The translations under genes and the position numbers were made by a program. A DNA stretch of 64,000 bases from Macrostomum lignano. Lineage: Eukaryota. Below the pieces are notes generated by a model. That model was given only the letters and a program-made list of their open reading frames with translations. It was not told the DNA's origin and did not search any database. The DNA lies in contig NIVC01001424.1 in the NCBI GenBank assembly GCA_002269645.1, forward strand, positions 124,001 through 188,000, read 5' to 3'. Positions 1 to 64,000 of the stretch are shown here, in pieces; the stretch's first letter is position 1; every line of letters begins with the position of its first letter.

Positions 1-190
1 AGATATGGGATCATAGAAGGAGATATGGGATCATAGAAGGAGATATGGGATCATAGAAGGAGTATATGGGATCATAGAAGGAGCATATGGGATCATAGAA
101 GGAGATATGGGATCATAGAAGGAGTATATGGGATCATAGGAGTATATGGGATCATAGGAGTATATGGGATCATAGGAGATATGGGATCAG
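1..190. repeat. ~20-bp minisatellite (AGATATGGGATCATAGAAGG) in UBE3C intron
   Basis: Tandem copies visible directly. Confidence 0.95.
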
Positions 191-238
191 AGCCTTAGCT
201 AGAGTCTCTCAAATCGATGGAATTATTGGAATGCTCAC

Positions 239-767
239 CTCCAGGCCCAGCTCGTTGCGAAACGACACCTTAAGCCTGGGATAGAGATTCTCCTCCCCAT
301 ACAGTTGGCTGAAGGCGTCCTCATAGATTTTGTCTCGCCTAGCGGTGACCCTGATACCGGAGGCGCCAAACTCGTGCCTATCATAATCAATAGAAGCTTT
401 GTAGGCGTGCAGCAGTGAATAGAATAGGCGAACTCGGTCCCAGAAGTTGATGAGGTAGGGCGCCTCGGTGAGAATGGCCAGCTGTAGCCGCTCAGTAGAG
501 GACAGGTAAGGAATGCTGATTGAGTCATTCAGCACAGAATAGTAGCCAAAACTGTTGGAAGCCTCGCGCTCCAACCAGTAGGCCGGCTGCAGCGACTTGA
601 TGGGCGGAATGCGGCCCTGCACAGACCAGTGCGAGGAGGTGCCCGAAGATTCCAGGCTTGCGTTTGACGAGGCCGGAGTGAACTTGCGCAGCTGGTCCAG
701 GCTGTACAGGCGGCTCACCAGGAGCTTCACGCTGGAGAACAAGCTGGAGTAAAGCTGGAGTAGCTCC
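239..767 (-). CDS. UBE3C: UBE3C-like exon 8, entering the HECT domain; gene continues beyond the left edge
   Basis: Acceptor accctcag, 529 nt, donor GTGAGC. EAPYLINFWDRVRLF...VTARRDKIYEDAFSQL...LKVSFRNELGLE is the pre-HECT/HECT-start signature (normally followed by AGIDGGG). Confidence 0.92.
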
Positions 768-779
768 CTGAGGGTGTGA

Positions 780-1745
780 GAATCCGATTGGGATATTGTC
801 AGACTGGGGATTTGAGCCCAATCGGGATATTGTCAGACTGGGGATTTGGGTCCGATTGGGATATTGTCAGACTGGGGATTTGAGTCCGATTGGGATATTG
901 TCAGACTGGGGATTTGAAATTGATTGGGATATTGTCAGACTGGGGATTTGAGCCCGATTGGGATATTGTCAGACTGGGGATTTGAGTCCGATTGGGATAT
1001 TGTCAGACTGGGGATTTGGGTCCGATTGGGATATTGTCAGACTGGGGATTTGAGCCCGATTGGGATATTGTCAGACTGGGGATTTGAAACCGATTGGGAT
1101 ATTGTCAGACTGGGGATTTGAGCCCGATTGGGATATTGTCAGACTGGGGATTTGAAACCGATTGGGATATTGTCAGACTGGGGATTTAAGTCCAATTGGG
1201 ATATTGTCAGACTAGGGATTTGAAACCCATTGGGATATTGTCAGACTGGGGATTTAAGTCCGATTGGGATATTGTCAGACTAGGGATTTGAAACCGATTG
1301 GGATATTGTCAGACTAGGGATTTGAAACCGATTGGGATATTGTCAGACTAGAGATCTGAAACCGATTGGGATATTGTCAGACTAGGGATTTGAAACCGAT
1401 TGGAATATTATCAGACTGGGGATTTCAACCCGATTGGGATATTGTCAGACTAGGGATTTGAAACCGATTGGGATATTGTCAGACTAGGGATTTGACCCTG
1501 ATTGGGATATTGTCAGAATGGGGATTTGAACCTGATTGGGATATTGTCAGACTGGGGATTTGACCCTGATTGAGATATTGTCAGACTGGGGATTTGACAC
1601 TGATTGAGATATTGTCAGACTGGGGATTTCAACCCGATTGGGATATTGTCAGACTGGGGATCTAAACCAGACAGGGGATTCCAACCTGATTGGGATATTG
1701 TCAGACTGGGGATTTCAACCTGATTGGGATATTATCAGATTGGGG
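780..1745. repeat. 34-bp minisatellite filling a UBE3C intron
   Basis: Unit CCGATTGGGATATTGTCAGACTGGGGATTTGAGC, period 34 (784 to 818). Confidence 0.97.
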
Positions 1746-1752
1746 GCCGCAC

Positions 1753-2151
1753 CTGGAGCCGCTGCCAGCTCCGCTATTGTCAGCACCAGCAGCAGCTTCG
1801 GATCCCACAGCGCCGCCTAGAGACCGCAGAGCTCGCACATAGTCAGCATTGAGCAGGTCGGGCCTCGTGTCAGGATGTGACAGCAGCAGCAGGCCCAGCA
1901 GAAGGTCGCGCAGGTCGCCAGACAGGCCCAGCAGGCACTGGCGAGTCAGCGGCTCCGGCGAGAAAAGTCTGGCGAAGGCGGCCAGCAGCGGCTGCAGGGC
2001 GGCCATGGCAGGCAGTTCGGGCTGTACAGTCCGAGAGATCAGCTGCACCAACGGCTGCGGGTGCTGGCCGTGACGGAACTGCGAGATCGCCTGCCAGAAG
2101 CTGCGCAGGAATGCTGAGCGGGCCGGACCGACGGGCGTCAGGGAGTACAGG
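1753..2151 (-). CDS. UBE3C: UBE3C-like exon 7
   Basis: In-phase acceptor cctcag (exon start 2151; an alternative in-frame AG gives 2157), 399 nt, donor GTGCGG. Frame of ORF 1701..2051. Confidence 0.8.
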
Positions 2152-2194
2152 CTGAGGCTGGGGGCCTGCGGGGTGGGGGGGGCTGCATCTCAGG

Positions 2195-3098
2195 CACTGA
2201 CCAACCCTGCATCTCATAAACAGACCAACCCTGCATCTCATAAACAGACCAACCCTGCATCTCATAAACAGACCAACCCTGCATCCCATAAACAGACCAA
2301 CCCTGCATCTCATAAACAGACATACCCTGCATCTCAAAAAAAGACCAACCCTGCATCTCATAAACAGACCAACCTGTATCTCATAAACAGACCAACCCTG
2401 CATCTCATAAACAGACCAACCCTGCATCTCATAAACAGACCAACCCTGCATCTCATAAACAGACCAACCCTGCATTTCATAAACAGACCAACACTGCATC
2501 TCATAAACAGACCAACCCTGCATCTCATAAACAGACCAACCCTGCATCTCATAAACAGACCAACCCTGCATCTCATAAACAGACCAACCCTGCATTTCAT
2601 AAACAGACCAACACTGCATCTCATAAACAGACCAACCCTGCATCTCATAAACAGACCAACCCTGCATCTCATAAACAGACCAACCCTGCATCTCATAAAC
2701 AGACCAACCCTGCATCTCATAAACAGACCAACCCTGCATCTCATAAACAGACCAACCCTGCATCTCATAAACAGACCAACCCTGCATCCCATAAACAGAC
2801 CAACCCTGCATCTCATAAACAGACCAACCCTGCATCTCATAAACAGACCAACCCTGCATCTCATAAACAGACCAACCCTGCATTTCATAAACAGACCAAC
2901 ACTGCATCTCATAAACAGACCAACCCTGCATCTCATAAACAGACCAACCCTGCATCTCATAAACAGACCAACCCTGCATCTCATAAACAGACCAACCCTG
3001 CATCTCATAAACAGACCAACCCTGCATCTCATAAACAGACCAACCCTGCATCTCATAAACAGACCAACCCTGCATCCCATAAACAGACCAACCCTGTA
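2195..3098. repeat. 24-bp minisatellite filling a UBE3C intron
   Basis: Unit GACCAACCCTGCATCTCATAAACA; gives the 8-aa periodic spurious ORFs. Confidence 0.97.
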
Positions 3099-3130
3099 TG
3101 GTACTAAATTTCCTAAACCTGCGCTTTTAC

Positions 3131-3640
3131 CGCACTAAAATCTCAAACAAGACCCAGCGATAGCAATAGCCTTGAGAACGCACCATCTCGATGACGCTGC
3201 TCAGGTGCACAAACACTTGGCTGTCGGGACCATCGGCTACGGCAGTTCGGGCCACCTCGGCGAACCAGTCGCTCGACAAGCCGGCTGCGACGTCCTCGGC
3301 GAGGTCGGCTGGCAGCTCTCGAAGGCAGGGGCGGCTCAGGTGCAACAGCTGGAGCATCAGCCTGGCACTCGCAGCAGGTGACATCGTGGCGCTGTGCAGA
3401 AGAATCTCGCGGCCCTGACAAGCCAGGAGGTGCAGCAGGCCTGGACCGGACTGTCCGTTGCCGGTAGCTGGCGACGTGACGTCGATTGCGGCAGCCAGCA
3501 GAGCTGAGCCCAGCCGAGGCTGCGAGGCGGCGGCGCTGGCCAGCAGGGGGCCGACCAGCTGGCAGGCGACTAACGGCGAGGCCGGCGAAGGCAGTTGCGA
3601 GACGGCGAAGAAGCTGCCGCCGATGCAGCGGCGGTGGCCT
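3131..3640 (-). CDS. UBE3C: UBE3C-like exon 6
   Basis: Acceptor tacccag, 510 nt (phase 2/2), donor GTAAAA. Open in the frame of ORF 3127..3384. Confidence 0.85.
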
Positions 3641-3699
3641 CTGGGTAATCGGGATGGAGAGGCTGCTTGAGGCTGGCTTCAGTTATGTTATCTCAAGAT

Positions 3700-4500
3700 T
3701 CGAGTTGTGGGATCTCAAGAATCGAGTTGTGGGATCTCAAGAATCGAGTTGTGGGATATCAGGCAAGGATCGAGTTGTAGGATCTCAAAAATCGAGTTGT
3801 GGGATCTCAAGAATCGAGTTGTGGGATCTCAAGAATCGAGTTGTGGGATCTCAAGAATCGAGTTGTGAGATATCAGGCAAGGATCGAGTTGTAGGATCTC
3901 AAAAATCGAGTTGTGGGATCTCATGGATCGATTTGTGGGATCTCAAGAATCGAGTTGTGGGATCTCAAGAATCGAGTTGTGGGATCTCAAGAATCGAGTT
4001 GTGGGATCTCAAGAATCGAGTTGTGGGATCTCAAGAATCGAGTTGTGGGATCTCAAGAATCTAGTTGTGGGATCTCAAGAATCGAGTTGTGGGATCTCAA
4101 GAATCAAGTTGTGGGATCTCAAGAATCGAGTTGTGGGATCTCAAGAATCTAGTTGTGGGATCTCAAGAATCGAGTTGTGGGATCTCATGGATCGAGTTGT
4201 GGGATCTCAAGAATCGAGTTGTGGGATCTCAAGAATCGAGTTGTGGGGTCTCAAAAAGCGAGTTGTGGGATCTCAAGAATCGAGTTGTGGGATCTCATGG
4301 ATCGAGTTGTGGGATCTCAAGAATCGAGTTGTGGGATCTCATGGATCGAGTTGTGGGATCTCATGGATCGAGTTGTGGGGTCTCATGGATCGAGTTGTGG
4401 GATCTCAAGGATCAAGTTGTGGGATCTCAAGGATCAAGTTGTGGGGTCTCAAAAAGCGAGTTGTGGGATCTCAAGTATCAAGTTGGGATCTTAAGCATCG
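3700..4500. repeat. 22-bp minisatellite filling a UBE3C intron
   Basis: Unit GAGTTGTGGGATCTCAAGAATC. Confidence 0.97.
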
Positions 4501-4528
4501 AGTTAAGAGTTTAGCTAGAGTATGTTAC

Positions 4529-4756
4529 CGATATGAGCAGGCAGTGGGGCAGCACAGAGTCTGTCTGAGCAGGTGCCCGGTCAGCGTTCTGCACTCCTGC
4601 TCAGGGCCATCACTGCCGGACTCGTTGGCCAAGCTGGAGGTCAGCGGCAGCAGCAGCAGGCTGCACAGAGACCGAGTCAGTGGCTGCGAAAGCGCGTCCG
4701 AGAGGTCTGAGCGACCCGCTAGACCGCACCTGCGGGTGGGAGCGGTCAAGATGCTG
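4529..4756 (-). CDS. UBE3C: UBE3C-like exon 5
   Basis: Acceptor cttacag, 228 nt (phase 2/2), donor GTAACA. Open frame SILTAPTRRC...CSY. Confidence 0.85.
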
Positions 4757-4762
4757 CTGTAA

Positions 4763-5135
4763 GTGTGTCTGTCTGTCTGTCTGTCTTACGAGATGTCTTG
4801 TGTCTTAGTAGTGTCTTGGTGGCTGTCTGTCTGTTTGTCTTGGTGTCTGTCTGTGTGTTGGTCTTGTTGTCTGTCTGTCTGTCTTGGTGTCTTTCTGTCT
4901 GTCTGTTTGTCTGTCTGTTTGTCTTGGTGTCTGTTTGTCTGTCTGTTTGTTTTGGTGTCTGTTTGTCTTGGTGTCTGTCTGTCTGTTTGTCTGTCTGTTT
5001 GTCTTGGTGTCTGTTTGTCTGTCTGTTTGTCTTGGTGTCTGTTTGTCTGTCTGTTTGTCTTGGTGTCTGTCTGTCTGTCTGTTTGTCTTGGTGTCTGTCT
5101 GTCTGTCTGTTTGTCTTGGTGTCTTGGTGTCTTGG

Positions 5136-5166
<31 letters not shown>
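4763..5166. repeat. (GTCT)n/(GTTT)/(GTCTTG) compound microsatellite filling a UBE3C intron
   Basis: Visible directly. Confidence 0.95.
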
Positions 5167-5167
<1 letters not shown>

Positions 5168-5169
5168 AC

Positions 5170-5477
5170 CTGGTCACAATGAAGGCCAGCAGGTGCCTGA
5201 AGTAGCCTTTGCTAGCCAGGTACTGCCGCAGCGCCGGGGAGACACCCCCGCCGCCCTGCAGCGCCAGCTCGAGCACCCGCAGAGGCCCGGCGTACATTCG
5301 GCTGTCTGCGTGCTGGTCCAGCCGAGACAGGTGCGCCAGCGAGTTGCCAAGGAATTTGCCCAGGGCGAATGAGTCCAAATCGAGGCCGACTGATGAGGAA
5401 GCGGAAGATGGAGGACGCTGGGCAGCAAAAGAGCTGATGGCCCGGTGGTGCTTCACGTATAGGGAGCAGAGGTGCAC
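5170..5477 (-). CDS. UBE3C: UBE3C-like exon 4
   Basis: Acceptor tatttcag, 308 nt (phase 0 to 2), donor GTGACA. Open frame [11 protein letters not shown]...LLAFIVT; GC-rich codon usage. Confidence 0.85.
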
Positions 5478-5519
5478 CTGAAATACAGGTTGGGGGTTGG
5501 CGGGATTTAGTAGGTGTGA

Positions 5520-5635
5520 CCGCGTGGGAAAGCGGTGATCACACAGTATACCACAGTGAGAACCCTGTGATCACACAGGTGACACCGCAGTGAGAAACCG
5601 GTGATCACAGGTGACACCGCAGTGAGAAACAGGAC
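5520..5635. repeat. ~32-bp tandem repeat, about 3 copies, in UBE3C intron
   Basis: GTGACACCGCAGTGAGAAACCGGTGATCACAG-like units. Confidence 0.8.
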
Positions 5636-5659
5636 ACAAGCAGAAATCAAGATACTCAC

Positions 5660-5890
5660 AATCCTGTCGCCATCCAGATGAGGCAAATAAAAATTATTCA
5701 GGCACTTGGCCAGCAGCAGAAAGTTGTCCCTGACTCCGGCATCGCCGCTGCTGTTGTCCAGAACGCTGGCAGCGGCCGCGGCCAGTTCGTCAAATCGCTG
5801 TCGAGTGAGATTTTGAGTGAGTCGGCGGCTCTGGCTGCCACGGTAGAAAGCCTGGATTCTGGTGGCTGCTTCCTCCTCTTGGCGGCGGTG
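5660..5890 (-). CDS. UBE3C: UBE3C-like exon 3 with IQ motif (AATRIQAFYRG)
   Basis: Acceptor ttgcag, 231 nt, donor GTGAGT. IQxxxRG motif as at the UBE3B/C N-terminus. Confidence 0.9.
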
Positions 5891-5919
5891 CTGCAATCCG
5901 AAATTCCCCCCAATATGAT

Positions 5920-6200
5920 ATAGTATGGAGTGCTCAAGGACCACTACAAGCTGCTCTAGTATGGAGTGCTCAAGGACCACTACAAGCTGCTCTAGTATGG
6001 AGTGCTCAAGGACACCCTAAAAAGTGCTCTAGTATGGAGTGCTCAAGGACAACTAAAAAGTGCTCTAGTATGGAGTGCTCAAGGACCACTACAAGCTGCT
6101 CTAGTATGGAGTGCTCAAGGACCACTACAAATTGCTCTAGTATGGTGCTCAAGGACCACTACAAATTGCTCTAGTGCGGGACGCTCAAAGACCACTAAAA
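5920..6200. repeat. 36-bp minisatellite in UBE3C intron
   Basis: Unit AGTATGGAGTGCTCAAGGACCACTACAAGCTGCTCT. Confidence 0.92.
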
Positions 6201-6288
6201 TTTGTTTTTAGTTAGTTTATTTAGTTCCATTTAATGAATAAGTTAGTCGTTACCGATATGTATCGAAAATCAACTCATCAAACCTCAC

Positions 6289-6342
6289 CTCTCTAAGCAG
6301 CCGTTGTTTCCGACTCTTCTCCAGCAAGTCGTTCTTTGTGTC
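6289..6342 (-). CDS. UBE3C: UBE3C-like exon 2 (DTKNDLLEKSRKQRLLRE)
   Basis: Acceptor ...aatcaacag, 54 nt, donor GTGAGG, phase 0/0. Resembles the 'LL...ER..RE' helix preceding the IQ motif. Confidence 0.85.
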
Positions 6343-7719
6343 CTGTTGATTTAAGCAATATTAAATTAGAATTTTAAATAACACAAGAAAAAGATTATTT
6401 TACAAAAAATCAATCATAAAATATCCTAGCTTATGCATCTAAAGAATTCTTACATCGTCATAGGCGGGTAGACCTTTAAAATCGGTAACGTAACCTCCGT
6501 ACATAACGTTATCTTACACTAGGTATGACTTAGGCCAAGGACAGCAATGTGAGAATGAAATTTATTTTAAGCTTTAAGCAACAGAAGTTCTGTTCTGATT
6601 TTCTGCTAGAATATTTAAAGCAGCACATTGAGGGATTAGGGTAGGGTAGGGTAACGCACACAGCTACAATTGCGCACAAACTTACTCAGTCAGTCACCAA
6701 AATCAAGAGAAGGAAGTCAGCCTATATGCAGTGTCTCCTGCACTGCAGGATTTGCATACTATGTGCCGGCGTGTGTAAATAACAGAAAAATACAAGCCTT
6801 TGCTCAGGGACGAAAAGGTGAGCCGTGTTCTCAGACAGGACAGAGGGAGCACCACGTTGGGGGAAATAAATTTTCTGACTGTCCAAAACAAATTTCAAGC
6901 CGAAAAAAACTATGCCAAGTGCCTCCTCCTCCTCTACTCTCAGGAAAAAGATTAGCAAACTTGTCGTCAAAGTAAAAGCTTTGCAGGTTTGCAGACTGAT
7001 TGCTGAATTCATTGCGGCAACAGCTGCGAAAAAGAACCGATTTATTGTTTGCTAGACGATTTTTTTATATAAAAAAACAATAAATCTACGAGTGTTAAGA
7101 CACGTCCGTGCCATGCTACTGTCATTAGTAGAGACAAGATTTCATCTACCCTATGATATCATCCACTAAAAAAAGACCCACTATAAGTGTGATTATATGC
7201 AGTTCTTTTACTTTTTTAGCCAATGCTGTTGATGTCATATCTTGTTTTTTTATATTAGACGCAAGGGGCTGCGTGCAACCTTGGCGCACTTTAAGCGACA
7301 TTGTTGCACAACTGGAAAGAGGCCTTACTGCTCATTCCACTGACTCCCCTGAGCAGGCACGCATCAGATTGCAGGGAGGTTACAAAGTTATTTCACTATT
7401 TAAGTTCATGCAAAACTTCTTAATAATGATTAACAAGAGACTTTTCTTAGTTGTTTTTAGCATAATATACTTTAATTACTGTATTAGACACATACTACTT
7501 TAACAAAGATATTCTATCAATCATCTATATGATTGATAGATGAGTGTATATGTAAATTCTATTATTCTAACAGCTTCCATTAAATGTAGTTAAAGTAGGT
7601 TAAGTCTAAATAAGCAGATTGAATTTTATTTTCCAATTAAATTTGCAAGGGTCCACCTCCTTTGGGTGCCTTTAAGAACTCTAGTAGCTTTCCTTTCTAA
7701 CAGGATAAACAACCTGCTG

Positions 7720-8330
7720 GCACTTCCCGACGATTGGGACAGTGAGTTATGGCATGCCACACAGAAAGTTGAGCTGCTTCATGCCATACTCGCGCAGGCC
7801 AAAACAGAAGTTTGACATATCTGCATAGGGCATGAGTACAGCCAATGTCCAGTGTCTAAACATGGATAAAACCACCAGTGAAATAGCAAAACAGGCCCAC
7901 AACACAAGGCCATTGGCACAGCAACACCTCAACTGCCAACTCAAGGCAAAGGTGGCCCAGGAGGCCAAACAGGCACCATCCATAAGCATGGCCACTTAGC
8001 CACCAATGGGGCATAAGGTTTAGCCATGCACCTCAAGAACCTTGCACATGGTGAGCACCCCTATTGAGCGGATCCACCAGTTGCAGGCTGTGGTGCCAAC
8101 ATTGGTGACGCAAATCCCAGATGAGATACAATTGGTGGAGACTACTACAATGGTGACACCGCAGCTCCCAGTCCTGACAGAGCATCAAAACCTGCCAGGT
8201 GCTGAATCTCTCCTGCATCAGCTGCTACCATACCCTGACAAGATAAGGACTAGCCAATGGATGCAGTAGCAACTAGGCCAGGCAGTAGGTTAGAGTACTA
8301 CTAGGCCATTTCTCTCAGAAGGAATCAACA
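7720..8330 (+). pseudogene. Decayed retroelement gag/ORF1-like relic with a broken zinc knuckle
   Basis: Plus-strand translation ...KTEV*HICIGHEYSQCP resembles a CCHC knuckle with a deletion. Many stops, CpG-poor. Family not identified. Confidence 0.3.
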
Positions 8331-10122
8331 ATAGAAGGCAAGGCAGTGCTATAGAAGCTAGCATTCATATTTTGACCTTTGGGCACTATAACAATAGCAA
8401 TAGGACCCAATATTCTAAAAAAGCACTAAGAATTCTTGGTCATAGCAGAGTTGGACCTTCTAGATCAAGGGTCGTTTCTGAGGCAGCTTCTACTAGTACT
8501 AGTAATGCTTAGTCACTTACAACCTGTGCTAAGTCACAATAGATTTTTGTCATGTTTTTTCCATGTTGAACTTGCATTAATATAAAAAACACATACTGTC
8601 TGAGCTGAACTTCTCCATTTCAAGTCAGAGGCTTAAAGTGAGGTTTGGTCATAAGTTATTTATAAAGAAGACAGAGCAAATATTGAGTTGAAATTTGATA
8701 TGCTAGCAAAAATCATGTCAATAAAATAACATTCAAATAATTAAGAAGCTATGTTGGCCATTTTACTATATTTACCAATAGTTTAAACAAATAATTCTCA
8801 TACTATCATAATTATGTCTATTTCTTAAGATTACTAACCATACATACCAAACTTCGAAATTTCACCTGGCTGTGCAACTTACTTTTTGACCAAAAATGTG
8901 ACTTACCTATGAAAAAAACCCTAAAGCAAAAGTTAACATAATTTTGGGTAAACGGTAGGAGTAACTATAACTATATTATTAGGGCTAATTCCTCGTCATC
9001 TAATAAGTACTACATCTGTATTTTTTGGGTTGTTGTTTTTGTGACTTACCTTGGCCAGACCCTTTGCCACCTGGCTGAATTGGCTGGGTTGGCCGGGTAT
9101 GTTACTAACCTAATGGTTTTAGCCTTAGAAGGTAAATATATAATTAATATTAGTAAATGGCCTTTTACCTTGATAAATAACAAAGTTTTAATTATATCTT
9201 ACGATTAGTTGATTTATTATATTACAATAAACTATAATATAAAGTTTTAACTAGGTTTTAAATAATTATTTAGTGTAATTGATTTGCATACTTTTATAGG
9301 TTTTTTTAGGACTTGTATCAATATTTAGTATTCTTACTTTATATTTAAAATGTAATATGTACATGTATACCTAATCATGATAGAGCCAGTTTTTTTAAAC
9401 ATTCAATAGTTATACATTAATAATTAAAGATTAATGCAAATTAGCTGCAGTATTGATATTCCAGCATTATATTTCAGCAGCTGAAACTAGAAAGTCTACT
9501 ATGCAATACAAGCAATGTAAGCAACTGACATTATTGATAAGAGCATCTATAGTCCCATGACTCCCATGTGCACAAATTCAACTGCCACAATCTTAGAACA
9601 TTTGGCCTCATTTAACTCAGTTACTTTGGCAATTGAAAAATGACCATAGGCAATTCTATCAAGTCTTTTAAGCTCAGGTGATAAAGTAACTGGAATAAGT
9701 GGCAATGATATCACTATTAAGTGTATTTGATTGATGCTAATTAAAAATACTACATTTTTCATATTCCAAGCTGACCTAATAGCTAGAGTTGATGGCTCAT
9801 GGCTACAGTGTACCTATCTTACCAAAATCAACTACCAAGGCATATTTCAAGGCTTACAATTCTGAAACATTGCTAAGTTTGTTGGTCAATAATACTCAAT
9901 ATCAATACCAAATTGTATCACTGATTGTGAGATGCTGACGCCTTGGCCAATGATGAACAAGTAGCAATTAACAACAGGGTATGGATGGTTAGGCCATGGC
10001 CTACTAGAACTGTTCTACCAACTATTTAAATAATGAAAATTAAATAAATACTTTGTATGCCAAACCAACAATTTATCTATTGTGTAATTATTAGTAATAA
10101 TTTTTGCATTATACATATTATG

Positions 10123-10908
10123 CAATGTTGGGCACAGGTCCAATACTCCGATACCCCATTAGTATTGCCGATACCATTTGAGTATCAGACCTTGTTACTT
10201 TTTTTCTCAGTATTGGACCTTGGTATTGCCAATACATTTTCTTAAGTCTGATAATCCAATACATTTAAATACAAAAAGATAGTTAAAAAATATGCTAATC
10301 ACATAATTTACTTATTATTTATTATATAAACACTTTTAAATTTCAATTTTGATCAATTTTATTCTACAACTACACATAAAAATATTAGACATTAGACTGA
10401 TGAGTCAATGACTTTGGCTATGACTAACTAGTTAGTTAAGTTAGTAACTACAACTAAAACTACTGCCTGAATTTATTTCTGAATTTTTTTCTTAAGTTGT
10501 AGGCCTTCTATTATAACTTATAAGACTTTAATACTTTATATTTATAAACTTTAAATTTACTTAGGGCATAGTGGTACTGGTAGTGACTAGTGAGTTTTTA
10601 ATTGTACTAGCAACTATCCTATCCTATCATTCAATTCAAACTATACTATACTATTCTAGGCTTAAGTTAAGGAATAAATTAAGGCTTAAATTAAGTAGCT
10701 AAGAGCTTTTTCTTCATTTTTGGCTTGATAGATGCAGAAAAGTGAGAAAATGCAAAAAATGATATATTGGACTAAGTATTAGAATAAAGTATTGCGCAAT
10801 ACTCAAATTTTGGTATTGGACCAACAAATATCGCCAATACCTTTTAGAGTATTGGTATCAGAGTATTGCTTTAAAATGATAATTTTTAAAGTATTGCGTC
10901 CAACACTG
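10123..10908. mobile_element. hAT-type MITE (~786 bp)
   Basis: Imperfect TIRs CAATGTTGGG / TCCAACACTG with AATACT/AGTATT subterminal repeats. Exact 8-bp TSD ATATTATG at 10115-10122 and 10909-10916. Confidence 0.85.
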
Positions 10909-11231
10909 ATATTATGCTTGTGTTTTAAATAGACCAATCATAATACAAGTGGTTCTATCAATGCTCATAATATGTTATATGCTCTGTTGTTCTGAAAAAA
11001 AAAATTCTAAAAATATTTTTATTACTTTTTATTAGTATAGAGAAGACGTAGTAGGGCTCTATGAATTAATGCATTTGTAATAGTGCTCGAATATTGTATG
11101 TTTTCTAGGAAACTAAACCTGCACAAAATACTGGATACTTTTTGCTTAAATGCACAAAATAAATTGTTATATTTGTATCAGGAAAATTTGGGTATATATA
11201 GGAGCAAAACCACTGTCAAATAAACTCAACT

Positions 11232-12023
11232 GGCTCATTCCATATAAGATAGACATATTTGGAAAATAGAAAAAAGTCAATATTTTTGCTTGCCATTGCC
11301 TAATTAGCCTATTTTTTTACCAAATGTTTATATTGTACAATATATACAATCTAAGAATAAAGGAATGGTAAAATGTTGGATTAGTATGTTATCAATTGGC
11401 AAAAAGTCATTTTTGTAAAAATTTGGACATTTTTCGAAGCAAAAGACATCATTAAGATTTTTTACCTTTTAAAAACAAATAGAAAACTTTTGAAGGTTGA
11501 AACAAACTATAGATAAAAGTATAGTACTTGCATCATCAGATAAAAGCATTGGTGACCAAATAATCTATTATATTTTTAATGTATTAGTACCTCAAAGTTA
11601 CTGAATTGACAGAAAAAAATATGTTACGACCATAATGTTACGACCATAAGGCTGCCTTTTCTTTTGTATCTTTGTTGCCTTTTGAGTTTATATATTCTAA
11701 TAAAAGAGTATGATTTCTAAAGATGTTCTTAGTCAAATTTTAAAAATGTATTGCAAAATATCAAAAATGAAAAATGTTATAAGACTTTTACCTTTTAGTT
11801 TCTATATGTCAAAAATCCTGTCGTTACAACCATAAGTGTCATTTAAGGTTTAATAGCATCTATACTAATGATGATATCTATATGAAACTCTATAAATATA
11901 TTCTAGACAAAATAATCTTTCATTTAAAATATTGGTTTTACTTTAGTATATTCTATTATTAGATTTCATTTTATAAGTAAAAATAACCTGTCATGTTACG
12001 ACCATGCTTATATGGAATGAGCC
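11232..12023. mobile_element. Non-autonomous DNA transposon (~790 bp), copy 1
   Basis: 17-bp TIRs GGCTCATTCCATATAAG / CTTATATGGAATGAGCC, 4-bp flanking repeat AACT. Near-identical inverted copy at 49573-50357. Confidence 0.9.
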
Positions 12024-13119
12024 AACTGGTTATCTGTCTTCTGTGAGCAACTGCTTGCAAGCAACTTATATAATAGTTCAACCTATACATTCTTAGAGCT
12101 TTTGAGTTAAAGAGTTATTTATTTTTCAAAGTTGAAGAGCAGTTTGAAAATATATTTGCTACGAGAGAGAGTTGGAGAGAAATCCAGAGAGAAATACTAA
12201 GAGTTGCACTGTGACCCTCTGATCTGGCATAATCTAGACTATAGGCTGTACACTGGGAAATCCCAACATGAATACAATCTACTTTGGTAACAGATATTTC
12301 CGTAATAGCCACTTTGTTAACAAAAAATGACCACTTTGGTAATAGCCACTTCGGTAACAAAGCAGATTTACAAATTTCAACACTTTAAGCAATAACTAGT
12401 TTAAAATAAACTTTTCAAATATCTTATTGCCATATAAATATAATTAAACTTTTGGGTTTAACTGTATTATAATTTGTTTAAAATTGTGTGTTACCTTTGT
12501 GTATACTATGTATAGATTGAAATTGAAAATTTTAATTAATGAACAAAAAAGTAGATTCTGTACTTTTAAGTTGCTATTTGCTGATCAGAGATTTTAATGT
12601 ACACAATACACAATATTTGGTCAATTATAGGATGTCTTGGGTGCATATTTCTGACTCATCTGGAAATTAAAATAGATTGGTTAAAACACTGTTAAAAGAG
12701 TTAAACATATGTAGGTACACATGTGTTTTGTCATTTCTTTCTTTAAAGTTTGTTCACACATTCTTTTGGAGCATATCAATTAATACATACTATATTATTC
12801 TCACTTGTTACCAAAGTGGCTGTTACCAAAATGCCTGTTACTATCCTAGTGACCTAGCATACATATTGCCTTTTGAATTGCAAATATTTTCAAATGAAAT
12901 AATATAAGTTTTTGAACAAATAAAAGCTACATACATATAAACCTTTTAGAGTTGTACAAGTTTGCCAGAAATATGCATACTAAATGTGCAAGTTTTTGTA
13001 AGCATGCATAGAATGTGTCTAGGATTTTGTACAAAAATTTCATTTTAGGAAAACACTAAGCTAGGCCTATATTTAAAATAAGTTAAATTTAAAAAATCCA
13101 TGTCATAAAGTTTACTCAC

Positions 13120-13191
13120 TGATTTTGAAGCTCCACCAAGGGACTGGACTGGTTTTCTTCGATATTCACCAGTAAATAGAGGTAAATTCAT
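13120..13191 (-). CDS. UBE3C: UBE3C-like HECT E3 ligase, coding exon 1 (MNLPLFTGEYRRKPVQSLGGASKS)
   Basis: ATG at 13191, 24 codons, phase-0 donor GTGAGT at 13119. FTGEYRRKPVQSLGGAS matches the UBE3C/UBE3B N-terminal FxGxFxxxPxxSLGGAS motif and joins in phase to exon 6342. Confidence 0.85.
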
Positions 13192-15299
13192 GTTCAATTT
13201 AGGCTTCTAGTCTAGACAAAGTCAAAGATGTAGTAATATTTAAGGCCTTGTTAAATTAGTTTTAGGCCTATAAAACAGTTTATTATCTAGTATAGAGGCA
13301 CAATTAGGCCCAGTAGGCCAAATTTAGAAAATTGTGAAGCCTATAAGAAATGATCTTAACTTGACTGAAGAGAGCAGGCAGGCTAGGGAAATCAGGAAGG
13401 TACTTAGTGATGGCTGATGCTTTTTAATTAAATAATAATTATAGGTTAGTTATCACTTAGTGACAACAGTGATAATTGATAAAAGAAATAAAATGAACCC
13501 AATTCTTTACTTATCCAGGCCTACACTACAGTTTATTAAAATAATGGTATTAGGTCCTAGGCCTAGTATTTCTTCTAATATTATAGATCTTGAAATCTAA
13601 GGCAAGACAGTCTCACTTTCAGTCATAGGGTAATTAGGGTTATAAATAAGGTGAAGTATATTATAAAACTAAGTGCATCTATCTGCAACTATGAAGAGAT
13701 AATATATGAATATTGTTGAAATTTTTTACGCTAAATTTACAGAAATTACTTTGACTTGTGAAGAAACAAGGAGTCAAGGTGTCAGGTCGTGCCAGAAACT
13801 TGTGAAAGAGCTCTGTAAGCTTAAAGCACATTAAACTTGTTTAAGTTGTTTTATAAAATCAAACTCCAGTATGCAATTTAGTCTTGGTGCCAAAATAATT
13901 AGAAATCATTGTGCATAATAGAACGCTAGCTTAGGTTAAAATCCTAAGGTTCGAATATTTTTTAAATATTTTTATTGGAAAAAAAGTGGGTTTGACTACT
14001 CTTAATAAAATACTTACTTTAAAAATCGTTATAGTATGCTAAAAGTTCCGGCGTGGCACGAAGGAAGATACGTTCTCTTACCAAATTCATCGTTATTAAC
14101 CAGGCCTGTTTTGCAAAAACATCGGGAATATAACATGAAAAACTCCCGATGCCTATCGAGCCGTAACATGTTACCGTGTTACAAAATACGGTGGATTTCC
14201 GTTTTCTAGGAAACCATATCTAGTGCGCAATAGCTATATCGACTGTAGCATTATATAAGCACTGACTTATTTTTATTAGTATATACCAAATATACTAAAT
14301 AGTATACTAATAATACTAGTGCTAGTGGTCGTGGATAGTATAGTGGATTTTTAGTTTGAAGCTTTGCTGCGCCAGCCGTGTCCCACTCGTGAGGCCATTC
14401 TATCCTTGGAAAACACGGCCTTGCAGCCCAGTAATGAATGCAGCGGTGTAGCGCTGCATGTATTTCTGGCTTTATTTTACGTTGTATTTAATACATTTGC
14501 GCACGTATGCACCAGCCGGTTCTATAAGCCACGGGTGATATTGGTAAACAAGTGTACAATTCAAATTGCATTTTAGCTAGCTAAATTAAAATAAGCCTGC
14601 CTATATATAAAATTTTACCACTTGCCAATTAGTTAGGCTTACACTTTACAGATTTATTTATTGCTCTTTAGACTTTGGAATCATTTAAAATTTACGTAAC
14701 TATCCAATTTTTTGTTTAGCCTAGGCAAAATGCATATTTAATAAGCTTTCTAGGCTTCTAAAATCTAATAGCCTTCTATTTCAAATCATTGATTATTTTC
14801 TACTATTGACTAGTAGGTCTAAGTCTAAAATATTTTCTTTTCTTTTGTGTTATAAAGCCTTTATGCTATATTAGAATATGTTTTTTTAATGATAATAAGA
14901 ATCTTTTTTTCTTTGGATCTAAAATTCATTTGGTTCTTTAATTTAAGTAGCTTAGGCCTATCTTTTTATAAGACCTAAGCCTAGCCTATGTTTATAATGT
15001 TTTATATTAAAATGTTTTAATAATATTGTTTTATGGGAATCAAAAGTAGGAATATAACTATATAAGATAAAGCATGCCTAAAATAAAAATCTTTTTGAAA
15101 TAATTAGCCATAGTCTAATCAACTATAAAGTCATGATATCCTTCTAGTTGTGACCTTTTTTCCCTCTAATGCTAGACCTTACCTTTTTCTTTCTAGCCTA
15201 TATTCTCTTCTTTAGAGCCTCACCTTCTTTTCCCTTCAGTATTGCCCTCCTCTCCAGTCCCACAATGTTTTCCCATTAAATTCTTACCCTTTTTTCATA

Positions 15300-16640
15300 A
15301 TCTCACCCTCCTACCCTCTAGCCCCACCTTCCTAGCCTCTAGTTCCACTATCCTACCCTCCAGCTCCACCCTCCTTCCCTCTAGCCCCACCCTCCCCTCC
15401 AGCTTCCACCCTCTTCTCTCCTCTAGACCCATCCCTTCTCTCCAGCCCCACCCCTTCCCTCTAGCCCCACCCCTTCCCTCTAGCCCCACCCCTTCCCTCC
15501 AGCCCCACCCCTTTCCTCTAGCCCTAACCCTCCCCTCCAGCTTCCACCCTCTTCTACCCTCTAGCCCCACCCTCCTTCCCTCCAGCCCCACCCTCCTTCC
15601 CTCCAGCCCCACCCTCCTACCCTCTAGCCCTACCCTCCTTCCCTCCAGCCCCACCCTCCTACCCTCTAGCCCCACCCCCTTCCCTCCAGCCCCACCCTCC
15701 TACCCTCAAGCCCTGCCCTCCCAGCTTCCACCCTCTTCTCCCCTGCAGCCCCACCCTCCTACCCTCCAGCCCCGCCCTCCCTTCCAGCTTCCACCCTCTT
15801 CTCCACTCCAGCCCCACCCTCCTACCCTCCAGCCCCACCCTCCTACCCTCTAGCCCCACCTTCCTAGCCTCTAGTTTCACTATCCTACCTTCCAGCCCCA
15901 CCCTCCTTCCCTCCAGCCCCGCCCTCCCTTCCAGCTTCCACCCTCTTCTCCACTCCAGCCCCACCCACCTACCCTCCAGCCCCACCCTCCTACTTTCTAG
16001 CCCCACCCTCCCCTCCAGTTTCCAACCTCTTCTCCTCTCCAGCCCCACCCTCCTTCCCTCCAGCCCCACCCCCTTCCCTACAGCCTCACCCTCCTCCCCT
16101 CCAGCCTCACCCTCCTCCCCTCCAGCCTCACCCTCCTACCCTCTAGCCCCACCTTCCTAGCCTCTAGTTCCACTATCCTACCTTCCAGCCCCACCCTCCT
16201 TCCCTCTAGCCCCACCCTCCTTCCCTGCAGCCTCACCCTCTTCTCTCCGCTAGCCTCATCCTCCTCTCTAGCCCTCACCCTTTCTCCTCTCTAACATCAC
16301 CTTTTCTCCTCCAACCTCGTCCTCCTACCCTCTAGCCTCTACTCTCTTCTTTCCTTCAATACCCCCTCGTCCCCTCTAGCCCTACTATGTCCTCCAGTTG
16401 AATCCTCACCCTTTTCTCCCCAAAAACCTACCCTCTCCTTTCTTCCAGCCCCTATCCTTCTCTCCAGGACCTACCCTTGTTCTCTTTCAGCCTCGCTCTC
16501 ATGTCCCCTCCAGCCCCACCCCCTTCTTCCCCCAGCCCCACTCTCTCCTCTTCAGCCCCATCCTCTCCTCCCCTCCAGCCTCACCCTCTCCTACCCCAGC
16601 CTCAACCTCTTCGCCCCTCCAGCCCCACCCTATTTTCCTA
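15300..16640. repeat. Polypyrimidine (CT-rich) degenerate ~21-bp minisatellite, left arm
   Basis: CCCTCTAGCCCCACCCTCCTA-like units; mirrored as a purine-rich tract at 23360-24960. Confidence 0.92.
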
Positions 16641-16730
16641 TTCAGCCTCACCCTTTCTCGTAGCTCTGCTAATAAAATTTAATTATCCTTTTCAGAAGTG
16701 AAAAATAATATTTCTATTTTCTCTCTTCAG

Positions 16731-17598
16731 AATGTCCTCGCACCGGTCTTGAGGTCATACCACGTGCCGGAGCGACTGGTCGCAGCAACCATAACTCTCT
16801 TCTAGGAGACCCTGGCCGCCGTGGTGACACCTGACGGACTATCCGACCTGTTCAACACGACCTCAGGGATGCTGCAAGGCGACACGCTTGCGTCCAACCG
16901 TTTCGTGTTGGTGCTCGATGGGGTGCTACGTAGGGCCCTGCCAACAGATGAGGACAGCTTCCTACTGTGCCGGCAAACAAGCTGCCGCCAATCGGAGAAG
17001 CGGCTGTCACTCATGGGTTACGCCGACGACCTGGCGCTGCCCGCCTCTACGGCTGAGGGAGCTCAGCGCATGCTAGACAGCCTGGTTGGTGGCAGCTGCG
17101 GCATCGGTCGGGCTAGCGGTGAACATCGAGAAGACGGAGGTGATGACTGTACCTGCGGAGCTGCCTATCAAAATCATCTGCTGGGACACCCGACGGTCAT
17201 GCAGCAGTTCTACCTCGCTGCGCGTGCTTCACGTACCCCGGCGATCTTGTGCCCAGTGTCCAGGAGGACTTGGCGCGACGCAGGGGCCTGGCCTGGGCGG
17301 CCTTCCGCTCCATCCGAGTCGTCCTGCAGAACGCCGCGCTGCCAGACTGCTGCGATCACCTAGCGAGACCCTCCGCAGGCGAAGACATCAGCTGGCGGGC
17401 CACACCATCCACGCGGAGGCCTACTGTTCTCAACCAGTGCAAGACGTCCTGCTGCTCACGATGCAGGGCCCCTGGCACCGGGGCTACGGCCGGGCGAGTC
17501 GCGTCGCGGATTGCCTGTTGGATGGCGCTAAGGTGATTGGCCAGGCGCACGCTGTTGCCGCCTTTAGAGAGCTCGCACTGAGAGAACTGATCTGACAC
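16731..17598 (+). mobile_element. 5'-truncated, frameshifted non-LTR retrotransposon RT fragment (RTE-like)
   Basis: VTPDG...GMLQGDTLA...FVLVLDGVLR...YADDLAL...GLAVNIEKTEVM = RT domains 4-7, followed by EDLARRRGLAWAAF; one in-frame TAG plus frameshifts. Confidence 0.9.
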
Positions 17599-18167
17599 CG
17601 CCTCCCATTGTGAACTGTTACTTTTAACTCAACAATACTGGGTGTGCCTTGTTGTTATTTTCTTTCCAAAATTATTTGCCTAGCTGCGAACTGTGATGGT
17701 GCATATTGCGTACTCGCGATTCAATAGCTTATACTTATTACTGTTTTACTTATTGCCTTCCGGTGTCAATGCTATTTATTGCGTGTAATATTATCGCAAA
17801 ATTCAAGTTCGGGTGTCATTATTTAGCTACTGCCGCTGTTCTGCATTACAATTATTATAGTACTTCGTATCTACTGACGTAACATTGTACCAAAAATTTT
17901 ACATTGCATGGCGCCAAAACCAATCTTGTTGAATGCTACTAGCGTAATAGCCGTTTGAATCGCTTGAAATACATTGTAATGCCTTGCTGTATTGCTTTTG
18001 ACGATCTAAACGACACTGGCTAGACTTCACTGATCCATATGCTCCTCAAGCAAGGTATATGGAAAACAGATTGAGCAGCAAACTTAGTGTTTGATTGATA
18101 GAGACATTGTATAGTTGGATCTTTGGATCACGGATAGAACCAAGGAATCTAGATCTGGAGGCATGCG

Positions 18168-18849
18168 GGGGGAGCGGCGGAAAGCAGCGGAGCTGTTGGG
18201 GGGAGCGGCGGAAAGCAGCGGAGCTGTTGGGGGGAGCGGCGGAAAGCAACGGAGCTGTTGGGGGAAGTGGCGGAAAGCAGCGGAGCTGTTGGGGGAAGCG
18301 GCGGAAAGCAACGGAGCTGTTGGGGGGAGCGGCGGAAAGCAGCGGAGCTGTTGGGGGGAGCGGCGGAATACAGCGGAGCTGCTGGGGGGAGCGGCGGAAA
18401 GCAACGGAGCTGTTGGGGGGAGCGGCGGAAAGCAGCGGAGCTGTTGGGGGGAGCGGCGGAAAGCAACGGAGCTGTTGGGGGAAGTGGCGGAAAGCAGCGG
18501 AGCTGTTGGGGGAAGCGGCGGAAAGCAACGGAGCTGTTGGGGGGAGCGGCGGAAAGCAACGGAGCTGTTGGGGGGGAGCGGCGGAAAGCAGCGGAGCTGT
18601 TGGGGGAGCGGCGGAAAGCAGCGGAGCTGTTGGGGGGAGCGGCGGAAAGCAGCAGAGCTGTTGGGGGAAGCGGCGTAAAGCAGCGGAGCTGCTGGGGGGA
18701 GCGGCGGAAAGCAACGGAGCTGTTGGGGGGAGCGGCGGAAAGCAGCGGAGCTGTTGGGGGGAGCGGCGGAATACAGCGGAGCTGCTGGGGGGAGCGGCGG
18801 AAAGCAACGGAGCTGTTGGGGGGAGCGGCGGAAAGCAGCGGAGCTGTTG
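18168..18849. repeat. GC-rich ~31-bp minisatellite, left arm
   Basis: GCGGCGGAAAGCAGCGGAGCTGTTGGGGGGA units. Confidence 0.95.
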
Positions 18850-19799
18850 GTTTGATAACAGCTGACAGGCTTATTTGCATAGAGCGATGCTATGAGAATG
18901 AATTCAGTCAGTCAGTTTAAGGCAGAAAGCTGGAAGCTCTCTGCCTCTGCCTACCCTTCAACTGAATCGAGTGAACTCGCAGTGCCCGAAGTTGGTTCTA
19001 CATGTACGTATATATACTGTTTTGGCAAACTGGATTACAAAAAGGTACGGCTCATATATTACAGTATGGCTCAGCGCATAAAGCTCAGCCTCCGATCATT
19101 TACTAATTATTTAATGTCGCGAAAGGGGACTCTCAGTCCCCAACATCCTGCATGGTATTTAGGGGGCCTAGGGTCTTGGCCTTGGGCCTTCGACAAGTGA
19201 CTGCCGCAATTTGACTGGGGACTATGAACTCTAAACATTGACACCTCAAGATTAGAGCGGCGGCACTCGAACCAAAATAATGTTGAAGGACTACAGAATA
19301 CATGTATATCATAGAATAGAGAGAAGCTAGTTCATTTAGACATTTTTTATTCTCAATCCCCAATTTTCATTTTCATTTTCATTTCCAAATCTCAATCCCC
19401 GATTGTTAATTCCCTTATATCCCTGATTCCTAATGTTGAAATCCGAATCCAGCTGGTTGATATCCCTCAGAGGGGAATGATGAGGGGAGGCTTCTGAGGA
19501 CCGAGTTGCTGCTTTAGCTATATACGCTCGTACATCTTTAGAAATATGATCCTGTTTTAGGAGTAGAGTAGAAATATGTGAGAGCAGAGTGGAGACAGAA
19601 AATAGTAGGGGAAGTTTAGGGGATATAGGGCATTGGCAACTTCCAACTTTTACGAGAAACTTGTATAAGACTGGTCGGGTCAGGTATCATATTCTTAAGT
19701 TGAATATGACGTAAGTTGGAACTGGGGCACCTTTTACGAAATGTTTGAAAGCTGCCATGCAGCTACATGTATACGAGATCATAGAACAGAGAGAATTGC

Positions 19800-20451
19800 T
19801 AGCTCATTTAGCCCAACCTCAAGAGCCAGAATTCCGAGTGGCAGTCGAAAAATTCTGCCCAGCCACTGAGACCATCAGTTCTGCGGCGCGCCAAGGGAGC
19901 CGACAAAATGATGATCATCGCATGCTACGACAGTTTTGGCATTATTCTCATCCACCGCATTTCTGAGGGCCAAAACATCAACCAAAAGTTTTATCGGAGC
20001 TTCATAACCCACCATCTTCGGCCTGCCTTGCGCAAAAAGCGGCCACACAGACCCTGGAACTTGGTCCACTCCTTCCGCACGACAATGCCAGTTCGCACAC
20101 AGCCCGCATTGTGCAGGACCTACAGCGGGACTATCAGTGGCATGGGAGGTGCTGCCTCATCCTACTTACTCCCCAGACCTCAGTCCCTGCGATTTCAGCC
20201 TTTCCCAAAGCTTAAGAACCAGCTTCAAGGGTATTTAAGGGAACCAGCATCCAGGCAGCGAGATCGGCCGCATTGCAAAAGACCTGTGCGAATCTGGCGC
20301 TGCTGACGGCGTCCACAAGTTGCCTGGCTGCTGGTAGCGCACGATTCAAACCAACGGAAGTTATTTTGAAGGTTTTTGAGCTGTTCACTGTTCTGACACT
20401 CGTTTGCTGAAAATTAATAAGTGTTTAATGAAACTTTTGAGATGACCCTCG
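19800..20451 (+). mobile_element. Tc1/mariner (DD34D mariner-type) transposase 3' remnant with right TIR, in the palindrome spacer
   Basis: Frameshifted segments PNLKSQNSEW...KMMIIAC, HDNASSHTA, HPTYSPDLSPCDF.LFPKLK, LPGCW*...NGSYFEGF*. Ends GAAACTTTTGAGATGACCCTCG, a mariner-like TIR. Confidence 0.88.
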
Positions 20452-21069
20452 GTATAGATGGAAGAATATCTTTAATGCCCTCACGCCTGCTATATGTACA
20501 CTGTACATTCAGAAGTTACGTGCTCTTTTAGCATGGTATTAGATACTCTACATGTATAACATTAAATACATTGAGTGCAAGATGCGTTACATGTACGTAG
20601 CTATATATACAGCATGCATTCTGTAGTCCTTCAACATTATTTTGGTTCGAGTGCCGCCGCTCTAATCTTGAGGTGCCAATGTTTAGAGTTCATAGTCCCC
20701 AGTCAAATTGCGGCAGTCACTTGTCGAAGGCCCCAAGGCCAAGACCCTAGGCCCCCTAAATACCATGCAGGATGTTGGGGACTGAGAGTCCCCTTTCGCG
20801 ACATTAAATAATTAGTAAATGATCGGAGGCTGAGCTTTATGCGCTGAGCCATACTGTAATATATGAGCCGTACCTTTTTGTAATCCAGTTTGCCAAAACA
20901 GTATATATACGTACATGTAGAACCAACTTCGGGCACTGCGAGTTCACTCGATTCAGTTGAAGGGTAGGCAGAGGCAGAGAGCTTCCAGCTTTCTGCCTTA
21001 AACTGACTGACTGAATTCATTCTCATAGCATCGCTCTATGCAAATAAGCCTGTCAGCTGTTATCAAACC

Positions 21070-21836
21070 AACAGCTCCGCTGCTTTCCGCCGCTCCCCCC
21101 AACAGCTCCGTTGCTTTCCGCCGCTCCCCCCAGCAGCTCCGCTGTATTCCGCCGCTCCCCCCAACAGCTCCGCTGCTTTCCGCCGCTCCCCCCAACAGCT
21201 CCGTTGCTTTCCGCCGCTTCCCCCAACAGCTCCGCTGCTTTCCGCCACTTCCCCCAACAGCTCCGTTGCTTTCCGCCGCTCCCCCAACAGCTCCGCTGCT
21301 TTCCGCCGCTCCCCCCAACAGCTCCGCTGCTTTCCGCCGCTTACACCAACAGCTCCGCTGCTTTCCGCCGCTCCCCCCAACAGCTCCGCTGCTTTACGCC
21401 GCTTCCCCCAACAGCTCTGCTGCTTTCCGCCGCTCCCCCAACAGCTCCGCTGCTTTCCGCCGCTCCCCCAACAGCTCCGCTGCTTTCCGCCGCTCCCCCA
21501 ACAGCTCCGCTGCTTTCCGCCGCTCCCCCCAACAGCTCCGCTGCTTTCCGCCACTTCCCCCAACAGCTCCGCTGCTTTCCGCCGCTCCCCCCAACAGCTC
21601 CGTTGCTTTCCGCCGCTCCCCCAGCAGCTCCGCTGTATTCCGCCGCTCCCCCCAACAGCTCCGTTGCTTTCCGCCGCTTCCCCCAACAGCTCCGCTGCTT
21701 TCCGCCACTTCCCCCAACAGCTCCGTTGCTTTCCGCCGCTCCCCCAACAGCTCCGCTGCTTTCCGCCGCTCCCCCAACAGCTCCGCTGCTTTCCGCCGCT
21801 CCCCCAACAGCTCCGCTGCTTTCCGCCGCTCCCCCG
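21070..21836. repeat. GC-rich ~31-bp minisatellite, right arm (inverted, different unit order and length)
   Basis: CCCCCAACAGCTCCGCTGCTTTCCGCCGCT units. Confidence 0.95.
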
Positions 21837-22403
21837 CATGCCTCCAGATCTAGATTCATTGGTTCTATCCGTGATCCAAAGATCCAACTATACAATGTCT
21901 CTATCAATCAAACACTAAGTTTGCTGCTCAATCTGTTTTCCATATACCTTGCTTGAGGAGCATATGGATCAGTGAAGTCTAGCCAGTGTCGTTTAGATCG
22001 TCAAAAGCAATACAGCAAGGCATTACAATGTATTTCAAGCGATTCAAACGGCTATTACGCTAGTAGCATTCAACAAGATTGGTTTTGGCGCCATGCAATG
22101 TAAAATTTTTGGTACAATGTTACGTCAGTAGATACGAAGTACTATAATAATTGTAATGCAGAACAGCGGCAGTAGCTAAATAATGACACCCGAACTTGAA
22201 TTTTGCGATAATATTACACGCAATAAATAGCATTGACACCGGAAGGCAATAAGTAAAACAGTAATAAGTATAAGCTATTGAATCGCGAGTACGCAATATG
22301 CACCATCACAGTTCGCAGCTAGGCAAATAATTTTGGAAAGAAAATAACAACAAGGCACACCCAGTATTGTTGAGTTAAAAGTAACAGTTCACAATGGGAG
22401 GCG

Positions 22404-23271
22404 GTGTCAGATCAGTTCTCTCAGTGCGAGCTCTCTAAAGGCGGCAACAGCGTGCGCCTGGCCAATCACCTTAGCGCCATCCAACAGGCAATCCGCGACG
22501 CGACTCGCCCGGCCGTAGCCCCGGTGCCAGGGGCCCTGCATCGTGAGCAGCAGGACGTCTTGCACTGGTTGAGAACAGTAGGCCTCCGCGTGGATGGTGT
22601 GGCCCGCCAGCTGATGTCTTCGCCTGCGGAGGGTCTCGCTAGGTGATCGCAGCAGTCTGGCAGCGCGGCGTTCTGCAGGACGACTCGGATGGAGCGGAAG
22701 GCCGCCCAGGCCAGGCCCCTGCGTCGCGCCAAGTCCTCCTGGACACTGGGCACAAGATCGCCGGGGTACGTGAAGCACGCGCAGCGAGGTAGAACTGCTG
22801 CATGACCGTCGGGTGTCCCAGCAGATGATTTTGATAGGCAGCTCCGCAGGTACAGTCATCACCTCCGTCTTCTCGATGTTCACCGCTAGCCCGACCGATG
22901 CCGCAGCTGCCACCAACCAGGCTGTCTAGCATGCGCTGAGCTCCCTCAGCCGTAGAGGCGGGCAGCGCCAGGTCGTCGGCGTAACCCATGAGTGACAGCC
23001 GCTTCTCCGATTGGCGGCAGCTTGTTTGCCGGCACAGTAGGAAGCTGTCCTCATCTGTTGGCAGGGCCCTACGTAGCACCCCATCGAGCACCAACACGAA
23101 ACGGTTGGACGCAAGCGTGTCGCCTTGCAGCATCCCTGAGGTCGTGTTGAACAGGTCGGATAGTCCGTCAGGTGTCACCACGGCGGCCAGGGTCTCCTAG
23201 AAGAGAGTTATGGTTGCTGCGACCAGTCGCTCCGGCACGTGGTATGACCTCAAGACCGGTGCGAGGACATT
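22404..23271 (-). mobile_element. Mirror copy of the RTE-like RT fragment
   Basis: Translations identical to 16731-17598, including the disablements. Confidence 0.9.
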
Positions 23272-23359
23272 CTGAAGAGAGAAAATAGAAATATTATTTT
23301 TCACTTCTGAAAAGGATAATTAAATTTTATTAGCAGAGCTACGAGAAAGGGTGAGGCTG

Positions 23360-24960
23360 AATAGGAAAATAGGGTGGGGCTGGAGGGGCGAAGAGGTTGA
23401 GGCTGGGGTAGGAGAGGGTGAGGCTGGAGGGGAGGAGAGGATGGGGCTGAAGAGGAGAGAGTGGGCTGGGGAAGAAGGGGGTGGGGCTGGAGGGGACATG
23501 AGAGCGAGGCTGAAAGAGAACAAGGGTAGGTCCTGGAGAGAAGGATAGGGGCTGGAAGAAAGGAGAGGGTAGGTTTTTGGGGAGAAAAGGGTGAGGATTC
23601 AACTGGAGGACATAGTAGGGCTAGAGGGGACGAGGGGGTATTGAAGGAAAGAAGAGAGTAGAGGCTAGAGGGTAGGAGGACGAGGTTGGAGGAGAAAAGG
23701 TGATGTTAGAGAGGAGAAAGGGTGAGGGCTAGAGAGGAGGATGAGGCTAGCGGAGAGAAGAGGGTGAGGCTGCAGGGAAGGAGGGTGGGGCTAGAGGGAA
23801 GGAGGGTGGGGCTGGAAGGTAGGATAGTGGAACTAGAGGCTAGGAAGGTGGGGCTAGAGGGTAGGAGGGTGAGGCTGGAGGGGAGGAGGGTGAGGCTGGA
23901 GGGGAGGAGGGTGAGGCTGTAGGGAAGGGGGTGGGGCTGGAGGGAAGGAGGGTGGGGCTGGAGAGGAGAAGAGGTTGGAAACTGGAGGGGAGGGTGGGGC
24001 TAGAAAGTAGGAGGGTGGGGCTGGAGGGTAGGTGGGTGGGGCTGGAGTGGAGAAGAGGGTGGAAGCTGGAAGGGAGGGCGGGGCTGGAGGGAAGGAGGGT
24101 GGGGCTGGAAGGTAGGATAGTGAAACTAGAGGCTAGGAAGGTGGGGCTAGAGGGTAGGAGGGTGGGGCTGGAGGGTAGGAGGGTGGGGCTGGAGTGGAGA
24201 AGAGGGTGGAAGCTGGAAGGGAGGGCGGGGCTGGAGGGTAGGAGGGTGGGGCTGCAGGGGAGAAGAGGGTGGAAGCTGGGAGGGCAGGGCTTGAGGGTAG
24301 GAGGGTGGGGCTGGAGGGAAGGGGGTGGGGCTAGAGGGTAGGAGGGTGGGGCTGGAGGGAAGGAGGGTAGGGCTAGAGGGTAGGAGGGTGGGGCTGGAGG
24401 GAAGGAGGGTGGGGCTGGAAGGTAGGATAGTGGAACTAGAGGCTAGGAAGGTGGGGCTAGAGGGTAGGAGGGTGAGGCTGGAGGGGAGGAGGGTGAGGCT
24501 GGAGGGGAGAAGAGGTTGGAAACTGGGAGGGTGGGGCTAGAGGGTAGTAGGGTGGCGCTGGAGGTAGGAGGGTGGGGCTGGAGGGGAGAAGAGGGTGGAA
24601 GCTGGAAGGGAGGGCGGGGCTGGAGGGTAGGAGGGTGGGGCTGGAGGGAAGGAGGGTAGGGCTAGAGGGAAGGAGGGTGGGGCTAGAGGGTAGGAGGGTT
24701 GGGCTGGAGGGGAGAAGAGGGTGGAAGCTGGAGGGGAGGGTTAGGGCTAGAGGAAAGGGGTGGGGCTGGAGGGAAGGGTGGGGCTAGAGGGAAGGGGTGG
24801 GGCTAGAGGGAAGGGGTGGGGCTGGAGAGAAGGGATTGGTCTAGAGGAGAGAAGAGGGTGGAAGCTGGAGGGGAGGGTGGGGCTAGAGGGAAGGAGGGTA
24901 GGGCTGGAGGGTAGGATAGTGGAACTAAAGGCTAAGAAGGTGGGGCTATAGGGTACGAGG
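23360..24960. repeat. Polypurine (GA-rich) degenerate minisatellite, right arm
   Basis: GGGGCTGGAGGGTAGGAGGGT-like units. Confidence 0.92.
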
Positions 24961-25072
24961 GTGAGATTATGAAAAAAGGATAAGAATTTAATGGGAAAAC
25001 ATTGTGGGACTGGAGAGGAGGGTAACACTGAAGGGAAAAGAAGGTGGGGCTTTAGAGAACAGAATATGGGCT

Positions 25073-25839
25073 TTATCTTTAATTCGATCTGCCCGAAGCA
25101 GTGGAAAATCGGCCTGGTTCGCTGCATGCTCCACCGGGCTTTTGAAATTTCTAACAGCTGGAAGAATTTCCATGAAGAAGTGACTAATCTCACTAAATAT
25201 TTCCGTATGAATGATTACCCAGAATCTCTGCTTAGCTACCATCTTAAAAAGTTTCTCAACCAAAAATTACATTTGCAAAAATCCAATGTGAATGAACAAC
25301 AGCAAGATCAGTTTCAGACCAAATATAGGCACCTTTCTATCCCCTACTATGGCGAGGCTTCGATCAGTTTTAAGAAAGCGCTCCTCCGGTGCTTTAAGCA
25401 GTTTTCTAATGATAATCTAAGAATCACCTTTTATTGCGATAAAGTTGGCCAGTATGTCTCTAAGCTCAAAAGCCGTGTGCCTCTGCAACTACGTGCAGGT
25501 GTCGTCTACCAATTCCAGTGCTCTGTTGATCAGAGAGTTACCTACCTAGGTAAATCGAAACGGCACTTGTATGTTAGGGGCAGAGAACACTGGTTAAAGC
25601 CATCAGCAGTGCAAGACCATCTTATGGCCTGTAGTGAATGCGCCAACAGTGAACAAAAGGATAGGTTTACTATCATACACAGTTGCAATATCGATCATCG
25701 CCTTAAGATTATTGAAGCTATGTACATTAAAAACTGGCAACCAACTTTAAATAAACAGTTGGGTTATTCCGGGGCCAGTGCTCTCCTGAGAGTGTTCTAA
25801 ATGTACACCCACTACCCGGCTCTCTCTCTCTCTCTCTCT

Positions 25840-25897
<58 letters not shown>

Positions 25898-26091
25898 GTC
25901 TCGGTTTTGATCTGTTGACTCCCCCCGTGTTTTGTTATTACAATCTTGTGCATCACTGACTATCTGCCACTGAAATGTATTTATACTCTATGTTTTGACT
26001 TAAATTAAATAAATTCCAATCTGCCCGATGATGCCTAAAGTTAGGCGAAACATGTCGTTCTAATGAAAATGCTCGCAATCTCCTTTCTTTT
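25073..26091 (+). mobile_element. 5'-truncated Penelope-like element (RT C-terminus + GIY-YIG endonuclease), 12-bp TSD
   Basis: Open frame FIFNSICPKQWKIGLVRCMLHRAF...GVVYQFQC...TYLGKSKRHLYVRGREH...LKIIEAMYIK...PTLNKQ, stop at 25800. TSD AGAATATGGGCT at 25061-25072 and 26092-26103. The empty site (single AGAATATAGGCT) is seen in the left arm. Confidence 0.93.
26020..26061 (+). ncRNA. Degenerate minimal type-I hammerhead ribozyme in the PLE 3' region
   Basis: CCGATGA-t-GCCTA aagt TAGGC-GAAAC-AT-GTC. The core has U4>C and stem I is weak. Confidence 0.6.
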
Positions 26092-27181
26092 AGAATATGG
26101 GCTAGAAAGAAAAAGGTAAGGCCTAGCATTAGAGGGAAAGAAAAGATCACAACTAGAAGGATATCATCACTTTATATAGTGGCAATGAATAGTTATTAGT
26201 TAGTCTATAGTTGATTAGACTATGGCTAATTATTTCAAAAAGATTTTTATTCTAGGCATGCTTTATCTTATATAGTTATATTCCTACTTTTGATTCCCAT
26301 AAAACAATATTATTAAAACATTTTAATATAAAACATTATAAACATAGGCTAGGCTTAGGTCTTATAAATAGATAGGCCTAAGCTACTTAAATTAAAGAAG
26401 AACCAAATGAATTTTAGATCCAAAGAAAAAAAGATTCTTATTATCATTAAAAAAACATATTCTAATATAGCATAAAGGCTTTATAACACAAAAGAAAAGA
26501 AAATATTTTAGACTTAGACCTATTAGTCAATAGTAGAAAATAATCAATGATTTGAAATAGAAGGCTATTAGATTTTAGAAGCCTAGAAAGCTTATTAGCC
26601 TAAATATGCATTTTGCCTAGGCTAAACAAAAAATTGGATAGTTATGTAAATTTTAAATGATTCCAAAGTCTAAAGAGCAATAAATAAATCTGTAAAGTGT
26701 AAGCCTAACTAATTGGCAAGTGGTAAAATTTTATGTTTAGGCAGGCTTATTTTAATTTAGCTAGCTAAAATGCAATTTGAATAGTACACTTGTTTACCAA
26801 TATCACCCGTGGCTTATAGAACCGGCTGGTGCATACGTGCGCAAATGTATTAAATACAACGTAAAATAAAGCCAGAAATACATGCAGCGCTACACCGCTG
26901 CATTCATTACTGGGCTGCAAGGCCGTGTTTTCCAAGGATAGAATGGCCTCACGAGTGGGACACGGCTGGCTGCGCGCATTTTAAATTCTTTCATAGAAAA
27001 CGGAATTCTACCCGTATTCTATAACACGGTAACATGTTACGGCTCGATAGACATCGGGAGTTTTTCATGTTATATTGCCGATGTTTATGGAAAACATAGG
27101 TGTTATTAACACAATGTATTCTTTATTAACTGTGTATCGAAACCTATAATAAAGAGAAAAGCAAAAATCAACAAATTTAGT

Positions 27182-27223
27182 TAAACGACGCGTTTCGCAC
27201 AACTATGTGGATCTTCAGGTTTA
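27182..27223 (-). ncRNA. Minimal type-I hammerhead ribozyme (minus strand)
   Basis: taaac CTGAAGA t ccaca tagt tgtgc GAAAC GC GTC gttta. 5-bp stem I, palindromic ACGCGT stem III, one stem-II mismatch. Confidence 0.8.
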
Positions 27224-27610
27224 TTTTAAGCAATTGTGCAATATTGCGCAATTGGTATTGCAATTTGGCTGAAACCGTCGGCTATCCAAAACCGTTTACT
27301 TGCCCTCCCTTTCTTTGGCTATCCTTCTTAACTCTTCAAAAAAAATTCTGGTAATTATTTCCCAACTCGCTTAATTGCAACATCCGCGTCATTCTCAACT
27401 CCAAAACAGTGGCGCAGGCCATATGTTCTCCGTGTGTTCTGAGGGAGGGGCCGCACTGGCTGTACATTCTGTACTGTTGGCTGCAACGCTAACAATTCGT
27501 CCCTGGACTTTGCCTCTCGATTTACGGACTAACAAATGTGTACTTAAAATTTTGATTAAATTTGCACTCAAAAATTTCATATTTATAACTTCCGATCTGT
27601 ACGCTTAAAA

Positions 27611-27651
27611 TAAACCTGAAGATGCACAGAGTTGTGCGAAACGGTCGTTTA
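27611..27651 (+). ncRNA. Minimal type-I hammerhead ribozyme (plus strand)
   Basis: taaac CTGAAGA t gcaca gagt tgtgc GAAAC G GTC gttta. Perfect stems I and II, 1-nt deletion in the stem-III palindrome. Confidence 0.8.
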
Positions 27652-30600
27652 ACTAAATTGATGTTGATTTTTGCTTTTCTCTTTATTCTACTTGCCAAAA
27701 GCGAGCAACTTTACCTGAAACCTATAATAATTAACACAAATGGACCAATGTATGTAGGTCAAGGAACGTCCTATATTATTCATAATTAAATTCTTGTATG
27801 CAAGCTTTTGGGCAGGAATGTAAGCTAAAAATTATTGAATAGTACCAAAAGCTGAGCAGTCATAAGGCCCTCGGATACTTTTATGCTGCATGGTGAATTT
27901 ACATTACAAGATAAAAATTAGGTCGCTTAATAATTCCGGACTCAGTAAATTTTTATAAGTTCTGATTCAGAATATTGATTTGATTTATCGCGACTGCATG
28001 ATTAGTAACTGTTTGGCCAATTAATATCGGTCCCGGCCATTGAAACCCTCACCTACACCTCTGAAACCCTCAAGGAATAATTCAAAGAAAGAATTAGAAC
28101 AAAAAAATTATCCTATAAAATTTGCCTTCTCACAATTCGCGCTATCATGCAGGCAGTAAGATATAATTTAACCTTGAATATTTCTGCCTCTAAATTAGTT
28201 CAGCCCATGAAAAGCAATCAAGCAATTAAATGCAATTCTCAATCAAACTACTGAAACTGGGTGCCACATGAAGAGTGCCGTCTCAGCCAAACAAGGTTCA
28301 ATTCTAGCCAGCTCTCACCCCACAACTCAGACTGCCGAAGGCCAAGGAACCATGCAATCTGAGACCACAGGCACCAGAATAACCGTAACTCATGAACATC
28401 TAACTCTCATTGAAGTTCTATAACAGTTCTAACTTGGTGTCGCATTCAAAATTAGGATCGGGGCAAATCATAAGCAGCTGGAAGAGCTAGGAGACACGCG
28501 GAGAGTCTCCGGCTAGTCTTCTTCAGGTACCATTGAGTGAGGCCGAGACCCGTTAGGTTGAGTTCCTAGCGGTAAAAACCTGTAGGTTTTTTAAAATGTC
28601 AGGTCAAAGCTCAACACATATCGTCACAGTTAAAAAAAACTGAACTAATACACGATCAAAACCTCATGAGATTGGACAGCCTCTCAATCCAAGAAATAAA
28701 AGCCATCACTACTGACAGTAGTAAGTACAGTATAGGTGGGAAGAAGCTTATGCATGCGGCGTCACACCAGTACTGAAAATGCGTTCTCATCAAGTATACA
28801 TGTAGTTCAATAGAGGCTTTTATGCATACGTGCAAGTCGATCTACTCAAGCATATAACCTGCTGGCTGCTCTTCAATTAAATGTGCAATGTGGTGAAGTA
28901 ATGCAAGCTGGCTGCATGTACAGTACTGCTGTACACCCTATTTGCAGTGTGCATAGCTGTCTGCCGCAGCTCAGGCTGGTAGAAGAGAGGAGAAGTGCAT
29001 GCCAGAATCTGTTGCACTATAGGATGGATATGCAGTGAAGGAATGATGGAGATTCCCAATTTCCTTGGTTTGGAGGACAGGATGCTGCATCGGGGGTCGC
29101 TCACTCTCGCTTTCTAGGATGGCGGGCTGGGTTGTTGGGAACAAATTTCCTCTTCATCTCCTGTGAGCTCATAGCTCCCCGGCCAAGCTGAGCAGTTCCA
29201 TCTTTTCCCGCCTCTCCTTCGCTGGAGGAAACACCTCGGGGGTCAGTCCTGTTCCCTTTTATCTGGCATGCTGGCCGCTCCATCATTTCCGTTCTCTCTT
29301 CCTTCTGCAGCGCAGTCTCCAGCATAATCAGGGCCTTGAGTTCAACCCTGTCAGGCTAATCAGAACTGGCCTGTCTCTGTCTCCTCCGTGAAGACCATTT
29401 CACCGTTTTTCCTGCATTCTTACCAACAGAGACATTGCTCGGCTAGTCCTATGATGTATGTCCAAAGCGCAGCCTCCGGAATAAGGAGATGGAGGGGTTA
29501 TGAAGATGAAGATGGAAGGAGAAGGAGAGAAGAGAGGGAGGAGAGCGTCCCGCGAGCAACGCTGACTGCAGTTCTGCCCACCCAAATCTGCGGTAAGGTC
29601 GTAGGAGAAGGGGGTATTGAAAAGACGAGAAATGATAATTAAAAGTCCAACTTGTTTGACTGCAAAAGCAACATCGATATGAAAGCGTTGTAAAAATTAA
29701 GAGAAAATGTTTGAAGACGTTTGACAGCGTTGTTGGGAACAAATTCCCAAATCATCTACGTAGCAAATCTGCCCCTGTCTCTTGGGCTCTTCCTTATTAA
29801 AAGGTGTCCTAAATGTCAACTGTATTCGCCAACAGTTGCAGTTGACAGCACCAGCAAGCCATATAAGGTGAATTTCTTTTTTCCAACGGCTGCTGATCAA
29901 TTATTGATAAATCAGCACTGAATTGATGAGGTTTGCTGGTTGCGATGAGCTGCAGTCTTGGACCAAAAGAAGCCTAAAAGCGCTGTCCCTGTTTGTTCTA
30001 TGCTTGTTTATCCGGTCTCTAAAAAAACCTTGCACCCGACTAACACTTGTTTTATTTGGAATTTGATGCCTCAGGGTGGTAAAATATTGTAGAATTTAGT
30101 GCCTAATACGCTGAAAACTACCAATCTCAACCCTATATTGAATCCTATCTGGCTGTCCTTGATTTTCTATTACGATTCGAGAATGCAGTACAAATTTTAC
30201 AACAAAAAACAGGTTGGAATGGAAATGCTTTTTTGCGTATTTGAATGCTTTGTACCTACATGGCTGGCAAGGCAAGAACTCGAATGAATGATGGCTACCA
30301 GATTCCACTCCCTTGGCAATTTCCTTCACTCTATGCAGCCTCTGCAGGCTTCCTTTTCTCCTCATTGGTTGCCAGCTGGTTTGCCAATAAATTTCAAGCC
30401 AAGTACGGAGCTTTGCGGGGCCGCCTTGGCTTAAGCTGCATTTAAAAAGATTGCTATAAGCAAAAGTGTATCCGATGCGTTCTAAACACTATAGTACATC
30501 CGGAAGAACGGACCAGAACCCCAAGGATCATGCATGAACGGTTTTAAATAGCATGCACAAACGGCTGAGAAATTCGACATGTTTTTTGATATCGGCTGAG

Positions 30601-30653
30601 CTGCAGAACTCGAAGTCTTTCTCAGAGAGGTAGACAAGGCAGATAATAAGACA

Positions 30654-31021
30654 ATGAAGGTCACGCGCGTTGCCAGCCGGTTTTCCAGACTGCCAACTGC
30701 GCCAATGCAGCGGTACCTGCGCTGGATCCAGCTCACTCTGTACGCCGCCTCCTGCGTCTTCGCCCTCGTGTCCTGCATCACGCTGAAGGTCAGCTACGAG
30801 GACTTGGGATTCGAGTGCCCGCTCTACGCCAAACCCGGCCGGGTCAACCTCCAGCCGACAAAGAACGGCACCTACGTGCTGCACCTGGGCGACGAGGTGA
30901 AGAAAGGCGAAAAGAAGACCTGCTTCTATTCGATGTACCTCAACATCACTATCGCCTCCTACAGTCTCATGTGGGGCCTTTTGTACGGCTTTCTCAGCGC
31001 GCCGAGCAAAGTTAGAAAAGG
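30654..31021 (+). CDS. TMEM179: TMEM179-family 4-TM membrane protein, exon 1
   Basis: TM1 (WIQLTLYAASCVFALVSCI), ECPLYA motif, Cys before TM2 (TCFYSMY...). Donor GG|GTGAGT, phase 2. The start could be the ATG at 30654 or a downstream ATG. Confidence 0.8.
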
Positions 31022-31204
31022 GTGAGTGAGTGGTTCATCATTGCATCTTCCACAGCTTCCGCCCTTCGGGGCTTTAATTTTAAGTAGCTAGATACGTCTT
31101 TCTTGCGTTTAAACTGATAAGCTTTAAAATAAAGCTTCTGAAGCCGAAGTGTAATTGAAGATGTAAAAAATATAACATATACCCCTAACCCCGACAAACT
31201 TCAG

Positions 31205-31372
31205 ACACCTGAGGCACCTGGTGTTCCCCTCCCTGCTGTTTAACTCCGTGCTCTTCACCAGCGAACTCATAGCGAGCTGCGTGCTGTCGCTGGGCTACAA
31301 CTTCTGGTGTGAGTCCATTGTCAACGATCTGGAAGCTCTGGAGAATGTCAAGAAGCTTATCGAGTCAAATAA
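31205..31372 (+). CDS. TMEM179: TMEM179-family exon 2 (TM3, ...LSLGYNFWCESI)
   Basis: Acceptor cttcag, 168 nt, phase 2/2, donor GTGAGT. Matches the family 'SVGFxxWCxxI' pattern. Confidence 0.85.
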
Positions 31373-32224
31373 GTGAGTCGCCTCAAATTCTAAGCGTGTG
31401 TGACATCACAATGTCTTGACGTCTTCCTTTCTTCGCACCCGCATATTGACCCCTGGTTTTATTGGCTTGTGTGCACAGAGAATGTACATGTCTGAGGATT
31501 AGAAAGTGAGGACCGCTGTTCACTCTGTGTGAGTGCGTGAATTAGTACAACATGTTTAGGAGTCAGCGGAATTGGGCAGAACTGCCATCAGCGTTGTTTC
31601 TTGGGACTATGTCGCCATAGGCGTCGCAATTACTCGAATTATTCCCACAAACATCACTTCAGTTTTTACTTCGATCACATCATTGGTAAAAAGACGCAAC
31701 CACATCGCATCCTCTTAGGCCAGGTATCGTCCGATTTTATTGCATTCTTAGCTACGCAGGCTGTACCGCATGGGGTTTGGGGATTTTGGCGAAAGCATAT
31801 TGATCGCGTACGGACAAAACTTTGCGCCCAGTGGGGGTCCTCCGTAGCGAGTGCAGGTCCGCGATCCGCGTCTTGAAGCCAGCTGCGGCCCAGCGGCAGA
31901 CTGCTGATGGGGTACGTTGAAAAGCTTTGTTGGCCATTTCTGTCAGCAACATTGCCATGCTGCAGCGGGGGTTTGTGAGGGATGGCGGGCGAATGAAGCC
32001 TACATATATAGGAAAGGTTCAGGAAGAAATGGAGAGTGGAAGAATGCGAAAGACAGAGTCTGTCGACATCTCTGGGGCGGTATCTGTTTCCAATTTTTGG
32101 CTGTCTTTTTTGTTGTAAAAGTGAGGAGAAATTTGCACTGGACTGGACTTGTTCTGCAAATTTTTATGGGTAAAAGACAGCCTTTCTCTCGTTTCTTTGG
32201 AGAGATATAGGTGCTTGTAGCGCT

Positions 32225-32670
32225 ACAGTTGTGTCTGTGGTGTGTGTTGTTGAAATTTCGTTTGTGGTGTTGAGATTGTGTCTGTGGTTCTGAGATTGTG
32301 TCTGTGGTTCTGAAATTGTGTCTGTGGTGCTGATATTGTGTCTGTGGTTTTGAGATTGTGTCTGTGGTGCTGAGGTTGTGTCTGTGGTTCTGAGATTGTG
32401 TCTGGTGGTTCTGAGATTGTGTCTGTGGTGCTGAGATTGTGTCTGTGGTTCTGAGATTGTGTCTGTGGTTCTGAGATTGTGTCTGTGGTGCTGAGATTGT
32501 GTCTGTGGTGTTTCGATTGTATCTGTAGATTGTGTCTGTGGTTCTGAGATTGTATCTGTAGATTGTGTCTGTGGTTCTGAGATTGTCTGTAGATTGTGTC
32601 TGTGGTTCTGAGATTGTCTGTAGATTGTGTCTGTGGTTCTGAGATTGTCTGTAAATTGTGTCTTGGGTCA
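32225..32670. repeat. 20-bp minisatellite in TMEM179 intron 2
   Basis: Unit TTCTGAGATTGTGTCTGTGG. Confidence 0.93.
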
Positions 32671-33564
32671 TAAAATGTAATTGGACGCTAAAATCGTATT
32701 GTAATTTATAGTTAAATTCGTTTAAAAATTTGAAAAGCTTAGGCTGTGATAAAATTCAAGCAATTTTCTTATTAATACTGAAAATAAAGATTATAAATAT
32801 TATTGCAAATAAGAAATCCTAATTTTCATAGAAGAAATCAAGCTCACACACGCCAGTTCATTGATTGATTAGTTCACTAGGAAGCTCTTTGGTTCAAGTT
32901 TTGCTACACATCCTCAGCCGCTGTTGCTCAATGAGCATGCAGTGCTCCGGTAGTCTCTCTCTCCTCTCTCTCCCCCGAACAACTGGGCCCACAAGATCAA
33001 TAGGAAGAAATTCCACTCGGAGCATCGCAGAGAAGAGGATCAAGAATGCCAATACAAGACGGAGCGCAAAGCAATTATTGGCCTCTACAAAAAAGCATCT
33101 GCCAAACTCTTTTTTGGTGGAGGATCAGAGAGACCAGCTCAAGCCAAGCCCATTCGCCATTCCTTCGAGAGAGTTTTCTGGCGAACAGGCAGGCTGAAAG
33201 CAAAGCCGGCCTTGTCTGCTAATAGCAATCAAGCCAAGAGAGCCCTGGGAAGATAAAAGGCTGCCTGGGCAAATAATCAGTCTGAGAAATAGTGGGGATT
33301 TGGGAGACTAAGAGAGAGCGCTTGCGTATCTCTGTAGGCTGTTCCAATTCCTACCCTAGTCGTGTTTAGTTATTCATTAAAACGACCTGCTGCTGCTGCT
33401 GGTATCAGCACAGAGTTTGCGTGTTCCGTTGATAAATTCGGTCTAAGAAAGAGTTTTGGAAGCCAGGCAAACTGCTAGTATAGATAACTGGACTTTGGCA
33501 TTGAAGCTCTGGAAGCAGTCAAGCTCTTCGCAGCATCATATGTAGCCTGTAGATTGAAGATATT

Positions 33565-33825
33565 CACACAGATCTCATTGTTCACAGTCTCAAAATGTGT
33601 CTCCAGATTGCAGATAGCTATTCACATAGATCTCATTGTTCACAGCATCAAGACCTGTCTCCAGATTGCAGATGTTCACATAGATCTCATTGTTCACAGC
33701 ATCAAGACCTGTCTCCAGATTGCAGATGTTCACATAGATCTCACTGTTCACAGCATCAAGACCTGTCTCCAGATTGCAGATATTCACATAGATCTCACTG
33801 TTCACAGCATCAAGACCAGTCTCCG
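33565..33825. repeat. 54-bp minisatellite, about 4-5 copies
   Basis: Unit TCACATAGATCTCATTGTTCACAGCATCAAGACCTGTCTCCAGATTGCAGATGT; 18-aa period in the ORF track. Confidence 0.93.
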
Positions 33826-34284
33826 TTAGAGTCAAAATCCTAAAAGTAAAGTCCTTGCTTGCCGCTAGCAGACGGGAAAGTCACCACCGCGGCTCTGAGA
33901 GACGCAGGGAAGAAAAAAGATTTTTAGAGCGGAAAAACTTCATTTCTTGGGCCTCGTTGCTGCTGGCAAAGTGCGAGTGAGCGAGATGGAGCGTGGGAGA
34001 CGGGGGAGAGATGGCGAGAGCGCCCTGTGCTCAGAGACTGGGGGCAACTGGCTTGGGGAGCGAGCAGGGGGACGGCCTGGAGGCGATTCCTCTCAGCCTG
34101 CCTGGGCCTGCAGTTCTCAGAGTCTGGAGAGCGGGAGAAATCTGCGAAATGGGATCCCCTTCTTCCTCTCTTTCTCGCGTCGGTCTTCTCAAAGTCGGTC
34201 TACATCATCTGGCCTAGAGAGGAATATTTCACTATGCACTGTTAATGGCTAAGCACTGCAGATCGTGTTCCGACTGGTACTTGT

Positions 34285-34930
<646 letters not shown>

Positions 34931-34978
34931 TGCTGCACAGAGTCACAGAATTTTCCATTCCAACAACCCGATCCCCAG

Positions 34979-35087
34979 ACTGGTGCTGACCTGCCCGTTA
35001 ATCCAAACTTTTCCGTGGAAATTCGACGACAAGAGCATTGAGTACTTTACTGGGCCGCGATTCTTCGGCTTAATTACCATCGCTCAG
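34979..35087 (+). CDS. TMEM179: TMEM179-family exon 3 ([15 protein letters not shown]...FFGLITIAQ)
   Basis: Acceptor tccccag, 109 nt (phase 2 to 0), donor GTGAGA. Cys plus 'F....IAQ' as in the family. Confidence 0.8.
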
Positions 35088-35356
35088 GTGAGAATTCAGT
35101 TACTATAATGCACTTCTTTCCAACCATTGAGGCTAGTTACAGAAGGTTGAGCCGAGATATTACTGCAGAAAGTGAGTGGAACACTTTTTTTGAAAGAAGG
35201 AGAGCATTGTAAGATGGTTTGCTTAGTTGATTGCGTGTGCGCACATTCACTAGCTCTTATGTACATTTGCTCGATGTACAATGATAATATATAAGTGAAT
35301 GCCTTGGCGCCCTGGGCAGCCAAGAGTCGGTCTACGCCTTAAGCCAGTTTCTCGTT

Positions 35357-35895
35357 GGGAAGACGATTTCGTGACCAGCGGGCACGGTTGTCCTGTCTGC
35401 TACCTCAATGGCGAATACACAGCTACTTGCTGCCGATGACTCCATTTTTACTTGCTGACCGCACACAGTGAGCGTTTGGCGATTGCAGTCGATGACGCAG
35501 CCACAGTTTGCCAGGAAATCTGCACCCAGCAAAAAATCCTTGGCCAGATTGTCGACAACTAAAACTCTTTGTCGAACCGTTGCCACACCGAAACTTAGCT
35601 GCACTTCCTGCCAACCACAGGCAGCCAAATAGTTACCGTCTGCTAGCTTCAACTGCACCGGAGTCGTCAAAGGCAGGAGCCTCTCATTCAGCTTGCGAAA
35701 CAGGGAACTTGACATCAAAGACTGGGAACACCCAGTGTCAACTAGACAGCTGGCAGGGACACACATCGGCAGGATGCGACAGTTTACCAGCATGTTGGCA
35801 CCAGTGGCTGAGCAGGACACCTCTACGACTGGTTGCGCCGGGATTCTCACTTGCGGAACGGCACCCCGGCGGTCGCCGCTCCATCGAAGTTTCCC
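35357..35895 (-). CDS. Retropepsin-type aspartic protease (truncated pol, -1 frame)
   Basis: LVDTGCSQSLMS active site and FLLGADFLANCGCVID. The frame runs into the inverted LTR and stops at 35332. Confidence 0.9.
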
Positions 35896-36617
35896 GACTT
35901 CTGAGTGCAAAATTTTTGAACATGGCCCGGCCTACCGCACTTCCAGCATGTCACAACTCTGCGTCTGTCGCCGCTCTGACGATGATCCTGGTCCTTTGAC
36001 TCCCAGCGGCTGAGCTTGTTGGACAGCTCCTTCAGGGACCGTTGAATTCCGACTGCAAAGGCTTCGGGAACCTCAGCAGCTAGAGCCGTAGTGGTGTCTA
36101 TTTGCGACTGTATCGATTCCACGAATCGCCCTGTTTCAACTGTATCTGCGAATGTCGCCTTTGGCTGCATCTGCGTCTGCATTCGCACAGCTGGGTCCCT
36201 CAATCCGGATAGAAACCGACCTTTGAGAAGCTCGTCCTTCGCTGTCACCGACGTCTCCTGCTCGGCACCTGCTTTCGTCTCCATCAGACTCGGGAACGCA
36301 CGCTTTGCCGCAACGATCAGGGCATCGGAATAGTCTGCAACCGACTGACCGTCCTTTTGAGTCAGATTGAAGAACTGCGCCTGCTGCTCAGCAGAGGATG
36401 TTGATGGCCGAAATCGATTTTTCAGAGCCTTCTCAAAGTCGTCGTAGGACAGGGCAGCATCCAAATTGTTGGCCGCTTGATATGATTTGTCGTCGAAGAA
36501 TGACAGCAGAGCATTCTTGCGCTGATCCACAGGAAGAGATGATGCGAAATTGTTGAATCGTGCCAGCCAAAGTTCAAAGTCTTGTCCATGCTGGTATTGA
36601 GGCGGCCGCAAAAACAT
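35847..36617 (-). CDS. Gypsy Gag with CCHC zinc knuckle
   Basis: Uninterrupted ORF. PPQY...DFELWLARF, QKDGQSVADYSDAL, FLSGLRDP, CWKCGRPGHVQKFC. First ATG at 36617; the frame is open from 36653. Confidence 0.92.
   Translation of the reverse strand: MFLRPPQYQHGQDFELWLARFNNFASSLPVDQRKNALLSFFDDKSYQAANNLDAALSYDDFEKALKNRFRPSTSSAEQQAQFFNLTQKDGQSVADYSDALIVAAKRAFPSLMETKAGAEQETSVTAKDELLKGRFLSGLRDPAVRMQTQMQPKATFADTVETGRFVESIQSQIDTTTALAAEVPEAFAVGIQRSLKELSNKLSRWESKDQDHRQSGDRRRVVTCWKCGRPGHVQKFCTQKSGNFDGAATAGVPFRK
35855..35895 (-). promoter_or_regulatory. Programmed -1 ribosomal frameshift signal (gag-pol)
   Basis: Slippery heptamer G GGA AAC (35895-35889), 6-nt spacer, then an 8-bp stem GGAGCGGC/GCCGTTCC, in the gag/pol overlap. 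Confidence 0.8.
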
Positions 36618-36916
36618 GTTGACAAAACTAGCTTGGGGCTGAGTCACCGCCACTGTAGGGCTCTCTGCACTGCCTTAATTTTCAGTCATAGCTGCCGCTG
36701 CCATCAATGTAAGAACAAGCGAAAACGAGAAATTGGCTTAAGGCGTAGACCGACTCTTGGCTGCCCAGGGCGCCAAGGCATTCACTTATATATTATCATT
36801 GTACAGCGAGCAAATGTACATAAGAGCTAGTGAACGTGCGCACACGCAATCAACTAAGCAAACCATCTTACATTTCTAATAAGAAGATTAAAATTTGCCT
36901 GACCGAACCCACCCAG

Positions 36917-37909
36917 ATCGCCTCCTGGATGGTGTCCCTCACCACGCTCGTGCTGTCGATCATCTGCGGCGAGCGATTCTTCAAATCCGTCTGGTTCGGC
37001 GAACAGGAGGAGCAGCAGCTGCAGGCCGCGGCAGCCGCCGACGCCGCCTCGGCAGCGGACAGCAGCGAGAGCGCCCATCGGCAGAGCGGCGGCGCGGGCG
37101 ATGGCAGCGCTGCGGGAGGCGCGGCTCCGTCAGAGTGCAGGCAGGCAGCAGTGACTGCCGCCTCCACTTCCTCAGTCCGTCTGCCAATCAACGGCATGAT
37201 CCGGGAGAATCAGGGCGCTCTGGCGGCGGCCGCGTCTTCTTCAAACGATGAGCCGCTGTTGCAGCAGCACCAGAAACAACAACAGCAGCAGCAGCAGAAG
37301 CGCAACCAGACCCTAACGGCAGCGGCAATCGTGAGCTCTCCAAGCGATTCGGCGGGGAGCGAAGAGCTGAGTGCGTTGTATCAGCCCCAGCAGCCCCAGC
37401 AGCCTCAGCATCCGCAACCGCAGCAGCAACAGCAACAACATCCCCGCCTTGGACTCAAAAACCTTGGTTCCCAGCAACTGACAGGCAGTTTGGGACTCAT
37501 GGAGCCTCGGGGACTGGTAACCAACGCCCACCTGCACGCGCCAGCAATCGGCTGCCTACAGAGCAGCAGGATCGGATATCCGCAACCGCCCCAACAGCCG
37601 ATTGGAGCAACAGGTAACTGCGGCCACTTGTTGGCAGCAACTACCACAAGTACCTTTGCGCTGCGCAGCCCAATGCAGAGCACGCAGTCGTTAACACTTT
37701 CCCCTGTTGTGCTACACCACCATCACAGCCTACCAAGAAACTGCGCTTTGGGAGCCCAGACTCCAGCAGCAGTCGCAGCAGCCGCAGCAGCAGCAGCCTC
37801 TGCATCCTTTCACCAACCTGTCTGCTGCCACTGCTACTGCCAATTTGATCCCTTATCATCCGGCTGCCTGCAGGATGAAGAGGATATGGAACTCGTCAGC
37901 ACAGTGTAG
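36917..37909 (+). CDS. TMEM179: TMEM179-family exon 4 (TM4 + long low-complexity tail)
   Basis: Acceptor acccag, IASWMVSLTTLVLSII = TM4, 993 nt to TAG. The spliced total is 1638 nt (545 aa). Confidence 0.82.
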   Translation: MASWMVSLTTLVLSIICGERFFKSVWFGEQEEQQLQAAAAADAASAADSSESAHRQSGGAGDGSAAGGAAPSECRQAAVTAASTSSVRLPINGMIRENQGALAAAASSSNDEPLLQQHQKQQQQQQQKRNQTLTAAAIVSSPSDSAGSEELSALYQPQQPQQPQHPQPQQQQQQHPRLGLKNLGSQQLTGSLGLMEPRGLVTNAHLHAPAIGCLQSSRIGYPQPPQQPIGATGNCGHLLAATTTSTFALRSPMQSTQSLTLSPVVLHHHHSLPRNCALGAQTPAAVAAAAAAAASASFHQPVCCHCYCQFDPLSSGCLQDEEDMELVSTV

Positions 37910-38095
37910 CGAGTGCCTGGCTCTGCAGCAACAGTACCCGCATGGAGTATTCTACGGCCCCAGCCGTTTAGACTATGCCTGGAGGGAGCACTACTAGATA
38001 GTCTTGTGTAGATTCTGTGGTGTGAATTCAAATAGATGTAGAATAGTTACATTTTAGTTTAATAATTCCAACCATAGACTGATAGGTGACACAAT

Positions 38096-38283
38096 GGGCC
38101 GTATGCGGAAATCTCTGTCTAGGGTAGTCCGGTCTTGAAAAGCTAGTCTAGACTTGGATTTGGTATGCAGAAACACAAAGTTAGACCGGTCTACTATAGC
38201 AGAACTAGGCTAGCTAGACCATAGACTATAGACTGAACTACCCAAGACTAGCTAGTCTGGACTAGGCTGTCTGCATACGGCCC
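38096..38283. mobile_element. 188-bp MITE, Harbinger/PIF-like
   Basis: TIRs GGGCCGTATGC / GCATACGGCCC, 3-bp flanking repeat AAT. Confidence 0.75.
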
Positions 38284-40439
38284 AATGAAGACTACGTTAT
38301 AAACCTACGTTGTCGAATGTACATCGGAATACAAGGCCATAGACATACAAGGCTGGTGTTTTACGGCATTGAATGTACATCGGGGGGGGCAGAGAGGAAA
38401 AGGCATGGAAACTTAATAGGCTAGAAAGCCATAGACAACAATATTTAAAACAAGCACGAGGAAAATAAAGGGCTGCATGGTGATTTACGGTGTTGAAGGT
38501 TCATTGGGGATGAGAATAAATGCAGCTTAATAGACGAGACTTAGTCCGTTAGCACAAGATAGCTAAGAATTGGACGTTTAATATTGTAATCCTAAAGTAG
38601 TGGATTTCCTTAATCCCTGTCAACCAAACCCGTTGGCGCGCTCCCTATCCTGTTCCCTGTTTCATTAAATTGTCAATGATTTTTTTCTGCAATTTACCTG
38701 AATATAGTAGCTGTTTATCTGAAGCATTAAACCAATATATTATTCTTTAGCAAGGATGAGTCACCTTTTTGCTCACTTTTCTCTTGCGCAACGTGTAATA
38801 TATTATATATTGATAATTTTCCTCTAACACTTTCGTTACAGCCGCTCCTGTATAAATTCAAACGCTTAGCACATTTAAAACTATTGCGAAAATCATTTTC
38901 AGCTATTTGAAATATCGTACGATTGCATGCTATTGCTATCAGCAGCGCTGCGAATTTCCTCCGATGCAGCAAACTAGTATAGCTTTTTAACTATTGTTTA
39001 AATCAGCGCGAAAAAAGAGGTAAAACGAATCGCATTTAAATAACATCAGTTCATTTATTAAAGTTACTTAATATTTATTTTATGCTTAAAAACCTAATTA
39101 AAGTTCGGACAAATGTAAAAGTAATATGAATGAAAATAATCTGTAGTATTGTTAATGTGTGTATTCATTAATTAATTATTAGGAAATAATAATTAATTAA
39201 ATAACTTTGCAGAAAATGCCCGAACATTACGAGCGTACGTATGCGACCGTCTTTTGTTTGAATCGGGACTGTTTAAAATCATACTTAACGTTCTTTTTTT
39301 AAATTGAATGGGAAGTTCGATCTATTGGCTGAATATTAAAATAATGGCGCGCTCTACATCCATTTATTACACAATATAACTGTTATGACTGTTTTATTCA
39401 TCATCTCATTACCCACTAAAATTGAATTTTTTGTAGATTTATGCTTTATTTAAATGCAAGCAGCGTTTTTAGCAATCTGATTTTACAATACATCAAAAAC
39501 TGTTTTAAATTTGTGCAGAAAGAATATTGTTGACGCAGTTAAGACTGTTGCCATTGAATTTAGTTACAAGCACGTATATAAAACCGTCTTAAATATGTCT
39601 TACTAGGAAAACTTTATGATATTAACATAGTAATTACCTGGTGTGCATTTATCATCTACTCGATCAAAGCGACGCTGCAAGCGTAGAAAATTAACGCGTA
39701 TAACGTTGAATGAGGTCTTGCCATAGACAAGTTCGATCCAAAAAACTGATTCGGTCGTTTTTTTTCTCAAAAATTTCTGTAATACTTTATCAGTTACTAA
39801 ATAGTGTTTTATAGGCCATAGACTAGATAGGTGAAATAGTTTATACTTATCACAGTTTAACAAAATAAGCATCCAGTAACAATTACTGCCAACAGGCACA
39901 CACTCATGCACACGCTCACACACGGTGTACAGTGGCCCTGACTATCTAATCGTCCGGCATGTAAACTGTTTGTGCCTTGGAGGTTGCAGGCCCTCATTGC
40001 TGTGAATTGCACGAAAGCCTCAAATAAATGAACATATATTTTCACGAATTAATTTCAGATTTTAATCACCATATGCTCGCGGATGTATTTTTTTTATAAT
40101 TAACTTCTTTTCGACAGCACCGTCATACAAATACTTGAGCCCGCGATTGCATACCGGCCGTGTCTGCCTGAGCTCCAGGAGCCATGTGAATGTCACGCAA
40201 TGCCATGGTGCGGGCAGCGAATGAATTCCTGACGAAGAACCAGCCGAATAAATTAGGAATTAATAAGAATTGATTTCTTTTTATTCCATTGGGTTCGGAG
40301 CCACGCGCTGTGGTATGTGGCACGGAACCGTTACGGAATACTAATTAGCTACAAATTAATCTATCGCTGCACTCACCATTATATTGTTTTAATTTCCAGA
40401 TATTTTAGAATTTATTTTAAGAGTTTTTAGTCAGTCACT

Positions 40440-40459
40440 TAGGTAGTTAGTGAGCTAGC

Positions 40460-40513
<54 letters not shown>

Positions 40514-40540
40514 TTTAGTTAGTCAGTCAGTCAGTCAGTC

Positions 40541-40593
<53 letters not shown>

Positions 40594-40640
40594 CTCAGTT
40601 AGTTAGTCAGTCAGTCAGTCAGTCAGTCAGTCAGTCAGTC

Positions 40641-40703
<63 letters not shown>

Positions 40704-41077
40704 AGTTAGTTAGTTAGTCAGTTAGTTAGTTGGTTAGTTCGTTGGTTAGTTAGTTCGTTAGTTAGTTAGAGTTAATCAGTTACTTGATTACTTAGTTAGT
40801 TAGACTAACTGACTGACTGACTGACTGACTGATCCTCGCGGTGTCCAGAGCAAGTTCACTCCAGAAACACATTTGAAAGCGCACTAGTTAGTTAGTTAGT
40901 AGTTAGTTAGTTAGTCAGTTAGTTAGTTGGTTAGTTCGTTGGTTAGTTAGTTCGTTAGTTAGTTAGAGTTAATCAGTTACTTGATTACTTAGTTAGTTAG
41001 ACTAACTGACTGACTGACTGACTGACTGATCCTCGCGGTGTCCAGAGCAAGTTCACTCCAGAAACACATTTGAAAGC
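40440..41077. repeat. (GTTA)n/(GTCA)n microsatellite with a ~190-bp tandem duplication
   Basis: The block ending ...GATCCTCGCGGTGTCCAGAGCAAGTTCACTCCAGAAACACATTTGAAAGCGC occurs twice (~40700-40882 and ~40895-41078). Confidence 0.92.
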
Positions 41078-41440
41078 GCGTTTAACAGCTTCTGGAAGCA
41101 GTTTTGGCCGGCTTTCAGATCATATTTCTGGGGCATGTGTGCTAAGTCTGTCGGTGCCCCGCTGGTAGAAATATATGGCCATTCATATTTATCATGGTTC
41201 CCGAGAAGCGGGATTTGCATGCCGATGAGGAGCTGCTAACCGGGGCGCGGGGGCTGAAGAAACTTTGCCGCATCGAGGAGAGAATGAAATTAAATTTTTC
41301 TTTTTGCGAAGCCGCCGGGGACGGCAACGTGAATTCGTCCCAGAGGAGCCACCGGAGTTCCTGCTCAGCATCTGCAGGCTGGCGACAACTTTTTTGCCGA
41401 CTTTCTGACACATTTGGGAAACTGAAATTTCTGCTTTGCT

Positions 41441-41443
41441 GAT

Positions 41444-41517
<74 letters not shown>

Positions 41518-41574
41518 AGATAGATAGTTAGATAGATAGTTAGATAGATAGTAGATAGATAGAAGATAGATAGT

Positions 41575-41633
<59 letters not shown>

Positions 41634-41648
41634 TTAGATAGATAGAAT

Positions 41649-41686
<38 letters not shown>

Positions 41687-41759
41687 GGATAGATAGATAG
41701 TTAGATAGATAGTTAGATAGATAGATAGAAGATAGATAGTTAGATAGATAGATAGATAA

Positions 41760-41823
<64 letters not shown>

Positions 41824-41880
41824 TTAGATAGATAGTTAGATAGATAGATAGATAGATAGATAGTTAGATAGATAGATAGT

Positions 41881-41924
<44 letters not shown>

Positions 41925-41949
41925 AGATAGATAGTTAGATAGATAGAAT

Positions 41950-41981
<32 letters not shown>

Positions 41982-41998
41982 TTAGATAGATAGATAGT

Positions 41999-42030
<32 letters not shown>

Positions 42031-42055
42031 AGATAGATAGTTAGATAGATAGAAT

Positions 42056-42093
<38 letters not shown>

Positions 42094-42131
42094 GGATAGA
42101 TAGATAGAAGATAGATAGTTAGATAGATAGT

Positions 42132-42186
<55 letters not shown>

Positions 42187-42201
42187 TTAGATAGATAGAA
42201 T

Positions 42202-42257
<56 letters not shown>

Positions 42258-42272
42258 TTAGATAGATAGAAT

Positions 42273-42310
<38 letters not shown>

Positions 42311-42387
42311 GGATAGATAGATAGAAGATAGATAGTTAGATAGATAGTTAGATAGATAGATAGATAAATAGTTAGATAGATAGATAG

Positions 42388-42443
<56 letters not shown>

Positions 42444-42477
42444 AGATAGATAGTTAGATAGATAGTTAGATAGATAG

Positions 42478-42520
<43 letters not shown>

Positions 42521-42521
42521 T

Positions 42522-42552
<31 letters not shown>

Positions 42553-42553
42553 T

Positions 42554-42588
<35 letters not shown>

Positions 42589-42653
42589 TTAGATAGTTAG
42601 ATAGATAGTTAGATAGATAGATAGATAGATAGATAGTTAGATAGATAGATAGT

Positions 42654-42693
<40 letters not shown>

Positions 42694-42718
42694 AGATAGA
42701 TAGTTAGATAGATAGAAT

Positions 42719-42750
<32 letters not shown>

Positions 42751-42767
42751 TTAGATAGATAGATAGT

Positions 42768-42827
<60 letters not shown>

Positions 42828-42852
42828 AGATAGATAGTTAGATAGATAGAAT

Positions 42853-42898
<46 letters not shown>

Positions 42899-42936
42899 GG
42901 ATAGATAGATAGAAGATAGATAGTTAGATAGATAGT

Positions 42937-42995
<59 letters not shown>

Positions 42996-43010
42996 TTAGA
43001 TAGATAGAAT

Positions 43011-43058
<48 letters not shown>

Positions 43059-43129
43059 TTAGATAGATAGATAGATAGATAGTTAGATAGATAGTAGATA
43101 GATAGAAGATAGATAGTTAGATAGATAGT

Positions 43130-43170
<41 letters not shown>

Positions 43171-43208
43171 GGATAGATAGATAGAAGATAGATAGTTAGA
43201 TAGATAGT

Positions 43209-43279
<71 letters not shown>

Positions 43280-43294
43280 TTAGATAGATAGAAT

Positions 43295-43346
<52 letters not shown>

Positions 43347-43416
43347 TTAGATAGATAGTTAGATAGATAGTAGATAGATAGAAGATAGATAGTTAGATAG
43401 ATAGTTAGATAGATAG

Positions 43417-43448
<32 letters not shown>

Positions 43449-43470
43449 AGATAGATATATATAGATAGAA
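41441..43470. repeat. ~2-kb (GATA)n tract with recurrent GAA/GTTA/GAATA variants
   Basis: Visible directly. Confidence 0.98.
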
Positions 43471-44119
43471 AGCCAGTGGAAAGCAAGTCCGCATTTCCCA
43501 GATAGCCCATGTCACACAAGGATGAGCAGGCACTCAATCAGTCGCTTCACCCCGAGGTCGAGATGTCAAACTTTCTCGGTCAATCGGAACTTCATATCTG
43601 ATTACCCCCTTTATTATATATTGGCTCGCTACTCAAGGAGGGTAAGGGACGGGGTTGGAGCCGCCAAGTCTGCCATCCGTGCGGCGGACGGCGGCAAAAT
43701 TAAACGGAGGCCGGAGATTCGTTTTCTGTAGAGAGGGAGGAGAGAGACGAGGACAGAATTCGATCAGTTCTGGGACGCGGAGAGACCGGATGCCAAGCAG
43801 GTTGAGCTGCAGTGCTCGAGAAGAAGCCGCGGGATTGCAGCCATAGCATCCCTTCGGCTTATAGCGTGCGAAAATCGAGAGCTCAAGAAAAAGTTTTTTA
43901 AGACCGGTCTGGGAGAGGCGAGAAATGCAAAAATCGAAGAGTTCGAAAGATTGGCAGATGGTGGCAGATGATGACTTTTCGCATTCTCTGCTTACTGAGG
44001 CCCGCCAGAATGATGAAGCCAGGCCGCAAACTTTCGCAACGTACTTTTTTAGATTCTCAATGCACATATCTAACAGAGCAGAGCTAGATTCTGAATTTCT
44101 GCTATTGATGACTGAAACC

Positions 44120-44980
44120 GGATCTATCCTGGGGTGTAGAACAGCTACTACCATGTCTATCATGGGGTGTAGAACAGCTACTACCATGTCTATCCTGGAG
44201 CGTAGATTAGCAACTTTCATATCTATCCTGGAGCGTAGATTAGCAACTTTCATATCTATCCTGGAGCGTAGATTAGCAACTTTCATATCTATCCTGGAGC
44301 GTAGATTAGCAACTCTCATATCTATCCTGGAGCGTAGATTAGCAACTCTCATATCTATCCTGGAGCGTAGATTAGCTACTCTCATATCTATCCTGGAGTG
44401 TAGAACAGCTACTCCCATATCTATCCTGGAGTGTAGAACAGCTACTCCCATATCTATCCTGGAGTGTAGAACAGCTACTCCAATATCTATCCTGGAGTGT
44501 AGAACAGCTTACTCCTATATCTATCATGGAGTGTAGAACCGCTACTCCTATATCTATCATGGAGTGTAGAACAGCTACTCCTATATCTATCCTAGAGTTT
44601 AGAACAGCTTACTCCTATATCTATCATGGAGTGTAGAACAGCTACTCCTATATCTATCCTAGAGTGTAGAACAGCTTACTCCTATATATATCATGGAGTG
44701 TAGAACAGCTTACTCCTATATCTATCCTGGAGTGTAGAACAGCTTACTCCTATATATATCATGGAGTGTAGAACAGCTTACTCCTATATCTATCCTGGAG
44801 TGTAGAACAGCTTACTCCTATATCTATCCTGGAGTGTAGAACAGCTTACTCCTACATATATCATGGAGTGTAGAACAGCTACTACTATATCTATCCTGGA
44901 GTGTAGAACAGCTTACTCCTATATATATCATGGAGTGTAGAACAGCTTACTCCTATATCTATCCTGGAGTGTAGAAACGC
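44120..44980. repeat. 33-34-bp minisatellite
   Basis: Unit TATCTATCCTGGAGTGTAGAACAGCTACTCCTA with block-wise variants. Confidence 0.95.
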
Positions 44981-45759
44981 TACAACGGCCTGCAGGGCCC
45001 ATACGACAAAAATAACCCCCGCCCCCTAACCAGGGCCTCGGGATCGAAGCTTGTGCTAGAAATAAAGAAATTTGCATACCAACGCCAGTCCACTATAAGG
45101 AAAATAAGATGAGATGAAATGCTAATTTAACAGACGCACTTTTCTCCAATGAGAAACACACGAAGACCAACGCTATACTACACCGTATACTTGGCTACTT
45201 TCTAAATTCGAATTGACCAGCTTCCCCATGCACAGATCCCCCCTAATGCAATTAGTTCCCTGTACATACCAAGCTGCATCCACTAACTAGTTCGGAGTGA
45301 CAAACTGCCTACCTAATTTACTGGGTCATTTCCACCCCCTCTTGGATATCTTAACCGCCCAAGACCGCATAGGCCATTATGATATGGGGATATAGTGCCA
45401 TGTTTGTATCACAACAACCAGGAAGGGACTACTAGTATTAGGCAGTCAGCCAGCTGGAGGAACACAAGGACATCAGCTAAGTCGCTCTCCTCGTTGCTAA
45501 ATAATTTATGGCCTTAATTACATCTAGTAAGTGCACACTGCGGCTTACCGCAGGCCTGCCGGCTACATGTAATACTCGTATAAGTACAGCAGACTCTTGA
45601 ACATGTAATTTGGCCATATACATTTTAGCAATATGATAGCATTGCATACGAATATTACTTGTCAGTAGTAATACAAGTAAAAAGTTCAGGGGCGTAGGAA
45701 AAATCTAAGCTTGAAATTTAGTCAGATCGTCGAAAGACAGAATCCTTACTACATAGAAT

Positions 45760-45885
45760 CTAGTGTAATCTAGTCTAGAAACTAGTGAAAGCTAGTCTAG
45801 AATTCTAGTGAAATCTAGTCTATATATCTAGTGTAATCTAGTGAAATCTAGTCTATAAATCTAGTGAAATCTAGTCTAGAAAGTG
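45760..45885. repeat. Short CTAG-rich tandem repeat (AATCTAGTG/AATCTAGTCT)
   Basis: Visible directly. Confidence 0.8.
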
Positions 45886-46122
45886 TTTGATTGCACAATT
45901 TACGGAGAGAAAAAGAAAATGAAAAAATAGCATAATTATTTAAATTTTCATAATTTTTCTTTGATCCAAAATTTTCGCGCTCCCTTCATCGCTGCTTTCA
46001 GCTTTATATTTTTTGCCATCTAACTACAATCGTTTCCTCAGTCGCATTTCGAAGAATCATCGAGACACAAATCTGTCAAAGGTCTTTTTCATCTCGACAA
46101 GCACAGGATTAGAGAAGCCTCA

Positions 46123-46615
46123 TCAGTAGATCCGGAAGCTGGGGCCCATTGTGGACTTGATGTACAGAGCCCGAACATTCTGCCAGTTCTTCTTCAGCAG
46201 CGACACCAAGAAGTTGATTGACAAGGTGATATTGTTGATGAGGTCACCGGAGGTCATCTCCTCGTGCCCTATGGCCACGGCAAGGCACAGCACCTTCTTC
46301 ATCTGGAACTTAATGGTGGCCTTGACCTCCTCCACCTTGCCAACCAGAGAGTCGCCGTGAGTCACCATGGTGGGGAACTTGCCAGCCTTGTTGAGGCCGG
46401 GGCCCAGCACACGGGGAATCTGCTTGATGATGGAGTCCGAAGCCAGGAAGGCGTCGTATTGCTTGGCCAGCTTCTTCACCAGCTTCTTGTTCTTGTTCAG
46501 CTTCTTCAGGGCCTCGATGTCCATGCAGGCCAGTCCGTTGGCTGTGGCCTCGTCGCAGTGCTGCTGGTCGCCAAGGACGCAAACCTTCATCTTTGGCTTG
46601 GGCACGTTCTTCAGC
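46123..46615 (-). CDS. RPL10A: 60S ribosomal protein L10a (uL1), copy 1, exon 2
   Basis: [14 protein letters not shown]...[11 protein letters not shown]...[16 protein letters not shown]...[18 protein letters not shown]. The spliced CDS is 651 nt (216 aa). Confidence 0.97.
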
Positions 46616-46739
46616 CTGCATGGCAACCGGGTTGTTTACCTTAGCAACGCATGTGTACTACAGGTAATTAACGTTACTAACATAATTAACACAGTGGCGA
46701 ATCGAAAAAATATATGAATAGTAGCAGCTGAGAGTCGCA

Positions 46740-47520
46740 GGGGACTCTAAGGGGAATTCTAAGGGGAATCTGGGAGACTCTGAAGGGGAATCAGGGAGCT
46801 CTGAAGGGAAATCGGGGAAACTCTGAAAGGGAATCAGGGAGGCTCTGAAGGGGAATCAGGGAGGCTCTGAAGGGGAGTCGGGAGGCTCTGAAAGGGGAAT
46901 CAGGAAGACTCTGAAAGGGGAATCAGGGAGACTCTGAAAGGGGAATTAAAGGACACTGAAGGGGAATCGGGGAGGCTCTGAAAGGGGAATCAGAAAGACT
47001 CTGAAAGGGGAATCAGGGAGACTCTGAAAGGGGAATTAAAGGAGACTCTGAAGGGGAATCGGGGAGGCTCTGAAAGGGGAATCGGGAAGATTCTGAAAGG
47101 GGAATCGGGGAGGCTCTGAAGGGGAGTCGGGAGGCTCTGAAGGGGAGTCGGGGAGGCTCTGAAGGGGAGTCGGGGAGGCTCTGAAAGGGGAATCAGGGAG
47201 GCTCTAAAGGGGAGTCGGGGAAACTCTGAAGGGGAATCGGGGAGGCTCTGAAAGGGGAATCGGGAAGATTCTGAAAGGGGAATCGGGGAGGCTCTGAAGG
47301 GGAGTCGGGAGGCTCTGAAGGGGAGTCGGGGAGGCTCTGAAGGGGAGTCGGGGAGGCTCTGAAAGGGGAATCAGGGAGGCTCTAAAGGGGAGTCGGGGAA
47401 ACTCTGAAAGGGGAATCGCGAAGACTCTGAAGGGAAATCGGGGAAACTCTGAAAGGAGAATCAGGGAGGCTCTGAAGGAGAATCAGGGGAGATTCTGAAG
47501 GGAATCAGGTAAATTTATAG
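46740..47520. repeat. Purine-rich ~20-23-bp minisatellite inside the RPL10A copy-1 intron
   Basis: GAAAGGGGAATCGGGGAGGCTCT-like units. Confidence 0.93.
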
Positions 47521-47726
47521 ACGGGAATCAGGTGAATTTCTTGATGGGAATCAGGTGAATCTGTTAATTAAAAAGGATTAGGAGAGATTCACAAACGGAA
47601 CTGAAGCTGATTTTTAATGGGTATGGACAATGGATTCAATGGGAGCCAAAGGAGACTCTCAAAAGTGAGCTTGCAATCAATAGATGGAAAATGGCACATA
47701 ATAAGCGATAAAATCTCTCTGCTCAC

Positions 47727-47884
47727 TTGATGGTGCCGCTGAATCGCTTGTCCTTCTGCGGGTCGTAGTTCTTCAGAGCGATCTGCAGCTCGATGGTCTG
47801 CTTGAACTTGCGCGGCTTGTCCTTGATGCCCTTCAGCACGCCCTCCACCGACTCGGTGAGAATCTCTCGAGACAGCTTAGACAT
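47727..47884 (-). CDS. RPL10A: 60S ribosomal protein L10a (uL1), copy 1, exon 1
   Basis: MSKLSREIL...[27 protein letters not shown]; 158 nt, donor GTGAGC. Confidence 0.97.
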
Positions 47885-49572
47885 TGCGGCGCTCGCTGGA
47901 ATTCCAATCGGTCAATTTATGATAATGAGTTTTGCAAATTGAAATTATTATTGGATGCATAGCTCAAATACAAAATATTTTTACATTAAAATAGAAACAT
48001 AGACCAACAATTCTTGGTCAGAATCACTGAGCTAATTATTTGGCTTTTTTAGGTTCAAAATCAAATCAAATTAAATACCAATATCTTTACCCTACTCACT
48101 TCATGGAATTACATTTAATAAAATTTGACAATTGATAAGTCATGAACTCCCATATAAATAACAAAACAATAAAACTTGTAGAACAGTATTAAGTTTTTAA
48201 TAGGCAATATTTTTTAAAGCTAGTTGAGTTGACATCTATAACAATCTATTTGTTAATTCATGTCAATTATTGAATTATTAGTTACATGTATTAAAGATAG
48301 CTTTGGCTTTGATATAATAAAAAACACTAAAGATGCTTTTATCAGATAAACAATTAGTTTTCTATCACCTGCTTTCATACATATGCAAACTCTGAAATTA
48401 CACTGTCTATACAATTTAAAGTTTTCACTTAAAATGCGACTTAGTGTCACAACTTTCCTACATCCCTGATCCCTTTGAAGATTGCTTCATTTTGATAATC
48501 TTTCTGCTTCTTGTTTTGTTTTACCTTTTCTTCTATTTTTGCTTTATACAAAGGTGCATAGCTTTTATATATTTGCTTAATTTTATCATGTAGCAAATCC
48601 TTTTTACTGACAGGTTTACTGAAAATATAATTTTTTTTTCAGCTAGCTACCAGTAATGTCAGTGCCTGTTTAACTGTCCTTTAGTTGAAGTTAATATTTT
48701 CTTTTCTTACTTAAAGTTGCTTCAAGGAGGTCAAATAAAATTTCAAATACAAGTTTTCAATGATAAGATTCAGCACTTCATGAGTAAAATTAATTAGCTG
48801 GCTATTATAAAAGTGCAAATAGTCACTAAAACAAGAAGTGTGCCATGCACTTGCACATGTTGCATGTTGGAAAGCCATAGCCACTAAACATTAGGCAATA
48901 TCTATCATAACAGTTGAACAACTTGCTAGCAGGTTCAAAAATGCCTATCATGTCATTGACATAGGCCTATATATACCTGGACCCAGGTACTACAAAGCCT
49001 TATATATAGTGTTGGCAAGCTGCAATGTGATGGAGCTTAGGCTTCTATTTAAGCCAAGCCAAGACTGTTGTAATGAAAAGCATCCTAGCTGCTATTGAAT
49101 CCAATTGACTAATGATGCAAACAAATAGATAAGAGTGCCTAATAAGGATATCTACTTTGCCAAATGCTAGGTAATTTTTTAAACTTTTTGAGAAATACAA
49201 TGTCTTTTTTGTATCAATTTGTATAGGCTATGGGCAATTATACTTACTAGGCAACTGCAAGGTAAGTAGCATTGCCACTATTGACCACAGGTTAAAGGGT
49301 AATAGAACAAAAGTTGATCCAATCAAAATTACCCAAATTTTATTGCAATATATGGAATTTGGACTTAGGCCTTTCCAAGAAAGAAAAATACTTTTAACCA
49401 TTAGAGGTTATTGCCTTGCTATTAAATGCAATATCTGCATGGAATGGTACCATTAGTGGTGCCTTGGTATGAGCAATGAACAATTTCAAGTCACTCCAGT
49501 TAAAAAAAACATTTCATTGTTTATGCTATTGCATAGAGTGGGCTACCATAGGGTTAACTTAAAACACCTAAT

Positions 49573-50357
49573 GGCTCATTCCATATAAGCATGGTCGTAA
49601 CATGACAGGTTATTTTTACTTATAAAATGAAATCTAATAATAGAATATACTAAACCAATATTTTAAATGAAAGATTATTTTGTCTAGAATATATTGATAG
49701 AGTTTCATATAGATATCATCATTAGTATAGATGCTATTAAACCTTAAATGACACTTATGGTCGTAACGACAGGATTTTTGACATATAGAAACTAAAAGGT
49801 AAAAGTCTTATAACATTTTTCATTTTTGATATTTTGCAATACATTTTTAAAATTTGACTAAGAACATCTTTAGAAATCATACTCTTTTATTAGAATATAT
49901 AAACTCAAAAGGCAACAAAGATACAAAAGAAAAGGCAGCCTTATGGTCGTAACATTATGGTCGAAAATATTTTTCTCTGTCAATTCAGTAACTTTGAGGT
50001 ACTAATACATTAAAAATATAATAGATTATTTGGTCACCAATGCTTTTATCTGATGATGCAAGTACTATACTTTTATCTATAGTTTGTTTCAACCTTCAAA
50101 AGCTTTCTATTTGTTTTTAAAAGGTACAAAATCTTAATGATGTATTTTGCTTCGAAAAATGTCCAAATTTTTACAAAAATGACTTTTTGCCAATTGATAA
50201 CATACTAATCCAACATTTTACCATTCCTTTATTCTTAGATTGTATATATTGCACAATATAAACATTTGGTAAAAAAATAGGCTAATTAGGCAATGGCAAG
50301 CAAAAATATTGACTTATTTCTATTTTCCAAATATGTCCATCTTATATGGAATGAGCC
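49573..50357. mobile_element. Non-autonomous DNA transposon (~785 bp), copy 2, inverted relative to 11232-12023
   Basis: Same 17-bp TIRs; the internal sequence aligns end to end with copy 1. Confidence 0.9.
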
Positions 50358-50924
50358 TAAATCAACACTCAAGAACATTTGTGTGACCTCCCCCTGCCCC
50401 CTTTCTACACAAAAAAATGTGAAACAAAAAATGCTTTATCATTGCATTCTCCCTCTGATCCTACACTTGGCCTTTTTGGTAGTCTTTCCATTCCCTCTTT
50501 TGGTCCCATCTCTGTTCTTACTGTTAGTCCCTTTTCCTCTTTTTGTTATTTTTTGCTGCTTTTCATATGTTGGCCCAACTCTGGGACTCCTCATTCAACT
50601 AGTTGTCCTATTGCTTGCTCCACTGGGTGCCCCATATGTTGGTGTCTTTTCTATAGATATATAGATATATTACAACTATGCCATAATGCCAAGATAACCA
50701 GCTCAGCCTTGTCAGCTAAAGCAGATTGCAGAGCCCACCCCACCAACCATAGAAGCCATGCATCTGCCACTTATGACTGCTATCCTTAGGCACTCTGGGT
50801 CAAGCTTTTTTCTTGCATCAATGCACAGCACCCTTGCACCTGTGGTAGAATGGGCTACCATTCCATTAACTGAACAATTCTTTTTGATTTGCCTATCACT
50901 ATTATTATTATTGCTACTCTTATT

Positions 50925-53900
50925 TGTGGTAGCAGTTATTGTTTCTAAGAAAAGCTAGTTTTAAAATGTCACGCGAAAATTATGTTTGTTTTACTTTACA
51001 AAATATTCTTAGACATTTGATGTTTGTTTAAATACACACAAAAAGAATAGTATAAATAGGAGTGAGGTTTGAGGTTAGGAGAATAACTTGTGCACTTGTG
51101 TTCACTTGTTCAAGATATCTCAAACATGTTTAAGTTCTTAGATCATTGTTTATTTCTAAGAGTATTGCAGAGAAGGTTGAGAGTTCAAGAGTTCATGCAA
51201 AAGTAGTACTAAGAGTAATTGCTGTGAGCTTCTAATCTTGGTAATGCCTAGACCAGAGAGGAAATACATATACTAGTAAGACTGCTCAGGTCATATAGTA
51301 GAGAACACTACCAGAATATTGCTAAGAATGCTACCAGAACATTGCTAAGAATGCTACCAGAACCTTATTAAAAATGTTACCCAGAAGTATATGGAATTCT
51401 AAGAAATAGTTAGCTATATTTAGACAGAGCTATAAGATCTGTTACAACTTGGCAACATAATTTAGAGGACAGAAGTAAGCCCTAGGACAACTTTGGTGGC
51501 TTAACAGCGGGATTGAAATATATAGAGTAAGAAGAAATACCCCTGCTACACATTTTGCATTCTGTTATAGCTAATTTCATTTAATCTTTGCCTATTATTT
51601 CCCTTTGCTATTTTGTTCTGTACTATAATTATTTGACTATCATGACTGACAACCCAATGTTTGGAGGTACCAAGTTGGCATTTAGCCAGGAGTTAAAGAA
51701 GACTTTTGGCCTCATTAACAGCTATGCTAAATGACTGCTAAACCAAGAGCTGCTAGATGTGCTTGATATAAATGAGGCACAACTTAGCCTAGGACTACCT
51801 GACTAGGTTGGCTACCTCAAGCTACTCACAGCATTTATACTAGCCTAGGCAGATGGCTACATGACCTTATAGAAGAGATCAGTGCTATGCCACTAGCCTC
51901 TAAGCCAGAAACTATCAGGTTGCTAGAATTGGATCAGCATGCAATGCTGCTCTTGCTACTCTCTAATTAGACAAGTGGCTCTAGTCAGCCATCAATTTTG
52001 GAGGAGGTATCACATATATACAATCCTGACTGCATGTAGCAGTTGACTCATTAACTGAGTTGCTACTATGGGAGCTCATGAACAAAACTGGAGCCTATTA
52101 CCTAAGCAACTGCTACCACTAGAGCAGTTTGGCACAGCTATAAAGGCCATAGGCGGCCAGTCAAGTAGTTAAAATGACAGAAAACTTGTAAAATAAATGT
52201 TTGCAATATGAGATGACTGGCTAGAAACTTGGCCTAAAGTGTTTGATAGTTGCTCTGTGTGTAGACCAGACCAGGCAGCTATTCTGGGATATGGAATATT
52301 GACAACAATCTTAAAAAAAATGCCATTAATGCCATTATAGCCAGCTTAGCCCTATCAGCCAAAGCAAATGATAGAGCCTGCTCTAAAAACCATAGAAGCC
52401 ATGTGCATGCCACCCATGGCTATTATCCTTATCCTATCCCTTCTTCCATCAATGCATAGTACCCCCGTGCCTGTGGTAGAGTGGGCTATCATCTAATTAA
52501 CTGAACCCTGCTAACAACTTGATCTTTTTAGTCATCTTTCCTTTTCCTTACTTGGTCCTATTCTTGTTCCCACTGTTGGTCCTTTTTCTGGTATTTTACT
52601 ATTTTAGATACCATATCAAAGTACCCCTTTGCTTTTGCCATGAAGAACTAGTAGGCCAAGATGATAATAACTCTGCTGCAAGAATGAGTGTTTTTTATCA
52701 CTAGAATCCTAGTGTATATTCATTCCAATCAAGAGAAACAAGGCATAAGTTCCAACATTTCTATGAAGTTTATGATATCCTGGAATAGACCATGATACTG
52801 CCATATTTGCCTTGGGCCAATAGCCAAGCTAAACTGTGCAATAAGAACATCAAGAAGGTGCTCACTTGTCTCCTAGAAGACCATTAGCAATGGGACAATA
52901 TTTTGCCAACTGCTTTGATAGCCCTAAGATCAGTAATCAATTGTAGTGGGTTCTTGCCACACTATGTTTTCTATGGTATGCCTTCTTAGTACCCAAACAA
53001 TAAAATCTTAGACCAACTGAACGTAGCTATTGACCTAAAGTACATTGCCAAGCATTAGAAAAGACTAGCCAAGACTGATAGAATTGTACAATAGCGACTA
53101 CAAGCCGAGATCTAACACCAACCAATAGGAAAACTACAAGAAGTAGCCAAAGCCCACATAGCTGCAGCCTGGCAACCTAGTTTGCCTGGCCAAACCAAAG
53201 CTCAAACTGGGAGAGCTGTCAAAGTTCCACTGGCCATACAAGAGTATATATAAAGTCATCAAGATTGGAAAAGTGGCTTATTAAGCAAGCAATAGTGTGA
53301 CAAGGATGTTTAGACAAAATGTTATAACAAAATCATTAAGATACCACAAATAAGGCAGGCAGACTAACTACAGGAGCCATCATGCTAGACTGAGTGGCCA
53401 ATGCAACCTTATAAGTTGAACAAAGATTGATTTGCTTTTTAGCACAAATAATATTATGAAATCCTAACATTTTTGTTTTGAAAATGTATTGCTTTTTTAA
53501 CAATGCAGACCTAGCTAATCTACATACTCCAGAATAGCAGGCCGCAGCTCAGCCTGATCTGCAAGGCAGCCAGCTGTTTGAGCCAAGCTTATGCCATCCA
53601 GAAGTGCTAGCTAAAGACAACCTAGATCTAAGATCAACATAGAAGTGGAAATAAAAGGTAATTAACTGCAATTTAATTTTGTACCATGGATAACTAACTG
53701 CTAATTTATTCGCTCTTATTATAAATAGTCAAAATTGTAAGTTGTGACTAATTTGTTTTTCTATTGCCATAAGCTTTCTTTGTACCCATTAAGTTTGTAC
53801 CCATTGCTTACTAAAAGCAATTTCATTTCCAATGTGACTTTATGCTTAAAGGTAAAAAAAGTATTTTTTCCAATATGACCTTATGATTGTAGGTAAAAAC

Positions 53901-56375
53901 AAATATTTTTCTTTTCAATGTGACCTTATGCTTGAAGGTAAAAGCAGTGTTTTAATTTTTGTTAGTTTTCTTATGCTTTTAGAATAAAAGCAATATTTTA
54001 ATTTTGTCAGTTTCTTTATGTTCAAGGGTAAAAGCAGCATTATATTTGTTTCCTTATGCTTTTTGGGCCTTCTCCTCAATAGAAAGGAGCATTTGAGGTG
54101 AATTGACCCTTGTTATTTGTTTTGATCAAGCCTGAGCCTAGGAACTCTATAACAATCTGTTCCACTTACCACTGTTATCTGATCCTGCTCTCTGAATTCA
54201 ATTCAATTAATCCCCAATGGCCAATGAAGCAGAAAGACTAAAGCGACTGCAAGATGAACTTAGTTTAAGTGCTAGCAAAGAAGGCAAGATTATTAGCAAA
54301 GAAGAAAACAAACTGCCTATTCCTGATTGGCAGACAACTAGACCCCAGCCTCCTGGACAAAGGCCCCGGCCATCTTCAGTGGTGGTATGGCTGAAAATGT
54401 CACCTATAATGACTTCCAAAGATTTGGTCGACCTTCTGCAACACTATGCCGACACCCCAGTGTAGATATCCCTAGCCTTGACGAGACACCAATCTAAGAA
54501 TAGCAAAACATCAATCATGCTGCCCCAGAGTGACACTCCTAGCTCCAGTATGATGCACCATCTGGGACCCAGGCCATGACCAAGATTGTCCACCAAGCAA
54601 CTGCCAGCTAGACAGCTGCTAACCGAGCAGCCGCTATCAACTGTTTCGCTGCCCCTCTCAAGACTAACAGTTAGGCAGTTGCCACCAACAGAATTGCTGC
54701 CCCAATCAAGTTTGCCAGCCCAGCCTCCTTGCAACTCTAGGCCGCGATCTAGATTGCCTGCCAAACAGCCACCGCCTAGATAGCTGCAGATGGTGACACC
54801 ACCTACGCAGTATGGTCTGCAACCTCAACATTAGTCTGCTGCTATGCCACCTATCTAATGTCACCTTCTGATACCAGATAATGCTGAGCCCAACCCACTG
54901 AACAAGATAGGAGGCAACTTCAGTATTGCCATTGTTCATCTGCCCAAAGCTCGCCGCAATGAGTACTGCCAACTAGCGAACAACGTCAAAGAGCATATTG
55001 TTTGCATTGGCCACCTTCGTATAGAAGGCAGACCCTTGCCAACCTGAGAGGCTCTACTGCCCACGCTACAAGCCTTATGTTAAATGCAGCTATTCTAGGC
55101 TATTGCTGCCTGGAAGCGGGCAGTAGCCTATGCCCTGCATCCAGCATCCAACAGCATCCAACAGTACTTTTTGAGGATTGTCTTTCTGCGCTTAGACAAG
55201 GCTCTGCCACAGTGGTTGCAAATTTGGTCTCACTTACGCACTCTGTGTTCGCAATTCAGCCATTGCAAGGCTGTGGCTGTGCTACAGGAGATTGCCAAAT
55301 GTCTCCAGCGCATGCTGCAAGCTGATGCCTAGCCAGCGCAGCGGCAACTAGTCAATATAGAACTGTGATAGTGTTTCTTGCAGCTCAGATGGCCATTTTA
55401 TCAAGACCTGCCCCGGTCTTATGGCTTTTGAACTTTTGACATTGAACATTTCTACAATGCCTATTTTCTTTGAACTTTACTATGCCTATTTTTGTAATTG
55501 ACACCTGTATTGACTATCTGATTTAGCATTTGTACTAAATATATTTTATACTTTCTTCAATATGATATCTTCCAATGCTGAGTGTACTACTATGTATATT
55601 GTGTTTTCATAAATTTTTCACTGTAGTATTGCTTTCATTCAAAATTCATGTTAAAGAGGAGGAAAGTTGTAGAAGCAGTTATTGTTTCTAAAAAATACTA
55701 GTTTTAAAATGTGAAAATTATGTTTGTTTTATTTTACAAAATATTCCCAAATATTCAGTGTTTGTTATAAATACATGCGAAAAAGTAGTAAAAATAGGAG
55801 TGAGGTTTGAGGTTAAAAGAATAACTCATTTGCTAGCTATAAGCTCAAAACATGTTTGATAAATCATTCTCAGATCATTGCTCATTTCTAAAGAGTATTG
55901 CAGAGAAGTTTGAAAGTCGGTAATTAAGAATTCATATAAAAGTAGTACTAAGAGTAATTGCTGTGACCCTCTAATCACGGTAATAAGAGAAAGTACATAT
56001 ACCAGTAAGACTGCTCAGGCCATATACTAAGAATGCTATTAGACCATATACTAAGAATGCTACCAGACCATATACTAAGAATGCTACCAGAATACTACAA
56101 GAACACTACCCAGAAGTATATGATATTCTAAGAAACAGTTAGGAACATTAAGGCAAAAATTTAGTGTTAGCAATAGAAACTTAATAGAGGGAAATAAAAA
56201 ACCTGTAACAACTTTGGTGGCAATTAGTAGGATAGTTAGAGGACAGAAATACCCCTGCGACAACTTTGGTTACAGCAGTGGGATTTATAAAGAGAGAGCC
56301 AAAATGCCTATGACAACTTAGTGGCTTAATGGTGGGAGTGAAATACATAGAGTAAGAAGAAATAGACCTATTACA
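50925..56375 (+). mobile_element. Decayed LTR retroelement (~5.4 kb), no recognisable RT/IN
   Basis: Direct repeats 50925-51550 and 55668-56375, both TG...CA. Polypurine tract AAAGAGGAGGAAAG just 5' of the right LTR. Interior ORF relics are riddled with stops. No TSD seen. Confidence 0.75.
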
Positions 56376-56463
56376 ATAATAATATATTTGAAATGAATTA
56401 TTCATAATATAAAAACTTAAAATGTTTTATAATAAAAATATATATAATAATAGGCCCTATAAT

Positions 56464-56907
56464 CCATAGTCGGGAAGGTGGCATAGTGTGCGCTGGAACT
56501 ATTTTGATGGCTTTTGAGCACTGTGCACCGTGCACCGTGAAGAAAAGATTTTTTGCGCTGCAGCGCGCCATGATAAGGTAAGTCTAAGGTAAGGTAAGGT
56601 AAGGTAAGGTATTTATTCTACCATAAGGAATTTACTGTAGACAAATTTGAATTTCATTTACGTATTTTATATTGTGATTTACATAATTTACATAATTTTA
56701 TTTTACGAATTATGGAATTAGGCCTGACACTATATATTTTGCAAAGTATAATGAAGTGTAACTGTATATATTTTTTAGCGCCATGCGCCATATGCACTGC
56801 CAGAGCATTTCTAATTTTTCCTTGTACGCCGTGTGCGCCGTGTGTGCCAAAAAAGGGCCAATTTGTGCCGGAAAATTAACCAAAAACTGCCACCTTCCTA
56901 GCTATGG
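56464..56907. mobile_element. hAT-type MITE (444 bp)
   Basis: TIR CCATAGTCGGGAAGGTGGCA / TGCCACCTTCCTAGCTATGG; 8-bp TSD CCTATAAT. Confidence 0.88.
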
Positions 56908-57229
56908 CCTATAATATAATACTTTTAGTGTTTATGCCAATTTATTTCTATAAGGCCATATAAATCAAATATATCACTATCAGTTTATTATTAAGAAACC
57001 ATTGTTAATAATAATGCTATGCAAAAATGAGATAAATATACAACAAGGTATTTATATTAATGTTATGCTTGGCTACTTGCCTTATTAAGTAAATAAACAT
57101 ATCCTATAGGTCAAGCTACAATAAAAGCTAGGCCTAAAAACAAAGGGAATGATTATAATATAATATAATTCCACTTTAGCATCTATCTTCCTAATTATTA
57201 CTAATAAACTTGGTGTGTGGCCATACATA

Positions 57230-57383
57230 TGCAACCTTGGGATTCACCTGGCTATTTCTATTGGCAACACATACATGTAAGTCACTATTGGTTGAGAGCA
57301 GTCACGTGACTACTATTCTGTCCAATAGCGACTTACATGTGTGTGTTGCTAATAGAAATGGCTAGGTGAATCCCTAGGTTGCA
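57230..57383. mobile_element. 154-bp palindromic MITE/hairpin
   Basis: ~62-bp arms TGCAACC...CTATTGG / CCAATAG...GGTTGCA with 6 mismatches; central AGTCACGTGACT palindrome. Confidence 0.8.
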
Positions 57384-57560
57384 CCCAAGCATGTGTGTGG
57401 CCATTTTGGTCATATGCAGCAAGTATCCCTAGCAAAAGATGGCTATGGCCTTTATTGGTGAAAGACTATATGAGGCAGGCCCAATATTCTTATACTTATA
57501 CCATTTCAAATTTACGCCAAATTTCTTAGTTACCGAATTATTTTGTTTAAACGAAACATT

Positions 57561-59002
57561 TGTTATAGCGAAGAAAAATTATTTTGTTTAAATTAATGAA
57601 GTAATATTTTGTTTAAACATGTCCCGCGCACCTGTCCTCCCCCCAGTAAAAACCTATAAATACAAGCATTTTTCGGGCTTTAAAACTTCGCCCACCGTTT
57701 CCTTGATTTGGTTAAGAAAAGCAAAACATGTTGTCTTAGTCACTGGAAAGCAAGACAGGAAAGCAAGCTGTTAGAAGCAAGAAAAGGAGTAAGAGGCCAG
57801 AGAAGCTATAAGAAGCCAGAAAAAGCCGTAAGAGGCCAGGAAAGCTGTAAGAAACCAGAAATAGACGGTTGACGAGTCGGGCAACTCCTTCCTAGGGAGC
57901 CCGCAACTAAATATAGGGAATTAATAGTAGTAATAATAATAGTAATAAAATTCATAACTACATGTAGACCAGTATTTGCCACTCGACACTGCTACCAGGG
58001 TGACTTGCATAGATTCAAGGAGTCCTTAGATTAGAATTCTAGACTTAATGTTTTCTAAGAAACAATAATTGACTAAGTAATTTTATGGAGTAATAACTAT
58101 TCTAAATTACAACAACTTGATTCAGCAGCATGACTATAAACTAGGAAGTAGATACATCTACCACAACTTAGTAACAGTAGTGGGATTTTAACAGACAAAA
58201 ATAACCCCTATAACAACTTGGTGACATCGGTAGGATAATCTAAAATAATTAAACACCCCCTGGTACCCATAGTCAGGAAGGTGACAGAGTGTGCGCCGGA
58301 ACAAATTTTGGCCTCTCCCAAAATTGTGCGCCGTGCGCCGACACAAAAACCCTCGTGTGCGCCGTTGTGCGCCCGCCACTACCTGCCTTGCGACAATAAA
58401 AGACCTTTTTTTACAACATAGCAACAATTTTTGTGCGCCAATATACGGGACGGTTACGGGCTATCTATATTATATTATGAGAAATTGAGATCGTTAAACC
58501 GAATATAGAAATTTAAAAAAATTTTAATTTAATTTCTAATTTTTAAAACAAAACAAACATAAAAAGTAAGCAAATGGCAAAAACAAAGGTAAAAAGGAAA
58601 AGGAAACTATTTTTTTTTATTTTTTATTTTTTTGTAGAATGCAGTGTTACATTAGATGGAACAGTGAATAGTGTACTGTAACAAGTAACAACTTACATCG
58701 TTACATGGGATCGCCACAAGGGTAACGCTGCATGTGGCGCGGCGCCCGCCGCGCCGCGCCGCCATGCGCCGGTGTCCTCTGGTGTGCGCCGTTGTGCGCC
58801 GCTGTGCGCCAGTGCGCCGCTGTGCGCTGTTGTGGCGCGCCGCTGTGCGCCGTTGTGCGCCGTTGTGTGCCCAAAAACTTGAAAAAAGGGCTTGTGTGCG
58901 CCGGAATTTTCCGACCAAACTGCCACCTTCCTGACTATGGCCTGGTACAACTTGGTGGCATAGTGGAATAAAAATACAATAATAGTAAAGACCCCTATAA
59001 CA
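57561..59002 (+). mobile_element. Solo-LTR-like element (TGTTATAG...CTATAACA) interrupted by a MITE
   Basis: Perfect 8-bp terminal inverted repeat, TATA-like CTATAAATA, internal AAGAGGCCAG tandem, U5 array like that of the 50925/55668 LTRs. No TSD seen. Confidence 0.65.
58267..58940. mobile_element. hAT-type MITE (674 bp), same family as 56464-56907, GTGCGCC-rich
   Basis: TIR CCATAGTCAGGAAGGTGACAG / CTGCCACCTTCCTGACTATGG; 8-bp TSD CCTGGTAC. Confidence 0.9.
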
Positions 59003-61165
59003 TATATAACAAGATTAGGCCTACTAGCCAACAAATTGGCCCTTATAGTCTAGGCCTAATAGCACTAGGCCTTCTAATAATCAACCATATCTCCAAGAGA
59101 TACAGAATATCAACTAGCATAGCATAAAGCAATTCTAGTTAACATAATTTAGGTGCTGCATATAGAGATCTCTTATCATTTTAACAAACTATTTTACAAT
59201 ATACACCTAAAATAAGAAAGCTTAGCTAAAATAATAATAGTGCAGAAAGTGTTAAAAAATTGATAAAGATAAAAATATCAATGAATAGGCCTGGTTATTC
59301 TCATTAAAAAATTCTTTGATGCAAAAGACATCTGTGTTGTTTATAGAAATTGTGTGAGCACTTGAGCAAGTTTTGCAATCTGATGGAGTGATGATTGCAG
59401 TCAATGGCAACAGCAAATATGGTTCAGGCATAAGCCAAAAAGAGTGTTGTCAGATTCTAGATAGAAGATGACGCTTTATTTAAATGAATCAAGCCTTTAT
59501 ATTATAAGCATGTATAAAATGGGGGCAATCCAGGGCATACACAGCTGCAGCTAGGCTAGTACATATTGCATATCTACAGGTCTAGCTACAGCTTGTAGTG
59601 TAGGCCCTAGTGCCACAATTTTGGGCCATAGGGCCTAGTGTCACATCTACTAATATAGGCCTACTAATATTCAAAGATAAGTAAAATAGTTTCGTTTCAT
59701 CTACATTTTACTTATATTTAATAAACTCTCTCAACAGCAGCATTTATAAAATTTCTTTTTATAATCTTAGATTCTTAGTAAATTTTAGCAATGCAAATCT
59801 TGTAGGCCCATAGCGAGGCCTTATGAATCAAATGATTCAAATAAATGCCCACACCGGCGAATGTTCGCGACGCGCGATTCCAAATTGATATTTTAAACAA
59901 TATACTGAAACGCTTGTTTTATTTACATTAGCTTAACAACTAAAAGTTAATAATAAATTTCAGAATAAGAAAATAGTTTATAAATTAGTTCTAAAAATTA
60001 CAGACAATAGAGAATATAACAAAAATTCGTTACAGAATAAGAACCCGTGTGCAAAAATTATGATAGTAAGAACTGATACGGAAGGAAACATTTGCTCATG
60101 TTTCTAATGTCTGTAAGCAACTTCATCACTGCGACTTTTTTAGTTCCTCCAGTATCACTTAATTACAAGTCGATTTGGCTTAACTATACATGTAGACGCG
60201 GCCTCAAAAGTAAATACAGCAGGTACTCTGCTGCAGTACACGTTCATACTTTTTCTTTGATATACATGTAGTCAAATTGTGCTGGAAAAACATATATACA
60301 ACTTTATACATTCAATAGGTTTTAGTATCAAAACCCAAGTCAAAAATTAAATTAGCTGTTTACGTCTAGATGATCAAAATTAATGAACCCAGAAAATCGT
60401 TAGAATTAATTATAATGTATATTTATATTACTGCCTGAACACTCGACACTGTATTCAACATTTGCCGCAGTCAAATTTCCCTTAACATTTCGGTCAGGGG
60501 CAGATGCAGGGGGGGGGGCATGGCTCCCCAGCTATAAGCAAAAAAATGAGCCATACTTTTTTGGCCTGTGTAACTAACATGAATTAGAAATGCAATTTAG
60601 GGCTTTTTCCAATGTTGGTTGTACATGTACGTAGTTCTTTTGTATAGCTTGCCCCCCACTCAATTCTTTTCTAGGTCGGCCTCTACCGAAAGTTAACTGA
60701 CAGTAAAATATCAAAGGCAGTCCAATCTCAGCTGAGCAGGAAGCAGGAATTGCTTAAGTCCTTGAGTCACATATCGATTGGTTTAAAACTTCGCATTCTT
60801 GTTACAATCCATAGCTAAGCATATGATAGCTCGTACAGTGGTACTTGTGTCAATTTTAAATTCAATTGAATTTATTTCACCGCTTTTATATGACACGAAG
60901 TTGCGTCGACAGTTGTGTCGATCTGTTTCTGCTTTGGAACAACAATTGTCCAAACTTTCCAGACCCCTCCCCTAAAAAAACTTCAAACAAAGACCGCTTC
61001 AACAAAGGAATTCTTGTTCCATCTGTAAAGAGCCAAACGGACAACGGGCTTTTTACGTTTTGTCAACTTCGATTTATTTTGCCGAAATAATTGCCCAGCA
61101 AAACAAGACACAAACTAGCGAAGTTTCTCAATACAATCTCACGCGGGTCATGCTGCCTAACCTCA

Positions 61166-61658
61166 TCAGTAGATCCGGAAGCTGGGGCCCATTGTGGACT
61201 TGATGTACAGAGCCCGAACATTCTGCCAGTTCTTCTTTAGCAGCGACACCAAGAAGTTGATTGACAAGGTGATGTTGTTGATGAGGTCACCGGAGGTCAT
61301 CTCCTCGTGCCCGATGGCCACGGCAAGGCACAGCACCTTCTTCATCTGGAACTTGATGGTGGCCTTGACCTCCTCCACCTTGCCAACCAGAGAGTCGCCG
61401 TGAGTCACCATGGTGGGAAACTTGCCAGCCTTGTTGAGGCCGGGGCCCAGAACACGGGGAATCTGCTTGATGATGGAGTCCGAAGCCAGGAAGGCGTCGT
61501 ATTGCTTGGCCAGCTTCTTCACCAGCTTCTTGTTCTTGTTCAGCTTCTTCAGGGCCTCGATGTCCATGCAGGCCAGTCCGTTGGCTGTGGCCTCGTCGCA
61601 GTGCTGCTGGTCGCCAAGGACGCAAACCTTCATCTTCGGCTTGGGCACGTTCTTCAGC
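61166..61658 (-). CDS. RPL10A: 60S ribosomal protein L10a (uL1), copy 2, exon 2
   Basis: Same protein as copy 1; 93-bp intron 61659-61751. Confidence 0.97.
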
Positions 61659-61751
61659 CTGCATGGCAACCGGGGGTTACAGTATTGTTTATCTTAGCAA
61701 CAGAAAACTGAATATTTTTTTCATGTTTTGTGATAAAAAACCTCTGCTCAC

Positions 61752-61909
61752 TTGATGGTGCCGCTGAATCGCTTGTCCTTCTGCGGGTCGTAGTTCTTCA
61801 GAGCGATCTGCAGCTCGATGGTCTGCTTGAACTTGCGCGGCTTGTCCTTGATGCCCTTCAGCACGCCCTCCACCGACTCGGTGAGAATCTCTCGAGACAG
61901 CTTAGACAT
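61752..61909 (-). CDS. RPL10A: 60S ribosomal protein L10a (uL1), copy 2, exon 1
   Basis: Coding sequence identical to copy-1 exon 1; donor GTGAGC. Confidence 0.97.
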
Positions 61910-61965
61910 TGCGGCACTCGCTGGAATTCAGCAGATGGTGATTTTCAGGATGAACTGAAGCAATG

Positions 61966-62038
61966 CAGAGTCAAGGATCGAACCCCCGACCTTTTATTCG
62001 TGAGTCTGACACACTCTAACCACTAGGCTACAATCCCT
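61966..62038 (-). other. tRNA-derived SINE head / pseudo-tRNA
   Basis: A box (TAGCCTAGTGGTTAGAG) and B box (GGTTCGATCC) at tRNA spacing, but the anticodon arm around TCACGAA does not pair. Confidence 0.55.
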
Positions 62039-62039
62039 A

Positions 62040-62690
62040 ACTAACTACTAACAGTACCACTACTACTACTACTACTATAACTATACTACTATTAGACTAC
62101 TGCTACTACTACTAACAACCATTACTATATTACCACGATACTAAAACAACAACAGAAACTACTACTACAACTACTACCTACTACTACCTACTACTACTAC
62201 TGCTACTACTACCTACTACTACTACTACTACTACTGCTACTACTACCTACTACTACTACTACCTACTACTACTACCTACTACTACCTACTACTACTGCTA
62301 CTACTACCTACTACTACTACTACCTACTACTACTACCTACTACTACCTACTACTACTGCTACTACTACCTACTACTACTACTACCTACTACTACTACCTA
62401 CTACTACCTACTACTACTGCTACTACTACTACTACTACTGCTACTACTACTACTACCTACTACTACTGCTACTACTACTACTACTACTGCTACTACTACT
62501 ACTACCTACTACTACCTACTACTACTACTACTACTGCTACTACTACTACTACCTACTACTACTGCTACTACTACTACTACCTACCTACCTACTACTACTA
62601 CCTACTACTACTACTACTACTACTACTAACACTACTATACTGCTACTACTACTATAGTGCTACTACGACTATAGTAATACGACTAATAAT
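62040..62690. repeat. (CTA)n/(CTAC) microsatellite
   Basis: Visible directly. Confidence 0.97.
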
Positions 62691-62958
62691 AACACGTTTA
62701 AAATGAAATGCAACCCAAGCAAGAAAAATTTAAAATACATATCTCAGATGCACCGCTTGACGGCTTTAACAATTTGTTTTTGAAATCGTGTTATTTTTAA
62801 AAAAAAATTTGGAGGGGAATTAAAATATTTTGACAATACAAATGTCGAAAATTTTAAACAACCGGTACACTGTCAGTGTAAAATACAAACAGGGGGAGCG
62901 GGTAATCAACGACAATAAGTAACTACTTGAAGTAGGCCAAGCCGGGCGGGCGCAAGAC

Positions 62959-63452
62959 TCAGGCCCTTCGCTGACTAAAAGCCGGACTGCTTGGCTGTTG
63001 CGGCTGTTGCTGCTGTTGCTGCTGCTGCTGCTGCTGTCCGCCAAAGACGCCGCCGCCGCCAGCAGAAGCGAAGTCGCCGAAGGTCATACCGCCGCCAGCC
63101 TGCATGGCGCTGCCGAACCCGCCGAAACCTCCGCTGCTGCCGCCTCCACTGCCAAACAGACCGCCGCCTCCGACAGGCGAAGCTGGCGACGTCGACGAAG
63201 GCGAAGTGCCTGCGAATGGCGAGGCGAATTGAGGAGCCGAATTGAACAGCCCGCCAGCGGATACACCGCCGCCGCCACCTCCGCTGAAGAGGCCGCCACC
63301 GCCACCTCCGCCTCCGCTGCCAAATAGGCCGCCAGAAGTTGAAGCCGCTGCTCCCAGGACGCTGGTGCCAGAGAACAGGCTTCCGCCGCCGCTTCCGGTT
63401 TTGGCGCCAGGGCTTGCAAACGGATTAGCGGCGCTGGGTTGACTTGATGCGC
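62959..63452 (-). CDS. NUP214: Terminal exon of an FG-repeat nucleoporin, probably NUP214; gene continues beyond the right edge
   Basis: Acceptor tcctcag. GGLFG/GGFGGFG/TFGDFA repeats ending SSPAFSQRRA*, resembling invertebrate Nup214 C-termini. The FG-Nup call is firm; the orthology is less so. Confidence 0.7.
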
Positions 63453-63574
63453 CTGAGGATTTTAATATTGTTTTTGTTGTAATTACAGCAATAGTTGAAC
63501 ATGTATTTGCTACTATTGACATATGATTTCTTACAGAAACTATTCCAATTATACAAGTGCTATTAAATGATTTA

Positions 63575-64000
63575 CTAATCTATCTACTTTACGACCTATC
63601 GTATCTACTATATGACCTACCTTATCTACTATGCGACCTACCTTATTTGTATATAACCTACCGTATCCACTCTATGACCTACCATATCTACGATATGACC
63701 TACTGTATCTACTCTGTGACCTACCGACTACCGTATATACTCAGTGACCTACCGCATCTACTCTATGACCTACCGCATCTACTCTATGACCTAGCGTATC
63801 TACGATATGACCTACTGTATCTACTCTGTGACCTACTGACTACCGTATATACTCTGTGGCCTACCGCATCTACTCTATGACCTACCGTATCTACTCTATG
63901 ACCTACTATAACTACTATATGACCTACCGTATCTACTCTATGACCTACTTGACCTACTATATCTACTATACGACCTACCTTATTTGTATATGACATACCG
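63575..64000. repeat. ~21-22-bp degenerate minisatellite in the nucleoporin intron
   Basis: CTACCGTATCTACTCTATGAC-like units. Confidence 0.9.

Follow-up and report, generated by a model that had tools for sequence, protein, structure and literature searches.

Arrays of LTR-end and primer-site-like blocks within the LTRs of two retroelement families of Macrostomum lignano

Two families of LTR elements in the window, the 64,000-nucleotide stretch of Macrostomum lignano DNA that we analysed, carry arrays of short blocks inside their LTRs, and these arrays are real, family-wide and polymorphic. Canonical retroviruses and Ty3/gypsy elements possess a single U5-linker-primer-binding site (PBS) junction, in which the PBS lies beyond the LTR. 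Each block described here resembles such a junction, in that an LTR end in CA is followed by a linker of 3-4 nt and ~18 nt complementary to a tRNA 3' end; it differs in that the LTR itself contains 2-4 such blocks, which are not the same in all copies. We consider it probable that the blocks are former U5-end/primer-site junctions that were duplicated by reverse transcriptase (RT) template switching, drawn into the LTR as priming moved outward, and then shuffled. The array is most likely, in the main, a tolerated and self-renewing by-product of reverse transcription, although it may have a function or reflect exchange between families.

Anatomy of the arrays and their host elements

The LTRs of family A are long direct repeats that open with TG, close with CA and carry short terminal inverted repeats, such that the ends mirror the starts. 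As summarized in Table 1, its right LTR holds a series of units, each made up of a linker of 3-4 nt, a PBS-like segment of 18-20 nt, an A-rich spacer and an LTR-end motif. The linkers of R1, R2 and R3 measure 4, 4 and 3 nt, respectively, and the first LTR end before them lies at 56210. The initial annotation had described three units past this first end, placed inside the LTR and opening with complements of tRNA 3' ends. All three are present at that place, each closes with the end motif attributed to it, and the complementarity is borne out against a non-host tRNA panel, most clearly for R2, which agrees at 17 of 18 positions with tRNA-Leu(TAA/CAA) ends from viral contigs. Two features go beyond that description: the same LTR contains a decayed fourth unit (56162-56210), and a different LTR carries an array of its own, with four units (58118-59002).

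The junction motif (LTR end, linker and TG) occurs 11 times in positions 50000-60000, and 9 of these 11 lie inside the arrays; 500 dinucleotide shuffles averaged 0.8 and never exceeded 5, and none of the 500 held three junction motifs within 120 nt. Since the motif was defined after the arrays had been seen, the shuffle test overstates these odds. A search with a 14-nt junction, allowing up to 3 mismatches, returned 9 matches compared to 5.4 expected, and missed the second array, in which the linker is 3 nt.

The left LTR of family A differs from the right by 60 transitions and 25 transversions (K2P 0.16). Its units follow the order (2-like), 1, 3, while those of the right LTR follow the order 0, 1, 2, 3; the 2-like stretch (L0) resembles spacer 2 of the right array (core against R2, p 0.0015) and lies ahead of the first PBS in the left LTR. 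The outer flanks of the two LTRs show no target duplication and the left LTR's own 4-nt flanks match at 3 of 4 positions, and thus the two LTRs may be separate insertions belonging to one family. Both carry a separate 23-24-bp repeat.

Between the two LTRs lie 4.1 kb with broken coding remnants. No Pfam family, integrase included, was detected in any of the six frames of 51552-55668, and neither RT nor RNase H was found there; the integrase remnant likewise gave no match in two word-based protein searches. Family A is therefore only tentatively Ty3/gypsy-like, as suggested by the look of the integrase tail. The extra frame upstream of the polypurine tract matched no Pfam family, and an Atlas search with one of its relatives gave no usable match.

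CpG in the family A element stands at 0.17-0.22 of expectation, compared to 0.60 for the window. Among 40 of 144 contig variants listed, 26 were C-to-T type losses in the window copy (10 at CpA, 9 at CpG and 7 at CpT, by present neighbour), and therefore this copy is more decayed than many of its relatives. Across 50925-56375, C-to-T changes are numerous not just at CpG but also at CpA, and TpA/ApT stands at 1.30-1.37 in the LTRs, a pattern that recalls repeat-directed mutation. Two pieces that lie upstream of the left LTR align with the interior at 72-73% (50465-50875 and 52320-52605), with their order swapped, suggestive of nested or rearranged copies.

The second array, in element B, lies 2 kb downstream of the right family A LTR and comprises four blocks with a 3-nt linker. 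The body of element B did not align with family A (local scores of 37 and 43, with shuffle maxima of 55 and 52), and a sensitive BLAST of 57440-58266 against the window returned the arrays only (70% over 84 nt, E 1e-6). A distant kinship of element B and family A is possible, given a few short words in common. The MITE that splits one of the blocks of element B is GCGCC-rich and is present in two copies (56464-56907 and 58267-58940), each with terminal inverted repeats of ~20 nt and exact 8-nt target duplications; both targets begin with CCT, and one of them is an array end motif. The length of its target duplication suggests that this MITE is hAT-like.

Table 1. Positions of the LTRs, array units and internal remnants in the window
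Feature	Position	Strand	Basis or remark
Left LTR of family A, 626 nt, possibly solo	50925..51550	+	507 of 592 aligned columns identical to right LTR
L1, type-1 unit with PBS part deleted	51450..51489	+	Core resembles that of R1 (p 0.0005); PBS part within shuffle range
L2, type-3 unit, final end of left LTR	51494..51550	+	24 of last 28 nt shared with R3
Broken integrase remnant, end of catalytic core	52795..53004	+	phmmer to foamy-virus integrase chains, best E 2e-4 (weak)
Broken extra frame between integrase and polypurine tract (env position), ~400 codons with stops	54217..55428	+	Last ~100 residues match three unnamed proteins, E 1e-12 to 8e-9
Polypurine tract, 14 purines, 1 base ahead of right LTR	55653..55666	+	Sequence
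Right (3') LTR of family A, TG...CA, 708 nt including array	55668..56375	+	Polypurine tract before, unrelated repeat DNA after
R0, decayed innermost unit: weak 18-nt PBS-like segment, spacer, first LTR-end motif	56162..56210	+	Decay-aware score 13.5, p 0.04; joints in other copies
R1, 48 nt: 19-nt PBS-like segment, 18-nt spacer core, LTR-end motif	56215..56262	+	
R2, 49 nt: 18-nt PBS-like segment, 20-nt spacer core, LTR-end motif	56267..56315	+	17/18 to viral tRNA-Leu ends
R3, 57 nt: 20-nt PBS-like segment, 26-nt spacer core, final LTR end	56319..56375	+	PBS-like segment 2 nt longer than tRNA 3'-end match
LTR-like element B, probably solo; start uncertain	57471..59002	+	57471 from matching 4-nt flanks; 57561 from 8-nt terminal inverted repeat
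B1, innermost unit, PBS part decayed	58118..58165	+	PBS p 0.54
B2, 18-nt PBS-like segment; spacer and end resemble family A type 1	58169..58215	+	PBS p 0.003; core against L1 p 0.0005, against R1 0.007; 20/28 with L1
B3, 18-nt PBS-like unit, end motif split by MITE	58219..58949	+	MITE 58267-58940, 8-nt target duplication
B4, outermost unit, 17-nt PBS-like segment, final LTR end	58953..59002	+	PBS p 0.19

A role for the arrays as structured RNA was considered and dropped, since RNA folding of the arrays was no more stable than that of shuffles (z 0.79 and -0.49). A local hairpin is predicted at 56250-56283, formed by a block's end motif and the PBS-like site that comes next. We likewise rejected a mini-LTR reading, in which each block would be a TG...CA unit between linker 'target duplications', since the block opens with a tRNA complement and is too short for a promoter. 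A pattern scan for this architecture found no instance in viral contigs; in metagenome contigs it returned 3 loci, all of them one unrelated glycine/asparagine-rich protein repeat.

The window as a whole is rich in minisatellites. On the minus strand at 35208-36872, gag, zinc knuckle and protease frames lie between 149-nt inverted repeats (98%), an unusual boundary for a gag-protease element, with no RT seen. A coding stretch for ribosomal protein uL1 is present in two copies that are 97% identical (46118-46648 and 61161-61701). Against solved chains, uL1 scores 267-275 bits for the best ten, which are from animal ribosomes, and 196-243 bits for the thirteen that follow, in keeping with an animal host. 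A large nested inverted repeat at 14371-26970, with arms 16632-18166 and 21836-23370 at 99.9% and further arms outward, encloses a transposase-like frame (19812-20306). Finally, a 62-nt inverted repeat with a 30-nt loop at 57230-57383, probably a small MITE, gave 2 weak, sub-threshold Rfam matches to mir-249 (57247-57366).

Primer-site-like segments, spacers and end motifs

PBS-like segments were scored against 125 distinct tRNA 3' ends taken from ARAGORN calls in viral contigs; this panel is not drawn from the tRNAs of the host, and its seeding with Leu-like and Ser-like patterns biases it. Against these viral tRNAs, a decay-aware score gave p 0.003 for 3 of the 10 sites (R2, B2 and B3) and p 0.03-0.04 for 4 (R0, R1, R3 and L2), with 3 failing to reach significance (L1, B1 and B4). 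With the plain score and the same non-host panel, R0 and R1 were not significant (p 0.22 and 0.08, respectively). R1, R3 and L2 need gaps of 1-2 nt to fit the panel ends. The initial annotation had called the segments tRNA-Leu-like. The 17/18 agreement of R2 is compatible with Leu, and equally with Met, as the same ends also occur in viral tRNA-Met within this non-host panel.

No tRNA match was found after the three final LTR ends (4 windows, p 0.30-0.86, viral tRNA panel); for the last CA of the left LTR (51550) the values were p 0.3-0.65 with this proxy panel. ARAGORN called no tRNA genes in the window, and an Rfam scan of 50800-59100 at E up to 1 found no tRNA family.

In all 3 arrays, the lowest decay-aware score is that of the innermost PBS (R0, 13.5, which is within 0.5 of R1 and R3; L1, 12; B1, 11.5). 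The outermost PBSs (R3, L2 and B4) match tRNA ends worse than the middle ones (R2, B2 and B3). A 20-nt PBS form recurs in two unit types and in several copies, and at least two PBS types are present in both families.

We compared the spacer cores after removal of the end motif. Within the right array, 2 of 6 pairs gave p 0.02 and 4 of 6 gave p over 0.1; the cores are thus mostly unlike one another, which argues against their being one recent tandem duplication. The description of the spacers as unique proved too strong, since the R1 core matches L1 and the R3 core matches L2 (p 0.0005 each, 2000 shuffles). Across arrays, 12 of 66 core pairs fell under 0.05, with the B4 spacer taken 2 nt short, which bears on the pairs with B4 alone. 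These include matches between the B2 core and family A type 1, which extend beyond the values in Table 1 to R0 (p 0.003); the PBS type of B2 differs from that of R1. The B2 and L1 ends agree without gaps at 20 of 28 positions, and 5 of the 8 differences are transitions. When sequences were anchored at CA, 16 of 55 pairs shared 17 or more of the last 28 nt, and all 21 pairs of whole spacer plus end exceeded shuffles (p under 0.025). The B1 end is the reverse complement of the first 8 nt of the left LTR, and the L2 end matches the start of the right LTR at 7 of 8 positions. The spacers thus form a small set of similar-looking sequences, and their recurrence across many copies, documented below, indicates inheritance and not fresh capture in each copy.

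Differences among copies

We aligned contigs from four runs (X1, X3, X9 and X11), each belonging to a different study, to 55600-56450 at 80% likeness; X1 may represent the source sample, and X11 may be RNA. We obtained 397, 424, 266 and 223 aligned contig records per run, respectively, most of them under 95% alike, and it follows that family A is multicopy. In X1, the summed contig depth over the array ranged from 1433 to 16716, compared to 120-176 for near-exact contigs of the locus, which is not to be taken as a copy number.

The evidence on joints comes from 15 of 18 joints listed, in short contigs, and several joints have fewer than 30 letters on one side or unknown letters between. In both X1 and X9, the first LTR end passes straight to unit 3 (56216>56321, with 83 letters on the short side, and 56214>56333). 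In X9 and X11, the first end is joined to a PBS followed by spacer 2 (56219>56291). Unit 2 is repeated, with a 20-nt PBS, in X1 and X3 (56319>56273), and one contig of X3 places a linker and type-1 PBS after unit 3 (56376>56213). Joints starting at 56145-56153, found in all four runs between them, lead from the LTR body directly into the PBS of unit 1, 2 or 3, such that in other copies a PBS follows the LTR body directly at the position of R0. Loose ends behind 56233 and 56238 run from the type-1 PBS into sequence other than spacer 1; among the 24 of 442 loose ends listed, several different ends stand ahead of the type-1 PBS and two other sequences come after it, and none of these 24 falls at an inner CA. 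Taken together, the contig joints of the four runs indicate that unit number and order differ between copies, in agreement with the earlier suggestion of template switching, which predicts such differences.

Origin and meaning of the arrays

From the anatomy of the blocks, their place inside the 3' LTR, the variation between copies and the presence of a second family, we infer the following sequence of events. RT would copy the last ~30 nt of U5 and then switch to just behind the PBS of a co-packaged RNA, duplicating the block of end, linker and PBS; alternatively, a slip at plus-strand transfer would make the duplication. If the outermost PBS then primes, the inner blocks would be copied into the U5 of both LTRs, with the outermost CA serving as the integration end. 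The inner PBSs would no longer be re-copied from tRNA and would decay. Whole blocks would subsequently be gained, lost and reordered through switches that are out of register, or through unequal recombination where blocks share the end-linker-TGG junction.

In the standard model of reverse transcription, the RNA lying upstream of the priming PBS is the template for the U5 of the 3' LTR. Because the 3' LTR of family A holds all of the blocks and is followed by unrelated repeat DNA, priming by this model took place beyond all of them. Descent of the blocks from former junctions is further supported by the U5/PBS junction geometry of every block, by end motifs that mirror the LTR start, and by the copies in which the type-1 PBS is followed by sequence other than spacer 1, which is the expected look of a terminal PBS with its leader. 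Several observations count against it. An intact 5' LTR that ends in a PBS and leader is absent from the window. Polarity is partial only: the innermost PBS is the weakest in each array, yet block order is permuted, the outermost sites are imperfect and the middle PBSs surpass them. Random decay leaves the recurrent 20-nt PBS form unexplained, and the presence of four blocks in each of two families with non-aligning bodies may reflect selection.

Selection is central to a multi-primer arrangement, in which the blocks are kept for several primer sites, suited to different isoacceptors, and for several usable integration ends, so that priming could begin at an inner site or at the outer one. We regard this as unlikely. 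In its favour, the middle PBSs retain near-complete 18-nt matches (R2 at 17/18; B2 and B3 at p 0.003), four blocks are kept in each of the two families, and at least two PBS types recur in both. In engineered retroviral (HIV) vectors, two PBSs on one RNA can reportedly both initiate (Voronin and Pathak 2004); such vectors differ from the present elements in being artificial and in lacking a natural array or a repeated integration end. However, 4 of the 8 non-innermost PBS-like sites are not 18 nt long (R1, 19; R3, 20; L2, 20; B4, 17; that of L1 is deleted), the last block forms the end of each of the 3 LTRs in the window, and the loose ends listed include none at an inner CA. In the initial annotation, each block was instead suggested to record a capture, a PBS from one RNA joined to the terminal ~30 nt of the U5 of a different LTR family, so that the array would log the elements packaged together, which departs from our preferred reading solely in whether the donor RNA came from another family. 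This we judge to be quite unlikely. One cross-family match, of L1 with B2, points towards exchange: the B2 spacer resembles family A type 1 despite LTR bodies that do not align and a PBS type different from that of R1, and the mostly dissimilar cores of the right array fit the same idea. This single match nonetheless came from a comparison of 66 pairs of A-rich 17-26-mers, with a p value at the test's floor; ends often agree at 17-20 of 28 positions, which fits old common descent, and the spacers recur in many copies. A broader proposal, that several LTR families trade U5-end/primer-site blocks by co-packaging and keep them as a selected, reshuffled cassette, would make the array both a heritable record of the elements and primer tRNAs met and a source of alternative primers and integration ends; we hold this to be unlikely.

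Amplification of a ~50-bp piece holding the LTR end and PBS by DNA slippage, followed by decay, would make the array an ordinary minisatellite. The abundance of tandem repeats in the window, the separate 23-24-bp repeat of both family A LTRs and the elevated similarity of all 21 whole spacer-plus-end pairs are in keeping with such an origin, which we nevertheless consider highly unlikely, given that TRF called no tandem array at this place even at a score of 30, that in both families the limits of the blocks fall on the U5/PBS junction, and that different block types are reordered as wholes. We give the least credence, and very little of it, to the idea that the extra PBS-like sites act as a decoy, soaking up the 3'-tRNA fragments (3'-tRFs) that silence LTR elements via the PBS. 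The initial annotation named an 18-nt human fragment, which it assigned to tRNA-Leu-AAG. This fragment is a listed tRF in PMC12025293, and mouse LTR elements are repressed by 3'-tRFs through the PBS according to PMC12853362; the latter paper also reports that PBS-derived sites in 5' UTRs confer repression, and more sites would thus be expected to add silencing.

A literature search covering open papers by exact phrase found no description of such arrays. Of the systems with which they can be compared, the U5-linker-PBS junction is treated in section 3.6 of PMC10886601. The nearest published natural case that we found is the MAL-type variant of HIV-1 (PMC3185550), a stable natural variant present in 14% of isolates, in which a 23-nt partial duplication of the PBS likewise shows that a duplicated primer-site segment can persist in nature; in contrast to the blocks described here, that duplication is partial and single, and lies downstream of the PBS, outside the LTR and without a new LTR end. 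Helenus and TRIMp3 (Kojima 2024, PMC10886601) are animal LTR elements that similarly hold tRNA-related sequence inside the LTR, in their case a tRNA-like promoter sequence unrelated to the PBS, and they are short non-coding TRIMs. The LTRs analysed here hold antisense 3'-end complements and LTR ends instead, with no tRNA gene called, and family A, with LTRs of 626-708 nt, 4.1 kb between them and coding remnants, is not a short non-coding element. The term 'PBS-like' denotes an ordinary single site where it is used in PMC4580426. Set beside a CRISPR-like record of acquisition, the arrays have spacers that recur between copies, a single cross-family match and partial polarity.

The similar layout in two non-aligning families suggests a recurrent process over a one-off event. 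Annotation tools and models of reverse transcription treat the LTR ends and a single PBS as fixed landmarks, and arrays of this kind would mislead calls of both LTR boundaries and PBSs. An LTR that swallows its own primer sites would represent a route to LTR extension and to a change of primer tRNA or integration end, with the old one kept. Being short, distinct and reordered, the block types would also directly mark the template switches that co-packaged RNAs undergo in a natural population, within families and perhaps between them.
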